DNA of 64,000 bases from Dermatophilaceae bacterium (GCA_014377705.1 JACMPC010000087.1:4932-68931), one strand, 5' to 3'; shown: positions 1 to 64,000, numbered from the stretch's first letter. Translations and numbers: made by a program. The notes: generated from the sequence alone by a model not told the origin.

Positions 1-253
1 GGTCGGCGACCGCCTTCCACAACGCCATCGACAACAAGACATCGCCGGTCAGCCCTGTGGTGGAGCCGCTGTTCGCAGAGTTGCTGTCCGGGGAGTTCAG
101 GGCCGTCTCGTCGAGCAGGTCGAGCTCTGCCCTGCGCTGGTCGCGCCAGGCACCCAGGGCCCCCAGATAGCGCAGCGCATCCTCGGGGGAGATCGCGGAG
201 CCGATGTGTCCCGGCGGTGCCGGGGTGATGGCTGTAGCGGCGGATACGATCAC
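1..253 (-). CDS. Partial CDS (first 84 codons; continues past the window start), unknown function; last visible gene of the telA-to-glnH-like operon
   Basis: Manual minus-strand translation from GTG 253-251 stays open to position 2 (MIVSAATAITPAPPGHIGSAISPEDALRYLGALGAWRDQRRAELDLLDETALNS...). Third codon positions are GC-rich. The start lies 2 nt after the stop (256-258) of the upstream SBP gene. No family recognised. Confidence 0.4.
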   Translation of the reverse strand, partial: MIVSAATAITPAPPGHIGSAISPEDALRYLGALGAWRDQRRAELDLLDETALNSPDSNSANSGSTTGLTGDVLLSMALWKAVAD

Positions 254-255
254 GG

Positions 256-1341
256 TCACCGCCCGTAGACCGCGGTAGGGGGCGCCGGCGCCGGGCCGAG
301 AGGGGCCTTGAGCCAGACGTCGTAGGCCTTCTTCCACTGCCCGTCCGTCCGCATCTGGGCCAGCACGCCGTTGACGAACCGGACGAAATCCGGATGCTTC
401 TGAGACACTCCGAGGCCGTAGGGCTCCACGGTGAACGCGGGAGCCTTGACCACCAGGGCGTAGGGGTCCTGGGCCGCCAGGCCGGCCAGGATGGTGTCGT
501 CACCGGTGATCGCGTCGACCTTGCCCTGCTGGAAGAGCACCAGGCAGCCGGTATGGGTGTCGGAGCCCACCGGGATGAGCCCCTTGAAGGTGCGTAGCTT
601 GTCCATGCTGGTGGACCCGTTGGGGGCACACACCCTCTTGCCCTTGAGCTGGGCGATGTCCTTGACCGGCGACCCCTTGGCGACGAGGACCTTCTGGCCG
701 GCCCGGTAGTACTCGCTGGAGAAGGCGATCTGCTCCCACCGGGCGCAGTTGATGGTCAATGCTCGCGCGACGATGTCGACACCGTCAGCTGACGGGGACT
801 TCGTGGTCGACGGTCCGGTGATCAGGGCGGGGATGCGCTGGGCCGTGGTGATGACCCGGTACTCGATCTTGTTGGGGTCGTTGAAGATGGCCTTCGAGAC
901 CGCCTTGAGCATGTCGATGTCAAAGCCCTCGATCTGGCCGTTGAGCGGGTTCCGCGAGCCCAGCAGCAACGTGTCGGCCGAGACCCCGGCGATCAGCCGG
1001 CCGCGTGCCTGAATGGTGGACATGTAGCTGCCGGCTGGCATCTTCTCGCCCGGCGTCGGGAGCGACGCCGCAGGGGCGAATGACCGTAGGGGGTTGCCGC
1101 AGTTCGCTGATGGCGGAGTTGAGGCGGCCGCCCTGGGGGTGCTGGTGGGGGTGGCCCTGGGCACCGGCGTCGTCGAGTAGACCCCGCTGCCCGAGCAGCC
1201 GCTCACCACCAGGGCGAGTCCGGCGACCATGGAGCCGAGCACCATTCTGGAACGGAGGTGCACTGCTCTGCTGGAACGGAGGTGAACCGTTCTGCTGGGA
1301 CGGGCGTGCACCGCGCTGCCGGTACTGGCGTGCCGCTTCAT
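256..1341 (-). CDS. glnH: Family-3 amino-acid solute-binding lipoprotein, GlnH-like
   Basis: ORF 256..1635 trimmed to ATG 1341 (MKRHAST...), which overlaps the upstream stop as ATGA. A lipobox LVVSGC follows a hydrophobic stretch. The body (GRLIAGVSADTLLLG, IEGFDIDMLKAV, VDAITGDDTILAG) looks like polar amino-acid binding proteins. Confidence 0.8.
   Translation of the reverse strand: MKRHASTGSAVHARPSRTVHLRSSRAVHLRSRMVLGSMVAGLALVVSGCSGSGVYSTTPVPRATPTSTPRAAASTPPSANCGNPLRSFAPAASLPTPGEKMPAGSYMSTIQARGRLIAGVSADTLLLGSRNPLNGQIEGFDIDMLKAVSKAIFNDPNKIEYRVITTAQRIPALITGPSTTKSPSADGVDIVARALTINCARWEQIAFSSEYYRAGQKVLVAKGSPVKDIAQLKGKRVCAPNGSTSMDKLRTFKGLIPVGSDTHTGCLVLFQQGKVDAITGDDTILAGLAAQDPYALVVKAPAFTVEPYGLGVSQKHPDFVRFVNGVLAQMRTDGQWKKAYDVWLKAPLGPAPAPPTAVYGR
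1247..1318 (-). repeat. 3 x 24-bp in-frame tandem repeat inside the signal-peptide n-region of the GlnH-like gene
   Basis: Plus-strand units are ctggaacggaggtgcactgctctg / ctggaacggaggtgaaccgttctg / ctgggacgggcgtgcaccgcgctg. They encode the repeated ...VHARPSRTVHLRSSRAVHLRS... segment. Confidence 0.8.
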
Positions 1342-2693
1342 CGGTACTCCTCCAACCGGAGCGAGACGCCCCACCAGGCCGAGACGGCGGCCGCGATCCC
1401 GATCAGCAAAGAGAGCCAGGCCGCGAACGGGAGCCAGGTCCTGGGCGTGTCCAGGCTGTCGATGGCGATGCGGCTGCTTGAGGTCAATGCCGAGCCGGAG
1501 GCGGCGTCGAAGGCATCGAAGGTGGCGTTCGACGAGGTGGGACCGCTCCCGGTGGCCTGCCTGACTGCGGCCTCCCAACCCCCTCCGTCGTCCGCCTCGC
1601 GGATCTTCTGATGGATGCCGACGTAGGCTTTCCACAGCCCGCCCATGCTCGCGGCATCGCGGTTCAGATCGGCCGAGGTGGCGCTCTGCGTGGCGACGGC
1701 GCCGGACGAGCCCAGCCAGGCCTTCTCGAACTTCGCTCCGGAGCCACGCGCAATCAGGGTCAGGCTCTCGTTCGACTTGGCGTCGAACGCGGCGATCCGT
1801 GCCTTGGCGGTGGCCAGGGTGGCGGCATACGAGCTGTCCCGGACGGTGCCGACCCGTGAACCTACGGACGCGAGCGAGATCGAGCCGATCACCAGGGTCA
1901 GCAGGATCGCCAGGGTGGCGCCGGCCAGCGGGAGGTTGATGTATCTGTGCGTGCGCCGTGACAGCCAGATCATCCCGCCGGTCAGGACCACCAGGGCGAG
2001 CACGCCAAGGACGAGGAAGGTGGCCAATGCACTTTTGGCGGAATCGAACTCGGCGATGACCCGGGTGTCGTTAGCTTTCACCAGGGCATCCAGGATGGGT
2101 AGGGCGTCGCTGCGAAGTCCTGAGCTGGCCACCCGCAGATACTGCGCGCCCACCGGGAGCGCCTGACGGTTGCTGGCGCGTGCCTGTTCGATCAGGCCGC
2201 CGTAGGTGAGCACCGTGTTGTTGAGGGCACCCAGGGCCGCCCCGTCAGCCGGCTGGGCCCTGCCCGCCAGGGCGATCAGCTTCGAGGCCTGCGTCATCGA
2301 CGAGGTGTAGCTGGTGCGCTGGCCGGCGGGCTCCAGGCCGCCGACCAGGAATGCGTTGGTGGCGTCGGCATCGGCCCGGACCAGATTGGTGTGAATAGCC
2401 TGGATCCGGACCAGCTGTGCGGCGTTCTCGCCGGCTCGGCGTAGTGCGTCGTCGGCGGACCCGAAGGTCGAGAAGGCACCGACGGCAAAGATCAGGGACA
2501 CCGCGACGGCCGCCAGGGTGAGGATCCGCAGCTGCCCGGGGGTTCCTGACAGGGCGCGCCGGGCGGAGGTCCTGATGTCGCTGACCCGCCCGGCGACCGT
2601 GGGCACACCGGTCGGCTGGCGCGAAGCGGTGAGGCCTGCGTCGGGAGTCTGGGTCGAGCTGGGTGTGTGGTTCGCGCTGGTCGTCTGGCTCAC
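1338..2693 (-). CDS. glnX: Four-TM membrane protein with two ~145-aa extracytoplasmic helical domains, GlnX-like
   Basis: 451-aa ORF with four hydrophobic helices at about aa 56-78, 222-245, 254-278 and 420-445. These are separated by two Ala/Leu-rich soluble domains. It sits immediately upstream of, and is ATGA-coupled to, the GlnH-like SBP, as in the mycobacterial glnX-glnH arrangement. Confidence 0.55.
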   Translation of the reverse strand: MSQTTSANHTPSSTQTPDAGLTASRQPTGVPTVAGRVSDIRTSARRALSGTPGQLRILTLAAVAVSLIFAVGAFSTFGSADDALRRAGENAAQLVRIQAIHTNLVRADADATNAFLVGGLEPAGQRTSYTSSMTQASKLIALAGRAQPADGAALGALNNTVLTYGGLIEQARASNRQALPVGAQYLRVASSGLRSDALPILDALVKANDTRVIAEFDSAKSALATFLVLGVLALVVLTGGMIWLSRRTHRYINLPLAGATLAILLTLVIGSISLASVGSRVGTVRDSSYAATLATAKARIAAFDAKSNESLTLIARGSGAKFEKAWLGSSGAVATQSATSADLNRDAASMGGLWKAYVGIHQKIREADDGGGWEAAVRQATGSGPTSSNATFDAFDAASGSALTSSSRIAIDSLDTPRTWLPFAAWLSLLIGIAAAVSAWWGVSLRLEEYR

Positions 2694-4225
2694 GCAGGGC
2701 CTCCCGGCTTGTCCTGGTCTGGGTCAGCGCTTTCGTCCTGGCTTTCGCCCCGGCTTTCGTCCTGGTCGGCGTCCTTGTCCGGGCCCTGGCCTGCTTCGGT
2801 GTCCTGGCCTGCTCCCGTGTCCTTGTCCGGGGGCTGGTTCTCGCCGAGGTCCTGGTCGAGATCCTGGTCGAGGTCCTGGGGCTCCAGCCGGCGCAGCTGG
2901 TCGTGGGTTGGTGCCTCGACATCGCGGAGCCGCCACGCGTGGGCGCCGATCGCAGCCTCGAGCTGGTTGCGGGAGAATCGACCGTTGCCGAAGGACTCGC
3001 CGCGGGGCGTCTGGGCCAGCAGCTCCCGGAACCGTGCCAGCGCCTGCGGGGTGAGCTCGTAGTCGGAGCCCTTCGCCAGCAACGTCAGGATCGTGGCCAG
3101 CTCTTCATCGGTGTAGTCGTCGAACTCGATGATGGTCCGAAACCGGCTGGCGAGGCCGGGATTGGCCGCCACGAACGCCTCCATCGGCGCTGGGTACCCG
3201 GCGACGATCACCACGAGGTCGTCGCGCCGGTCCTCCATCTCCTTGACCAGGGTGTCCACGGCCTCGGTGCCGTACTGGTCGCCGGTCAGGCTGTAGGCCT
3301 CGTCGATGAAGAGCACGCCCCCGGAGGCCGTGCTGACGACCTCCGAGGTCTTGACCGCTGTCTGCCCGAGATAGCCCGCCACCAGCTCGGAGCGGTCGAC
3401 CTCGATCAGCTGGCCTCGCGTCAGCAGCCCGAGCGCCGCGTAGATCCCGCTGACCAGCCGGGCAACCGTCGTCTTGCCGGTGCCGGGGTTGCCGGTGAAC
3501 ACGAGGTGCCGGGTGATCGTGGCGCTCGTCATGCCCGCTGCGGCGCGCAGCCGCTCGACCCGCAGGAGCGCGACCTGACGGTGGATCTCACGTTTGACCC
3601 GCCCCAGGCCGATCAGCGCGTCGAGCTCGGCGAGGAGCTCCTCGACACTCCGGCGCTTCACCGGCTCTGGTGGCACAGCCGCGGGAGCTCTCTCATGGGC
3701 CGCCTCAGGGGCAGGCTCCGGCGAGTTGTCAGAAGCCGCCGGCGAAAAACGATGCCTGTCTTCTGACAACGTGGGAGATGGTGCAGGAGATTGGGTTACG
3801 AGGGACGGCGGTGGTGAGGGGTGGTGGCCGGCGGCTTTGAGCTGGGCGGCCGCAGCGACCGAGGCGTTGCCGATCACCCGCATCGTCGGCTCGCCCAGAT
3901 CGCAGGCTGCCGAAGCCACCTCAGCCATGGCCTTGGCATACGGTCCGCCCAGCGAAGACCCCTGCGCCACGAGGCCGCTCAGGATGGAGGTGGGCGCCCC
4001 ACGCCAGCGCCGACCACGCGAGGCCGCGTCGAAGAAGTCCTGGGTGGTCCCGCCGCCGACGGCTCTGGCCCAGGCGGCGGGCGCACCGGGGGCCGACTCG
4101 GCCACCGCAGCAGCCAGGGCAGCGCCCTCATCCCGCGCCACCTGATCCCGAACCCCGGCCGACTCGGCCACGGCCACCAGGGCATCGAGGGCCTGGTCAA
4201 GTGGCAATGTCGGGGCTGTCGTCAT
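2690..4225 (-). CDS. AAA+ ATPase, CbbX/SpoVK/EccA-type, with helical N-domain and acidic disordered C-terminal tail
   Basis: Walker A is GNPGTGKTTVARL and Walker B is GVLFIDEAYSL, followed by VIVAGYP...ASRFRTIIEFDDY. The C-tail is PQDLDQDLDQDLGENQPPDKD...DESADPDQDK. ATGA overlaps at both ends (4222-4225 and 2690-2693). Confidence 0.85.
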   Translation of the reverse strand: MTTAPTLPLDQALDALVAVAESAGVRDQVARDEGAALAAAVAESAPGAPAAWARAVGGGTTQDFFDAASRGRRWRGAPTSILSGLVAQGSSLGGPYAKAMAEVASAACDLGEPTMRVIGNASVAAAAQLKAAGHHPSPPPSLVTQSPAPSPTLSEDRHRFSPAASDNSPEPAPEAAHERAPAAVPPEPVKRRSVEELLAELDALIGLGRVKREIHRQVALLRVERLRAAAGMTSATITRHLVFTGNPGTGKTTVARLVSGIYAALGLLTRGQLIEVDRSELVAGYLGQTAVKTSEVVSTASGGVLFIDEAYSLTGDQYGTEAVDTLVKEMEDRRDDLVVIVAGYPAPMEAFVAANPGLASRFRTIIEFDDYTDEELATILTLLAKGSDYELTPQALARFRELLAQTPRGESFGNGRFSRNQLEAAIGAHAWRLRDVEAPTHDQLRRLEPQDLDQDLDQDLGENQPPDKDTGAGQDTEAGQGPDKDADQDESRGESQDESADPDQDKPGGPA

Positions 4226-4914
4226 GACCCGCCCCGCCCGTCCGGCGGCTCCAGTCGACCAGAACGTCCAGAACCAGAGCTGTCAGAACCGAGGCCTGGA
4301 TATCCAGGCCTCGGTTCTGACGAGTCGGTGGTTGGGGATGATGAAAGTGGCGATGGGGGTGTGGGGTCGGGGGGGATCGTGACGTTCGGACTTAGGGTCA
4401 GGGCACCGCCACCGGAGGCCGTGCCGAACTTCTCGGCCAGGAACCTGCCGTGCGCGACCAGCGCGTCGGCATCGGCACGGCATACCGCGTCGAAGACCTT
4501 GTCCATCGTGGCGGCCAGCAGGTCGAGCTGGTCGATCAGGATCATCAGGGAGGTCTTGCCACGGTCGACCGGGCGGCTGTCGGCGAACTGGCGTGGCAGG
4601 CGCAGGTAACCGCCGACCGCCTCAGGCAGGTAGTCGGTCGCCGTGGCCATGACGTTGTAGGCCTGCAGGCTGCCGGCGCCCAGGGTAGACAACCGCGGGA
4701 CGGTGTCGCGCACGGTCCGGGAGACCCGGCCAACCCGTGAGGCCACCGGAGCGGGCACCGCACCTGCGGCCACCATCGCCTCCACCCGGTCACAGGCCGC
4801 GAGCAGGTCGTCGCTGGTAGGGACTTTCGGCAGCACGAGGCGCTCGGGCTCGCGGCGGCGGCGGCCTGTCATCCGTGCGAAGAGCTCGCTCAGCTCCATG
4901 GTGTCGATTCTCAC
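4222..4914 (-). CDS. Hypothetical protein, possibly an XpaC-like partner of TelA
   Basis: 230-aa ORF with GTG 4914 preceded by aaggg, starting 19 nt after the TelA stop. The central region (ATDYLPEAVGGYLRLPRQFAD...LLAATMDKV) resembles the C-terminal part of XpaC-type proteins found next to TelA in Firmicutes. The C-tail is Pro/Ser-rich. Confidence 0.45.
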   Translation of the reverse strand: MRIDTMELSELFARMTGRRRREPERLVLPKVPTSDDLLAACDRVEAMVAAGAVPAPVASRVGRVSRTVRDTVPRLSTLGAGSLQAYNVMATATDYLPEAVGGYLRLPRQFADSRPVDRGKTSLMILIDQLDLLAATMDKVFDAVCRADADALVAHGRFLAEKFGTASGGGALTLSPNVTIPPDPTPPSPLSSSPTTDSSEPRPGYPGLGSDSSGSGRSGRLEPPDGRGGS

Positions 4915-4933
4915 CCGGACCCTTCAGTCGCCG

Positions 4934-6190
4934 TCAGCGACCGGCGCGGTCGGCGCCGCCCAGATCGAGGGAGCCGCCGCTGACCCGCTGGTCCTGGCGC
5001 TCGACCCGGTCGAGATAGTCGCGGGACTTGCCGACCTCGGTCTCCAGCGTGCCGATCGTGGCGGCCATGGTGTCCAGCGCCTTGACCTTGAAGGTGTCGA
5101 TCGCGTCCATGGTGGCGTAGATGTTCGCGAACGCGGCCTGTAGCTGCGGCAGGCCGATCGTGGCCGAGGCCGCCTGTTGCTGGATGGCCACCGAGTTGTC
5201 GCGAAGCATCTCCGAGGTGCGCTCGATCAGGCCGGACGTGGTGGTGTTCAGGGCGGTGATCTGGCTGAGCACGAGCTTCTGGTTGCCGAGCGCCTGGGCC
5301 ACGATGACAGCTGTTCGCAACGCGGAGATCGTGGTGGTGGACGCGCGGTCGACCCCCTTGATCAGCTCGATGTTGTTCTTGATGACGATGTCGATGGCCA
5401 GGTAGTTCTGGATCGACACGGCCAGCTGGACGAGCAGATCCTGGTGCTTCTGGCGAACGTAGAAAAGCACGTCCTCCCGCATCGCCTTGGCCTTCTCGGG
5501 ATCATTGGCGTCAAGGTCGGAGACCGCGGCAGACATGCGGGAGTCGAGCCGTTCGGCGACGTACACGTACTGGTTGAGCCGGCCCATCGCCTCCCACAGC
5601 TGCTGCTTCTCGAGGTTGAGTGCGCCGTTGTCCTTGCCCAGCTCGTCCTGGCCGTCGCGCAGCGCGTGAAGGATCGCGTCGAGGTGGCTCTCGGCGCTCT
5701 GGTACTTCTGGAAGTAGTCGTTCACCCTGTCGCCGAACGGGATCATGCCCAGAAACTTCTTGGCGCCGGTGGCCGCCTTGGGGTCAAGGTCCTCGACCGT
5801 CCGGCGCAGCTCGAGCAGGGTGGACCCGACCTTGGAGCCCTCCGACAGCCCACCCTCCTGCAGCGCCTTGACCGGCGACTTCAGCAGCCGGTTGGAGCTC
5901 TCGGCCGCGCGCAGGATGTCGTCGTCTCCCATGGTGCGCACGTCGGTGGCCTTGGCGGTGAACTCGGGGGAGCGAGGAGCGGCGGCCATCAACGATGCGA
6001 GGTAGCCGTCGACCTTGGCGTCCAGCCCGGGCAGGGCGGCGGCATCCACGGCAGGCGCCATCCGGGGTGCGGCGGTGGCGGCCACCGGCAGGGGCGGGGC
6101 CGGCGCCGTCAGGGTCAGCACGGACTCGGCCGCCAGCGGCGGCTGGGGCGGCTGGCCGGCTGGCTGACTCGACATACCCGGTTCTGTCAT
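4934..6190 (-). CDS. telA: TelA-family toxic anion resistance protein
   Basis: ORF 4934..6289 trimmed to ATG 6190 (MTEPGMSS...), which has GAGGGA 5 nt upstream. Long coiled-coil-like TelA-type sequence follows (LLELRRTVEDLDP, FQKYQSAESHLDAILHAL, NLEKQQLWEAMGRLNQYVYVAE, NIELIKGVDRASTTTISALRTAV). Confidence 0.8.
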   Translation of the reverse strand: MTEPGMSSQPAGQPPQPPLAAESVLTLTAPAPPLPVAATAAPRMAPAVDAAALPGLDAKVDGYLASLMAAAPRSPEFTAKATDVRTMGDDDILRAAESSNRLLKSPVKALQEGGLSEGSKVGSTLLELRRTVEDLDPKAATGAKKFLGMIPFGDRVNDYFQKYQSAESHLDAILHALRDGQDELGKDNGALNLEKQQLWEAMGRLNQYVYVAERLDSRMSAAVSDLDANDPEKAKAMREDVLFYVRQKHQDLLVQLAVSIQNYLAIDIVIKNNIELIKGVDRASTTTISALRTAVIVAQALGNQKLVLSQITALNTTTSGLIERTSEMLRDNSVAIQQQAASATIGLPQLQAAFANIYATMDAIDTFKVKALDTMAATIGTLETEVGKSRDYLDRVERQDQRVSGGSLDLGGADRAGR

Positions 6191-6343
6191 CGCTGTCCCT
6201 CTTCTGTGCGAATCTGTCTGTGGCGAAGTGGCACACGTGCCCACACCCCTGTTGACGTTTGGCCAATCTACGCGGTTCCTGTCTCTCACGCCGAGGCATC
6301 CACCTGACTTACGCTGATGCCTTCACCTGACACCATGAGTGAC

Positions 6344-6916
6344 ATGCGGATGTTCATTGCCCTGCCCCTGCCAGAAGCTGTCAACGAGCACCTGGCCGAG
6401 TACCTCGAGCCGCGCCAGGAGGCGGGGCCCGACCTGCGCTGGACCGTTTCGGAACAATGGCACCTCACCCTGGGGTTCCTGCCCGAGGTGACCGACCGGA
6501 CCCTGGATGAGCTGCACGAGCGTCTTGCCCGGGCCACCTCGCGGCGCCAGCCGATGTGGCTGCGGCTGGCAGGGGCGGGAGCGTTTCCGAATGCCGCCCA
6601 GGCGAAGGTCCTGTGGGCAGGAGTCGAGCACGACGGGGAAGAGCTGATGAGGCTCGCCGGCGGGGTCCGTGCGGCCGGGGCGAAGTCCGGGATTGAGGTG
6701 GGCGGGGGACGCTACCACCCGCACCTGACCGTCGCCCGCCTGTCGCAGGCCGCTGACGTCACCCGATGGCTTCGGACGCTCGACCCGTATGTCGGCCCGT
6801 CCTGGCAGGCCGGCGAGGTCGAGCTGATCGCCTCCTACCTTGGGCAGGGCCGGGGCGGCACGTCCCGTTATGAGGTGCGTGAGACGTTCCCGCTGGGTCC
6901 GCCTAGCATTGGCTAG
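6344..6916 (+). CDS. thpR: RNA 2',3'-cyclic phosphodiesterase (2H phosphoesterase, LigT/ThpR)
   Basis: Two HxT motifs are present (WHLTLGFL and HPHLTVARL). The MRMFIALPLP start is typical of the family. In-frame ATGs at 6317 and 6335 are alternative starts. Confidence 0.8.
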   Translation: MRMFIALPLPEAVNEHLAEYLEPRQEAGPDLRWTVSEQWHLTLGFLPEVTDRTLDELHERLARATSRRQPMWLRLAGAGAFPNAAQAKVLWAGVEHDGEELMRLAGGVRAAGAKSGIEVGGGRYHPHLTVARLSQAADVTRWLRTLDPYVGPSWQAGEVELIASYLGQGRGGTSRYEVRETFPLGPPSIG

Positions 6917-6919
6917 ACC

Positions 6920-8572
6920 ATGGCAGAACTCAGTGCGGCGCCGCAGCGGGCGCTCCAAAGGCTCGGGTGTGAGCTTCTGCGGCTAGGTCGGACGATTCGG
7001 CGGCCCAGCTGCGAAGGCTTCCGCAACTGGCGTTGGCGACGGTGGCTCACCCGCGGGGCGGAGCTTCTTGTCCTGGTCTTTGCGGTCAGCCTGGGCGGGG
7101 TCAGCGCGACCAGCCTGTTCCCGACCACCGTGCAGACCGACCACTACCGGGCTGACGTGCGGCTCTCGGCGCTGCCGTCCTTCACCTCCACGATCCACAG
7201 CCCGACGTCGTTCGGTGATCTCGATCTCGAGTTCGACAGCCCCCTCCTGGCGCCCGGGGTCGACGCGACCGTTCAGGTCCGTGACTCCATCACCGCGCTG
7301 TTCGACGACCGGCGGGTATCTATCGAGTCCCTGCAGCCGTCCACCGCCGAGATCACGGAGGCGCTGGGCACGGGGGTCCTGGAGCTGGGCCTGAAGTTCG
7401 CCGGTGGTGTCCTGGTCGTGGGGGTCGGCGCGATCGCCCTGATCGCCTACGGGCGCCGTCGTCGTCCCACCGTCCGCCAGGCCGTGTCCGTGACCATGGC
7501 GGCACTGCTGGCAATCGGTGGTGCCGGGGCCGGGATGCTGGGGACCTATCAGCCCGCCCAGTTCACCAGCTTCCGGACGACCGGTCTGCTGGGCACGGTC
7601 CGAAGCAACACGGGGCTGCTGGCCGGTGTCGAGGCACGCGCCCAGCAGGTCACCCCGTACGTGACGAACCTGCTGGCACTCTCTGCCGCCCTGCAGTCGA
7701 AGTTCATCCCCGAGGACATCAGCAAACCGTCGGCCGCCCGCCTGCTCCTGGTCTCGGACATCCACGGCGCCAACCAGTACCCGGTCATGAAGCGGATCGT
7801 CGCGGACGAGAAGATCACCGCTGTCATCGACTCGGGCGACCTGCTGAACCTGGGCAGCGTCACCGAGGCCGAGCTGGCCGGGATCTTCACCTCCATCAGG
7901 AACCTCGGGGTGCCGTACATCTTCGTGCGCGGCAACCATGACGCGAGCAGTCCCTCCGACCAGGCGTTGCTGCGACGAATGGCCACGATCCCGAACGTCG
8001 TGCTGCTCGAGCCGACCCCGCAGACCTACACCGAGGCCGGCGTGAACGGGCTGGTCATCGCGGGGTTCAACGACCCGCGGTACTTCGGTGACGACGACAA
8101 GGAGAACAACAAGAAGCAGGAGCCCGCCGCCAAGGCGTTCAACAAGGCTTTCGCCGACCGGGCACGCCCGGACATTGTGGTCACCCACGAGCCGGCGGCG
8201 GCAAGGATGGTCGACTCCGCGTCCCTGCTGGTCAACGGCCACATGCACAAGGACGAGCTGGAGGGCAACCGGATCGGTGTCGGCACCTTCACCGGCGGCG
8301 GAACGCTGACCCACTTCCTGGTCGACAAGCAGGGAGATCAGCCCGGTGAGCTGGCCGGCCAGCCCTATGCCTTCGACATCGTCGTGTTCGGGCAGGGCTG
8401 CGACCTGACGTCTCTGACCCGGTACACCTACCGCAACCTGATCCAGGGCAGGCCCGTCTATGACGACGTCAGCGTCATCAACGGCAAGACCATCGCTACT
8501 CCCGCACCGGGCAGAAGGAACTGCGCGGCCGACCTGGGAATGAGCAGCACGACCGTTACTGTCGGGGGATGA
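6920..8572 (+). CDS. Membrane-anchored calcineurin-like metallophosphoesterase
   Basis: N-terminal TM segments are followed by the motifs LLVSDIHG, DSGDLLNLG, VRGNHD and NGHMHKD. The gene starts 3 nt after the thpR stop. Confidence 0.8.
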   Translation: MAELSAAPQRALQRLGCELLRLGRTIRRPSCEGFRNWRWRRWLTRGAELLVLVFAVSLGGVSATSLFPTTVQTDHYRADVRLSALPSFTSTIHSPTSFGDLDLEFDSPLLAPGVDATVQVRDSITALFDDRRVSIESLQPSTAEITEALGTGVLELGLKFAGGVLVVGVGAIALIAYGRRRRPTVRQAVSVTMAALLAIGGAGAGMLGTYQPAQFTSFRTTGLLGTVRSNTGLLAGVEARAQQVTPYVTNLLALSAALQSKFIPEDISKPSAARLLLVSDIHGANQYPVMKRIVADEKITAVIDSGDLLNLGSVTEAELAGIFTSIRNLGVPYIFVRGNHDASSPSDQALLRRMATIPNVVLLEPTPQTYTEAGVNGLVIAGFNDPRYFGDDDKENNKKQEPAAKAFNKAFADRARPDIVVTHEPAAARMVDSASLLVNGHMHKDELEGNRIGVGTFTGGGTLTHFLVDKQGDQPGELAGQPYAFDIVVFGQGCDLTSLTRYTYRNLIQGRPVYDDVSVINGKTIATPAPGRRNCAADLGMSSTTVTVGG

Positions 8573-9576
8573 GCAGCGAAACGGTGGCCAGCCCGCGCCC
8601 GCAGGGCGTGCAGGCAGCTAAAACTGAGCACGACGGTGCGGGACGGCATATCGCACCTCCTTCCCAGTGGGTGGACCTTGGGATGCCGGTCCACTACGTC
8701 GACCACGGCGGGCCCGCCGACGGCCCGCTGCTCGTGATGGTGCACGGACTGGGTGGGTCTGTGGTCAACTGGGCCGCGCTGGCACCGTTGCTGACCCGCA
8801 CCTGCCGGGTCCTCGCCCTGGACCTGATCGGTTTCGGGCACACCCAGGCAGGCACGCACTCGACCACGGTCACCGCCAACCAGGTGATGCTGAACGAGTT
8901 CCTCGCCACGGTGGCGGGAGGTCCGGCGATCCTGGTCGGCAACTCGATGGGCGGGGTCATCTCGATCCTTCAGGCCAGGCATCACCCGGAGTCCGTCACG
9001 GCGTTGGTCCTGGTTGATCCCGCGCTGCCAGTCACAGCGGGGTCGCCGCCGGATGCGCTGGTGTCCGCGAGCTTCGGGATGTATGCCGTTCCGCACCTCG
9101 GGCACGCCGTTCTCAGTGCCCGACGGCGGGCGCGAACACCCGAGCAGCTCGCGATGGACGTCCTGCGTCTGTGCTGCGTGGATCCGGGACGGGTGCCGGC
9201 CGATGTCCTCGAGCAGCATCTGGAGATGGCGCGGGCGCGTCGTGAGTACCCTGACCTCGACAAGAGCTTCCTGGTCGCAGCCCGTTCGCTGATGAGGATG
9301 CTCGCCAGGCGGAAGGCGTTTATGGCGACCATCAAGGCGATTCGGGTGCCGGTGCTGCTCCTGCATGGCGAGAAGGACAGACTTGTCTCCGTCGGGGCAT
9401 CCCGGACAGTTGCCGCAGCCAACCCGACCTGGCGCTTCGAGGTGGCCCCGGATGTTGGCCACGTGCCACAGCTCGAGGTGCCGGACTGGACGGCTGGACG
9501 CATCCTTGACTGGTTGGCAACTGATGCCGGCGAAGCGGTGTCATCGACCAACAGACGGCACCAACAACAAGATTGA
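8569..9576 (+). CDS. Alpha/beta-fold hydrolase
   Basis: Contains HGLGGS, the nucleophile elbow GNSMGG, and a C-terminal PDVGHVPQLE His motif. The start overlaps the upstream stop as ATGA. Confidence 0.8.
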   Translation: MSSETVASPRPQGVQAAKTEHDGAGRHIAPPSQWVDLGMPVHYVDHGGPADGPLLVMVHGLGGSVVNWAALAPLLTRTCRVLALDLIGFGHTQAGTHSTTVTANQVMLNEFLATVAGGPAILVGNSMGGVISILQARHHPESVTALVLVDPALPVTAGSPPDALVSASFGMYAVPHLGHAVLSARRRARTPEQLAMDVLRLCCVDPGRVPADVLEQHLEMARARREYPDLDKSFLVAARSLMRMLARRKAFMATIKAIRVPVLLLHGEKDRLVSVGASRTVAAANPTWRFEVAPDVGHVPQLEVPDWTAGRILDWLATDAGEAVSSTNRRHQQQD

Positions 9577-9587
9577 GGGAGTCACCC

Positions 9588-11048
9588 GTGGAACAGCTCA
9601 GCGGTCTCGATGGTTGGTTTTTGGCGATGGAGACCGACTCGGTGTTCGGGCACGTCGGCAGCGTGTGCGTTGTCGACGCCAAGGTGACTTCGGGCGTCGA
9701 GTCCCTGCTGACGCTTGAAGGCTTCACCCGGTTCATCGAGTCCCGTCTGCCGCTGGTCCCGATCTTTCGTCGCCGGCTGGTGTCGGTGCCGCTGGGAATC
9801 GACCATCCGTACTGGATCGAGGACCCGGACTTCGACATCGAGTATCACATCCGTGAGATCGCCCTGCCCTCTCCGGGGAACGACCGGCAGCTGTCCGAGC
9901 AGGTGGCCCGGCTGCACGCCCGTCCGCTGGACCGCACCCGCCCGCTGTGGGAGCTGTACCTCATCACCGGGCTCCGGGGCGGCCGCGCGGCGGTTTACAA
10001 CAAGGTCCATCACTGTGCCATCGACGGTGTCTCCGGAGGCGACATCCTCGCGGCGGTGCTCGACACCTCTCCGCAGGGGCGACCGATGCCCGCGGTCGAG
10101 GCCTTCAAGGGCCAGCGGCCGCCCGGTTCCGCATGGATGCTCACCCGGGGCGCGCTCGCGCTGGCTCGTCAGCCGCTGCAGGCGTTCCGGGTCGTCGCCG
10201 ACCTGGCCCGCTCGATCCCCGGGCTTGCCAGTGTCGTCGCCCCCCCGCTCGTCCAGCGCCTCGGTGGCAAGGACAACGAGGATCTGCTGTCCCAATCCGG
10301 ACTGCGAGCCCCGGCCACGCCCTTCAACGCACCCGTGTCCGCACACCGCAGGTGGGCCTTCGCCGACCTGCCGCTGGCCGATGTCAAGAGTCTGCGGGCG
10401 GGGACCGACCTCACCGTCAACGACGTCGTTATGGCGTTGTGTGCCGGAGCGCTGCGGCGCTGGCTGGATCTGCACGAGGCCCTGCCGAGCGCCCCGTTGA
10501 TCGCGGCCGTTCCGGTCTCGGTGCGCAGCCAGGCGGAGGACGGCACGTACGGCAACAAGGTGTCAATGCTGCTTGCCCCGATGCCGACCAACCTGGCGGA
10601 CCCGGGCCAGCGGCTGGCCGCCATGCATGAGGCCATGCGAGCAGTCAAGGACCAGCACGGCGCGATCCCGGCCAGCCTGCTTGCCGACATGACCCAGTTC
10701 GCCATGCCGGCGCTTGCCAACCAGGGCTGGCGGTTGTCTGCCAAGTTCCGGTTGATGGAACGGGTGAACCCGTTCAACCTCTTTGTCTCGAACGTCCCGG
10801 GGCCGAACGTGCCGCTCTACTACGCCGGCGCCGAGCTGGTGGCGTACTACCCGGTGTCGGCCCTGTTCGACGGGCAGGGGCTCAACATCACGGTGATGAG
10901 CTATCGGGGCAACCTGTTCTTCGGGCTGGTTGCCTGCCCCAAGCTGGTGCCAGACCTCGACGTGATGGCCGGATTCCTGCGGTCTGAGCTCGACGTCCTC
11001 ACATCGGCAGCCAAGACGGGGCGAGGGCCTGCGTTGGCGGCCGGATGA
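9588..11048 (+). CDS. Wax ester synthase / diacylglycerol O-acyltransferase (WS/DGAT)
   Basis: Active-site motif HHCAIDGVSG, family-typical N-terminus LSGLDGWFLAMET, and C-terminal NVPGP. GTG 9588 lies 6 nt after GAGGGAG. The track start at TTG 9573 overlaps the upstream stop and is less likely. Confidence 0.85.
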   Translation: MEQLSGLDGWFLAMETDSVFGHVGSVCVVDAKVTSGVESLLTLEGFTRFIESRLPLVPIFRRRLVSVPLGIDHPYWIEDPDFDIEYHIREIALPSPGNDRQLSEQVARLHARPLDRTRPLWELYLITGLRGGRAAVYNKVHHCAIDGVSGGDILAAVLDTSPQGRPMPAVEAFKGQRPPGSAWMLTRGALALARQPLQAFRVVADLARSIPGLASVVAPPLVQRLGGKDNEDLLSQSGLRAPATPFNAPVSAHRRWAFADLPLADVKSLRAGTDLTVNDVVMALCAGALRRWLDLHEALPSAPLIAAVPVSVRSQAEDGTYGNKVSMLLAPMPTNLADPGQRLAAMHEAMRAVKDQHGAIPASLLADMTQFAMPALANQGWRLSAKFRLMERVNPFNLFVSNVPGPNVPLYYAGAELVAYYPVSALFDGQGLNITVMSYRGNLFFGLVACPKLVPDLDVMAGFLRSELDVLTSAAKTGRGPALAAG

Positions 11049-12127
11049 GCGATCCGCGCGAGCGCCCGACCGACACGGTCAGCTGGGGTTTTCAGGTCGC
11101 CGCCGCCTGGGCGCTGCGCTTCCTGATCGTGATGGCGGCCCTGTTCGTCCTGCTCACAATGCTCAACGCGGTCAGCCTGGTCACCATCACGGTCATCGTC
11201 GCCATCATGATCTGTGCGCTCCTGCAGCCGATGGTGGGGTTGCTGATGGGCTATCACGTGCCTCGGGCCGTGGCTGCGATTCTGGTGTTCGTGCTGGGTA
11301 TGACGGCCCTGGTCGGTGCGTCCTGGTTCGTGGTCCAGCAAGTCTCGGCGAACTCCTCCGCGCTGGGCAGCCAGCTGCTGGACGCCGTCGGGACGATCCG
11401 GCACTGGCTGGTCAAGGGCCCGCCCGCGATGTCCGAGAACCAGGTTGACCAGCTGGTCAATGACCTGACGAACACCATCACCGAGAACCGCGCGGGTCTG
11501 GCCCAGGGCGCCTTCGCCACGGCCAACAGCGCTCTGCTGGTCGTCAGCGGGACGGTCTTCTGCATGTTCGCGACCTTGTTCCTGCTGACCGACGACGGCG
11601 GTATCTTTCGCTGGATGGTGCGGCTCTTCCCGGACGAGAGCAGGGCCAAGGTGGCCCACGCCGGCAACGTGGCCTGGCGGACACTGATCGCCTACATGCG
11701 CAGCACCGTGCTGCTGGCGCTGATCAACTCGCTGACCATGGTCGTCATCATGCTCGTCGCGGGTATGCCGTTGGTGGTCCCGCTGGGCGTGCTGCTGTTC
11801 CTTGGTTCGATGATCCCGCTGATCGGCATGCTGGTGGCCGGCGTGGTCGTCGTCCTGGTGGCACTGGTGACCAAGAGCCTGGTGATGGCGGTGGTCATGG
11901 CGGTGGCGCTGGTTCTGACGGTGCAGCTCGAGGGAAATCTGCTTAATCCCCTGATTCTGGGCAAGGCTGTCCGGATCCATCCGCTGGGCATCCTGATGGC
12001 CGTCACCGCGGGCACCATTCTGGGTGGGATCTTCGGCGCGTTCATCGCCGTGCCCCTGGTAGCCATCGTTAACAACGTAGCCAACGACCTCCACACCCTC
12101 CCACCCCCCGACCACCCGCAAACCTAG
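11045..12127 (+). CDS. AI-2E family (PerM/UPF0118) transporter
   Basis: 360-aa polytopic membrane protein with a typical AI-2E C-terminal region (LEGNLLNPLILGKAVRIHPL...FGAFIAVPL). ATGA overlap with the WS/DGAT stop. The last codons and the TAG stop lie in a copy of the dispersed repeat. Confidence 0.8.
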   Translation: MSDPRERPTDTVSWGFQVAAAWALRFLIVMAALFVLLTMLNAVSLVTITVIVAIMICALLQPMVGLLMGYHVPRAVAAILVFVLGMTALVGASWFVVQQVSANSSALGSQLLDAVGTIRHWLVKGPPAMSENQVDQLVNDLTNTITENRAGLAQGAFATANSALLVVSGTVFCMFATLFLLTDDGGIFRWMVRLFPDESRAKVAHAGNVAWRTLIAYMRSTVLLALINSLTMVVIMLVAGMPLVVPLGVLLFLGSMIPLIGMLVAGVVVVLVALVTKSLVMAVVMAVALVLTVQLEGNLLNPLILGKAVRIHPLGILMAVTAGTILGGIFGAFIAVPLVAIVNNVANDLHTLPPPDHPQT

Positions 12128-12269
12128 GGAATCGTGCGCCCACCACCGCGCAAACCCAGGGATCGTGCGCCCATTCTTGCGGGATGTCGGGACGGTCCCG
12201 AGGTGGCAAGGAAACTCGTGCACGATCCCTAGATTTGGCCGGAAACTGGGGGACCGTCCCTAGGTTCGG
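12101..12269. repeat. Dispersed 32-bp repeat family, locus A: 2 reverse then 3 forward copies
   Basis: Reverse copies are caaacctagggaatcgtgcg (from 12119) and caaacccagggatcgtgcgc (12151). Forward copies are gacggtcccgaggtgg (12190, degenerate), gcacgatccctagatttgg (12219) and gaccgtccctaggttcgg (12252). Spacing is about 31-32 bp. Confidence 0.85.
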
Positions 12270-12286
12270 TGCTGTGCGGGGGGAAC

Positions 12287-14980
12287 TCAGCGGGTGTCGC
12301 TGCCTCCGACACCGTTGGCGCGGCCGGCCTCGAGGCGGGCCACAGGCACCCTGAACGGTGAGCAGGACACGTAGTCCAGGCCGACCTCGTGGAAGAAGTG
12401 CACCGAATCCGGGTCGCCACCGTGCTCACCGCAGACGCCAACTTTGAGTCCCGGCCGAACCTTGCGACCTTCCTCGACCGCGATCTTCAGCAGACGCCCG
12501 ACGCCTTCGCGATCCAGGGACTCGAACGGTGAGACGCCGAAGATGCCCTGCTCCAGATAGCGGGAGAAGAACGCCGACTCCACGTCGTCGCGCGAGAAAC
12601 CCCACGTGGTCTGGGTCAGGTCATTGGTGCCGAACGAGAAGAATTCCGCAGCCCCAGCGATCGCGCCTGCGGTCAGGGCCGCGCGCGGCAGCTCGATCAT
12701 GGTCCCGACGAGGTGCTCGATGTCCACTCCCGAGGCGGCGCGAACCTCTCGTGCGACGTCCTTGATCATGTCCGCAATGTGCTCCAGCTCCTGTACTGCG
12801 CCGACCAGTGGCACCATGATCTCGGCGCGTGGGTCACCGCCGGCCTGTACCCGGATCACGGCCGCTTCGAGGACGGCGCGGGCCTGCATGGCGAACAACC
12901 CCGGAATCATCAGGCCAAGACGGACGCCGCGAAGTCCGAGCATCGGGTTCTGCTCATGCAGCCTCCGGACCGCCTTGAGCAGTCGCCTGTCCTCCTCTGG
13001 CGCCTCACCCTGAGCGTTGGCCACCGCCACCCGTACCGACAGCTCCGTGATGTCCGGGAGGAACTCGTGCAGCGGTGGGTCGAGCAGCCGAATGGTGACC
13101 GGCATTGCGTCCATCGCCTCGAAGATGCCCACGAAGTCCTCACGCTGAAGCGGCAGCAGGTCTGCCAGCGCCTGGTCCCGATCCGCATCCGTGTTGGCAA
13201 GGATGAGTGCTTCGACCATCTCGCGCCGGTCGCCAAGGAACATGTGCTCGGTTCGGCACAGGCCGATACCCTCCGCGCCGAACCGTCGTGCGCGCGCCGC
13301 GTCCTCGGGGGTGTCGGCGTTGGCCCGGACACTCATCCGCCGGCCAGCGTCGGCGGTCTTCATCATCCGGTGCACGGCCTTGACGAGATCGTCGGCCTCG
13401 GCCGAGTCGGGATCGATCTTGCCCTCGAAGTAGCGGACCACCGGCGACGAGACCACTGGTACCTCGCCGAGGAACACCTCGCCGGAGGCGCCGTCGATCG
13501 AGATGACCGTGCCCTCTGCGAATACGCGCCCGTCAGGGGTCGTGAAGTGCTTGGCCTCGGTGTCGACGACGAGGCTTCCGGTGCCACAGACACACGTCTT
13601 GCCCATGCCCCGGGCGACAACGGCTGCGTGCGAGGTCTTGCCACCGCGGCTGGTCAGGATGCCCTCCGCCGCGATCATGCCGTTGAGGTCGTCGGGAGTG
13701 GTCTCTCGGCGGACCAGGATCACTTTTTCACCGGAGCGTGACCATTTGACGGCGGTGTCGGAGTCGAAGACGATCTTGCCGACCGCGGCACCCGGCGAGG
13801 CGTTCATGCCCTTGGCAAGGTGCTCAAGCGTTGCGCTCTCCTCGAAACGGGGGAACATCAGCTGTGCCAGCTGGGCCCCGGTGACGCGCTGCAGCGCTTC
13901 CGCCTCGTCGATAAGGCCCTCGTCATTGAGTTGCGTCGCGATCTGGAAAGCAGCCCGTGCGGTCCGTTTGCCGACCCGGGTTTGCAGCATCCAGAGCTTG
14001 CCGCGCTCGATGGTGAACTCGATGTCGCAGAGATCCAGGTAGTGCGTCTCGAGCTGGCTCATGATGGCCATCAGACGGTCGTACGACGTCTTGTCCAGGC
14101 CCTCGAGATCGGCCAGGGGCAGCGTGTTGCGGATCCCCGCTACAACGTCCTCACCCTGTGCGTTCTGCAGGTAGTCGCCGTAGATGCCCTGGGCCCCGGA
14201 TGCCGGATCGCGGGTAAATGCCACGCCGGTGCCCGAGTCCGAGGACACGTTGCCGAATACCATCGAGACGACGCTGACCGCGGTGCCCAGGTCAGAGGGG
14301 ATGCGCTCCTGCCGGCGGTACAGAATGGCGCGATCGGCGTTCCAGGAGTCGAAGACCGCCCGGACAGCAAGATCCATCTGCACCCGTGGCTCCTGCGGGA
14401 ACGCGCTGCCCGTGTGCTCGAGCACAATCGCCTTGTATGTCCGGACCAGGGCGTGCAGGTCGTCCGCGTCCAGATCGAGATCGTTGTGGGTGCCCTTGGC
14501 TTCCTTGGCATCGTGCAGAGCCCGCTCGAACAGTTTGCCGTCGACGCCGAGCACGGTCTTCCCGAACATCTGGACCAGCCGGCGGTAGGAGTCGAACGCC
14601 AGTCGTTCGTTGCTGCTCTGCCTGGCGAAGCCCACGACTGACTTGTCGTTGAGCCCGATGTTCAGGACGGTGTCCATCATTCCCGGCATCGAGAACTTGG
14701 CGCCGGAGCGTACTGAGACCAGCAGCGGGTTGTCGGCCTCACCCAGCGTCCTGCCCATCGTCTTCTCGAGTGTGGCGAGGTGCTCGCTCACCTCGGCCTC
14801 CATCTCGGCTGGCTGGAAACCGGTGGCGAGATAGACGTTGCAGGCCTCTGTCGTGATGATGAACCCGGGAGGCACCGGGAGTCCCATTCGCGTCATTTCC
14901 GCTAGGTTCGCCCCCTTGCCCCCGAGCAGGTCCTTCAGGTCCTTGTGGCCTTCGGCAAAGTCGTACACAAGCTTTGGCAC
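12287..14980 (-). CDS. ppdK: Pyruvate, phosphate dikinase
   Basis: Unmistakable PPDK sequence (VPKLVYDFAEGHKDLKDLLGGKGANLAEM, GGKTSHAAVVARGMGKTCV, GLCRTEHMF, C-terminal YVSCSPFRVP). The start is set at GTG 14980 with GGAGGA 7 nt upstream, giving 897 aa. The 130 extra N-terminal codons in the track ORF are non-homologous. Confidence 0.95.
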   Translation of the reverse strand: MPKLVYDFAEGHKDLKDLLGGKGANLAEMTRMGLPVPPGFIITTEACNVYLATGFQPAEMEAEVSEHLATLEKTMGRTLGEADNPLLVSVRSGAKFSMPGMMDTVLNIGLNDKSVVGFARQSSNERLAFDSYRRLVQMFGKTVLGVDGKLFERALHDAKEAKGTHNDLDLDADDLHALVRTYKAIVLEHTGSAFPQEPRVQMDLAVRAVFDSWNADRAILYRRQERIPSDLGTAVSVVSMVFGNVSSDSGTGVAFTRDPASGAQGIYGDYLQNAQGEDVVAGIRNTLPLADLEGLDKTSYDRLMAIMSQLETHYLDLCDIEFTIERGKLWMLQTRVGKRTARAAFQIATQLNDEGLIDEAEALQRVTGAQLAQLMFPRFEESATLEHLAKGMNASPGAAVGKIVFDSDTAVKWSRSGEKVILVRRETTPDDLNGMIAAEGILTSRGGKTSHAAVVARGMGKTCVCGTGSLVVDTEAKHFTTPDGRVFAEGTVISIDGASGEVFLGEVPVVSSPVVRYFEGKIDPDSAEADDLVKAVHRMMKTADAGRRMSVRANADTPEDAARARRFGAEGIGLCRTEHMFLGDRREMVEALILANTDADRDQALADLLPLQREDFVGIFEAMDAMPVTIRLLDPPLHEFLPDITELSVRVAVANAQGEAPEEDRRLLKAVRRLHEQNPMLGLRGVRLGLMIPGLFAMQARAVLEAAVIRVQAGGDPRAEIMVPLVGAVQELEHIADMIKDVAREVRAASGVDIEHLVGTMIELPRAALTAGAIAGAAEFFSFGTNDLTQTTWGFSRDDVESAFFSRYLEQGIFGVSPFESLDREGVGRLLKIAVEEGRKVRPGLKVGVCGEHGGDPDSVHFFHEVGLDYVSCSPFRVPVARLEAGRANGVGGSDTR

Positions 14981-15080
14981 AGCGAGTCCTCCAGGGCGAA
15001 GATGCGAGTGATGCCTGCAGATTAGACCAGCACCGGGTGGGTCAGACACTCGCATGTTCCCGAGGTCGTACCTGCCCATG

Positions 15081-15225
15081 CCCCCCAGGTTTGCAGGGTG
15101 AGCGGCCCCGCGCTCTCCAAGCCAGGAGGCAGACCAGTCGTACGCTCTCCGAGTTGGCATGGTGGGAGGCAGCAGGGTCCCTAGGTTTGGTGAGTTTTCG
15201 CTGGCAGGGTCCCTAGGTTTGGTGG
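15081..15225. repeat. Dispersed repeat family, locus B (ppdK 5' leader / apeB 3' flank)
   Basis: Two copies of gcagggtccctaggtttggtg lie at 15172 and 15204, exactly 32 bp apart. A degenerate copy ccccccaggtttgcaggg lies at 15081. Confidence 0.8.
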
Positions 15226-15242
15226 GTTTTCCCGCACGCTTT

Positions 15243-16586
15243 TTAGCTTTGCGGGGTGAGGAAGGCGGCGAGGGCGGCGGCATACATTGCGGGGTCCTTG
15301 GCGCCACAGAGCTCGCGGGCCGAGTGCATCGACAGCATCGGTGCTCCGAAGTCGACCGTGGTGGCGCCAAGCAGGGCCGCGGTCATCGGACCGACGGTCG
15401 AGCCACAGGGCAGGTCGTTGCGGGAGACGAAATGCTGCACCGGCACGCCGGCTTGTGCGCAGGCCATGAGGAAGGCCGCTGCGCCAACCGAGTCGGTCGC
15501 GTAGCGAAGCTTGACGTTGGTCTTGAGCACGGGACCACCGTTGAGGGCGATCTGATGCTGAGGTTCGTGCTTCTCGGGGTAGTTCGGGTGGGTGGCGTGC
15601 GCCATGTCCCCGGACGCCACCACGGTCGCGGCAATGGCCCGGTGGAAGTCCTCCCGTCCGCCGCCGGCCGAGAGCACGATGCGCTCGAGCACGGAGGGGA
15701 GCAGCGTTGACATGGCGCCGCGTTCGGACTGGCTGCCCACCTCCTCGTGGTCGAACAGGACGAGCACCGGGATCGACCGATCTGGCGGGAACGACGGGGA
15801 GGCCTGTGCTGGCGACTGGTCATCACCGCTCACTGCGCCAACGGCGTCGATCAGCGCCCGCACTCCGGCGAAGGTCGTGGCCAGGTTGTCCAGACGGGGC
15901 GCGGCGATCAGGTCGAGGTCCCGGCCGATCCGTCGGGAGGGCTGCAGGTCGTGCGTCATCACGTCCCAGGACAGGACATCCGAGGCGTCCGCACCCACGG
16001 CATCGGCAAGGTATTCGCGAAAGTCGCCGGGCTCGGGGCTCACTGCCCAGATGGGCGTCAGGTGCTGCTGCGGACTGAGCGTCAGACCCTCGTTGGCTCC
16101 CCGGTCGAGGTGGACCGCGAGCTGGGCCACCCGCAGAACCGGCTCGTTGATCTTCATCAGCCGGGTCTCGACGCCGTCGCGGCCCCTAACTGCAACGCGG
16201 CCCGACAGCCCGAGGTCGCGGTCGAGCCAGGAGTTGAAGAGCAGGCCGCCGTAGAGCTCGACGCCGAGCAGCTGGCAGCCGGCCCGGGACAGGTCTGGCT
16301 GGGGTTTGATCCGCAGGTTCGGGCTGTCCGTGTGGGCGCCGACGACGCGGAAGGGCGTGGTCGGGACGCCTGCCGCCTCGGTGCTCCACGCGATCAGCGC
16401 CCCGCCACGGATCAGGTAGTGGCGGCCGTGCTCTGTCGGGAACGCCTCGGTCTCCGCCAGGAAGCTGAACCCGGCGGCTTCAAGCTGCCTGGCCGCCTCG
16501 ACGCAGGCGTGGAAAGGGGAGGGAGAGGCATCGACGAAGGCACACAGGCCTGCCGCCTCGAGGTCGGTGTCGAAAGAGTGAGCCAT
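15243..16586 (-). CDS. apeB: M18 family aspartyl aminopeptidase
   Basis: 447 aa with the family-typical N-terminus (FVDASPSPFHA), GAHTDSPNLRIKP, DHEEVGS, and a C-terminal MLSMHSARE motif. Confidence 0.85.
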   Translation of the reverse strand: MAHSFDTDLEAAGLCAFVDASPSPFHACVEAARQLEAAGFSFLAETEAFPTEHGRHYLIRGGALIAWSTEAAGVPTTPFRVVGAHTDSPNLRIKPQPDLSRAGCQLLGVELYGGLLFNSWLDRDLGLSGRVAVRGRDGVETRLMKINEPVLRVAQLAVHLDRGANEGLTLSPQQHLTPIWAVSPEPGDFREYLADAVGADASDVLSWDVMTHDLQPSRRIGRDLDLIAAPRLDNLATTFAGVRALIDAVGAVSGDDQSPAQASPSFPPDRSIPVLVLFDHEEVGSQSERGAMSTLLPSVLERIVLSAGGGREDFHRAIAATVVASGDMAHATHPNYPEKHEPQHQIALNGGPVLKTNVKLRYATDSVGAAAFLMACAQAGVPVQHFVSRNDLPCGSTVGPMTAALLGATTVDFGAPMLSMHSARELCGAKDPAMYAAALAAFLTPQS

Positions 16587-16672
16587 GACTGTGACCTTAT
16601 CGGCGGCGTCCGTGTCATTGCCGGTGTTCGGTCATCGCCAGCCCACACGGCCGTCCGAGGGCTCGCCTTTCA

Positions 16673-16705
16673 ACCTACGTTCGCGTAACCTACGGTAACG
16701 TAGGT
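16673..16705 (+). promoter_or_regulatory. Candidate operator / leader hairpin upstream of the desaturase gene
   Basis: Inverted repeat ACCTACG-gtaa-CGTAGGT at 16688-16705, plus a direct extra half-site ACCTACG at 16673-16679. It lies 13 nt upstream of the GGAGGA RBS of the desaturase. Confidence 0.3.
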
Positions 16706-16730
16706 AAGTGTCGCCTCAGGAGGAACCAGC

Positions 16731-17666
16731 ATGATCCAGACGATGACCCAGACCGCACTGCTTCGCGAGCTCGACCAGGTGGTGGTCGGCGAGCTCGACC
16801 GGCACGAGAAGGTCGCCAGGGAGTGGTTCCCGCACGAGTACGTCCCGTGGAGTGACGGTCGCAGCTTCGACGGGTTGATGGGCGGCGATGCGTGGAGCGA
16901 GAGCGACGCCGAGATCTCGGATGTGGCCCGCTCGGCGCTGATCGTCAACCTGCTCACCGAGGACAACCTCCCGAGCTACCACCACGAGATCGCCCTGATC
17001 TTCGGCCGGGACGCCGCGTGGGGGGAGTGGGTGCACCGCTGGACGGCCGAGGAGGGCCGGCACGCGATCGCGATGCGCGACTACATGCTGGTCACCCGGA
17101 TGGTGGATCCCGTTGCGCTGGAACGCTTCCGGATGCAGCACATGTCTGCGGGCTACGAGTCGGCGCACTCCGGTGAGCTGATGGGCTCGCTCGCCTACGT
17201 CTCCTTCCAGGAGCTTGCCACCCGGGTCTCGCACCGCAATACCGGCAAGTTCACCAAGGACCCGATGTGCGAACGGCTTCTCAGCCGGATTGCCGCGGAC
17301 GAGAACCTGCACATGATCTTCTACCGCAACCTGATGGACGCGGCCCTGCAGATCTCACCGGACCAGGCCATGGTCGCCATCCTGGATGTCGTGAAGAACT
17401 TCGAGATGCCCGGCGCCGGCATCCCCGGATTCCAGCGCAAGTCCGTCGAGATGGCCGTCGCGGGGATCTACGACCTGCGCCAGCACAAAGACGAGGTGCT
17501 TGACCCGGTGCTGCGCTTCTGGAAGGTCTTCGAGCTCGAGGGGCTGTCCAGAGAGGGTGAGATCGCGCGCACAGAGCTGGCAGGGTTCATGGAGGGACTG
17601 GAGAAGGCGGCGCTGCGGTTCGAGGACAAGCGAGACATGCTCAGAGATCGTATGGCGCTCCGCTGA
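16731..17666 (+). CDS. Acyl-ACP (stearoyl-ACP-type) desaturase, di-iron
   Basis: Di-iron ligand motifs are present (LLTEDNLPSYH, WTAEEGRHAIAMRDY, SFQELATRVSH, ADENLHMIFY). Resembles mycobacterial DesA1/DesA2-type proteins. Confidence 0.85.
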   Translation: MIQTMTQTALLRELDQVVVGELDRHEKVAREWFPHEYVPWSDGRSFDGLMGGDAWSESDAEISDVARSALIVNLLTEDNLPSYHHEIALIFGRDAAWGEWVHRWTAEEGRHAIAMRDYMLVTRMVDPVALERFRMQHMSAGYESAHSGELMGSLAYVSFQELATRVSHRNTGKFTKDPMCERLLSRIAADENLHMIFYRNLMDAALQISPDQAMVAILDVVKNFEMPGAGIPGFQRKSVEMAVAGIYDLRQHKDEVLDPVLRFWKVFELEGLSREGEIARTELAGFMEGLEKAALRFEDKRDMLRDRMALR

Positions 17667-17762
17667 CTTCCAGCGCCCCGCTGCCCCAGGTGATCCGCGG
17701 CGCGCGGCGGCCGTGCGCTGCCACAACTCTGCTGATCCAACTGCAGACATGGACGGTGCAGG

Positions 17763-18365
17763 ATGGGGACCATGAACGCATCGCAGGATGAGCAGCACGA
17801 CCAGGCCGACGACAGAGAACACCAGCGGGTCGTTGTGGTCTCCCCGGAGGGGATGGGGGTGGTCGAGAAGGGCGGCGGCGACGAAGACTCCCGCGACCCC
17901 GCAGACCTGGTCGAGCATCCGGGCAAGGTCATGCGGATTGCGTCCATGATCAAGCAGCTGCTCGAAGAGGTCCGAAGCGCCCCGTTGGACGACGCGGGTC
18001 GCACCCGCCTGGCCGAGATTCACCGGCGCTCCATCAGGGAGCTCGAGGACGGCCTGGCCCCGGAGCTGGTCGAGGAGCTTGAGCGAATCACTTTTCCGTT
18101 CGGCGGTGAGACACCCTCGGACGCTGAGCTGCGAATCGCCCAGGCTCAGCTCGTCGGCTGGCTGGAAGGGCTGTTCCACGGCATACAGGCGGCGCTGTTC
18201 GCCCAGCAGATGGCGGCCCAGCAGCAGCTCCAGAATATGCGCCGGGCACTCCCTCAGGGAGATATCGGCCAGCAGGACAGCTCCGGCCAGGCTCCCGGGC
18301 CTGTTCGGGGTATGTCGAGCTACCAGGACCCGCGTGAGGGCGGATCGACGGGACAGTACCTCTGA
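17763..18365 (+). CDS. bpa: Bacterial proteasome activator (Bpa/PafE)
   Basis: Close resemblance to Bpa (VMRIASMIKQLLEEVRSAPLD, SDAELRIAQAQLVGWLEGLFHGIQAALFAQQMAA). It carries the diagnostic C-terminal GQYL proteasome-docking motif. Confidence 0.8.
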   Translation: MGTMNASQDEQHDQADDREHQRVVVVSPEGMGVVEKGGGDEDSRDPADLVEHPGKVMRIASMIKQLLEEVRSAPLDDAGRTRLAEIHRRSIRELEDGLAPELVEELERITFPFGGETPSDAELRIAQAQLVGWLEGLFHGIQAALFAQQMAAQQQLQNMRRALPQGDIGQQDSSGQAPGPVRGMSSYQDPREGGSTGQYL

Positions 18366-18384
18366 GATCCCAGCGCGACCCGCC

Positions 18385-18786
18385 TCAGGGCGATGCGCGG
18401 TGAAAGCGCATCTCGAACCACACGGTCGACCCGTCGACCCCACGCGCGTGACCCATCGCATCGGAGATTGCGGCCACGAGGGCAAGTCCCCTGCCCCGCT
18501 CAGCGGAGTGGTCCTCGCGCCCGATACAGGGTGCGCTCCAGGTGCCGGTGTCCACAACGGTGATCAGGAGCCGGTCGGCCAGCTCCATGGTCAGCCTCGC
18601 CGGGGTTCCAGCGTGCTGGATCACGTTGGTCACCAGCTCTGAGGCGCACATGACAGCGTTGGCGACGATCGCCTCGTCCAGGCCCCACGACTCCAGCTGG
18701 GCTCGGACCCACCGCCGCGCCCCGGCAACGGCGATCGTGTGCGCAGGAACCAGGACCGACGCCTCCTGATGGGTCCGGCTAGTCAT
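18385..18786 (-). CDS. RsbW-like anti-sigma regulatory factor (HATPase-type Ser/Thr kinase)
   Basis: ARRWVRAQLESWGL...ASELVTNVIQH...VVDTG...GRGLALVAAISD is typical of anti-sigma-factor kinases. The start is uncertain: ATG 18786 gives an 8-nt overlap with the upstream gene, and the track start is 18831. Confidence 0.65.
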   Translation of the reverse strand: MTSRTHQEASVLVPAHTIAVAGARRWVRAQLESWGLDEAIVANAVMCASELVTNVIQHAGTPARLTMELADRLLITVVDTGTWSAPCIGREDHSAERGRGLALVAAISDAMGHARGVDGSTVWFEMRFHRASP

Positions 18787-19258
18787 GGACCACGACCAGC
18801 AGGGCGCATTCCTGGCCCGCGCCCTGGTCACCGACCAAGCTGCCGGCCACGTGCTGGGAGATCCCTCGCGCGGCCGAGAGGGGCATCGTGGTCAGCGCCT
18901 CCAGGGGCGCAGCCCGGCCCCGAACCGCAGCCTGGGCATGGCGCTGGAGCAGCCCACCGATGACCGCGAGCGGAGCGTCGCCCTCCTGCATCGGCATCTG
19001 GATGACCGGGCGATTCCCCGGGATGCCGAGCGGGAGCCCGGGCTCGACCTCGGCGTACCCAGCCGGGCCCGCACCGCGGCAGTAGGCCATCGGGGCGCTG
19101 GTCTCCAGCAGAGTGCGGACAACGTCGACTACGGGGTCCCACTGGTCCCGCGGACCAAGGTCGACCCCTGAACAGTCGTATTCGGCCGCGATCGGCGCAC
19201 ATTCCGCCGCGAGCGGTTCGTCGGCCCCGGGAGCACATTCTTGCGACATTCCGGCCAC
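18779..19258 (-). CDS. Hypothetical Cys-containing protein upstream of the RsbW-like kinase
   Basis: 159-aa ORF with coding-like composition and no recognisable domain. Cysteines sit at positions 8, 20, 29 and 60. It overlaps the downstream kinase gene. Confidence 0.4.
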   Translation of the reverse strand: MAGMSQECAPGADEPLAAECAPIAAEYDCSGVDLGPRDQWDPVVDVVRTLLETSAPMAYCRGAGPAGYAEVEPGLPLGIPGNRPVIQMPMQEGDAPLAVIGGLLQRHAQAAVRGRAAPLEALTTMPLSAARGISQHVAGSLVGDQGAGQECALLVVVHD

Positions 19259-19330
19259 AACCCTATTTTAGGCGCCTCATCCTCCCGACAGGGCCGTAGC
19301 CCTCCCCTTTCTTAACCCCGCAAGAGCCCC

Positions 19331-19531
19331 CGCAAACCTGGGGATGGTGCGTGGGCCGAGGGTGCAAAACAAGGGATCGTGCCATGGTTCCGACCACGAG
19401 CTTAGGGATCGTGCCGCGGTGTTGAACGCAAGCTCAGGGATGGCGCTCAACACGGTCCCTAGGTTTGCGGGTGTTGGGGGCGCACGGTCCCTAGGTTTGC
19501 GGGTGTTGGGGGCGCACGGTCCCTAGGTTTG
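19331..19531. repeat. Dispersed repeat family, locus C: about 4 degenerate reverse copies then 3 forward copies with exact 32-bp period
   Basis: Forward units cgcacggtccctaggtttgcgggtgttggggg have the cacgg core at 19451, 19483 and 19515. Degenerate reverse copies lie near 19331, 19365, 19400 and 19432. The array ends at the qor stop (19532-19534). Confidence 0.9.
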
Positions 19532-20512
19532 TCAGGTGGTCAGCAGGAGGACTTTGCCTATGTTGGCGCCGGACTCCAGCTCTCGGTGGGCGTCGGAGGC
19601 CTGAGCAAGGGGGAAGGTGCGGTGCACTACCGGTTTCACCTGCCCGGAGGCGATCAACGGCCAGACGTGCTCGCGCACGGCCGCCACGATGACCGACTTC
19701 TCGATCGCCGACCGGCTTCGCAGCGAGGTCGCGATCACCGCGGCGCTCTTGCGCAGCAGCATGTTGATGTCGAGCTCGGCCTTGACACCGCCCTGCAGCC
19801 CGATGACGACCAGTCGTCCGTTGACCGCCAGGGCATCGACGTTGCGGGAGAGATACTTCGCCCCGATGTTGTCCAGGATCACGTCGGCTCCGGCTCCGTG
19901 TGTCGAGCTCGCCAGAGCCTGCACGAAGTCCTGCTCTCGGTAGTTGATCAGGACCTCGGCCCCGAGATCGCGACAGGCCGCGAGCTTCTCGGCCGTTCCG
20001 GCAGTCACCGCGATGCGTGCGCCGACGGCACGGCCCAGCTGGATGGCCATCGTCCCGATCCCGCTGGCGCCGCCGTGGATCAGCAGGGTCTGACCCGGCT
20101 GCAGGTTGGCCGTCATGAAGACGTTGGACCACACGGTGCTGACGACCTCGGGCAGCGCGGCGGCATCGACCAGGGAGACCCCGTCCGGCACCGGCAGAAG
20201 CTGGCTGGCCGGCACGGCCACCTGCTCGGCATACCCGCCGCCGGACAGCAGCGCGCACACCTGATCGCCCACGGACCATCCGGTCACGTCGTCGCCCAGG
20301 TCGCTGATCGTGCCGCTGACCTCAAGTCCGGGGTATGTCGAGCAGCCGGGTGGCGGGGGGTAGAACCCCTGACGCTGCATCAGGTCAGCACGGTTCACCC
20401 CGGCGGCGGCCACCTGTACGAGCACCTCGTCAGCAGCCATGTTGGGCGTGGGCACGTCGTCCAGAACGAGTGCGTCGGCGTCTCCGGGCAGGGGAATAGT
20501 GATGGCTCTCAT
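19532..20512 (-). CDS. qor: NADPH:quinone oxidoreductase (zeta-crystallin/MDR family)
   Basis: MRAITIPLPGDADALVLDDVPTP, NRADLMQRQGFYPPPPG, LIHGGASGIGTMAIQL and a C-terminal GKVLL motif. Confidence 0.85.
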   Translation of the reverse strand: MRAITIPLPGDADALVLDDVPTPNMAADEVLVQVAAAGVNRADLMQRQGFYPPPPGCSTYPGLEVSGTISDLGDDVTGWSVGDQVCALLSGGGYAEQVAVPASQLLPVPDGVSLVDAAALPEVVSTVWSNVFMTANLQPGQTLLIHGGASGIGTMAIQLGRAVGARIAVTAGTAEKLAACRDLGAEVLINYREQDFVQALASSTHGAGADVILDNIGAKYLSRNVDALAVNGRLVVIGLQGGVKAELDINMLLRKSAAVIATSLRSRSAIEKSVIVAAVREHVWPLIASGQVKPVVHRTFPLAQASDAHRELESGANIGKVLLLTT

Positions 20513-20526
20513 CCCCCGACGATATG

Positions 20527-21288
20527 TCAGGTGCGGCCCCTCACTCGACGCGTCAGGTCCGTGGCGGTCCGGATGACCTGATCGACGATGGCTTGTCGCT
20601 GGCCGGCTGCCACCTCTGCAGCGGGGTAGGTGACAGCGATTCCGGCGACCGGATGCCCGGTGTGGTCCAGGACCGGCGCGGCCACGGAGGCGAAGTCGGG
20701 CGTCACCGTGCCGTCCTCCAGCGCGAAGCCGTCCCGGCGGACCCTGGACAGCGCAGCCCGCAGCGCAGGCAGAGTTCTCGGACCTACGCCATGACGCTGG
20801 ACGAAGGCGTCGCGTGAGGGGAAGAGGGCCCGAACCTGCTGTGGCGGAAGCGAGCCCAGCATCGCCAGGCCGCTTGCGGTGAGCTGCGAGGGAAGGCGCA
20901 CGCCCACGTCGGTGACCAGTGGCGGCCGCCCGGGTGCCCGTTCCTCGATGACGTAGAGGACGTCGCGACCGTGCAGCACGGCGAGGTGGGCGTTGTGCCG
21001 GGTGACGTCCACCAGATGGACCAGCAGCTGACGGGCGAGGCGCTGCAACGGCGCCTGCCGGCTGTAGGCAGATCCCAGCTCGAACGCCGCGACGCCGAGG
21101 CCGTAACGCCGTTCGTCCGCCAGATGCACCACGAAACCCTGGTCGGCCAGGACTGTGAGCAGGTGATAAACGGTGGACCGGGGCAGGTCGAGGTCGCGGG
21201 CGATGGCGGACGCCGGGACGGGCTCGGTATGCCGTGCCAGCAGTCGCAGGACCGCCAGCGCCTGGCTCGCGGCGGGGGCGTTGGCCAT
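20527..21288 (-). CDS. IclR-family transcriptional regulator, divergent from hutH
   Basis: N-terminal wHTH (ALAVLRLLARHTEPVPASAIARDLDLPRSTVYHLLTVL) and a C-terminal IclR effector domain (FALEDGTVTPDFASVAAPV). Confidence 0.85.
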   Translation of the reverse strand: MANAPAASQALAVLRLLARHTEPVPASAIARDLDLPRSTVYHLLTVLADQGFVVHLADERRYGLGVAAFELGSAYSRQAPLQRLARQLLVHLVDVTRHNAHLAVLHGRDVLYVIEERAPGRPPLVTDVGVRLPSQLTASGLAMLGSLPPQQVRALFPSRDAFVQRHGVGPRTLPALRAALSRVRRDGFALEDGTVTPDFASVAAPVLDHTGHPVAGIAVTYPAAEVAAGQRQAIVDQVIRTATDLTRRVRGRT

Positions 21289-21367
21289 GGATCTAGTATC
21301 TCAGATCCGAGACACTAACCACAGGTGGGGGATGGTTGACCGGTCGCCGGTGCGTTCCAATGAACTT

Positions 21368-22963
21368 ATGACATCAGCCCACCCCACCACCAGCCAGCTG
21401 GCCTGCGATGCCGACAGGATCAAGGCCGGACCGATCACTGTCGGCATCGGCCCGCTGTCCTTCGATGACGTGGTGGCTGTTGCCCGCCACGATGCGCGCA
21501 TCGAGATCACCCCCGGCGCGCTCGGGGAGATTCGTGCGAGCCGGAGCATCATCGAGGCGCTGGCGGATGACGTCGAGCCGCACTACGGGGTCTCGACCGG
21601 CTTCGGCGCGCTGGCGACGAAACACATCGCTGCGGACATGCGCGCGCAGCTGCAGCGCAGCCTGGTTCGCAGCCACGCAGCCGGTTCTGGTCCCGAGGTC
21701 GAGCGCGAGGTCATCCGCGCCCTCATGCTGTTGCGACTGTCGACGCTGAGCACCGGTCGCACCGGTGTGCGTGAGGAGACAGCGGCGGCGTACGCGGCAA
21801 TGCTGAACGCCGGGATCACCCCCGTGGTCCACGAGTACGGCAGCCTCGGCTGCTCGGGTGACCTCGCGCCGCTGGCCCACTGTGCCCTGGCTGCGATGGG
21901 TGAGGGACCCGTCCGCGACTCCACCGGCGAGCTGCTCTCTGCCGCCGACGCGCTGAGGGCGGCGGGGATCACCCCGGTCGCGTTGCGCGAGAAGGAGGGC
22001 CTCGCCCTGATCAACGGCACCGACGGCATGCTCGGCATGCTCGTTCTGGCCATCACCGACCTGCGCAACCTGCTCAAGATCGCCGACCTCACCGCGGCGA
22101 TGAGCGTTGAGGGGCTGCTCGGCACCGACGCCGTATTCGCGGCCGACCTCCAGGCCCTGCGTCCGCACCCCGGCCAGGCCTCGGCGGCCGGCAACATCTG
22201 CGCGATCCTGGCCGGAAGCCCGATCCGGGCCAGCCATGACAACGAGGGCTGCACGCGGGTCCAGGACGCGTACTCGCTGCGCTGCGCGCCGCAGGTGGCC
22301 GGCGCCGCCCGAGACACCGTCGAGCACGCGGCAGTGGTTGCCGGCCGCGAGCTGGCCGCCGCGGTGGACAACCCCGTGATCACCCTTGACGGCCGGGTGG
22401 AGTCCAACGGCAACTTCCACGGCGCCCCGGTGGCCTACGTGCTGGACTTTCTGGCCATCGTCGCCGCAGACGTGGCGAGCATGTCCGAGCGCCGGACGGA
22501 CCGTTTCCTGGACGTGGCTCGCAACCACGGCCTCAACGCGTTCCTGGCCGACGATCCCGGTGTCGACTCCGGGCACATGATCGCGCAGTACACCTCGGCG
22601 GGGATCGTCTCAGAGATGAAGCGGCTCGCCGTCCCGGCTAGCGTCGACTCGATCCCCAGCTCGGCGATGCAGGAGGACCATGTGTCGATGGGCTGGGCGG
22701 GAGCGCGCAAGCTGCGCAGGTCCGTCGACGGCCTGACCCGGGTGCTGGCGGTCGAGCTGCTGACGGCGGCACGCGGAATACAGCTCCGGGCCCCGCTGGA
22801 GCCGTCGGCCGCCACCGGCGCGGTGATCAAGGCGCTGCGCGAGGTCACGCAGGGGCCGGGCGTTGACCGGTTCATGGCCCCCGAGATCGAGGCGACGGTC
22901 CAGTTCGTCGCCACCGGGGAGGCCCTGCGCGCTGTCGAGTCCGTCACCGGACCACTGAGCTGA
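21368..22963 (+). CDS. hutH: Histidine ammonia-lyase
   Basis: Contains the MIO-forming GSLGCSGDLAPLAH motif plus NGTDGMLG and QDAYSLRC. The track ORF is trimmed to ATG 21368, because the upstream part overlaps the iclR gene and is non-homologous. Confidence 0.95.
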   Translation: MTSAHPTTSQLACDADRIKAGPITVGIGPLSFDDVVAVARHDARIEITPGALGEIRASRSIIEALADDVEPHYGVSTGFGALATKHIAADMRAQLQRSLVRSHAAGSGPEVEREVIRALMLLRLSTLSTGRTGVREETAAAYAAMLNAGITPVVHEYGSLGCSGDLAPLAHCALAAMGEGPVRDSTGELLSAADALRAAGITPVALREKEGLALINGTDGMLGMLVLAITDLRNLLKIADLTAAMSVEGLLGTDAVFAADLQALRPHPGQASAAGNICAILAGSPIRASHDNEGCTRVQDAYSLRCAPQVAGAARDTVEHAAVVAGRELAAAVDNPVITLDGRVESNGNFHGAPVAYVLDFLAIVAADVASMSERRTDRFLDVARNHGLNAFLADDPGVDSGHMIAQYTSAGIVSEMKRLAVPASVDSIPSSAMQEDHVSMGWAGARKLRRSVDGLTRVLAVELLTAARGIQLRAPLEPSAATGAVIKALREVTQGPGVDRFMAPEIEATVQFVATGEALRAVESVTGPLS

Positions 22964-23025
22964 ACGCAAACCACGAGCTGAACGTGAACCACGAGCTGAC
23001 AACCGAACCACCGAGCTGACAACCC
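22951..23025 (+). repeat. About 18-19-bp tandem repeat (x4) that begins at the hutH stop codon
   Basis: Copies of accac(t/g/c)gagctga start at 22951, 22970, 22988 and 23007. Each carries a TGA (22961, 22979, 22997, 23017), and the first is the hutH stop. Confidence 0.8.
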
Positions 23026-23094
23026 AGGATCAACCAGATCTGACATCGAACCAGTCTTCTCTCAGCAGTACGTTCTCTAGCAAGGAGATTTGTC

Positions 23095-24750
23095 ATGGAA
23101 GGCGCCCGCCCAGTCCGCGCACCCCGAGGCACGACCCTGACCGCCAGGTCGTGGACCACCGAGGCCCCCTTGCGGATGCTGATGAACAACCTCGACCCCG
23201 AGAACGCCGAGCGCCCCGACGACCTCGTCGTCTACGGCGGCACCGGCAAGGCGGCCCGCGACTGGAAGTCGTTCGACGCGATGGTCCGCACCCTGACCAC
23301 GCTGGAGAAGGACGAGACCATGCTGGTCCAGTCCGGCCGGCCGGTCGGCGTGATGCGCACCCACGAGTGGGCGCCGCGGGTGATCATCGCCAACAGCAAC
23401 CTCGTGGGTGACTGGGCGAACTGGCCCGAGTTCCGCAGGCTCGAGCACCTGGGCCTGACCATGTATGGCCAGATGACGGCCGGGTCGTGGATCTACATCG
23501 GAACCCAGGGCATCCTTCAGGGCACCCATGAGACCTTCGCCGCAGTGGCCGACAAACGCTTCGGCGGCACCCTGGCAGGCACGCTGACCCTGACCGGTGG
23601 TGCCGGGGGGATGGGTGGCGCCCAGCCGCTGGCAGTGACCATGAACGACGGTGTCTGCCTGCTCGTGGACGTCGACGGGACGCATCTGCAGCGGCAGGTG
23701 GACCACCGCTACCTCGACGTGATCGCCTCGGACCTCGACGATGCCGTGGCCCGGTGCCTGGCCGCCAAGCGCGACCGCCGGGCGCTCTCCGTGGGCCTGG
23801 TTGGCAACTGCGCCACCGTCGTCCCCGAGCTGCTGCGCCGCGGGGTCGAGATCGACATCGTCACCGACCAGACCAGCGCGCACGACCCGCTGTCCTACCT
23901 GCCCGAAGGCGTCGAGGTGGCCGGCTGGCACGACTACGCCGAGGCCAAGCCCGAGGAGTTCACCGACCGGGCCCGCACGTCGATGGCCAGGCACGTGAAG
24001 GCCATGGTCGAGTTCCAGGAGGGTGGGGCGGAGGTGTTCGACTACGGCAACTCGATCCGCACCGAGGCCCAGCTGGGCGGCTATGAAAGGGCTTTCGAGT
24101 TCCCGGGGTTCGTGCCGGCATACATCCGTCCGCTGTTCTGCGCGGGCAAGGGCCCGTTCCGCTGGGCCGCGCTCTCGGGCAACCCGCAGGACATCTACAA
24201 GACGGACCAGGCGCTCCTGGACCTGTTCCCGGACAACGACCGGCTGCAGAAGTGGATCCGCGGGGCGCGCGAGAAGATCGCCTTCCAGGGCCTGCCTGCC
24301 CGTATCTGCTGGCTAGGCTACGGCGAACGTGACAAGGCCGGCCTGAAGTTTAACGAGATGGTCGCCTCGGGCGAGCTGGAGGCGCCGATCGTGATCGGTC
24401 GCGACCACCTCGACGCCGGGTCCGTGGCCTCGCCGTACCGCGAGACCGAGTCCATGGCTGACGGCTCGGACGCCATCGCCGACTGGCCGTTGCTGAACGC
24501 CCTGATCAACACCGCCTCCGGCGCGACGTGGGTCTCGATCCACCACGGCGGCGGCGTCGGCATCGGCCGCTCGATTCACGCTGGTCAGGTGTCTGTGGCC
24601 GACGGCACCGCGCTGGCCGCCGAGAAGCTGGCCCGTGTGCTGACCAACGACCCGGGGATGGGAGTGATTCGTCATGTGGATGCGGGCTACGACATTGCCG
24701 ATCGGGTCGCGACCGAACGTGGCGTCAGGGTCCCGATGCGGGAAGCTTGA
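23095..24750 (+). CDS. hutU: Urocanate hydratase
   Basis: 551 aa with typical urocanase sequence ([36 protein letters not shown]). An AAGGAG RBS lies upstream. Confidence 0.95.
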
Positions 24751-24753
24751 GAG

Positions 24754-25944
24754 ATGACCTTCGACAGCATGTGGTCGTCGATCGAGCCCATCGGTCGCGA
24801 GGCGAGCACCGGCGGCTACCGGCGCTATGCCTGGACCGGGGCCGACGCGACCCTGCGTGAGTGGTTCGCCGCCGAAGCGGCCGCCCGGGGGCTGGGCCTG
24901 GTGACCGACCGCGCCGGCAACCAGTGGGCCTGGTGGGGTGATCCTGATGCCGCGGTCGCCGTCGGCCGTCCCGGCGTGGTGATCGGCTCGCACCTGGACT
25001 CGGTTCCTGACGGCGGGGCTTTCGACGGTCCGCTGGGAGTCGTGTCGGCGCTGGCTGTCGTCGATGTCCTTAAGGCCAGGGGTCTTGAGCCCTCGCGTCC
25101 TGTCGCCGTCGTGAACTTCGTCGACGAGGAGGGTGCTCGGTTCGGCATCGCCTGTGCCGGGTCCCGGATGATCACCGGCAAGCTCGAAGCCGGCAAGGCT
25201 CTCGGCCTGCGAGACGTGGACGGGGTGACGATGGCCGAGGCGATGGCTGCTGCAGGCCACGCGGTGGAGCACGTCGGTCCGGACATCGAGACGCTGCGCC
25301 GGATCGGCACGTTCGTTGAGCTGCACGTGGAACAGGGACGAGCCCTGATCGACCTTGGCCGCCCGGTGGCCGTCGGCTCGGTGATCCGGCCGCACGGGCG
25401 CTGGCGTGTCGACCTGGCCGGTGAGGCCAACCATGCAGGAACCACCCTGCTGGAGGACCGCCACGATCCGATGCTGGATCTGGCCACGACGGTGCTGGCC
25501 GCCCGCGAGGCCGCCGCCGGGCACGGGTGCGTAGCCACTGTGGGCAAGGTGCGGTTGGAACCCAACGGTGTCAACGCGATTCCGTCACGGGTCACCGCCT
25601 GGCTAGACGCCCGGGGACCCGGCGAGACGGCGGTGCGGGCCGTTGTCGCGGCAGCGGTGAGGCAGTCGGGCGCTGTTGCTGTCGAGGAGTCCTGGACCCC
25701 CGAGACGGTCTTCGACATTCCCCTGGCGCAACGGCTCTCGACCTTGCTCGACGACGCGCCGATGCTGGCCACCGGAGCCGGTCACGACGCGGGGGTCCTC
25801 GCCATGGCAGGCCTCTCGACCGCCATGCTGTTCGTCCGCAACCCCACTGGCATCTCACACTCCCCGGCCGAGTTCGCCGAGCGCGAGGGCTGTCACCGCG
25901 GGGTCGAGGCACTGGCCGCGGTGACCGAGGATCTGGCCCGATGA
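24754..25944 (+). CDS. M20 amidohydrolase of the allantoate amidohydrolase / N-carbamoyl-L-amino-acid hydrolase type (probable N-formylglutamate-releasing step of the hut pathway)
   Basis: GSHLDSVPDGGAFDGPLGV, FVDEEGARFG and RPHGRWRVDLAGEANHAGTT are present. The gene is embedded between hutU and hutF with a 3-nt gap and an ATGA overlap. Confidence 0.8.
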   Translation: MTFDSMWSSIEPIGREASTGGYRRYAWTGADATLREWFAAEAAARGLGLVTDRAGNQWAWWGDPDAAVAVGRPGVVIGSHLDSVPDGGAFDGPLGVVSALAVVDVLKARGLEPSRPVAVVNFVDEEGARFGIACAGSRMITGKLEAGKALGLRDVDGVTMAEAMAAAGHAVEHVGPDIETLRRIGTFVELHVEQGRALIDLGRPVAVGSVIRPHGRWRVDLAGEANHAGTTLLEDRHDPMLDLATTVLAAREAAAGHGCVATVGKVRLEPNGVNAIPSRVTAWLDARGPGETAVRAVVAAAVRQSGAVAVEESWTPETVFDIPLAQRLSTLLDDAPMLATGAGHDAGVLAMAGLSTAMLFVRNPTGISHSPAEFAEREGCHRGVEALAAVTEDLAR

Positions 25945-27284
25945 GCCCGGTGGATGTCACGTCAGAGGCCCGGCGATGGTGGGCGGCCTACGCGCTGCTT
26001 CGGACTGGCCTGGCGCGTGACGTGACCTTCGAGGTCACCGGGGGCCGGTTCACCGCGGTAACGGCGAACACCGTGCCCGGTGATGCGCAGAGACTGCCCG
26101 GGGTGGTGCTGCCCGGGCTGGCGAACGCGCACAGCCACGCCTTTCATCGTGCGCTGCGCGGGCGGACCCATGACGGCGGTGGCACCTTCTGGACCTGGCG
26201 TGAGCGGATGTATGCCGTTGCCGCACAGCTGGATCCGGACTCCTACCTCGCACTGGCCACCGCCACGTACGCCGAGATGGCGCTTGCCGGAGTCACCGCC
26301 GTCGGCGAGTTCCACTACCTGCACCACGCTCCCGGAGGGATGCCGTACGACGACCCCAACGCCATGGGTGAGGCCCTGCGACAGGCCGCGTCGGATGCCG
26401 GGATCCGGCTGACCCTGCTCGACACCTGCTACCTCGCCGGGGGGTTGAGTCCCGCCGGGCACGAGGCGCTGGACGACGTGCAGCGGCGATTTGGCGATGG
26501 CCATGCCGACCGGTGGGCGCGTCGCGTTGCGGACCTCAACGAGTCCGCCGGGATGCGGGTGGGGGTTGCGGTTCACTCGGTGAGGGCAGTACCTCGCGAT
26601 CAGCTCGGCGTCGTCGCGGAAGCCTCGGCCGGCCGGCCGCTGCACGTCCACCTCTCCGAGCAGCCGGCCGAGAACCAGTCGTGTGAGGGGTTCTACGGCC
26701 TGACTCCCACCGCCTTGCTCGACGGTGAAGGGCTGCTGGGCCGCGCGACCACCGCCATTCATGCGACGCACCTGAGCGAGGCGGACATCGCCATGCTGGG
26801 CGACACCCACACGACGGCCTGCCTCTGCCCCACCACGGAGCGGGATCTGGCCGATGGCATCGGCCCTGCCCGCAGGTTGTCCCATGCGGGCTCGCCGCTG
26901 TCCCTCGGCTCCGACCAGCACGCCGTCATCGACCTGTTGGAGGAGGCGCGGGCCCTGGAGATGCATGAGCGGCTGGGGTCGTTGCGGCGCGGACGTTTCA
27001 GCCAGGACGAGCTGCTGTCGGCCGCCACCCGGCATGAGTGCCTGGGCTGGCTCGATGCCGGCAGGCTCGAGGCCGGGTCGCGCGCCGATCTGGTGGCCGT
27101 TCGACTCGACACTCCCAGGACGGCCGGGAGCGCGCCGGGTCAGATCGTGTTGTCGGCAACGGCGGCCGACGTTGACACAGTGATCGTGGATGGCAAAGCG
27201 GTGGTGGTCGGCGGCCAGCACCAGCTGGGCGATGTTGGTGGGTTGCTGCAAGAGGCGATTCAGCCACTCTGGGAGAACTCATGA
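25941..27284 (+). CDS. hutF: Formimidoylglutamate deiminase
   Basis: Amidohydrolase-superfamily motifs are present ([41 protein letters not shown]). The start is ATG 25941, overlapping the upstream stop as ATGA. The longer track ORF is an Arg-rich out-of-context extension. Confidence 0.85.
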
Positions 27285-28477
27285 CCTCGATCGTATTCAC
27301 GGGTATTGCCGAGCTCGTCACCAACGACAGCCTGTTGGAGGGCGCCGACCACTCGGAGAGCCTGGGCCTCCTGGCAGAGGCCGCCGTTGTCGTGGAAGAC
27401 GGGTTGATTGCCTGGGTCGGACCGGCCGCGCAGGCACCCCCTGCGGACGGGCAGCAGGACGTCGGCGGCCGGGCGGTCATACCCGGCTTCGTGGACTCGC
27501 ACTCGCACCTCGTGTTCGCCGGGGACCGCTCCCGGGAGTTCGCGGCCCGGATGACGGGCGTCCGGTATGACGGGGGCGGGATCTCCGCGACGGTCAGCGC
27601 GACGCGTTCGGCCGGCGATGACGAGCTGCGCGGCCTGCTCGCGGCACGTGTCGCAGAGATGCGCGCCCAGGGGACGTCGACCGTGGAGATCAAGAGCGGG
27701 TACGGGCTGAACGTCCAGGACGAGGTGCGTGCCCTCCGCATTGCAGCCGAGTTCACCTCTGAGACAACGTTTCTGGGCGCGCACGTGGTCCCGCCGGAGT
27801 TTGCCGACCGTCGCTCCGACTACGTCGACCTGGTCATCGGGGAGATGCTGGCGGCCTGCGCGCCGCATGCGCGCTGGATCGACGTGTTCTGTGAGCCGAA
27901 CAGCCCGCACGCGTTCACCGAGGACGAGGCCCGACTCGTCCTGTCCGCCGGTCGGGATGCCGGTCTCGGTCTTCGGCTGCACGGCAACCAGCTCGGACAC
28001 GGTCCGGGTGTGCGTCTCGCGGTGGAGCTGGGCGCCGCGAGCGTCGACCATTGCACCTTCCTGTCCGCCGAGGATGTTGCGCAGCTCGCCGCTGCCGCCG
28101 ACAGCACGGTTGCGACGCTGCTTCCCGGGGTGGAGTTCTCGACCCGTTCCCCCTACCCGGATGCCCGCCATCTCCTGGATGCGGGGGTGAGTGTCGCCCT
28201 GGCCACCGACTGCAACCCCGGAACCTGCTACTCGTCGTCGATCCCCTTCGTGCTCGCCCTCGCGGTGCGCGAGATGGGCATGACGCCGGCGGAGGCGTTG
28301 TTCGCCGCGACCGCCGGAAGCGCAAAAGCGTTGCGACGTGGCGATATCGGCGTGATCAGGGTCGGGAACCGGTCGGACCTGACGGTTGTTGAGGCTCCGT
28401 CATACATGCATCTTTTCTACCGCCCCGGCGTTCCCATTGCGCGTTCCCTGGACCCGGCTGGTCGTCATAGGCGTTGA
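27281..28477 (+). CDS. hutI: Imidazolonepropionase
   Basis: [42 protein letters not shown] overlap with hutF. Confidence 0.95.
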
Positions 28478-28508
28478 GCGCACATCCGGGCGCCCAACGG
28501 CAGCCGGC

Positions 28509-29657
28509 TCAGATTCGGGCGTGCGGGTATTCCGGCGAGCGGCCGTGGAACGAGAGAATCTTCGGGTTCTGCACGACGCCGCCACGGATCTCGATGGCCT
28601 GCCGGATGGTCTCGTCCTGGTCCCATGCAGAAGGGCCGTCCATCACCGTCCGCAGATAGGGGATCAGGGCCTCGCTGATGCCCCAGGTCGCGCTGTTCCA
28701 CAGATAGGTGGGGCTGTGGTCCACGCCGTAGTAGGCGACGCCGTCACCCACCGTCAGCATCGGCTCCTGAAAGCTTGTCGGCTGGGCGAAGGCGAACCCC
28801 ATGCCGAGGTCGCAGGACACGTCGACGATCAGGGCGCCGGGATGGAACAGTGCCAGCTCCCCATCCAAGACGAACATCAGCGGCGAGTCGGTGTCCTGGA
28901 GCACACAGTTGACCACGATGTCGTGTCGCGCGAGGAACTCGGCCGTGGGCACCTTGCCCGAGTATGTCTGGACGGTGGTGCGGCTGGGGTCGGCCTCGGT
29001 GCGGTCCAGGTGGTCGAGCACGACGGACGGAACCGGTGAGGCAACAGCGGTGACATCGCGCATGGTGAGAACCGTGACGTCGTGCACGCCGAGTGACTGC
29101 AGGGCCGTGATCGCACCTCGGGCCGTGTTCCCGAAGCCGATGACGACTGCGGTGAGCGGCCGGCCGTAGTGACCGGTCGTACCGCGCAGGGTCAGGGCGT
29201 GCAGCACGGAGGAATAGCCTGCCAGCTCATTGTTCAGATGGAACACGTGAACGGCGAACCCCCCGAACGGCGACCAGTGGTTCATCGCCTCCCACGCGAT
29301 GAGGGTCAGTCTCTTGTCGATACAGATCTGGGTGAGCTCCGGGTCCTGGACGGCGTGCGGCCAGCCCCACAGCACCTGTCCCTCGTGCAGGCTGTCCATG
29401 TCGGCCAGGGTGGGTTTGGGCAGCAGCACGACGTCGCTGGTCTCGATGATCTCCGCGCGGGCGCGAAGGCCGCAGACCTGGGTGGCAAGGTGCTCGTCGG
29501 AGACGCCATAGCGTTCGCCGTAGCCCTTCTCAAGGACGATGCGCGCCCGCAGATCGGCGTCGATCCGGTCGAGATGCTGCGGATGGATCGGCAGCCTGAA
29601 CTCGTTCTCCTTGCTCGAGGTAGAGAGCACTCCAAGGCTGAGCTGATTCATCTGCAT
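28509..29657 (-). CDS. Alanine dehydrogenase/PNT-family NAD-dependent oxidoreductase (N5-(carboxyethyl)ornithine synthase / saccharopine dehydrogenase-like)
   Basis: The N-terminus SSKENEFRLPIHPQHL and the Rossmann segment VVIGFGNTARGAITAL fit this family. The start is taken at the ATG giving MQMNQLSL; the track start is 29693. Confidence 0.6.
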   Translation of the reverse strand: MQMNQLSLGVLSTSSKENEFRLPIHPQHLDRIDADLRARIVLEKGYGERYGVSDEHLATQVCGLRARAEIIETSDVVLLPKPTLADMDSLHEGQVLWGWPHAVQDPELTQICIDKRLTLIAWEAMNHWSPFGGFAVHVFHLNNELAGYSSVLHALTLRGTTGHYGRPLTAVVIGFGNTARGAITALQSLGVHDVTVLTMRDVTAVASPVPSVVLDHLDRTEADPSRTTVQTYSGKVPTAEFLARHDIVVNCVLQDTDSPLMFVLDGELALFHPGALIVDVSCDLGMGFAFAQPTSFQEPMLTVGDGVAYYGVDHSPTYLWNSATWGISEALIPYLRTVMDGPSAWDQDETIRQAIEIRGGVVQNPKILSFHGRSPEYPHARI

Positions 29658-29847
29658 CCTGTCGGTTGGCGCTGCGACCACGCGGTGGGCCACGACTCCG
29701 TTGTGTGAGCATTCCTTTTGGGTAGATTAGTTCATCGCGCCGCCACGGTCTTGTCGCGCCACATACAGGAAAACCGCAGGCATTCACCGCCCCTGACCGG
29801 TGAATGCCTGCGGCCCAGCCCCTCCCCTCACACGGGGTCGGGTCGGG

Positions 29848-30420
29848 TTAGTGGGTGCTGGGCGGTCTCTGTCCGCCCAGCACCGCATCAGGTGACACAC
29901 GTCGCAGGTGTGTAAAGCCAAGCAGCGAGAGGATGAGCATCACGCCTGCACCGATAAGGGCGCCGATCGCCGCGAAGCCGGCGATCCGGCCCATGGTGTC
30001 GAAGGCGTAGGCATTGAGCAACAGGCCGCGCAGGGTCTCACCCCTGAATGCTGTGTCGACCTGTGCCTTCAGCTTGGCGTCATCGGGGTTGGCCCGGGCC
30101 TTGGTGCTGAGCTGGGCGTAGGTCAGGCCACCGCCGGACTCCTTGAGGTGCACCGCGATGAAGTGGTTGGCGTAGGCCTCGGCCTGCTGGCCGTTCACCA
30201 TCTGCTGTCCGGCGTACTGGTTGAGGTACGGTCCGATGGCCGGGCTGGCCGTGGCCTCGCCCTTTGGCGGGAAGAAGATCTGCTGCTGGGTGAGCTGGGT
30301 CCTCACCTGGTCGCCGACAAAGGAGTGAGCCCACCAGAGCAGAACGCCCGAGCTCAGCAGGACAATTGCGAGGATGAGCCCGCTGGCCGTCAGCAGGGCA
30401 TCGAAAGTCTTGCGTCTCAT
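29848..30420 (-). CDS. Conserved-looking membrane protein (N- and C-terminal TM helices, extracytoplasmic middle domain)
   Basis: 190 aa with TM1 LILAIVLLSSGVLLWW and TM2 AAIGALIGAGVMLILSLLGF. No catalytic motif recognised. Confidence 0.55.
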   Translation of the reverse strand: MRRKTFDALLTASGLILAIVLLSSGVLLWWAHSFVGDQVRTQLTQQQIFFPPKGEATASPAIGPYLNQYAGQQMVNGQQAEAYANHFIAVHLKESGGGLTYAQLSTKARANPDDAKLKAQVDTAFRGETLRGLLLNAYAFDTMGRIAGFAAIGALIGAGVMLILSLLGFTHLRRVSPDAVLGGQRPPSTH

Positions 30421-30584
30421 CTCTCAACCTCCGCGAGAACCCACCGGTCGCTACGACAGCGACCCCCGTGGTGGGCTCCAAGGCCTCAAGAGTGGACGTG
30501 GATATGGGTCATGAGCAAGGACCGATGTCCACTTTTCCACAATCGATACAGTTTCTTGACTCGGACAACGGTCGACCCAGGGAC

Positions 30585-32030
30585 CTACAGCTCGGCCAGC
30601 AGCACTGCCGGGTTCTCCACGCAGTCAGCCACGAATCGCAGGAACCCGCCGGCGGTTCCGCCATCGCACACCCGGTGGTCGAAGGTCAGCCCGAGCTGGG
30701 CGACCTTGCGCAGCGCCACCTGCCCCTCGTATGCCCACGGGCGGTCGATGATCCGGCCGACCCCCAGCATGGCGGCCTCGGGATAGTTGATGATCGGTGT
30801 CGCGCCATCGGTCCCGAACACGCCGTAGTTGTTGAGCGTGAAGGTCCCGCCGGTCATCTGGGCCGGGGTGAGCCCGCCGTCCCTGGCAAGCCCGGTCAGC
30901 TCCCGGAGGGCGGCGGCCAGCTCGGATGTGGTCATCGCGCCGGCGCCGTGCACGACGGGCACCACCAGCCCGCGAGGCGACTGGGCGGCGAAGCTCAGGT
31001 TGATGTCGCCAAGCTGCACGATCTCCCCGGCTTCGAGATCCACCCGTGCGTTGAGCTCAGGGAACTTGGTCAGCCCGGTGATGCTGATTCGCGCGAACAG
31101 GGCCAGCACCCCGATGCCGGCGGCTGAGTTGGTCGCCTTGATCTGCTCCTTGGCGGCCATCAGGCCGGTCGCGTCGACGTCGACCCAGACGCTTGCCTCG
31201 GGGATCTCGCGCCGGCTGATGGACATCTTCTCCGCGATGGCCCTTCGCACGCCACGCAACGGGATGCGTATGTCGCCAGTCCGGTCCGTGCGCACCGGAC
31301 CTCGCTGCGAGGTCACCTGGTCGAGTCCCGTTTCTGCCTGGACGGGCTGCACCCTGGCCCGGAGCGCGCCCTCGACGTCGGCCCGGCGGATGACGCCGGA
31401 GGGGCCTGTCGGGGTCAGTACAGAACAGCTGATCCCGTTGTCTCTGGCCAGCTTTCTCACGACGGGCGAGATGACCCTGACCGCTGCGGTCGGCGCCACC
31501 CCGGGTTGAGCCGTCGTGCCAGGGGTGACAGGGGTGACAGGGGTGCCAGGGGTGGCGGTGGAAGGGGTGGCAGGGGTGGCAGTGCCGGTGAAGCCGGCGA
31601 CCCTCCCGGTGGCGCCTGCTGCGGAGCTGCCTCCGGGGGCGACCCTGCGACGGCCGCTGCGCCTGGCCTCGGAGGTGCCGTAGCCGACAAGCACGTTGCC
31701 AGAGCCGGATTCTTCCTGTGGGCCCGCCGTGGGGCCGGCGTCGGCCGCAGGGTCGGCGCTGGTCTTCTGGTCAGCGCCGACAGTGAGCAGCGGCGTGCCG
31801 ACCTCGAGAATGGCACCGGGCTGACCGTGCAGCGTCAGGACGAGGCCGGCATACGGGCACGGCACGTCAACGGACGCCTTGGCAGTCTCGACGGTCACCA
31901 CGACCTGGTCGACCAGCACCTCATCGCCGGGCGCGACGTGCCACTCGATCACCTCGGCCTCGGTCAGGCCCTCACCCAGGTCCGGGAGCATGAACGTCTG
32001 ACCGGTGGCGGAGATGGTAGAGATGCTCAC
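30585..32030 (-). CDS. bkdC: Branched-chain 2-oxoacid dehydrogenase E2 (dihydrolipoamide acyltransferase)
   Basis: N-terminal lipoyl domain (LPDLGEGLTEAEV...VETAKASVDVP), a Pro/Thr/Ala linker, and a catalytic domain ending in LTFDHRVCDGG. Confidence 0.9.
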   Translation of the reverse strand: MSISTISATGQTFMLPDLGEGLTEAEVIEWHVAPGDEVLVDQVVVTVETAKASVDVPCPYAGLVLTLHGQPGAILEVGTPLLTVGADQKTSADPAADAGPTAGPQEESGSGNVLVGYGTSEARRSGRRRVAPGGSSAAGATGRVAGFTGTATPATPSTATPGTPVTPVTPGTTAQPGVAPTAAVRVISPVVRKLARDNGISCSVLTPTGPSGVIRRADVEGALRARVQPVQAETGLDQVTSQRGPVRTDRTGDIRIPLRGVRRAIAEKMSISRREIPEASVWVDVDATGLMAAKEQIKATNSAAGIGVLALFARISITGLTKFPELNARVDLEAGEIVQLGDINLSFAAQSPRGLVVPVVHGAGAMTTSELAAALRELTGLARDGGLTPAQMTGGTFTLNNYGVFGTDGATPIINYPEAAMLGVGRIIDRPWAYEGQVALRKVAQLGLTFDHRVCDGGTAGGFLRFVADCVENPAVLLAEL

Positions 32031-33157
32031 GCGGCACCGCCCTTGCTGTCACTGGCCGGACTGTCACAGGCGGGGCTGCTTTCCGGCAGATGCAGGGCAT
32101 CGGCCTGGTCGTCCCACTGCAGCCGGGCGATGGCGTCGAGGACACGCTCGACGCCGGGCAGGTGAAGGTGCTCGAGCTTGGGCGGGGGGTAGGGGATGTC
32201 CAGACCCGCCACCCGCAGGACCGGAGCGTGCAGGGAATGGAACGCCCGCTCCTGAACCCGGGCCGCGATCTCGGCGCCCACGCCGGCGAAGCCCTGAGCC
32301 TCGTGGACCACGACGCACCGGCCGGTCTTACGGACCGAGGCCACCACCGTCTGGTCGTCGAAGGGGACCAGGGTGCGCAGGTCGACGACCTCCACCGACC
32401 AGCCGGACCCCATCGCGGCCGATGCCGCCTGCATGGCCACGTCAACGCTCGGGCCGTACGCCACCAAGGTCACGTCGATGCCCTCGCGGCGCACGGCTGC
32501 TCGCCCGAACGAGCTTGCGATCTGCGCATCGGGTGACGCGTCCTCGGGCAGGGACCCCTTGGACCAGTAGAGCCGCTTGGGCTCCATGAAGATCACCGGG
32601 TCGGGGTCGTTGATCGCCTCGCGGAGCAGGGTGTAGGCATCTTCGACCGTGGCAGGGGTGACGACCTTCAGACCGGGCGTGTGGGCGTAGTAGGCCTCGC
32701 TGGAGTCGCAGTGATGCTCGACCCCGCCGATGCCGCCGGCGAAGGGGATGCGGATCACGATCGGCAGGTTCACCCGGCCCTGGGTCCGGTTGCGCATTTT
32801 GGCTACGTGCGAGGCGATCTGTTCGAAGGCAGGGAAGGCGAACGCGTCGAACTGCATCTCGATGACCGGACGGAACCCGGCCATCGCCATACCGACCGCG
32901 AAGCCGACGATGCCGGCTTCGGCCAGCGGGGTGTCGAAGCAGCGGTCCGGGCCGAAGTCGCGGGCGATGCCGTCGGTGACCCTGAAGACCCCTCCGAGGG
33001 TGCCGACGTCCTCGCCGAAGACCACGACATCGGTGTCGGCCGTCATGGCGTCGCGAAGAGCCCGGTTGATGGCACCGGACATGGTGACCTGCTGGGGTGC
33101 GGTTCCGGGTGCGGGTGCGGGTATGCCCCCATCGTGCGCAGCGGCGGTGACGGTCAT
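32027..33157 (-). CDS. bkdB: Branched-chain 2-oxoacid dehydrogenase E1 beta subunit
   Basis: Typical E1-beta sequence (VVFGEDVGTLGGVFRVT, FDTPLAEAGIVGFAVGMA, FMEPKRLY). Four-nt overlaps at both ends. Confidence 0.9.
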   Translation of the reverse strand: MTVTAAAHDGGIPAPAPGTAPQQVTMSGAINRALRDAMTADTDVVVFGEDVGTLGGVFRVTDGIARDFGPDRCFDTPLAEAGIVGFAVGMAMAGFRPVIEMQFDAFAFPAFEQIASHVAKMRNRTQGRVNLPIVIRIPFAGGIGGVEHHCDSSEAYYAHTPGLKVVTPATVEDAYTLLREAINDPDPVIFMEPKRLYWSKGSLPEDASPDAQIASSFGRAAVRREGIDVTLVAYGPSVDVAMQAASAAMGSGWSVEVVDLRTLVPFDDQTVVASVRKTGRCVVVHEAQGFAGVGAEIAARVQERAFHSLHAPVLRVAGLDIPYPPPKLEHLHLPGVERVLDAIARLQWDDQADALHLPESSPACDSPASDSKGGAA

Positions 33158-34308
33158 CGGCTGGCCTCCTCGGCCTCGAGCTCGGCCTGCACCATCGCGC
33201 GCTGTTCGAGAAGCTGCGGCGTCGGCGTTCCAAAGACGTTGTCAAATAGAGACATGGGGTCAACAACGAGGTCAACGCTCATCCGCGCCCGGAGGTCAGC
33301 AGCGAACGCCTCGGCCTTCTGTGCCGTCGCTGCGACGAAGGCATCGTCGATCAGGCCCTCCTGACGCAGCCATGCTTCGAGCCGGGTGATCGGGTCGCGG
33401 CGGATCCAGTCCTCGACCTCGGCCGAGCTGCGGTAGCGAGTGGCGTCGTCGGCGTTGGTGTGGGCGTCAAGGCGGTAGGTGTGGGCCTCGACGAGCACCG
33501 GTCCCTGGCCCGCCCGGGCGTGCGCGACCGCCTTGTTGAGCACCGCTAGCACAGCCATCGCATCGTTGCCGTCGACCTGCTCGGAGGCGATCCCGTACCC
33601 GATCCCCTTGTATCCCAGGGAGGGCGCGGCAGTCTGCCTGGTCAGCGGTGTGCTGATGGCGTAGGTGTTGTTCTGGACCAGGAACACGACAGGGGCATTG
33701 AAGACCGCCGCGAAGTTGAGCGCCTCGTGGAAGTCACCCTCACTGGTGCCACCGTCGCCGACGAAGGCCATCGCCACGGTCGGGCGTCCCTGGCGCTGCT
33801 CGCCCGAGGCGAAACCGACGGCGTGGATCAGCTGGGTTGCCAACGGAGTCGCCTGTGGCGCGGTTCGGTTTGCCCGGGGGTCGTAGCCGCAGTGTGCGGC
33901 GCCGTGCGGCGAGGTCAGCACCTCGACCGGGTCGAGGCCCCGGGCCACCAGGGCCATGGAGTCCCGATAGGTCGGGAAGGCCCAGTCGTCCTTCGACAGC
34001 GTCAGCATCGAGCCGACCTGGCAGGCCTCCTGCCCGCGCGCGGCCGGGTACACCGCCAGGCGCCCCTGCTTGGCCAGCGCCGTTGCCTGAACGTCGAACC
34101 GGCGGCCGACGACCATGGCGCTGTAGGCGGCGACCAGCTGCTCGGCGGCTGGTTCCGGGTAGTCATCGTTGAACACCTGCACCCGATGACCTTGATCGTC
34201 GAGGAACTGCACCGGCATCGGCGCGGGCACCAGGCCCCGGGCGAAGGGCCGATCGGCGGGGGGTGAAGGCACGGTCTGCGGAAGGGGCGTGCTCGTATCC
34301 GTGGTCAA
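33154..34308 (-). CDS. bkdA: Branched-chain 2-oxoacid dehydrogenase E1 alpha subunit (TPP-binding)
   Basis: TPP motif FVGDGGTSEGDFHEALNFAAVFNAPVVFLVQNN. The start is proposed at TTG 34308 with GGAGG 8 nt upstream. ATG 34218 and GTG 34386 are alternatives. The 674-aa track ORF would run through the divergent Lrp gene. Confidence 0.85.
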   Translation of the reverse strand: MTTDTSTPLPQTVPSPPADRPFARGLVPAPMPVQFLDDQGHRVQVFNDDYPEPAAEQLVAAYSAMVVGRRFDVQATALAKQGRLAVYPAARGQEACQVGSMLTLSKDDWAFPTYRDSMALVARGLDPVEVLTSPHGAAHCGYDPRANRTAPQATPLATQLIHAVGFASGEQRQGRPTVAMAFVGDGGTSEGDFHEALNFAAVFNAPVVFLVQNNTYAISTPLTRQTAAPSLGYKGIGYGIASEQVDGNDAMAVLAVLNKAVAHARAGQGPVLVEAHTYRLDAHTNADDATRYRSSAEVEDWIRRDPITRLEAWLRQEGLIDDAFVAATAQKAEAFAADLRARMSVDLVVDPMSLFDNVFGTPTPQLLEQRAMVQAELEAEEASR

Positions 34309-34488
34309 GGCGTCGGCCTCCAGGGTGTGCGCGCCACCGGCCGGGGCCTGCGCCGGGGCCCGCGCGAAGACGCCAGCGCGGTGCACGCCGGTGCCGGATG
34401 AGCGGTCTGACACTTTATAGTCCGCCTGACGAGACTCCTGTCCCAAACCATGGGTAAGATCAGAGACAACTGGCTCGATGGAGAGGTC

Positions 34489-34998
34489 ATGACAGACCAA
34501 GTGTCCGAACGGCCGAGCCCGAAACCCTCCGGGGCGGGACGCTCGGTCAGGCCCCTGGACGGCCCCGACCGGCTGATCCTGCGCGAGCTCATCAGGGACG
34601 CCCGCACCTCGATCCGGTCGCTGGCCGACCGGGTGCACATCTCGCGAGCCAATGCGTACGCGCGGGTCGAGCGGCTGGTCGCCGATGGGGTGATCACCGG
34701 GTTCTCCGCACAGATCGCCCACGAGCGTGCGGGACTGAGGACCTCGGCATATGTCTCGCTGTCGATCGAGCAGAACTCCTGGCGTGAGGTGTCCGCGCGT
34801 CTGGGCCGGCTGCCCTACGTCGAGCACGTCTCGATGCTGGGGGCCGACTTCGATGTCCTGGTCCTGGTGCGGGCGCCCGACAACGCCGCCCTGCGCGATC
34901 TGGTCCTCGACCGGATCCAGAGCATCCCAGGGGTCCAGACGACTCGCACCTGGCTTGTCTTCGACGAATTGCCGGGGCCAGGCGCCGCCTGGTCCTAG
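34489..34998 (+). CDS. Lrp/AsnC-family transcriptional regulator, divergent from the bkd operon (BkdR-like position)
   Basis: HTH LDGPDRLILRELIRDARTSIRSLADRVHISRANAYARVERL followed by an RHH/ACT-like effector domain (YVSLSIEQNSW...VLVLVRAPD). Confidence 0.85.
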   Translation: MTDQVSERPSPKPSGAGRSVRPLDGPDRLILRELIRDARTSIRSLADRVHISRANAYARVERLVADGVITGFSAQIAHERAGLRTSAYVSLSIEQNSWREVSARLGRLPYVEHVSMLGADFDVLVLVRAPDNAALRDLVLDRIQSIPGVQTTRTWLVFDELPGPGAAWS

Positions 34999-35008
34999 CC
35001 TGAGGGTT

Positions 35009-35425
35009 ATGAGCGAAGACAGACCATGGGACGACAGCGTCGACACCCATCCGGACTCGCGGCTGGTCACGATCGCCCACGCGTGTTTCGACCTTGCGCG
35101 GGCAGGTGACACCGGGAGACTGCGGGCGTATGTCGAGCACGGAGTCCCCGCGAACCTCACGGATGCGACGGGCAACACCCTGTTGATGCTGGCTGCCTAC
35201 AACGGGCACGCAGACACGGTTGCTTCGCTCGTCGCCCTGGGCGCCGATCCCGACCGCACCAATGACCGCGCCCAGAGTCCGCTGGCAGGTGCGATCTTCA
35301 AGGGAGAGGACGAGGTGGTGGCGGCGTTGCTGCTCGCCGAGGCGGACCCTGATGTCGGTACGCCGAGTGCCCGCGCGACTGCCCAGATGTTCGACCGGGA
35401 CGAGCTTTTCCTGGCCGCTCCCTAG
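35009..35425 (+). CDS. Ankyrin-repeat protein
   Basis: ANK consensus stretches GNTLLMLAAYNGHADTVASLVALGADPD and SPLAGAIFKGEDEVVAALL. ATG 35009 follows GAGGG. Confidence 0.75.
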   Translation: MSEDRPWDDSVDTHPDSRLVTIAHACFDLARAGDTGRLRAYVEHGVPANLTDATGNTLLMLAAYNGHADTVASLVALGADPDRTNDRAQSPLAGAIFKGEDEVVAALLLAEADPDVGTPSARATAQMFDRDELFLAAP

Positions 35426-35502
35426 CAGCGGATGCTGCACGAACCCAAGGTTTGCGGGCGGAGACGAGCTGAGGTGCGGGCTGGGTCTGGTCGGCAGCGG
35501 CC

Positions 35503-35781
35503 TTACTCGCCCTTCTGCAGGGCCTTGGGCGGGTGGCCGGCTGACTTTGCGTAGTAGGCCGCAGCCTTGCGGGTGGCCAGTAGCCGGGTCACCTCGATGA
35601 CAGCGCCAGAGACCACGGCCCAACCCACTGCTTCTTGCCATGACACATCAGGGTCCTGCGGGTTCTCCGGAGGTTCCTTGCCAGTCGCCGCGGTCCAACC
35701 GCTGGTCAAGAGCTTTCTGGCAACGACGGCAGCCCCGACCGCAGCACCCGTCCCGAGGACTTTCCAGACCAATGCTCCCAC
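35503..35781 (-). CDS. Small membrane protein, DUF4235-like
   Basis: 92 aa with two hydrophobic helices and the pattern KLLTSGWTAATGKEPPENP...SWQEAVGWAVVSGA, typical of this actinobacterial family. Confidence 0.6.
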   Translation of the reverse strand: MGALVWKVLGTGAAVGAAVVARKLLTSGWTAATGKEPPENPQDPDVSWQEAVGWAVVSGAVIEVTRLLATRKAAAYYAKSAGHPPKALQKGE

Positions 35782-35849
35782 GACTACCTCCAGCTCGGAT
35801 TCGGCTCAGTACCTCGAGCCTGCCACGTCAACGGGTGTACCGTCATCTG

Positions 35850-35945
35850 TGTAGCAACAGGGGAGCGCCCCACAGCGCTGAGAGTGCGGTTCGCCGCAGA
35901 CCCTCGAACCTGCTCCGGTTAGCACCGGCGAAGGGAGTTGAGAAT
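35850..35945 (+). promoter_or_regulatory. TPP (THI-box) riboswitch
   Basis: CAGGGGAGCGCCCCACAGCGCTGAGAGTGCGGTTCGCCGCAGACCCTCGAACCTGCTCCGGTTAGCACCGGCGAAGGGAG carries the conserved CUGAGA, ACCC..GAACCUG and CCGG..A.CACCGGCG.AGGGA elements. It lies about 115 nt upstream of the ECF S-component start. Confidence 0.85.
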
Positions 35946-36058
35946 CTCAGGCTTGCGCTCGCCATACTTTCTAGCGTTCCGGCGCCTGCGGGTATGACGG
36001 GTGCCGGCCTCCCCGAGGCATCCAGCCATTCGGATTCCACGGGAGAAGGACAAGGCAT

Positions 36059-36734
36059 CATGACTGAACCAGGCAGTACCAGATTTACCCCGCAGACCCC
36101 CGGCACCTCGCGGCCGGCACCAGCGAACATGCCTGCAACCCGGCCGCTGATGCGCTGGCGCGGCGTCGACCTGATCACCGCAGCCATGCTCGCGGTGGCG
36201 TTCGGGGTCGTGTTCTGGGGCTTCGACACCTTCATCTACCCGATTCTGAGCACGGCCACCGCAGGGTTCCCCCCACTGGGGGAGCTGATGCTGGGGGTGT
36301 GGCTGCTGCCCGCGGTCGTCGGTGGGCTGGTCATCCGCAGACCGGGCGCGGCCCTGTTCACCGAGCTCGTGGCTGCCAACGTCGAGATGTTCCTGGGCAA
36401 CAAGTGGGGTGCCGCCGTCCTGCTGTCCGCGGTGCTCCAGGGCCTGGGCGTCGAGCTCGCGCTGGCACTGTTCAGGCACCGTCGCTTCGGCGTCCTGGTC
36501 GCGGTGCTCGCTGGCGTCCTCGCGGCGGTCTTCGAGATCGTCTTCTACGAATGGCACTCCTACGTCGCTGCGTACTCCAGTGCCTGGAAAGCCATCTACC
36601 TGGTCTGTGGCATGGTCTCCGGCGCTGTCATCGCCGGGGTCGGCGGCTGGTTTCTGGTGCGAGCCCTGGCCAGGACGGGCGCGCTGAACGCCTTCCCACC
36701 GGGTCAGGAAGTCCGTGAGTCCAACTCAGTCTGA
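36059..36734 (+). CDS. ECF transporter substrate-specific (S) component, YkoE-like (thiamine/HMP precursor)
   Basis: 225-aa protein with five or six TM helices, directly downstream of the TPP riboswitch and upstream of the ECF ATPase gene. ATG 36059 follows GGGAGAAGGA. Confidence 0.65.
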
Positions 36735-39339
36735 GACCGGGCAGCCAGAGTCTCGGGTGCTCGTCGAGACCTCCCACCTCGCCAGCGGAGCCCTCGTCGA
36801 GGTCAGCGACCTCACCTGGCGTCCTTTCGGGCGCAGGGAGCCGGTCCTGGCGGGGATCACCCTGAGGATCGAGGCAGGTTCGCGCGTGCTCCTGGCCGGG
36901 CCCAGCGGCTCGGGCAAGTCCACCCTGCTGCGCGCGCTCGCGGGAGTCCTGACCACGACGGAGACGGGCAAGCTCACCGGCTCGGTGCTGGTCAACGGCT
37001 CTGCGGCCGGCACGCTGGTTGGCCTGATGGTGCAGGATCCCGCCGATGCGCTGGTGGCCGGCCAGGTGGGACGGGACGTGGCCTTCGGCCCCGAGAGCTT
37101 CGGTATGCCGCGGGACCAGATCTGGTCGCGGGTCCGGTCGGCGCTGGCCTCCGTGGGGTTCCCCTATGGCGAGGACCATCCGACCAGCGCCCTGTCCGGC
37201 GGGGAGGCCCAGAGGCTGGCGCTAGCCGGGGTCCTGGCCCTGACGCCGCGGCTCGTGCTGCTGGACGAGCCGACCTCGATGCTCGACCCCGACTCCGCCG
37301 CCGTGGTGCGCGAGGCGATCATCTGCGCGGTTCACGACTCGGGGGCCACGCTGGTGATGGTCGAGCACCAGCTGTGCCACTGGGTCGACCAGGTGGACCG
37401 CCTGGTCGTGCTCGCCCCGGGAGGCAGGGTCAGCGCTGACGGCCCGGTGGCTGCGACGCTGGCGAGGTCGGCGGACTCCCTTGCGGCGCAGGGGGTATGG
37501 GTGCCAGATGTGGCGTTCCCCCTCCCGCTGGAGGTGCCCCGGGCCTTATGCGCCCCGACCCTCGCCGTCGGGTCGGGCGGGTCGGGCGGGTCGGGCGGGT
37601 CAGGCTTGTCGGGCGGGTTGAGTGGTTCTGTCTCGCCGGGCGGATCTGGCGCGTCGGGCGCGTCGGGCGGGTTGAGTGGGTTGAGCGGGTTGAGTGGGTT
37701 GAGCGCGGCCAGTGGACCGTTGCTGGTTGCTGCGGAGTCTGTCTCTGTCATCCGTCAGGCTCGGAGGTCCGTCATGTCGGCGAACCGGCCATCCACGGTG
37801 ACGCAGGCCCTGCTGGAGGTCTGCGCGGAGGTGAGCGCCGGGGAGTGTGTCGCGGTCATCGGCCCCAGTGGCGCAGGCAAGTCGACCCTGACGGCGCTGC
37901 TGGCCGGGGTCGACGAGCCCACCCGGGGCCGGGTGCGTGGTGTCGGTCCGCTGCTGGCCGGCGTGAGCGCGAGCCCCTCCGAAGTCATCCATCGCTGGGC
38001 CTCGCGGGACCTGGCAGCCCGGTTCGGCTGGGTGCCCCAGCAGGCTGAGCAGGCAGTGGTCGCCCGCACGGTTCGCGGCGATGTGCTGTCGACGAGCCGG
38101 CGCCTTGGGCTGAACGAGGATGCTGCCGGGGCCCGGGCCGACGCCCTGCTGGCGGTGCTGGGCCTGTCGGCTCTGGCGGGCGCCGACCCGCACTACCTCT
38201 CCGGCGGCGAACAGCGACGGCTGGCACTTGCCGGTGCCATCGCCCACGGGCCTTCGGTCCTGGTGCTGGACGAGCCGAGCGTCGGTCAGGACCGGGTGAC
38301 CTGGGCGGCCGTGGCCGGGGTGGTGGTCGCGGCCCGGGACGCGGGTGTGGGCGTGGTGCTGGCCACCCATGATCCGTTGCTGATTGCCCTTGCCGACCGG
38401 CGGATCACGTTGCGGTCCGGCCGGATCGTCGACGCCTCCTTTGACCCCAGGGCGCAGCTGCCACCGGGCGAAAGGTCCGCGGCATCTCCTTTGGCGGGTC
38501 GTGCCCACCCCCTCGCGGACCCCCGCGAGGGGGTGACACCGCCGCACGCGCGGCCGTCCTCGCTGTGGTCAGGGCTGGTCTTCTCCCGGACCGGCTTCAC
38601 CGGTCGCTGGACTGGCTTGGCGAGCAGGTCCGGCCCGCTCTCGCTGCTTCTGGCCTCGATAGTCCTGGTGCTGGGTGCGCCGTTCATCATCGACCTGAGG
38701 ACGGCCCTGATCGCCATCGGGGCCGAGATCGCGCTGGCTCCGATGGTTCTGGGGCTCGGTCGCCCGCCGTGGCGCCGCCTGCTTCCGGGCCTGTTCACGG
38801 TCGCGTCGGTGAGCTTCTCGAACTGGCTGCTCAGCCCCGGCCGTGAGGTGTCCACCGGCGCGCTGGCCGGGCTGCGGGTGGCCTTCTTCGTGGTGCCGAG
38901 CGTCCTGCTGGTCTCGCGCATCGACCCGTCGGCGCTGGGCGATCACCTAGGCCAGCGCCTGCGTCTGCCCGCCCGGCCGGTCGTTGCCGCGGTGGCCGCG
39001 CTGCACCGCTTCGAGGGCCTCGGCAAGACCTGGGACCAGCTCGCCCGCGTCCGCCGGGTACGCGGGCTGCAGGCGGGTCGCTCGCTGCCCGGTCGGGCGC
39101 GTTCGGTCGCGGCCCTGACCTTCGGGCTGCTCATCGAGACGCTGCGCCAGGCAGGGCGGATGGCGGTGGCGATGGAGGCGCGCGGATTCTCGGCCGCAGT
39201 CCCGTCCACCTCGCCAGCTGGTTCGCCGGCCCCTCGCCGGACCTGGGCAGAGCCGGCGCCCTGGCTGCTCAGTGACTCGGTGATGCTGGCGCTGGGGCTC
39301 ATGGTGGCCGCGGTACCACTGTTCGTCCCCCGTGTGTAG
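36715..39339 (+). CDS. ECF transporter triple fusion: ATPase (A) - ATPase (A') - transmembrane T component (YkoD+YkoC-like)
   Basis: Two ABC cassettes are present: GPSGSGKST...LSGGEAQRLALA...LLDEPTS and GPSGAGKST...LSGGEQRRLALA...VLDEPSV. The C-terminal 250 aa or so is polytopic with the EcfT/CbiQ-type ...AMEARGF motif. The GTG 36715 start overlaps the S-component gene by 20 nt. Confidence 0.85.
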   Translation: MSPTQSETGQPESRVLVETSHLASGALVEVSDLTWRPFGRREPVLAGITLRIEAGSRVLLAGPSGSGKSTLLRALAGVLTTTETGKLTGSVLVNGSAAGTLVGLMVQDPADALVAGQVGRDVAFGPESFGMPRDQIWSRVRSALASVGFPYGEDHPTSALSGGEAQRLALAGVLALTPRLVLLDEPTSMLDPDSAAVVREAIICAVHDSGATLVMVEHQLCHWVDQVDRLVVLAPGGRVSADGPVAATLARSADSLAAQGVWVPDVAFPLPLEVPRALCAPTLAVGSGGSGGSGGSGLSGGLSGSVSPGGSGASGASGGLSGLSGLSGLSAASGPLLVAAESVSVIRQARRSVMSANRPSTVTQALLEVCAEVSAGECVAVIGPSGAGKSTLTALLAGVDEPTRGRVRGVGPLLAGVSASPSEVIHRWASRDLAARFGWVPQQAEQAVVARTVRGDVLSTSRRLGLNEDAAGARADALLAVLGLSALAGADPHYLSGGEQRRLALAGAIAHGPSVLVLDEPSVGQDRVTWAAVAGVVVAARDAGVGVVLATHDPLLIALADRRITLRSGRIVDASFDPRAQLPPGERSAASPLAGRAHPLADPREGVTPPHARPSSLWSGLVFSRTGFTGRWTGLASRSGPLSLLLASIVLVLGAPFIIDLRTALIAIGAEIALAPMVLGLGRPPWRRLLPGLFTVASVSFSNWLLSPGREVSTGALAGLRVAFFVVPSVLLVSRIDPSALGDHLGQRLRLPARPVVAAVAALHRFEGLGKTWDQLARVRRVRGLQAGRSLPGRARSVAALTFGLLIETLRQAGRMAVAMEARGFSAAVPSTSPAGSPAPRRTWAEPAPWLLSDSVMLALGLMVAAVPLFVPRV
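37568..37712 (+). repeat. In-frame 9-bp-type microsatellite region encoding a Gly/Ser/Leu linker between the two ATPase cassettes
   Basis: gggtcgggc x3-4, then gcgtcgggc x2, then gggttgag(t/c) x4. These encode GSGGSGGSGGSGLSGGLSGSVSPGGSGASGASGGLSGLSGLSGLS. Confidence 0.85.
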
Positions 39340-39412
39340 CCCGTTCCCTTTTCGGCGTTTACGTGGCGCTAGTCTGCAGCCACCGGAGAGGTGAACCCTT
39401 CCGGCCCTCCAG

Positions 39413-41281
39413 ATGAGCAGGAGCCTCATGTCCCCTTCACGCGCACGTCGTCTCACGGGTGTTATGGCCGCGGTACTGACAACCGGAACGGGGGTGGTGA
39501 TGACAGGCGCGATCTCCCAGGCGGCCCCACACGGCCCTACGACGAACATCCAGATCCTGTCGTTCAACGACTTCCACGGAAACCTCAAACCGCCTGCCGG
39601 TTCCAGCAGCGCCATCGTGATCGACCACTCGCTTGCCGCCGCCCCGAGCTTCAACGTGAACGCCACCGCTGGCGGCGTCGAGTACCTCGCCACCCATCTT
39701 CGTGATGCGCGAGTCGGACACCCCAACACCGTCACGGTCGCGGCCGGCGACATCATCGGCGCGTCGCCTCTGCTGTCCGCCGCGTTCCACGACGAGCCCA
39801 CGATCGAGGCGATGAACGCGCTCGGCCTCGAGGCCACCGCGGTCGGCAACCACGAGTTCGACGAAGGCTACAAGGAGCTCCTGCGGATGCAGTACGGCGG
39901 CTGCCTTCCGGACGGCCCCAACGGCCTCAACAACCAGAACTCCTGCGCCACGCCGGTCGCCTTCCCGGGTGCCCGCTTCAAGATCCTCGCCGCGAACGTC
40001 AAGTATGCGGGCACGAACGACACGATCCTGCCGTCGTACTGGGTCAAGAACCTCAACGGCGCCAAGGTCGGCTTCATCGGCATGACGCTGAAGGAGACCC
40101 CGAGCATCGTGACAGCTGCCGGTGTGGCGGGCCTGCAGTTCACCGACGAGGTCACGACGGCCAACGCCCTCGTGCCCAAGCTACGTGAGCTGGGTGTCAA
40201 GGCGATCGTCGTGCTGGTCCACCAGGGCGGCACACCTGCGGTGCAGCAGTGGGTCGGGCCGGACCACAAGACCTACGGCGTGAACGCCACCTACGACTAC
40301 ACCTGCGGGGGAGGTGGCAGCCTCAAAGCCGACTCGGCCATCCTGCCGATCGCGGCCAACCTCGACCCGCAGATCGACATGATCATCTCGGGCCACACCC
40401 ACCAGCCCTACGTCTGCAACGTGCCCGACCCGAGCGGCCAGCAGCGACTGGTGACTTCGGCGTCGTCCTTCGGCCGGCTCTTCACAGAGACCAACCTGAC
40501 GTTCGACCGTCGGACGCAGGACATCGTCCGCGCGTCGGTCAAGGGCAACAACATGATCGTGACCCGCGTCGTGCCCAAGGCGACCGACGAGACCAAGATC
40601 ATCGACACATACTCGACCCTGATCGCGCCCATCGCCAACAAGGAGCTGGGCAACATCACGGCCGACATCAACCGGGCTCAGAGCCCGGCCGGGGAGTCCA
40701 CGCTGGGGGACCTGATCGCCGACGCGCAGGTCAACGACCCGTCCGTGGTCACAGGTGGTCAGAAGCCCGTGGTCGCGTTCATGAACCCAGGCGGTATCCG
40801 CGGCGACCTGACCTTCCTCAAGTCCGGGCCGGAGCTCGCTGATGGCATCGTCCGGTACGAAGAGGCGTTCACCGTCCAGCCGTTCAACAACTACATGGTC
40901 TCGATGAGTCTGACCGGCGCCAACATCTGGAGCCTCCTCCAGCAACAGTGGTCTGGAAGCAACGTCTCGTCCGTCAAGTTCCTGCAGGTCAGCAACGGCC
41001 TGCACTACACGTGGTCGGGCACCGGGGCGACACGGGCTGTCTCTGCGGTCAGCATCAAGGATCCGGTCAGCCTGGCCTATGTCGCAGTGCCGAACGATGC
41101 CTCCAAGGTGTACCGCATCGCGACGAACAACTTCCTCTCCGATGGTGGCGACAACTTCGCGGCGTTCAAGGGTGGCACCGGCAAGTACTTCGGAGGCCTC
41201 GACATCGACGCCTTCGCGAACTACCTGCCGACCGTGTCGCCATACAGCCCGGCGCTGCCGGACCGCATCACCAAGCAGTAG
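39413..41281 (+). CDS. Secreted bifunctional metallophosphatase / 5'-nucleotidase (UshA-like)
   Basis: A signal peptide is followed by ILSFNDFHGNL, AAGDIIGASP, VGNHEFDEG and ISGHTH. The C-terminal 5'-nucleotidase domain contains GGIRGDL and SNNFLSDGGDNF-type segments. Confidence 0.85.
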   Translation: MSRSLMSPSRARRLTGVMAAVLTTGTGVVMTGAISQAAPHGPTTNIQILSFNDFHGNLKPPAGSSSAIVIDHSLAAAPSFNVNATAGGVEYLATHLRDARVGHPNTVTVAAGDIIGASPLLSAAFHDEPTIEAMNALGLEATAVGNHEFDEGYKELLRMQYGGCLPDGPNGLNNQNSCATPVAFPGARFKILAANVKYAGTNDTILPSYWVKNLNGAKVGFIGMTLKETPSIVTAAGVAGLQFTDEVTTANALVPKLRELGVKAIVVLVHQGGTPAVQQWVGPDHKTYGVNATYDYTCGGGGSLKADSAILPIAANLDPQIDMIISGHTHQPYVCNVPDPSGQQRLVTSASSFGRLFTETNLTFDRRTQDIVRASVKGNNMIVTRVVPKATDETKIIDTYSTLIAPIANKELGNITADINRAQSPAGESTLGDLIADAQVNDPSVVTGGQKPVVAFMNPGGIRGDLTFLKSGPELADGIVRYEEAFTVQPFNNYMVSMSLTGANIWSLLQQQWSGSNVSSVKFLQVSNGLHYTWSGTGATRAVSAVSIKDPVSLAYVAVPNDASKVYRIATNNFLSDGGDNFAAFKGGTGKYFGGLDIDAFANYLPTVSPYSPALPDRITKQ

Positions 41282-41338
41282 CCGCCTTGAGCAGTAGCTC
41301 TACCACGCAGTAGCTCTACCTAGCAGTAGTCCGACCGA
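41275..41338 (+). repeat. 16-bp tandem repeat (x4) starting at the 5'-nucleotidase stop codon
   Basis: gcagtag occurs at 41275, 41291, 41307 and 41323, an exact 16-bp period. The first TAG (41279-41281) is the gene stop, and successive TAGs fall in frames 0, +1, +2 and 0. Confidence 0.85.
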
Positions 41339-41348
41339 ACATCGGAGT

Positions 41349-41384
41349 GCGCCGCAGATTCCTTGCAACAGGCGTCTGCGGCGC
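41349..41384 (+). terminator. Stem-loop downstream of the 5'-nucleotidase gene
   Basis: GCGCCGCAGA (41349-41358) pairs with TCTGCGGCGC (41375-41384), giving a 10-bp perfect stem and a 16-nt loop. There is no U-tract. Confidence 0.4.
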
Positions 41385-41775
41385 AAGCACAGGTTCGCGC
41401 CAGGCTCAGGACCAGTGCTGCCAGCGCGCACAGAGGCACCGAACCGCCCCACGCGTCACTCTCATTCATGGCATGTATTCGTCGAGGTAGCCGACCACCT
41501 CAAGGGGGTCAAGCAGCGCCGACGCGGGCCCTCATCTGGCTGTCGGCACAGGTGGACCCTCTTCCGTCGACGTGGCCGACCTCGGCCGATTCACTGAGCG
41601 CACCCGCGTCACTCGTAGCGCACGTCCGCAGGTGCTCGATCAATGACGCATCTGCGCTGAGTGCCTCGGCGATGAAGCCGCGCAGGCGCGGGGTCGCTCA
41701 GCGTGGTTGCCTCGCTGGGTGTTGGGCGGTCCCAGACGCTCAGGTGGACGTGGGAACAATCTGCGGGTGGTCTAA

Positions 41776-41797
41776 GTTGAGTGAAGTAAGCGCAAGT
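41776..41797 (+). promoter_or_regulatory. Degenerate HAIR-like (HspR operator) element and candidate dnaK promoter region
   Basis: TTGAGT-gaagtaa-GCGCAAG (41777-41796) compared with the HAIR consensus CTTGAGT-N7-ACTCAAG. TTGACA at 41813-41818 is followed 18 nt later by CAGATT. A second compressed CTTGACAACTCAGG motif sits at 41812-41825. Confidence 0.3.
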
Positions 41798-41926
41798 TTG
41801 CGGAGCCTCGGCTTGACAACTCAGGCTGAGGGCGGGCAGATTAGGCGACGAAGCATCACCCGAACAGCAAGTGACGGGCATTGATCTGAATGCTCGCCAG
41901 ACCACTCGTCATACAGGAGATAAGAA

Positions 41927-43833
<1,907 letters not shown>

Positions 43834-43837
<4 letters not shown>

Positions 43838-44565
43838 CAGACCCCAACCCTGTCGGCCAACCGATCGACCAACCTGTCAACCCGGAACGCGTGGGCTCGG
43901 AGGAATCCGAGCCCACGGGCCCCAGGGTCACCGACAAGCGACGTCTGGATCCGGAGACGGGCGAGGTACGCCCTGTGGTTGGCGCCTCTACGGCCGGCCG
44001 GCAGGACGTGTTTGCCGAGGCTGTGCCCGACAATCTCGCGGACCTGTTCGCGGCCGCTGATGGCGCTGCGCCCGACCTGGCTGACGGTGTCGAGGGCGCC
44101 GACGTTCACCCGGACACGACTCTGGCGGCTGACCTGACCCGGGACCTGCAGAGGCTGCAGGCCGAGTACGTCAACTACAAGAGGCGGGTCGACCGTGACC
44201 GTGAGATGCATCGCGACCTGGCCGTCTGCAGCGTCGTCGAGAGGTTGCTGCCGGTGCTGGACGACATCGATCTGGCACGCCAGCACGGTGACCTTGAGGG
44301 CGGGCCGTTCGCCGCGATTGCCGACAAGCTCGATGGCGTCCTGACCAAGATCGGTGTGGAGCGCTTCGGCCAGCCCGGCGACGCGTTCGACCCCAATGTC
44401 CACGAGGCCCTCATGCACATCGAGGCCGAGCTGGCGGTGGGCACCGACGAGACGACGGTCGTCCAGGTGCTTCAACCCGGCTACCGGGTCGGCGAAAGGA
44501 TGATCAGGGTGGCCCGCGTAGCAGTGGCCGACCCGCGCACCCCACCCCCAAACCCGCAAACCTAG
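43834..44565 (+). CDS. grpE: Nucleotide exchange factor GrpE
   Basis: [15 protein letters not shown] and [11 protein letters not shown]...[20 protein letters not shown]. The GTG start overlaps the dnaK TGA (GTGA). The last codons and the TAG stop are provided by a copy of the dispersed repeat. Confidence 0.9.
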
Positions 44566-44765
44566 GGACTATGCGAGAAATTCGGCACAAACCTAGGGAC
44601 CGTGCGACTGCACGATCCCTAGGTTTGGCGGGTTTGCGACTGCACGGTCCCTAGGTTTGACTGCACGATCCCTAGGTTTGGCGGGTTTGCGACTGCACGG
44701 TCCCTAGGTTTGACTGCACGATCCCTAGGTTTGGCGGGTTTGGGACCGCACGGTCCCTAGGTTTG
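44557..44765. repeat. Dispersed repeat family, locus D: 2 reverse plus 6 forward copies filling the grpE-dnaJ spacer
   Basis: Reverse copies sit at about 44557 and at 44588-44605. Forward gcacg(a/g)tccctaggtttg copies sit at 44610, 44642, 44663, 44695, 44716 and 44748. Spacing alternates 32 and 21 bp, which gives a 53-bp higher-order unit repeated three times. Confidence 0.9.
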
Positions 44766-44781
44766 TTGAATTACGGAGGAG

Positions 44782-45834
44782 ATGTCGATGGCGAGCCAGG
44801 ACTGGTTCGAGAAGGACTTCTACGCGATCCTCGGCGTTCCTGCGGACGCGGACTCGACGGCGATCAAGAAGGCGTACCGCAAGCTCGCGCGTACTCTTCA
44901 CCCCGACCAGGCACCTGGCGACGCGAAGGCGGAAAAGCGCTTCAAGGAGATCGGCGAGGCGTATGCCGTGCTGTCCTCAGACGAGGACCGCAAGCAGTAC
45001 GACGCGATCCGCTCGATGAGCCACGGTGGCGCCAGGTTCAGTTCCGGCGGCCCTGGTGGCGGCGGTGCCGGGTTCGAGGACGTTTTCAGCAACCTGTTCG
45101 GGGGCAGCGGCGGAGCAGGTGGTGGCGGTCGTGGCGGCAACGTCCGCTTCAACACCGGAGCAGGTGGTGGCGGCGGCGGACAGCCGAACCTCGAGGACCT
45201 GCTCGGCGGCATGTTCAGTGGACAGCAGGGCCAGCAGCGCCAGCAGGGGTACGGGGGCTTCGGCTCCACGGCCGGACCACGCCGGGGCCAGGACCTTGAG
45301 GCTCACGCGACCCTGTCGTTCCGGGACGCCGTCCAGGGGTCGACAGTGACCCTGAGGACTGCCGACGGCTCCAAGATCACCGCGCGCATCCCGGTCGGCG
45401 TCAAGGACGGCCAGAAGATCCGGTTGCGTGGCAAGGGCAACCCCGGCGACCAGGGTGCACCTGCGGGTGACCTCATGCTCACGGTGCAGGTGGGGGGACA
45501 CCCCGTCTTCGGCCGTGATGGCGACAACCTGACAGTCGATCTGCCCGTCACTTTTGCCGAAGCCGCGCTGGGGGCAACGGTTTCGGTGCCGACCCTGTCC
45601 GGTGACCCGGTCAAGGTCAAGATCGCCGCCGGGACCCCGAACGGTCGGGTCCTTCGGGTCAAGGGCCGAGGGATCGCCGCGAAGAACCACACGGGTGACC
45701 TGCTGGCCAAGGTGAGTGTCGCGATACCTCAGAGGTTGTCCGACAAGGCGCGCGAGGCCGTGGAGGTGCTGCGGGCAGAGGAAGCGGATGCCGACCCCCG
45801 GGCGGACGTGTTCGCCCGGGCCCGGCAGGGCTGA
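44782..45834 (+). CDS. dnaJ: J-domain co-chaperone DnaJ, class B-like (no zinc-finger domain)
   Basis: J domain [32 protein letters not shown], then a G/F-rich region and C-terminal substrate-binding domains. There is no cysteine anywhere in the protein. ATG 44788 has better spacing to GGAGGA and is an alternative start. Confidence 0.9.
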
Positions 45835-45837
45835 GCC

Positions 45838-46299
45838 ATGGATGCCTTGCGTGGCTCCCGTGGGTTCTCCCCTGATGACGAGACTCCGGTCTTCGTCATC
45901 TCGGTAGCGGCCCAGCTGGCCGGCATGCACGCGCAGACCCTGCGGCAGTACGACCGGCTGGGCCTGGTCTCACCCTCGCGCACGCGTGGCGGGGGCCGGC
46001 GCTACTCGGCGCGTGACGTCGCACTGCTGCGGGAGGTGCAACGTCTCTCGCAGGATGAGGGTGTCAGCCTGGCCGGCATTCAACGGATCCTGGATCTGGA
46101 GAACCAGGTGCAGGCCCTTCGCGCCCGGGTCGGCGACCTGCGCGACGAGGTCGAAGCCCTGAGGTCGGTCATCGGCGCGGGTTCGAGAGTCTTCGCCGCC
46201 GGTCAGGCCGGTGAGGTCGTGGTCGTGCGCGCCGGCCAGCGTCCGAACCGCAGCATCGTCCCGTCCCGGGCGCTCGTCGTCTGGCGCGGACGCCGCTGA
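45838..46299 (+). CDS. hspR: MerR-family heat-shock repressor HspR
   Basis: VFVISVAAQLAGMHAQTLRQYDRLGLVSPSRTRGGGRRYSARDVALLREVQRL. It occupies the last position of the dnaK operon. Confidence 0.9.
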   Translation: MDALRGSRGFSPDDETPVFVISVAAQLAGMHAQTLRQYDRLGLVSPSRTRGGGRRYSARDVALLREVQRLSQDEGVSLAGIQRILDLENQVQALRARVGDLRDEVEALRSVIGAGSRVFAAGQAGEVVVVRAGQRPNRSIVPSRALVVWRGRR

Positions 46300-46318
46300 G
46301 GGAGTCTGGACCCTTCGT

Positions 46319-46846
46319 TCACCTGAGCGCAGCGTTGAACGCATCGTGGGTTGCCGCCCCGAAAAGCACGAAACGCACCAGGTCGAGCTCGCGCAGGTAT
46401 GACGAACCGCGGACCGTGGCGATCGCGATACCGGCGACCACGGCTGGGTCCCAGCCAAAGATGCCCGCGCTGATGGCAGGGAACGCCACGGATCGCGCTC
46501 CTACCTTCACCGCCTCCCGCAGCGAGTGCTCGAAGCAGGATGCGAGAAGGGCCGGATCTGTCTGTCCCGCATGTCGATTCGGCCCCACGGTGTGAATGAC
46601 CCAGCCCGCCGGCAGGTCTCCGGCGCCGGTCGCCACGGCTTCACCGACCGGAAGGCCGTGCGGATATGTCGCGCGTCGAAGCTCGCGACACTCCGCCAGC
46701 AGGCGCGGGCCGGCAGCCCGGTGAATGGCCCCGTCAACACCCCCGCCGCCGAGCAGGGAACTCTGGGCAGCGTTGACGATCGCGTCGACTCGCTGGGTGG
46801 TGATGTCACCCTCGATGGCCTCAATAATGGCCTCATGTGTGGACAT
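46319..46846 (-). CDS. Macro-domain protein (O-acetyl-ADP-ribose deacetylase, YmdB-like)
   Basis: GDITTQRVDAIVNAAQSSLLGGGGVDGAIHRAAGP, HTVGP, AFPAISAGIFGW. Confidence 0.85.
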   Translation of the reverse strand: MSTHEAIIEAIEGDITTQRVDAIVNAAQSSLLGGGGVDGAIHRAAGPRLLAECRELRRATYPHGLPVGEAVATGAGDLPAGWVIHTVGPNRHAGQTDPALLASCFEHSLREAVKVGARSVAFPAISAGIFGWDPAVVAGIAIATVRGSSYLRELDLVRFVLFGAATHDAFNAALR

Positions 46847-47424
46847 GTCTCAGACCGTAGACCTCGGCAGACAAGAGGCGGTGACGGAATGTCGTCAGTG
46901 CCTCTCAGCAGGATGCTGCACCGATCCCCTGACAACCAGTGGGAACCGGCAACGGCGTGCCGCACAATTGGCATGCCTCACCTGCTCCGAACGAAGGGAT
47001 CCCCTCGTGTCCACAGAGACCGTGCTCGCCGTTGCTGCCTCCTCGTTCGGAGTGGTCATGGGCGCCGGACCCTCGCTGCAGATCCGGAGGATGGTCCGAG
47101 AAAAGTCCAGTCGTGACGTCTCGATCGGGTATTTCGCGATCATCGCCTTCGGGTCCCTGCTGTGGGCATCGTATGGAGTGTCGCTCGGAAACCTTGCCAT
47201 CGTCATTCCCAACGTCGTCGGCTTCCTCGTCACGGTGGTCACGATTCTGGTGGCCAGCCGGTTGCGTCGCCACGACAGACTCAACACTTCGGAGCGCATC
47301 GGTACTGACAATGATGATCTGCGTGGAGGCGACGGCGACAGCGGTGGCGCCGGAGCTGGTGTGGTGCACTGCCTGACTCTCGATCGTCTGGCAGTCTGCG
47401 AAGCAGAAGACAATAATCTGGCTC

Positions 47425-49982
<2,558 letters not shown>

Positions 49983-49989
<7 letters not shown>

Positions 49990-50053
49990 ACGCGGTTTCC
50001 CCGGGCAGAGTGTCACGGAGCAGGGTCAACGCGTGCCCGGTAGCGTTCAGCGC
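49983..50053 (+). other. Nested stem-loop spanning the clpB stop codon to the lprG start codon
   Basis: GCGCTGAACGC (49983-49993) pairs with GCGTTCAGCGC (50043-50053), 11 bp perfect. An inner pair CCGGGCA/TGCCCGG lies within it. The structure covers the clpB TGA (49987-49989) and ends 1 nt before the lprG ATG (50054). Confidence 0.35.
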
Positions 50054-50782
50054 ATGCGACAGCGACTCTTGCGAACGCGCCCGTTGGCGATGGCGGTGCT
50101 GCTGGTGGCCATGCTCGCGGCCTGCAGCGGATCGGACCCGGCTGTGGACAAGACACCCACCGAGCAGCTGGCAGCGGCCAAGGTCGCACTCGACGCCGCG
50201 ACGTCGGTGCACCTGAGGCTGCGCTCGAGCGGCATCCCGGAGTCGGCCAACGGCGTGCTGGGCGCTGACGGCTCGGGCACCAGCGCCCCCGCGTTCAAGG
50301 GCACCCTGGAAGCGCGGATCAGCGGGTTCGGGGCCAAGGTCGAGGTGGTCGCGGTCGACAAGGTTCTCTATCTGAAGCTGCCGTTCACCACCGACTTCGT
50401 CCCGGCCGACCCGAAGAAGTACAGCGCCCCTGACCCCGCCCAGCTGTTCGCCAGGCAGGGTGGCATCTCCTCGCTGCTGACTGCGACGACGAACCCGGTC
50501 GAGGGCAAGAAGATCAGGGTGGGTCCCGACGTCCTGAAGACCATCACCGGGACCCTGCCAGGAGCCAGCGTCTCGAAGCTGCTCAACGTCGGAGACACCA
50601 CCAAGACCTTCAAGGTCACCTATGGCATCACTGAGCCCGCCGGCGAGCTGCGCACCGTGACCATGACCGGTCCGTTCTTCAAGGGCGCGACCTCCACCCC
50701 GGCGACCTCCACCCCGGCGACATCCACATACGCCCTCACGCTGGACAACTACGGCGCCCCGGTTGAGATCAGCAAGCCCTAG
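50054..50782 (+). CDS. lprG: LprG/LppX/LprA-family lipoprotein
   Basis: Signal peptide with lipobox LLVAMLAACSG. The mature domain resembles the LprG family (SVHLRL...GTLEARISGFGAKVEVVAVDKVLYLKLP). It is followed by an MFS gene, as in the mycobacterial lprG-p55 operon. Confidence 0.75.
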   Translation: MRQRLLRTRPLAMAVLLVAMLAACSGSDPAVDKTPTEQLAAAKVALDAATSVHLRLRSSGIPESANGVLGADGSGTSAPAFKGTLEARISGFGAKVEVVAVDKVLYLKLPFTTDFVPADPKKYSAPDPAQLFARQGGISSLLTATTNPVEGKKIRVGPDVLKTITGTLPGASVSKLLNVGDTTKTFKVTYGITEPAGELRTVTMTGPFFKGATSTPATSTPATSTYALTLDNYGAPVEISKP

Positions 50783-50783
50783 G

Positions 50784-52508
50784 GTGCTGCTGGCGACCGC
50801 GTCGGTCGCGGTCGCCCTTGCTTCGGCCGACACCTATGTCGTCGTCGTGGCCCTGCCGGACATGATGGCCGGGGTCGGCCTGGGGCTCGATGAGCTTCAG
50901 CGGGCGACGCCGGTCATCTCGGGCTTCCTGCTCGGCTACATCGCGGTCCTGCCACTGATCGGCCGGATCTCGGATCTCGTGTCACGCCAACGGATCCTGC
51001 TGTTCTGCCTCGCCCTCTTCGTGATCGGCTCGGCGATCACCGCGGTCTCGGTGGAGCTGCCGGTGCTGGTAGCCGGCAGGGTGCTGCAGGGCATCGGTGG
51101 CGGCGGGCTGGTGCCGGCGACGCTGGCGCTGGTGGCCGACCTCTGGCCCCCGCAGCGTCGCGGGACACCGCTGGGGGTGGTCGGCGCAGTCCAGGAGCTA
51201 GGCAGCGTGCTCGGTCCGCTGCTCGGTGCGGCCGTGCTCGCGGTGTCCGACTGGCGGCAAATCTTCTGGCTGAACGTCGTCCTCGGGACCGTCCTCGCGG
51301 CCATCCTGGCGCTGACCGGCGGGAGTGGCCGGCAACTTCAACCACGTGTCCTGCCAACGGTTCTGGGGTTGGCCACGGTGGCTTCAGGCCTGCTCACGCT
51401 GGCTGCGCCGGACGCCCTGGCCAGCGAGGTCACCCTCGGTATCCCGTTCGTCCCCTTCGCCGGCACCAGCCGTGTCGCGACCCCGCTGGGGGTGTTCACG
51501 CTCGCGCTGTTCCTGGCGTTCCTGGCGGTGAACGCGCGATCGCTGTCCGCCCTCCTGCGCCGGGTGGACCTGCTCGGAGCCTTCTGTATCGCCGCCGTCC
51601 TGGGTTCGCTGGTGCTTACCTTTGCTTCGGCCGATCCCGAGCGTGAGGTGGTGGGGCCGTGGGGTTGGGCGCTGGTCCCGCTGGGGCTGGTGGCGGTGGC
51701 CGGCTACCTCTGGAGGCACCGCGCCGCGCCCGACCCGCTCGTCCCCCGGGGCCTGATGACCGCCGGAGCGTCAGGGCGTCGTTCCACGCTGGTCCCCGCC
51801 CTGCTGGTCAGCACCCTGGTCGGGGTTGCCCTCGTGGCCGTCGTGGTCGAAATCCCGTTATTTGCCCGTCTGACGGTGACCGGGTCGCAGACCGCGGCCG
51901 CGCTGTTGCTGGTCCGGTTCCTGGTTGCCCTCCCGATCGGTGCCATCGCCGGAGGGTGGCTGCTGAACCGGATCGGTCCGGCCGTGCTGGCCTCCTCCGG
52001 CCTTGCCCTGGCCGGGTTCGGGCTGGCCCTGATGTCCGGTTGGGGGCATGGTTCGCTGCAGTCCTGGTCAACGACCCCGGTGCTGGCGCTGGCCGGTCTC
52101 GGCCTCGGGCTAGCACTCGCACCGGTCAATGCTGCCGCGCTCGCGGACGCGCCGGGCGACGCGCACGGGATAGTCAGCTCGCTGGTCGTGCTTGCCCGCA
52201 TGGTCGGGATGGTGGCCGGGCTCGCGCTGCTGACCGCCGTCGGACTGCGTCGCTATTACGCCACCGTCTCGGCGCTGCCGGACCAGGGCAACACCGCCGC
52301 ACTGGCTGCAGCGGGCGTGGTACAGGTTCAGACGGTCTTCCTGGGCGGGGCCATCGCTGCCTTTCTGGCGGCAGGTGTCGCGGTGGCTCTCAGCGGTCCC
52401 AGATCGCGTGGAAGTGGTGAACCGGTCCATGGCCGTGATCATGGTCGTCTGGGTCGTCTGGGTCGTCTGGGTCGTCTGGGTCGTCTGGGTCGTCTGGATC
52501 ATGGCTGA
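50784..52508 (+). CDS. 14-TM MFS drug/lipid efflux transporter (P55/Rv1410c-like position)
   Basis: DHA2-like MFS sequence (GRISDLVSRQRILLFCL, GRVLQGIGGGG). GTG 50784 lies 1 nt after the lprG stop. The track start is TTG 50763, in the same frame. The C-tail is GRL x6, encoded by the 9-bp repeat. Confidence 0.8.
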   Translation: MLLATASVAVALASADTYVVVVALPDMMAGVGLGLDELQRATPVISGFLLGYIAVLPLIGRISDLVSRQRILLFCLALFVIGSAITAVSVELPVLVAGRVLQGIGGGGLVPATLALVADLWPPQRRGTPLGVVGAVQELGSVLGPLLGAAVLAVSDWRQIFWLNVVLGTVLAAILALTGGSGRQLQPRVLPTVLGLATVASGLLTLAAPDALASEVTLGIPFVPFAGTSRVATPLGVFTLALFLAFLAVNARSLSALLRRVDLLGAFCIAAVLGSLVLTFASADPEREVVGPWGWALVPLGLVAVAGYLWRHRAAPDPLVPRGLMTAGASGRRSTLVPALLVSTLVGVALVAVVVEIPLFARLTVTGSQTAAALLLVRFLVALPIGAIAGGWLLNRIGPAVLASSGLALAGFGLALMSGWGHGSLQSWSTTPVLALAGLGLGLALAPVNAAALADAPGDAHGIVSSLVVLARMVGMVAGLALLTAVGLRRYYATVSALPDQGNTAALAAAGVVQVQTVFLGGAIAAFLAAGVAVALSGPRSRGSGEPVHGRDHGRLGRLGRLGRLGRLGRLDHG

Positions 52509-53280
52509 TCTCGAGGACGTCCGCCGCGGCCAGCGCAGCGGTGAGATAGCTCTTGGCGTCCCGTGCCGCCCCGAGCCAGGAGTCTCGCTGGGGGCGCAGG
52601 GCTGCCAGCGCTGAGGACAGGGTGCACCCGGTGCCATGGGTGTTCCTCGTGTCGACTCGCCGCGCGCGCAGCAACGACTCTGAGTCGATGTCGAGGAACA
52701 GGTCCACCGCATCGGGGTCGTCGAGGCGGTGACCGCCCTTGAGGAGGACCCGGCGGGCGCCGAGGTCCTGCAGAGCGGTCGCCTGACGTCGCATCTCCGC
52801 CAGGGTCGCGGCGGGCCCGGTGTCGAGAAGGGCCGCCGCCTCGGCGATGTTCGGGGTGATGACCGAGGCCAGCGGCATCAGGTCACGCATGGCCTGGACC
52901 GCATCGTCGTCGAGGAGCCGATCGCCGCTGGTGGCGATCATCACCGGGTCAAGAACTACGTGTCCACCTTGGCCACCTTGGTTCCTTCGGCTTCGGAGGA
53001 AGTCCCCGACGGTCGCGACGATCTCGGCGTTGGCGAGCATGCCGATCTTGATCGTGTCGAGCCGCACATCAGCGGCCAGGGTCTGGAGCTGCTGTGCGAC
53101 GAACTCGGCTGGTACGAAGTGCACTCCGCTCACCCCCCGGGTGTTCTGCGCGGTAAGCGCGGTGATCACGGCCGTGCCGTAGGCGCCCAGCGCCGAGAAC
53201 GTCTTGAGGTCTGCCTGGATGCCGGCGCCACCGGATGGGTCGCTGCCCGCGATCGTCAGTGCCACAGGTGGGCGGGTCAT
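52390..53280 (-). CDS. thiD: Hydroxymethylpyrimidine / phosphomethylpyrimidine kinase
   Basis: LTIAGSDPSGGAGIQADLKTFSALG, KIGMLA, TRNTHGTGCTLSSA and C-terminal GHGPVHHFH. ATG 53280 overlaps the thiE stop as ATGA. Confidence 0.9.
   Translation of the reverse strand: MTRPPVALTIAGSDPSGGAGIQADLKTFSALGAYGTAVITALTAQNTRGVSGVHFVPAEFVAQQLQTLAADVRLDTIKIGMLANAEIVATVGDFLRSRRNQGGQGGHVVLDPVMIATSGDRLLDDDAVQAMRDLMPLASVITPNIAEAAALLDTGPAATLAEMRRQATALQDLGARRVLLKGGHRLDDPDAVDLFLDIDSESLLRARRVDTRNTHGTGCTLSSALAALRPQRDSWLGAARDAKSYLTAALAAADVLEISHDPDDPDDPDDPDDPDDPDDHDHGHGPVHHFHAIWDR
52443..52496. repeat. 6 x 9-bp perfect tandem repeat (ggtcgtctg), coding on both strands
   Basis: It reads GRLGRLGRLGRLGRLGRL in the MFS frame (+) and DDPDDPDDPDDPDDPDDP in the thiD frame (-). 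Confidence 0.95.
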
Positions 53281-53936
53281 GCCGCGGTTCCGTCCCAGGC
53301 AGCGCGCAGCGCGCGGGTGGCCCCCGCCACGTCTGGCTGGCCACAGATGGCACTGACGACAGCCGCGCCCGCAGCCACTGCCCGCCGGACCTGCGGCAGA
53401 CGCTCGAGGGTGATGCCGCCGATCGCGACGCAGGGCCACGGGCTCGACGCCGTGATCTGGCAAAGTCGTTCCAGGCCTCCTGGCGCGGCGGCGTCGAGCT
53501 TTGTCGTGGTACCCCAGACCGGTCCGACGCCGAGATAGTCCACCGTTCCCCCGGCATGGTCACGGGCCGCCTGAACATGTTCGAGGGTCTGCGCCGACAA
53601 CCCCAGGTATGCCGCCGGGCCGAGCAGTGCGCGGGCCTTCTCGACGCCAAGGTCGCCCTGCCCGACGTGCGCGCCCTGGGCCCCCATGGCGTCGACGAGA
53701 TGGACCCGGTCATTGACGATCAGAGGCACACCGGTGCCCTCGAGTACCGCACAGATCTGACGACCCATACGCACCAGGTCGTCGTCGCCGGCCTGCTCGT
53801 CCCGCAGCTGGACCACCGTGACACCCGCGCCGACTGCCGCCGACACCGTTGCCGCAACACCGAGCTGCCCGCACAGGACGGTGTCCGTCACGAGGTAGAG
53901 CGAGAGGTCAAGGTGCCTTGTCACACGCTGAAGCAT
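53277..53936 (-). CDS. thiE: Thiamine-phosphate synthase
   Basis: LYLVTD, VVQLRDE, LIVNDRVHL, GAHVGQGD, DYLGVGPVWGTTTK, VAIGGI. The start ATG 53936 lies 2 nt after the thiM stop. Confidence 0.9.
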   Translation of the reverse strand: MLQRVTRHLDLSLYLVTDTVLCGQLGVAATVSAAVGAGVTVVQLRDEQAGDDDLVRMGRQICAVLEGTGVPLIVNDRVHLVDAMGAQGAHVGQGDLGVEKARALLGPAAYLGLSAQTLEHVQAARDHAGGTVDYLGVGPVWGTTTKLDAAAPGGLERLCQITASSPWPCVAIGGITLERLPQVRRAVAAGAAVVSAICGQPDVAGATRALRAAWDGTAA

Positions 53937-53938
53937 CC

Positions 53939-54748
53939 TCAGCTCAGCCTCACTCGTTCGGCCAGGTCTGCGGGCTGGATCAGGGCGAGCTCGTCCAGCA
54001 GGGCAACGGAGAAGCTGCCTGGCCCTGCGCTGCGCGCGGCGGCTGAGTCGGCGGGAACGGTCAACGTCGCGGTTGCCGCAGACGCGGCCACCACGGCATC
54101 CGGCACGACGGCGGCGAAGGCGGCCATCAGGGCACCGAGAGCACATCCACCGCCGGTGACCCGGGTGAGCCAGGGGTGGCCGTTGGAGATGCGGACCATT
54201 CGGCTGCCGTCGGTGATGTGGTCGGTCGGACCGCTCACCGCAACAACGGACTGGTGCCGGTCGGCCAGGGCCATCGCCCCCTGCGCGGCGGCCTCGGGGG
54301 AGTCCAGCGACTCGACCCCCCGCCCGCCGGAGCCCCCGGTCAGCGCCAGGATCTCTGAGGCGTTGCCGCGGATGATGGTCGGCCGTGACTCGTCGCAGAG
54401 CTGGTGCGCCAGACTGGTGCGCCACTCCAGGGCCCCGACCGCGACCGGGTCGAGCACCCAGGGGGTTCGGGCACGCGCGGCACCGGTGAGGGCCAGCGAC
54501 ATCGCCGCTGCCGTGTCGTCATACGGCGTGCCGAGGTTGACCAGCAGTCCTTCTGCGATGGCGGCGAACTCGCCTGCCTCGTGGGGGTTGTCGACCATGG
54601 CGGGAGCGGCGCCCACCGCGAGCAGGACGTTGGCCGTCCAGCCCGCCACCACGATGTTGGTCAGGCACTGGACCAGGGGTGCGCCATCGCGCAAGGCGGC
54701 CAGGGCCTCTCCGAGATCCTGCGGGGTGACCGGGGCAGGAGTAGTCAC
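53939..54748 (-). CDS. thiM: Hydroxyethylthiazole kinase
   Basis: [57 protein letters not shown] 54748 overlaps the xthA TGA (GTGA). Confidence 0.85.
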
Positions 54749-55551
54749 GATGCGACCGGCCCGTCCGAGAGGTCGACGATGACGGGCACGTGGTCGCTGG
54801 CCAGCTTGCCCTTGCGCTCCTCGCGGTCGAAGGAGGCGCCCTTCACCCTGGTGCTCAGGGCCGGGGAGCCCAGCACGAAGTCGATCCGCATGCCCTTGCG
54901 CTTGGGGAAGCTGAGCTGCTGATAGTCCCAGTAGGTGTAGAGCCCCGGCCCCGGGGTGTGCGCCCGGGCGACGTCGGCGAACCCGGCACCGACGATCGCC
55001 TGGAACGCCGCGCGCTCCGGTGCCGAGACATGGGTGCTGTCCGCGAAGACGTCCATGTCCCAGACGTCCTCGTCCTGCGGGGCGATGTTCCAGTCGCCGA
55101 CCAGGGCGATCTGGGCGCCCGGGTCCGCGGCCAGCCAGCCCGTGGCGGCCAGGCGCAGGCGCTCGAGCCACTCCAGCTTGTAGGCCAGGTGCGGATCGCG
55201 GAGGGACCGGCCGTTGGGCACGTACAGCGACCAGATCCGGACGCCCCCGCAGGTGGCCCCCAGAGCACGGGCCTCGTGAACCGGCGGGTCACCCCACGCC
55301 GGCATGTGGGGGAAGCCGACCTCGACGTCGGTCAGGCCGACCCGGGACAGGATCGCGACGCCGTTCCACTGGTTCAGCCCGTGGTGGGCCACCTCGTAGC
55401 CGGCGGCGGTCAGCCGTTCCATCGGGAACTGCGACTCCTTGGCCTTGGTCTCCTGGATCGCCAGGACGTCGCAGTCGCTTCGTTCGAGCCAGGCCTCCAG
55501 CCGGTCGATCCTTGAGCGGATAGAGTTCACGTTCCAGGTAGCAATGCGCAC
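54745..55551 (-). CDS. xthA: Exodeoxyribonuclease III (AP endonuclease)
   Basis: [49 protein letters not shown] 55551 gives the canonical (M)RIATWNVN start. In-frame ATGs at 55590 and 55608 are alternatives. Confidence 0.85.
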
Positions 55552-55588
55552 ATCAACGATCTTAGGAGCGCAGCCCCCCTTGCCCGAC

Positions 55589-56365
55589 ATGCGAACCGCA
55601 CTCGTCACCGGCGCGACCTCCGGAATCGGACATGCCTTCTGCCGCGAGCTGGCCGAGCAAGGCTACGATCTGGTGATCGTGGCGCGCCACCGGGCCCGGC
55701 TGGAGAACGTCTCCGACGAGCTGCGCGCCCGGTACGCGGTCGACGTCGAGATCCTCGCGGCCGACCTGTCCCAACGGGCTCAGCTGCAGCGAGTTGCCGA
55801 CCGCCTCGCCGATCGTGACCGTCCCATCAACATGCTGGTGAACAACGCCGGCTTCGGCATGAGCCGGAGCTTCCTCAAGGGCGAGCTGGCCGACGAGGAG
55901 GCCATGCTGGATGTCCTGTGCCGGGCTGTGCTGGTGCTGTCCCATGCGGGCGCCCTGTCGATGAAGGAACGTGGACGCGGTCACGTCATCAACGTGTCGT
56001 CGGTGGCCGGGTTCGTGCCGACGGGCACCTATGGCGCGGCGAAGGCCTGGGTGACGGCCTTCACCGAGTCCCTCGCCCAGGAGCTGTCCGGCTCTGGTGT
56101 ATCGGCGACCGCGCTGTGCCCCGGATTCACCCATACCGACTTCCACGAGCGCGCCGATGTCGACGTGTCCAGGCTACCCAGGGTGCTGTGGCTCGAGGCG
56201 GACTCTCTCGTGCGGGACTGCCTGGAAGACGTCAAGGCAGGCAAGGTCATCTCGGTCCCGGGACTGCAGTACAAGGTGATCGCCGGAGTCGCCCAGCTCA
56301 TGCCGCACAGTCTTCTGCGCGCCATCTCCAGCCGGGCCGACTCCCTGCGCCGTCGCAAGAGGTAG
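55589..56365 (+). CDS. Short-chain dehydrogenase/reductase (SDR)
   Basis: TALVTGATSGIGHAF, NNAG and the catalytic Y..AAK motif (YGAAKAW). Confidence 0.85.
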   Translation: MRTALVTGATSGIGHAFCRELAEQGYDLVIVARHRARLENVSDELRARYAVDVEILAADLSQRAQLQRVADRLADRDRPINMLVNNAGFGMSRSFLKGELADEEAMLDVLCRAVLVLSHAGALSMKERGRGHVINVSSVAGFVPTGTYGAAKAWVTAFTESLAQELSGSGVSATALCPGFTHTDFHERADVDVSRLPRVLWLEADSLVRDCLEDVKAGKVISVPGLQYKVIAGVAQLMPHSLLRAISSRADSLRRRKR

Positions 56366-56506
56366 CCGCTCCCGAGGCAACGCTGGCCTCTTCGAACAGT
56401 GGCCGGCACGGTTAGGCTCAGGCTCGTGACTGGCCCCATCGATACCCCTGATACCACTAATACCACTAATACCACTGACAACGGTCCCGCCACCCTCTCG
56501 TCGGGC

Positions 56507-57049
56507 ATGTCGCCGCGCGTGCGCCTGCTCGAGCTGATCAGGGCCAAAGCCGTCGTGCACGGCAAGGTGACCCTGTCCTCCGGCCGCGAGGCTGACTACT
56601 ACGTCGACCTGCGCCGGATCACTCTCGACGGCGAGGCTGCGCCCCTGGTGGGTCAGGTCATGAACGAGCTGACCAGGGACCTCGACTTCGACGCGGTGGG
56701 AGGACCCACCCTGGGAGCCGACCCGGTGGCCACGGCGATGCTGCATGCCGCCGCCACCGACGGCCGGCGCCTGGATGCCTTCGTCGTGCGCAAGGCCGGC
56801 AAGGCCCACGGCCTCCAGCAGCGCATCGAGGGGCCGTCGATCACGGGACGCCGGGTGGTCATCGTCGAGGACACCACGACCACCGGAGCCTCGCCGCTGG
56901 ACGCCGTGGCCGCGGCCCGCGAGGAGGGCGCCGAGGTGGTCGCGGTGGCGACGATCGCCGACCGCGCGACTGGCGCGAAGGAGAAGTTGGAGGCTGAGGG
57001 CCTGACGTATGTGACGGCATACAGCCTGCAGGAGCTTGGTCTGGGCTGA
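56507..57049 (+). CDS. pyrE: Orotate phosphoribosyltransferase
   Basis: GKVTLSSGREADYYVDLR and the PRPP loop VVIVEDTTTTGAS. The start is set at ATG 56507. The 36 upstream codons of the track ORF are non-homologous and contain a 9-bp repeat. Confidence 0.9.
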   Translation: MSPRVRLLELIRAKAVVHGKVTLSSGREADYYVDLRRITLDGEAAPLVGQVMNELTRDLDFDAVGGPTLGADPVATAMLHAAATDGRRLDAFVVRKAGKAHGLQQRIEGPSITGRRVVIVEDTTTTGASPLDAVAAAREEGAEVVAVATIADRATGAKEKLEAEGLTYVTAYSLQELGLG

Positions 57050-57093
57050 CGGTGCGGCTACGTGCGGGCCGCAGCGACGACTGATCCGGCGGT

Positions 57094-57432
57094 TCAGGTC
57101 GGGCCGAGAGCGCCGGCCTGGGGCGGGCTGGCGTCTGGGTTCTTGAGCTCGACGAAGATGACGTGGGTGGGGGTGTCGCCGATGTTGTGTCCGGCGTGCT
57201 GCTGGGCCGGGAGCCAGCTGGTCGATTCCGCCGGGATCTCGACGTCCCGCTCCTGGTCCCCTGCGTACAGGCGCCTGCGGAACGAGCTCAGGGTGACCAT
57301 GACGCTGTTCGGGTGCTCGTGGGGGGTCGTGCGGTCACCAGGCTGGTCGAGGTATTCCAGGACGCGCACCTGGTCATTCTCGAACACCACCGAGTAGTGG
57401 TCAGGGTTGGTGGCTACCGGGTCGAGTGTCAT
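57094..57432 (-). CDS. Cupin-domain protein
   Basis: 112 aa containing PGDRTTPHEHPNSVMV ... WLPAQQHAGHNIGDTPTHVIFVE, the two cupin motifs. Confidence 0.65.
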   Translation of the reverse strand: MTLDPVATNPDHYSVVFENDQVRVLEYLDQPGDRTTPHEHPNSVMVTLSSFRRRLYAGDQERDVEIPAESTSWLPAQQHAGHNIGDTPTHVIFVELKNPDASPPQAGALGPT

Positions 57433-57481
57433 GGCCCCACCCTCTTACGGGTGTCCGTCCCCGTCCAGTGGTCGGATCTGT

Positions 57482-57495
57482 TCTATATATATAGA
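57482..57495. promoter_or_regulatory. AT-only perfect palindrome TCTATATATATAGA in the cupin / padR divergent spacer
   Basis: A 14-bp perfect palindrome in an otherwise GC-rich 71-bp divergent intergenic region, 9 nt upstream of the padR ATG. Confidence 0.3.
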
Positions 57496-57503
57496 TTTAG
57501 CGC

Positions 57504-57770
57504 ATGAGCGCAGCGCTGCGGCGAACGCCGGCCGTGGTTGATGTCCTGGGTTGTCTGCTGGGTGCCGATGAGGCGATCTGGGGCCTCAACATCTCTGCCA
57601 CGACCGGGTGGCCTACCGGGACCGTCTATCCACTGCTGGTTCGCCTTGAGCAGGCCGCGCTGGTGACCTCCGACTGGGAGGTGGCCAACGATCGGCCTGG
57701 TCCCCGCCGCCGGCTCTATGCCCTGACCCCGCAGGGCCACGACTGGGCGGACAGGCTGTGCGCGGCGTAG
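57504..57770 (+). CDS. PadR-family transcriptional regulator
   Basis: TGWPTGTVYPLLVRLEQAALVTSDWE...RRRLYALTPQG is the PadR wHTH signature. Confidence 0.75.
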   Translation: MSAALRRTPAVVDVLGCLLGADEAIWGLNISATTGWPTGTVYPLLVRLEQAALVTSDWEVANDRPGPRRRLYALTPQGHDWADRLCAA

Positions 57771-58003
57771 ACACCGGCTCGACCCTCTCCGGTGCCGGTG
57801 CCGGGGGCGGGCGCCGGGCAACGGGCGCCTGGGCTCTGGTCGTTGCCATCCTGCCCATTTTCCTGCAGTTCGCCTATGTCACCTTCTGGGCCGCTCTCGC
57901 AGTCACCGTCATCCGCAGGGCCTCCGGTGCTGCTCGGCTGAGCGATGCTGGTCAGAGGGTGACCGGAGACGGACGGAGACGGACCGAGACCGATGGAGAC
58001 TGA
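57758..58003 (+). CDS. Possible small membrane protein downstream of padR
   Basis: 81-aa ORF with a GTG start that overlaps the padR end. One or two hydrophobic helices (WALVVAILPIFLQFAYVTFWAALAVTVI). No homology recognised. Confidence 0.25.
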   Translation: MRGVDTGSTLSGAGAGGGRRATGAWALVVAILPIFLQFAYVTFWAALAVTVIRRASGAARLSDAGQRVTGDGRRRTETDGD

Positions 58004-58642
58004 CTAGAGGGTGGCCTTGCTGCGGTTGATCCGGTGGCGCACGTACTCCACGCCCACCGGGATCAGCGAAACTGCCACGATCGCAACGATGGCGAGCTCC
58101 AGCTTGTCCTGAAGCACGGGAAAGGCCTGGCCGAGGAAGTAGCCGAGCAGCGTGATGCCGGTTGCCCACATGACCGCGCCCACGGCGCTCCAGGTGAAGA
58201 ACCGGCGCCGGTCCATCCTGCCCACTCCCGCCACCACGGTGATGAACGTGCGCACGATCGGCACGAAGCGACCGAGGACCAGCGCCGTGTTGCCGTACTT
58301 GTCGAAGAACACCGTCGTCTGGTCGAAGTGCTTCCGCTTCAGGATCCGCCCGTCACGGTGGTATATCGGCGGACCGACGGCGCGACCGATCTCATATCCC
58401 ACGACGTTGCCCGCGAAGGCCGCGACGCTGAAGATCACGCAGGCCACCGCGATGTTGATGTGGATACTGCCGTTGGCGATGAACAGTCCCGCCGCGAAAA
58501 GCAGGGAGTCGCCCGGAAGGATGGGGAACAGCAGGCCGCACTCGATGAAGACGATGACGACGCCAACCCAGAAGAACAGTGAGCCGAACTGGTCGAGCAG
58601 GTACTGGGGATCCATCCAGTTGGGTCCGAGGGAGTGCATCAC
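58004..58642 (-). CDS. DedA-family membrane protein
   Basis: FIECGLLFPILPGDSLLFAAGLF and RFVPIVRTFITVVAGV are DedA/SNARE-associated signatures. Confidence 0.85.
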   Translation of the reverse strand: MMHSLGPNWMDPQYLLDQFGSLFFWVGVVIVFIECGLLFPILPGDSLLFAAGLFIANGSIHINIAVACVIFSVAAFAGNVVGYEIGRAVGPPIYHRDGRILKRKHFDQTTVFFDKYGNTALVLGRFVPIVRTFITVVAGVGRMDRRRFFTWSAVGAVMWATGITLLGYFLGQAFPVLQDKLELAIVAIVAVSLIPVGVEYVRHRINRSKATL

Positions 58643-58719
58643 AGCCCCGAGCGTAGGCGTAGTGCGGGTCGGCGACCTACTTCACCTCATACTTGGAAGA
58701 ACCGACGGGAGCCTGAGCG

Positions 58720-59367
58720 TTGACTGAAGTGGGAGTGGGGCCGTGGCAGGGCCCGTGGCCGGCCGGGCCGGCGCTGTCCCCGTATGACGAGTCGCTGCTG
58801 ACCGATGGTGACCGGCGCAACGTCGTGGACAAGTACCGCTACTGGCGACACGAGGCCATCGTGCGTGACCTTGACACCCGGCGGCACGACTTCCATGTCG
58901 CGGTCGAGAACTGGGGCCACGACTTCAACATCGGGTCTGTGATCCGCACCGCGAACGCTTTCAACGCCAAGGCTTTCCACATCGTCGGCAAGCGCCGCTG
59001 GAACCGCCGGGGCGCCATGGTGACCGACCGCTACCAGCACGAGTACCACCACCCCGGTGTGCAGGACCTGGTCGACTGGGCCTCGACCGCACCGGCTGGC
59101 GAGGGGGCACGCGGCATACCGATCATCGGCATCGACAACCTGCCGGGCTCCCTGCCGATCGAGACCTACGACCTGCCCAGGCACTGCATCCTGCTCTTCG
59201 GCCAGGAGGGTCCGGGGCTCTCCCCGGAGGCGCGCGCGGCGTCCGCGGCGATCCTGGACATCGCCCAGTTCGGTTCGACGAGGTCCATCAACGCGGGCGC
59301 GGCGGGGGCGATCGCGATGCACTCCTGGGTGCGCCGCCACGTCTTCGACCAGCCCGCCGGTTCCTGA
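58720..59367 (+). CDS. SpoU/TrmH-family RNA 2'-O-methyltransferase
   Basis: NIGSVIRTANAF, LLFGQEGPGLS and IAQFGSTRSINAGAAGAIAM are SPOUT motifs. The start is uncertain: TTG 58720, or GTG 58729 or 58735. Confidence 0.75.
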   Translation: MTEVGVGPWQGPWPAGPALSPYDESLLTDGDRRNVVDKYRYWRHEAIVRDLDTRRHDFHVAVENWGHDFNIGSVIRTANAFNAKAFHIVGKRRWNRRGAMVTDRYQHEYHHPGVQDLVDWASTAPAGEGARGIPIIGIDNLPGSLPIETYDLPRHCILLFGQEGPGLSPEARAASAAILDIAQFGSTRSINAGAAGAIAMHSWVRRHVFDQPAGS

Positions 59368-59404
59368 GCGATCCGGTTCCTGAGCGATCCGGGTCCCGGC
59401 CGAT
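59357..59404 (+). repeat. 16-bp tandem repeat (2 perfect copies plus 1 degenerate) starting in the last codons of the methyltransferase gene
   Basis: ccggttcctgagcgat occurs at 59357 and 59373, then ccgggtcccggccgat at 59389. The gene stop TGA (59365-59367) is in copy 1, and a second TGA (59381) falls in the +1 frame. Confidence 0.85.
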
Positions 59405-59558
59405 CTGGCTCGGCGGCCCTTTGCCGGGCAGGACCTTGGTTCGATGGTCCCAGCACGCACGTGCGAGGATGAAGGTTGGCAAGCAGCGCCGCTTGACACA
59501 GTCAGCGCCGCAGGGTGAGCGGCTGACCCACGATTTTCGAGTCTGAGGAGTCCACTAG

Positions 59559-60587
59559 ATGCCCATCGCAACCCCCGAGGTCTACGCCGACATGCTGGAC
59601 CGTGCGAAGGCAGGTTCCTTCGCGTACCCGGCCATCAACGTCACGTCGTCGCAAACGCTGAACGCCGCGATCCGCGGGTTCGCCGAGGCCGGCAGCGACG
59701 GCATCGTCCAGGTCTCGACCGGCGGGGCCGACTATCTCTCCGGGTCCACGATCAAGGACATGGTCTCCGGGTCCATCGCCCTGGCCGCCTACGCGAACGA
59801 GGTCGCCAAGAAGTTCGACGTCAACATCGCGCTGCACACCGACCACTGCCCCAAGGACAAGCTGGACGGTTTCGTCCGTCCGCTGATCGCGGCGTCCCTT
59901 GAGAGGGTCAAGGCCGGCGGCCTGCCCTGGTTCCAGTCGCATATGTGGGATGGTTCCGTCATCCCGGTGCCAGAGAACCTCACGATCGCCCGCGAGCTGC
60001 TCGACCTGTGCCAGGCCGCGCACATCATCCTTGAGATCGAGGTCGGCGCCGTCGGCGGCGAGGAGGACGGTGTCACCGGTGCGATCGACGAGAAGCTCTA
60101 CTCCACCCCCGAGGACGCGCTGCTGACCGTCGAGGCACTGGGGCTGGGCGAGTTCGGCCGGTACATGACCGCGCTGACCTTTGGCAACGTGCACGGCGCG
60201 TACAAGCCGGGCAACGTCAAGCTGCGTCCCGAGATCCTCAAGAACGCCCAGGAAGCCGTCATCAAGGCCAAGGGCCTGGGTGCAGACGCCAAGCCGTTCG
60301 ACCTCGTGTTCCACGGCGGCTCCGGCTCGCTCGCCTCAGAGATCTCGGACGCGGTCGACTACGGCGTCGTCAAGATGAACGTTGACACCGACACCCAGTA
60401 CGCCTTCACCCGCCCGGTCGCCGGCTACATGATGACCAACTACGACGGCGTCCTGAAGATCGACGGCGAGGTCGGCAACAAGAAGAAGTACGACCCGCGT
60501 GCCTGGGGCAAGGAAGCAGAGGCCGCCATGGCGGCGCGAGTCGTCGAGGCCTGCCAGAACCTGCGCAGCGCCGGCACCCACGCTTGA
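59559..60587 (+). CDS. fbaA: Class II fructose-bisphosphate aldolase
   Basis: MPIATPEVYADMLDRAKAGSFAYPAINV, HTDHCPK, FHGGSGS. A GAGGAG RBS lies upstream. Confidence 0.95.
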   Translation: MPIATPEVYADMLDRAKAGSFAYPAINVTSSQTLNAAIRGFAEAGSDGIVQVSTGGADYLSGSTIKDMVSGSIALAAYANEVAKKFDVNIALHTDHCPKDKLDGFVRPLIAASLERVKAGGLPWFQSHMWDGSVIPVPENLTIARELLDLCQAAHIILEIEVGAVGGEEDGVTGAIDEKLYSTPEDALLTVEALGLGEFGRYMTALTFGNVHGAYKPGNVKLRPEILKNAQEAVIKAKGLGADAKPFDLVFHGGSGSLASEISDAVDYGVVKMNVDTDTQYAFTRPVAGYMMTNYDGVLKIDGEVGNKKKYDPRAWGKEAEAAMAARVVEACQNLRSAGTHA

Positions 60588-60988
60588 TGGGCAACCTTCT
60601 TGGCATCCCCGAGACGCGGCTTCCGGTCGACCCGGCAGCCGCCGCTCTCGGGGAGGGCAAGGACCCCCGGGCCGTTGCCGCGGCCTACCCGTCGTCGCCT
60701 CTGGCCTGGGCCACCCTGGCCGAGGACGCGCTCGCGCACGGCCACACGATCGAGGGCTACGCGTTCGCGCGCACCGGGTATCACCGGTCGCTGGACGGGC
60801 TACGTCGCGGTGGCTGGAAGGGCCAGGGCCCGGTGCCGTGGTCGCACGAGCCGAACCGGGGTTTCCTGCGGTCACTTGCCGCGCTGAGCCGGGCCGCGGG
60901 CGAGATCGGCGAGACCGACGAGCAGCAGCGGTGTGCCCAGTTCCTGCGGGACTCCTCGCCTCAGGCTGCCGATACGCTCGGTCTTTAG
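60584..60988 (+). CDS. DUF3151-family protein (conserved partner of fba in actinobacteria)
   Basis: 134 aa with ATGA overlap to fbaA. The sequence (AYAFARTGYHRSLDGLRRGGWKGQGPVPWSHEPNRGFLR) is typical of DUF3151. Confidence 0.7.
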   Translation: MMGNLLGIPETRLPVDPAAAALGEGKDPRAVAAAYPSSPLAWATLAEDALAHGHTIEGYAFARTGYHRSLDGLRRGGWKGQGPVPWSHEPNRGFLRSLAALSRAAGEIGETDEQQRCAQFLRDSSPQAADTLGL

Positions 60989-60993
60989 CGGCG

Positions 60994-61025
60994 CCCCTGT
61001 CAGGAGCAGCCGCGACTGACAGGGG
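60994..61025 (+). terminator. Stem-loop after the DUF3151 gene
   Basis: CCCCTGTCAG (60994-61003) pairs with CTGACAGGGG (61016-61025), giving a 10-bp perfect stem and a 12-nt loop, 6 nt after the stop. Confidence 0.5.
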
Positions 61026-61031
61026 TACATC

Positions 61032-61796
61032 ATGAGGGCTCGCACCAGCACCGATGAACAGGATCCCTTTCGGAGCTCGGTGCGAGCCTTTCTGATGGAG
61101 CGGGTCGTCCTGCACGTGGCCGAGTGGGAGGCGCCAAGTGCGTCCCCAAGCGCCTGTATCCCGACTTCGGCCGCCTGGGCGTGACCGGTATCCGGATCCC
61201 GCAGGAGTACGGCGGGGCCGGGGGGAGGTCCTGGCTCTACAACGTGATCCTGGCCGAGGAGATCGTGGCGACCGGGGCGGTCTCGGGGGCTCTGCCGCTG
61301 CACCTCAACGTGGTGCTGCCCTACTTCCTGAAGCTCGCGAACCGAGCAGCAGGCGCGATGGTTCCCCGGTTTCGTCTCCGGAGAGTCGATGACGGCGATC
61401 GCGATGACGGAGCCCGCCGCCGGCTCGGATCTTGCGGGCATCTCGGTGAGCGCGGTTCGCGACGGCGACTCCTACGTCCTGAACGGTGCCAAGACCTTCA
61501 TCACCGGCGGGGTCCAGGCCGACCTCGCCATCGTGGTGGCCCGCACCTCGCGTGACGAGGCTGACCGCCGGGCCGGTTTGACCTTGCTGGTCGTCGAGGA
61601 GGGGATGGCCTGCTTCAGCCGCGGTCGCAACCTGGACAAGCTGGGCCTGAAGTCGCAGGATACCGGGGGGCTCTTCTTCGACGACGTCTGGGTGCCGGTC
61701 GCCGGCCGGATGACGCGGTGCGGTGATGAAGGGCCCGGGCGGCTAATATCTACGGGCACGGGCACGGGCCCCGTGCGCAGATGCACAGGGTTCTAG
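61032..61796 (+). pseudogene. Acyl-CoA dehydrogenase pseudogene (at least 2 frameshifts, 3' truncated)
   Basis: ACAD-like segments fall in alternating frames. The first is FRSSVRAFLMERVVLHVAEWE (frame of 61032). The second is RLYPDFGRLGVTGIRIPQEYGGAGG...LHLNVVLPYFLKLA (frame of 61124). The third is EQQARWFPGFVSGESMTAIAMTEPAAGSDLAGI...NGAKTFITGG...GLKSQDTGGLFFDDVWVP (frame of 61389). The C-terminal helical domain of about 150 aa is missing. Confidence 0.75.
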
Positions 61797-63164
<1,368 letters not shown>

Positions 63165-63192
63165 TCCCCCCACCTCCGCTTCCTGCCCCGCG

Positions 63193-63231
63193 CCCACCGT
63201 TTTGGCCTGTCAACCCGGCTCGAACGGTGGG
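63193..63231. terminator. Hairpin between convergent purA and the helicase gene
   Basis: CCCACCGTT (63193-63201) pairs with AACGGTGGG (63223-63231), giving a 9-bp stem and a 21-nt loop, followed by TTTCGGG. Confidence 0.4.
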
Positions 63232-63288
63232 TTTCGGGCACCAAGCGGGGTTTCTGGGTGGGATGTGTGGCGAGTGGAGGGGCTTGGG

Positions 63289-64000
63289 TCAGGGGGTGAG
63301 GGCGGGGGTGAGGATGGTCATGCGGTGGGCGGCTCGGGTGAGGGCGACGTAGAGGACGCGGACGCCGCCGGGGGACTCTGCCGTGATCTCGGCCGGGTCC
63401 ACGATGACGGTGGCGTCGTACTCCAGACCCTTGGCGGACATCGGGTCGATGACGTTGACGCGGCCCGAGGCATCGTTGCCCAGCGAGCTGAGGGCCTCGA
63501 GCCACCGGGTAGCGGAGATGACCGCGATCGACCCTTCCACCTCATCCAGCAGTGCCTGCACGGCAGCGGCTGCCGCGTCGGGGATCTGCGACGGGTCGAC
63601 CGAGGTGATGATCGGGTCGACCCCGGTCTCGCGCACGGCCACCGGGATGTCCGCGTCGGGCACCTCGGCCCGGATCACGTCGGCGGCGTGGGCGAAGATC
63701 TCGCGGGCGTTGCGGTAGTTCGTGTCCATGTGGAACAGCGAGCGCACCTTGCTGCCGAAGGCGTGCTCGCGGGCCTGCCGCGCCTCAGCCTGATCTGGCC
63801 AGGACGCCTGCGCCTCGTCGCCGACCACGGTCCACGACGACCAGCGGCCGCGGCGACCGAGCATCCGCCACTGCATCGGCGAGATGTCCTGCGCCTCGTC
63901 GATCAGCACATGTGCGTACTCTTCGGGGTCGTCCAGCCGTCCGTGCATCAGCCGTTCCAGCCTGGTATGCGGCGCCAGCTCGTACCCGGTCCGGGTGGTG
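63289..64000 (-). CDS. UvrD/REP-superfamily (HelD-like) helicase, C-terminal part; gene continues beyond the window end
   Basis: HVLIDEAQDISPMQWRML (motif II), TNYRNAREI, and the C-terminal KGLEYDATVIV...LYVALTRAAHRMTIL. The reading frame is still open upstream of the track Met at 63948. Confidence 0.65.
   Translation of the reverse strand, partial: TTRTGYELAPHTRLERLMHGRLDDPEEYAHVLIDEAQDISPMQWRMLGRRGRWSSWTVVGDEAQASWPDQAEARQAREHAFGSKVRSLFHMDTNYRNAREIFAHAADVIRAEVPDADIPVAVRETGVDPIITSVDPSQIPDAAAAAVQALLDEVEGSIAVISATRWLEALSSLGNDASGRVNVIDPMSAKGLEYDATVIVDPAEITAESPGGVRVLYVALTRAAHRMTILTPALTP

Follow-up and report, generated by a model that had tools for sequence, protein, structure and literature searches.

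The locus described here raises the question whether a tightly packed row of genes, which joins a TelA-type protein and an AAA+ ATPase to an extracytoplasmic sensor pair, encodes one system or a set of unrelated neighbours. It lies at one end of a 64,000-nucleotide stretch of DNA from a Dermatophilaceae bacterium (hereafter the window), where six minus-strand open reading frames run head-to-tail within positions 1–6190 (Table 1). An earlier note had described them as a six-gene operon without PknG and had read them as one machine, leading from ligand sensing through a membrane transducer to an AAA+/TelA effector. We conclude, with moderate confidence, that an operon of ten genes, of which these six make up the 5′ part, encodes an extended actinobacterial PknG amino-acid-sensing pathway.

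Operon extent and gene junctions

Near-identical contigs continue the locus from the solute-binding protein (SBP) gene of the window through p419, PknG, PP2C and vWA to the Zn-ribbon protein gene. Outside its contig end, one of these, L001, agrees with the window at all but 5 of about 1900 positions. Genes 7–10 and most of p419 are known from such contigs, beyond the window edge. The resulting order is TelA – p230 – AAA+ – GlnX – GlnH – p419 – PknG – PP2C – vWA – ZnRibbon-FHA, hence ten genes instead of six. The earlier note was correct that the sixth gene is not PknG, but a complete PknG follows as the seventh. For comparison we used 80 related loci from at least five families, 49 of them with enough flank for all ten genes.

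Table 1. Features at the operon end of the window
Feature	Position	Strand	Remarks
Gene 1, TelA (toxic anion resistance family), 418 aa	4934..6190	-	Pfam PF05816, E 7e-92, 308.5 bits
Gene 2, p230, 225-230 aa	4222..4899	-	alternative GTG start at 4914
Gene 3, AAA+ ATPase, CbbX/SpoVK/EccA clade, 511 aa	2690..4225	-	AAA + AAA_lid_6; overlaps p230 stop by ATGA
Gene 4, GlnX-family transmembrane signal transducer, 451 aa	1338..2693	-	NF058618; overlaps AAA+ stop by GTGA
Gene 5, GlnH-like family-3 solute-binding lipoprotein, 361 aa	256..1341	-	SBP_bac_3; overlaps GlnX stop by ATGA
Gene 6, p419, N-terminal 86 codons in window	1..259	-	most likely GTG start at 259, overlapping GlnH stop (GTGA)
Perfect palindrome, 40 nt (20 + 20, no spacer)	4282..4321	.	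within p230 linker-coding part
Upstream intergenic region	6191..6316	.	between TelA and divergent LigT-like gene; presumed operon promoter region
LigT-like gene	6317-6916	+	LigT_PEase Pfam match; divergent from TelA

The six reading frames lie where the earlier note had placed them, and their tight coupling was borne out, with corrections at three junctions. The p230→AAA+ and GlnX→GlnH junctions are ATGA overlaps as described, whereas that between AAA and GlnX is GTGA and not ATGA. For GlnH and the sixth gene, a GTGA overlap is most likely in place of the supposed 2-nt gap, since the start at GTG 259 is used in the L001 gene call and gives the spacing seen most often in relatives (−4 at 56 of 76 loci, −4 or −1 at 91%). 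Because database homologues of p230 begin MELSELF, its start is probably ATG 4899, which widens the gap behind TelA from 19 to 34 nt. A 4-nt overlap is the most frequent spacing at p230→AAA, AAA→GlnX, GlnH→p419, p419→PknG and PknG→PP2C. In this strain, gaps of 54–83 nt at PknG/PP2C, PP2C/vWA and vWA/FHA could hold internal promoters. Neither a sigma-70 consensus promoter nor a terminator-like site was found within positions 1–7000, and the operon strand is free of terminator-like sites in the window and in the complete operon of one close relative.

Conservation of the gene order

Gene order and strand are the same in all 80 related loci, as far as each contig reaches, and the arrangement is therefore not due to chance. 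Of the 49 loci with sufficient flank, 48 have the full set of ten genes colinear on a single strand; the exception, Enemella evansiae (L078), is without the vWA and FHA genes 3′ of PP2C. The ten-gene form occurs in Dermatophilaceae, Dermacoccaceae, Nocardioidaceae, Kribbellaceae and Propionibacteriaceae. Its colinearity spans Micrococcales and Propionibacteriales at sequence identities down to 34–50%; across related loci TelA proteins are 67–92% and vWA proteins 46–94% identical. The synteny of telA, p230 and the AAA gene with glnX-glnH in all 48 full-length loci, from two orders, makes the idea of a single system reasonable.

The operon forms are nested. The classic three genes are found in Mycobacteriales. 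A seven-gene form, in Catenulispora and relatives, adds the helical adaptor, PP2C, vWA and FHA and is without TelA, p230 and AAA; the ten-gene form adds these three. A five-gene form was also found in other taxa, and the helical adaptor (p419-type) is homologous across the forms. The PknG literature accessible up to July 2026 describes the three-gene operon only, and we found no description of a joint PknG-operon/TelA/AAA+ combination, in agreement with the novelty claimed before.

The absence of the TelA-p230-AAA block from the seven-gene form marks it as a separable cassette that could be merely co-expressed. This bears on an alternative that we consider unlikely, namely that the known glnX-glnH-pknG module regulates 2-oxoglutarate dehydrogenase via an FHA protein of the GarA/OdhI type whose gene lies elsewhere, and that its neighbours, a TelA cassette for envelope stress on the upstream side and a PP2C/vWA/FHA cassette on the downstream side, are functionally independent and share one transcription unit with it by chance. 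Kinase, SBP and membrane protein are indeed clear homologues of the classic trio, and TelA-p230 is found alone elsewhere. In addition, thiE, clpB and dnaK lie within the same 64 kb, a setting which we take to resemble the pknG region of M. tuberculosis by its Rv numbering and from which the kinase can be argued to be a true PknG orthologue. Independent neighbours are, however, difficult to reconcile with strict ten-gene colinearity over two orders at such low identities, with start and stop codons that in most loci overlap where one block meets the next (AAA→GlnX and PknG→PP2C), with the p419 gene that separates glnH from pknG in all extended operons, and with a PknG that departs from the classic form by a Zn ribbon common to the PP2C and FHA proteins.

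The sensor pair, p419 and PknG

The profile searches and PDB matches upheld the earlier assignments of TelA, the AAA+ ATPase (CbbX/SpoVK/EccA-type), the GlnX-like protein and the family-3 SBP. The GlnX-family protein passes the NCBIfam model NF058618 ('GlnX family signal transduction membrane protein'; 300.6 bits, cut-off 250) but fails the PknG-activating GlnX equivalog NF041460 (108 bits, cut-off 780). It has four hydrophobic transmembrane (TM) segments (residues 57–75, 226–244, 256–274 and 421–439) together with two extracytoplasmic domains, each about 145 aa long. An identical protein has a precomputed match to Pfam PF28326 (Sensor_actino), and identity to the classic Tsukamurella GlnX is 25% over the full length.

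The GlnH-like protein has the lipobox LVVSGC and finds its best PDB match in M. tuberculosis (Mtb) GlnH (6H2T, E 1.6e-58; next family 1.7e-32). The roles of the ligand-binding residues in Mtb GlnH have been described (PMC6069109). The contacts to the ligand amino and carboxyl groups are kept (S164 as T, R169 and D250), as is R147; T162 is changed to A and W232 to H, and two of the three Asp/Glu side-chain contacts are changed. The ligand is probably an acidic amino acid, but the specificity residues of the binding protein depart from the Asp/Glu type. The SBP also matches Glu/Asp, Arg and Lys ABC-transporter SBP models, all below their cut-offs, as might be expected if SBP and 4-TM protein were part of an amino-acid uptake system beside unrelated genes. 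We regard this as very improbable, because an ABC permease or ATPase gene is absent in and beside the operon at every locus, the 4-TM protein belongs to a family of signal transducers and not of permeases, and the closest solved relative of the SBP is itself a sensor.

The sixth gene, which had been seen to run off the window, was identified by contig extension (L001:1779-3038) and encodes a 419-aa, all-helical, cytoplasmic protein. This p419 belongs to no described family (no Pfam or NCBIfam match), has 395 representatives among 1.84 billion clusters, and its predicted model, of moderate confidence (pLDDT 66), gave no fold match. In the related loci it is always encoded between GlnH and PknG, and homologues sit 5′ of PknG even where GlnX and GlnH are missing. 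From gene position alone, p419 is probably a helical adaptor. Gene 7, which overlaps p419 by 4 nt, encodes a full-length PknG with rubredoxin, kinase and PknG_TPR parts, and scores 460 bits against M. tuberculosis PknG over these three regions. Gene 8 encodes a PP2C phosphatase.

The vWA and Zn-ribbon-FHA proteins

The vWA protein (gene 9) is an orthologue of PDB 4FX5 (Caci_2163), which it matches over its full length (E 2.7e-116); conserved in it are the MIDAS sequence DTSGS and, at its Thr-rich C-terminus, LDTASTKTTR. Gene 10 encodes a double Zn ribbon plus FHA domain, with ArnA (E about 2e-4) and, at equal score, GarA among its top PDB matches. The structure of 4FX5 is tripartite, with vWA, beta-sandwich and four-helix bundle, as in the Sulfolobus ArnB paralogue (PMC6509490). 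Kinase phosphorylation of the C-terminal bundle of ArnB converts a loose, Zn-finger-held ArnA/ArnB complex into a tight, FHA-bound one (PMC12852372). By their domains, the vWA and Zn-ribbon-FHA proteins share the architecture of archaeal ArnB/ArnA.

In the extended operons, PknG, PP2C and the FHA protein carry a Zn ribbon, CxxPGCxGxxxxxGxCDxCG, whereas the classic Tsukamurella PknG is without an N-terminal Zn ribbon. The catalytic or binding motifs of kinase, PP2C, AAA+, vWA (MIDAS site) and FHA domain are all intact.

TelA, p230 and the AAA+ ATPase

TelA is cytoplasmic and all-helical, with no sequence match among solved structures. The core of p230 is a helical bundle at about residues 29–158, with the motif DYLPEAxGGYLRLPR...GRFLxEKFG, followed by a disordered Pro/Ser linker and a conserved C-terminal peptide, GRLxPPxGxGxP, which in Propionibacteriales reads (S/N)xLDLP. 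The protein has no TM segment and no Pfam or NCBIfam match, and its AF2 model, of moderate confidence (pLDDT 60.6), gave no fold match in the PDB.

The description of p230 as XpaC-like was not supported: in the sole membership test run, eight diverse family members had no match to the Pfam model PF10112 at E ≤ 10. Compared by hhalign, p230 matches the C-terminal domain of a membrane-anchored protein from a Nonomuraea TelA-vWA triad (probability 98.4%, E 7e-15). Triads of TelA, vWA and p230-like genes with overlaps are found in Nonomuraea and on a Sphaerotilus plasmid, and a p230-like gene is present on a Deinococcus plasmid. TelA-p230 thus appears to be an independent, recurrent pair, and in other phyla membrane-anchored homologues of p230 belong to such triads. 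Judged by gene position, p230 is a bona fide TelA partner, of another family than XpaC or very distant from it.

The 40-nt palindrome within p230 lies about 60 nt 5′ of the AAA+ start and is unique in the window; the number expected by chance is 0. The same p230 region of the related loci has no comparable palindrome (longest arm 8 nt), and the element is specific to this lineage.

The AAA+ ATPase has at its N-terminus a domain of about 135 aa, which a disordered linker joins to the single ATPase module (191–453), and an acidic tail at the other end; its Walker A (GNPGTGKTT) and Walker B (VLFIDEAY) motifs are conserved. The SpoVK, EccA and CbbX models, its best in NCBIfam, score 226–261 bits, each below its equivalog cut-off; the best PDB matches are EccA1 9LUR (5e-57) and CbbX 3SYK (6e-56).

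The Ter/TelA context suggests another reading, a conflict system against phage or xenobiotics in which a vWA-PP2C-kinase switch triggers a TelA membrane response and not a nutrient response. vWA, PP2C and Ser/Thr kinase make up the TerY-P triad, which is tied to tellurite resistance and in its stand-alone form to phage defence (PMC10542128), and TelA and Ter proteins have been proposed to build structures beneath the membrane that prevent phage or xenobiotics from entering (PMC7824862). Moreover, some metagenome-assembled genomes hold two complete, diverged operon copies (L027/L068, L055/L070 and L057/L066). We nevertheless judge this reading improbable. A PADLOC search returned generic kinase and AAA matches only and no specific model match. 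The window, which carries dnaK, clpB, thiE, hut genes and PPDK, is core chromosome, and the upstream flank of the operon is common to the five closest relatives (L009, L012, L013, L018 and L019). The components are highly conserved, their distribution over the sampled families looks vertical and not patchy, sensing falls to an SBP of the amino-acid type that is an orthologue of GlnH, and the operon has no gene for a nuclease or another toxic effector.

Proposed pathway

One extended PknG phospho-signalling system with an output that includes the TelA/AAA+ membrane module thus seems to us a somewhat likely reading; we infer all of its functional steps from domain content and analogy. The GlnH lipoprotein would bind an extracytoplasmic amino acid, probably acidic, and alter the conformation of the 4-TM GlnX, which would act on the TPR-bearing PknG, probably via p419. 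PknG would phosphorylate Thr/Ser sites, PP2C would remove these marks, and the vWA and Zn-ribbon-FHA proteins would read them in the fashion of ArnB/ArnA. Because kinase, phosphatase and FHA protein carry an N-terminal Zn ribbon of the same kind, we propose that it docks all three on the vWA protein as a common hub. The output in this lineage, or part of it, may be the TelA-p230 pair as a sub-membrane module of the envelope-stress type, which the dedicated CbbX/EccA-type AAA+ ATPase would assemble or disassemble. The chain drawn in the earlier note was incomplete, as it omitted the kinase, phosphatase, FHA and vWA core, the most conserved part of the system.

Comparison with known systems

Like the CbbX, SpoVK and EccA ATPases, the AAA+ protein has one classical AAA module plus AAA_lid_6, with about 195 bits to the EccA1 and CbbX structures. 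Unlike them, it has a unique N-terminal domain in place of the TPR of EccA, and an acidic tail, and its client is presumably TelA/p230 in place of Rubisco or T7SS substrates.

In Firmicutes, the phospholipid architecture of the membrane and daptomycin resistance are both influenced by TelA and the partner protein XpaC (PMC6811118). The XpaC-TelA pair of cell-envelope stress, with daptomycin and nisin tolerance, is resembled here in that the gene of a small helical protein adjoins TelA. Homologues of p230 in other phyla combine an N-terminal membrane anchor with the same C-terminal domain, which we take to be the XpaC architecture. Differences are the missing PF10112 match and TM segment of p230 and the order, with TelA ahead of its partner, whereas the Firmicute cluster is named xpaC-telA.

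With the TerY-P triad (TerY-like vWA, PP2C and Ser/Thr kinase) of Ter/TelA systems of stress and defence the operon shares adjacent vWA, PP2C and kinase genes, TelA association and Zn ribbons. Here, however, the kinase is of the PknG type and bears its Zn ribbon N-terminally instead of C-terminally, the operon also includes an FHA reader and a sensor pair, and TerB/C/D genes and a PADLOC match are missing.

ArnA-ArnB of Sulfolobus archaellum regulation, with the kinases ArnC/ArnD and PP2A, likewise pairs an N-terminal Zn finger and C-terminal FHA protein with a vWA partner of the tripartite fold, alongside a Hanks-type kinase and a Ser/Thr phosphatase and with nutrient-dependent switching. The present system is bacterial, with all genes in one operon and an output other than the archaellum; its kinase is PknG with an extracytoplasmic sensor, its phosphatase is PP2C and not PP2A, kinase and phosphatase bear the Zn ribbon too, and sequence similarity to ArnA is marginal.

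The GlnH-GlnX-PknG pathway of Mycobacterium and Corynebacterium (operon glnX-glnH-pknG, substrate GarA/OdhI) has the same three proteins in the same relative order: an SBP lipoprotein closest to Mtb GlnH, a GlnX-family 4-TM protein with two extracytoplasmic helical domains, and a PknG that aligns end to end with that of Mtb. It differs from the operon described here in that the latter has a GlnX outside the PknG-activating equivalog, a GlnH with two altered Asp/Glu contacts and a PknG with an extra N-terminal Zn ribbon, and has seven further genes: p419 between glnH and pknG, its own PP2C, vWA and FHA proteins, and the TelA/p230/AAA+ block.

Gene layout and extension of the operon

The six minus-strand ORFs that the earlier note had placed head-to-tail at window positions 1-6190 were all found. 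Their tight coupling was confirmed, with the correction that the overlap between the AAA+ and GlnX genes reads GTGA and not ATGA. Two further boundaries moved: for p230, the product of the second gene and partner of TelA, ATG 4899 is the most probable start instead of 4914, and the 2-nt gap claimed between glnH and the sixth gene is most probably a GTGA overlap, with GTG 259 as start. Neither a terminator-like nor a sigma-70-like site was found in window positions 1-7000. A LigT-like gene lies upstream of TelA in divergent orientation, hence the unit begins with TelA.

Features of the operon and of its chromosomal surroundings (window positions)
Feature	Position	Strand	Assignment or remark
Gene 1, TelA	6190→4934	-	PF05816, 308.5 bits
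Gene 2, p230	4914/4899→4222	-	no Pfam or NCBIfam match
Gene 3, AAA + AAA_lid_6 ATPase	4225→2690	-	top models SpoVK, EccA, CbbX; top structures EccA1, CbbX
Gene 4, GlnX family	2693→1338	-	NCBIfam NF058618, 'GlnX family signal transduction membrane protein'
Gene 5, family-3 SBP with lipobox	1341→256	-	closest solved structure M. tuberculosis GlnH
Gene 6, p419 (start)	259/253→1	-	continues past window edge
C-terminal tail of AAA+ ATPase	2700-2870		long, acidic, low-complexity, DLDQDLDQDLGENQ...DKDADQDESRGESQDESADPDQDK
Perfect palindrome, 40 nt	4282-4321		GTCAGAACCGAGGCCTGGAT/ATCCAGGCCTCGGTTCTGAC; in the disordered-linker coding part of p230; encodes SEPRPGYPGLGSD on either strand
Rfam ASdes sRNA match	17052-17119	-	65 bits; antisense inside ORF 16731-17666 (+)
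hutH/hutU/hutI-type genes	21173-27284	+	aromatic amino acid lyase (HutH type), urocanase, amidohydrolase; ~15 kb from operon
TPP riboswitch	35849-35953	+	Rfam RF00059, 63.7 bits; ahead of ORF 35640-36734
ECF-type transporter fusion	36715-39339		ABC_tran x2 + CbiQ; downstream of TPP riboswitch
thiE homologue	53298-53900	-	

The locus was extended by an exact-protein look-up of the family-3 solute-binding protein (SBP), which led to contigs from metagenomes whose source is the same strain or one very close to it. One of these, L001, shows 5 differences to the window in ~1900 positions, a contig-end artefact excluded. On L001 the sixth gene encodes p419, a protein of 419 aa without Pfam or NCBIfam family, and overlaps by 4 nt with the seventh, encoding a PknG of 743 aa. 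Genes 8 to 10 encode a Zn-ribbon-PP2C phosphatase, a vWA protein with VWA_3_C and a double Zn-ribbon protein that, in full-length relatives, ends in an FHA domain. The view that the sixth gene is not PknG was thus correct, but PknG is not absent from the locus: it is the seventh gene of the operon.

Conservation of the ten-gene order

Related loci were drawn with a narrow alignment of p419 relatives from a collection holding one genome each for 185,579 species. We compared 80 loci by tblastn with the ten operon proteins; 286 further p419 matches lie outside this comparison. Gene order and strand were the same wherever the contig reaches among these 80 loci, with a single exception, and all ten genes were present in 48. 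The lowest identities to the window proteins were 34-50%. The operon occurs in Dermatophilaceae (Phycicoccus, Pedococcus, Ornithinibacter), Luteipulveratus, Nocardioides, Marmoricola, Kribbellaceae, Microlunatus, Enemella and other Propionibacteriaceae. The exception is Enemella evansiae (L078), the only locus among those with enough flank in which no vWA and FHA genes follow PP2C. Their place is taken by a large ORF of about 715-773 aa (L078:14800-17400).

This conservation of order and strand makes the TelA/p230/AAA+ block syntenic with glnX-glnH, the key test that the earlier note had set for its proposal of one joint operon. According to heuristic start calls, a 4-nt overlap is the commonest spacing at the p230-AAA+, AAA+-GlnX, GlnH-p419, p419-PknG and PknG-PP2C junctions, and the GlnH-p419 spacing is -4 or -1 in 91% of the loci. 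The coding strand of the complete operon of one close relative carries no terminator-like site. As a structural statement, a conserved ten-gene unit that includes PknG is highly probable.

Several metagenome-assembled genomes (MAGs) contain two loci matching the operon (L027/L068, L055/L070, L057/L066, L044/L046 and L017/L019), with both copies complete or nearly so in L027/L068, L055/L070 and L044/L046; L066 stops at PP2C, and L017 holds p419 and PknG only, in both cases owing to contig ends. Such pairs may be genuinely paralogous systems that differ in their inputs, or may come from bins of mixed strains.

Nested forms of the operon and the p419 family

Shorter arrangements of the same genes exist. 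Tsukamurella (Mycobacteriales) has the classic glnX-glnH-pknG beside NUDIX and thiE genes. Catenulispora subtropica and another contig of 2 Mb have GlnX, SBP, a helical protein of ~410 aa, PknG, PP2C, vWA and FHA; genes overlap in this form, and TelA, p230 and AAA+ are absent. A Pseudonocardiaceae MAG encodes a 434-aa protein followed by PknG, PP2C, vWA and FHA, with the sensor pair absent, and in Actinophytocola oryzae the contig starts at PknG, followed by PP2C, vWA and FHA.

The ~410-aa proteins of these other forms are 33-38% identical to one another, and p419 has in common with each of them a C-terminal domain of ~80 aa (hhalign 89-93%). By this shared domain and its position, PknG has a constant partner in the helical protein encoded immediately before it. 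The family of p419 proper is small: 1.84 billion clusters at 50% identity contain 395 representatives, which come from Micrococcales, Propionibacteriales and, in a few cases, MAGs of Mycobacteriales. Long domain fusions of p419 among these were considered as Rosetta stones and discarded, as they look like mis-called or frameshifted genes joining p419 to fragments of SBP or PknG.

TelA, p230 and the AAA+ ATPase

The TelA assignment held: the PF05816 score lies far above the gathering cut-off of 30 and covers model positions 6-332 of 332. Likewise, the ATPase is of the proposed CbbX/SpoVK type, with AAA and AAA_lid_6 domains and top matches in the CbbX/SpoVK/EccA clade. It stays below the equivalog cut-offs of SpoVK, EccA and CbbX and hence constitutes a separate subfamily. 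Among relatives, its acidic C-terminal tail differs in both length and sequence.

The XpaC-like character suggested for p230 was not borne out, as no family HMM matched at E ≤ 0.1. The XpaC model PF10112 gave no match at E ≤ 10 for eight diverse p230 members, nor at E ≤ 0.01 for a p230 homologue from Nonomuraea. The XpaC family has an N-terminal TM anchor; p230 lacks a hydrophobic segment, while its Nonomuraea and Sphaerotilus homologues do have one. In its position p230 does resemble XpaC, since it adjoins TelA in every ten-gene locus whose contig extends there and also in the TelA-vWA-p230 triads described below. Judged by these negative Pfam scans, p230 would not count as XpaC. On a Bacillus sp. 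N5-665 record (PLSDB; L087:2719-4740) the gene after TelA encodes a membrane protein of 277 aa with DUF3974 as its N-terminal half; this TelA neighbour is not XpaC, and no second TelA was found in the record. hhalign detected no similarity between p230 and the DUF3974 protein, which is yet another kind of TelA-adjacent partner.

p230 is predicted to form a helical bundle at about residues 29-158, and its conserved core reads DYLPEAxGGYLRLPR...GKTSLMxLIDQLDLL...HGRFLxEKFG. The N-terminus looks like an amphipathic helix, and the core is followed by a disordered linker and a short conserved C-terminal peptide. AF2 models of p230 and p419 reached pLDDT values of 61 and 66, and Foldseek searches with them against the PDB returned nothing beyond generic helical-bundle noise, with best E values of 0.16 and 0.69. 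In hhalign comparisons of p419 or p230 with TelA, GlnX, AAA+, vWA, PknG and each other, all probabilities were <1%, and hidden paralogy within the operon was rejected.

The p230 core has a clear homologue in the C-terminal domain of a Nonomuraea gerenzanensis protein of 206 aa (hhalign 98.4%, E 7e-15) that has an N-terminal membrane anchor and is encoded third after TelA and an SBP_bac_11-vWA fusion (L088:13854-17201). The same triad, with overlapping genes and a TM anchor in the p230 homologue, is present on a Sphaerotilus plasmid (L091:2857-6387), where PGAP annotates TelA, a 'vWA domain-containing protein' plus a 'hypothetical protein'. These two triads identify TelA, vWA and the p230 domain as a module recurring across phyla. 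All three are encoded in the ten-gene operon, together with the AAA+ ATPase, whose gene was not seen in any other operon form examined. A p230-like gene is also carried by a Deinococcus plasmid (H40). In Enterococcus faecium, the xpaC-telA pair governs how daptomycin binds and where phospholipid microdomains localise (PMC6811118), and by analogy a membrane or envelope role for TelA would fit.

The 40-nt palindrome within the p230 gene occurs once in the window and is missing from the corresponding region of the 80 related loci; in close metagenomic relatives the encoded peptide is present in degenerate form. The palindrome may be a small palindromic element inserted in frame, or it may be a hairpin in the mRNA preceding the AAA+ gene.

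The sensor pair

The membrane protein passed NF058618 with 300.6 bits (cut-off 250), residues 50-451 covering model positions 2-413 of 413. Hydrophobic segments at residues 57-75, 226-244, 256-274 and 421-439 predict four TM segments with two intervening extracytoplasmic loops of about 145 aa, in keeping with the topology of the family, whose two extracytoplasmic helical domains have about 140 aa each. The neighbourhood fits as well, with the SBP gene directly downstream and PknG two genes further in all loci. Together with the SBP_bac_3-type lipoprotein closest to GlnH, this agrees with the GlnX-GlnH order that had been proposed. With the equivalog model for PknG-activating proteins, NF041460, it scored 108 bits, below the cut-off of 780. 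The wider GlnX family is already known and was recently modelled by NCBI and Pfam curators (NF058618, PF28326).

For the SBP, the match to M. tuberculosis GlnH (6H2T) had an E value of 1.6e-58, the next family following at 1.7e-32, and the lipobox LVVSGC marks it as a lipoprotein like GlnH. The ligand contacts and residue roles of M. tuberculosis GlnH are described (PMC6069109). In an alignment to that protein, the contacts to the amino and carboxyl groups are kept (S164 as T, R169 and D250); among the contacts to the Asp/Glu side chain R147 is retained, T162 is replaced by A and W232 by H, and both replacements are conserved within the family. From these residues, the SBP very probably binds an amino acid; specificity for Asp/Glu cannot be assumed because of the changes at T162 and W232.

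PknG, phosphatase, vWA and FHA proteins

The kinase has the PknG architecture of rubredoxin (PF16919, 2.3e-25), kinase (PF00069, 1.3e-27) and PknG_TPR (PF16918, 1.5e-54) domains and matches M. tuberculosis PknG (2PZI) with 460 bits over residues 90-739. In the extended operons, the PknG, PP2C and FHA proteins share the same type of N-terminal Zn ribbon, CxxPGCxGxxxxxGxCDxCG; PknG has one or two of them, followed by a Ser/Thr-rich tract (L001:3035-3110; also L092, L093, L094 and L095). The classic PknG of Tsukamurella has no Zn ribbon. Catalytic motifs are intact in PP2C, AAA+ and kinase.

The vWA protein is a full-length match (E 2.7e-116) to 4FX5, the structure of Caci_2163 from Catenulispora acidiphila; it keeps the MIDAS motif DTSGS and has a Thr-rich C-terminus. 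As an orthologue of 4FX5, it is predicted to combine a vWA domain with a beta-sandwich and a four-helix bundle. The tenth protein consists of DZR and FHA domains with conserved pThr-binding motifs GR...SRRQ...NGT, and its top PDB matches, all weak, include ArnA (5A8I, E 2.6e-4) and GarA.

Chromosomal setting

Outside the operon, the window is core chromosome, with genes for pyruvate phosphate dikinase, a dehydrogenase E1 component, dnaK and clpB. The flank upstream of the operon comprises the LigT-like gene, a metallophosphoesterase, an alpha/beta hydrolase and an acyltransferase-like ORF and is common only to the five closest relatives among the loci compared (L009, L012, L013, L018 and L019). 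A reading of the operon as a conflict or defence system was considered: PADLOC returned only generic kinase and AAA matches, no specific defence-system model matched, and the core setting and the flank common to close relatives also speak against it. We regard it as improbable; core setting and missing defence model match favour a vertically inherited housekeeping system over a mobile defence island.

The hut pathway yields glutamate. If the hut-type genes in the window form this pathway, their vicinity to GlnH and PknG would be suggestive, but it may be coincidence. Local synteny with the thi/NUDIX flank of Mycobacteriales was considered and set aside as weak, the only link being a thiE homologue ~47 kb off.

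A possible sensor-to-TelA pathway

TelA has remained enigmatic for decades. In this operon its gene accompanies those for a sensor, for a kinase-phosphatase pair and for a dedicated AAA+ ATPase, with many 4-base overlaps, which suggests that TelA assemblies are phosphorylation-regulated and ATP-remodelled. We lean, by a small margin, towards a functional unit with TelA as its output, and infer the single steps with less certainty. Ligand-bound GlnH would act on GlnX, which in turn would signal to PknG via p419 and the TPR domain of the kinase. PknG may then phosphorylate Thr sites, with PP2C reversing this, and the vWA hub and FHA reader may constitute an ArnB/ArnA-like switch in which the shared Zn ribbons dock kinase, phosphatase and reader onto the vWA protein. 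The lineage-specific output would be a sub-membrane assembly of TelA and p230, remodelled by the AAA+ ATPase.

By the field's own account, no interaction between GlnX and PknG has been demonstrated. For the signal route from one to the other, the extended operons offer candidates for the missing parts: the dedicated helical adaptor, a cognate PP2C and the FHA/vWA reader pair, of which the 4FX5 orthologue is solved. Both the GlnX-PknG and the TelA questions can now be put to the test in non-pathogenic actinobacteria that grow in culture, among them Pedococcus, Nocardioides, Microlunatus, Enemella, Luteipulveratus and Catenulispora.

These operons suggest that PknG, the virulence kinase of M. 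tuberculosis, is derived from, or kin to, a much larger machine. Tentatively, and with the odds against it, the ancestral PknG system might have been a self-contained phospho-switch and not the nutrient sensor of three genes seen in Mycobacterium and Corynebacterium, the three-gene operon of Mycobacteriales being a reduced derivative. Its parts would be the helical adaptor, PknG, PP2C, the ArnB-like vWA hub and the ArnA-like Zn-ribbon-FHA reader. In Micrococcales and Propionibacteriales the switch, upon an extracytoplasmic amino-acid signal, would directly drive a sub-membrane assembly of TelA and p230, remodelled by the dedicated AAA+ ATPase, and in Mycobacteriales the FHA partner left over would be GarA/OdhI. 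If true, this would provide the first defined upstream signal and regulator for TelA and a common origin of bacterial and archaeal FHA-vWA switches.

Relation to known systems

The PknG literature consulted, up to a preprint of July 2026, speaks of 'a 3-gene operon' (including PMC6069109). Full-text searches found no paper joining PknG with TelA or 'toxic anion resistance'; a 2012 comparative-genomics study of Ter/TelA, outside the scope of these searches, might show a related neighbourhood. For PknG combined with von Willebrand, PP2C or FHA, nothing was retrieved beyond unrelated papers and a general survey, from 2005, of kinase domain architectures. The operon should be of interest to the PknG, TelA and FHA/vWA signalling fields, and it connects the ArnA/ArnB switch of archaea with a counterpart in bacteria.

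The tripartite fold of 4FX5 (vWA, beta-sandwich and C-terminal four-helix bundle) has been equated with the ArnB paralogue (Hoffmann et al.; PMC6509490). In Sulfolobus, the Zn finger of ArnA binds ArnB, and phosphorylation of the ArnB C-terminal domain by ArnC exposes a surface for the FHA domain; the resulting ArnA-ArnB complex is tight and depends on the nutrient state (PMC12852372). ArnA has the same Zn ribbon plus FHA architecture as the tenth protein of the operon. The consecutive PknG-PP2C-vWA genes further resemble the TerY-P triad of vWA, PP2C and kinase, which, by the summary in PMC10542128, Anantharaman et al. associated with Ter/TelA systems. The triad kinase differs in having a C-terminal Zn ribbon (PMC10542128), whereas in the PknG of the operon the ribbon is N-terminal and the TPR domain C-terminal.
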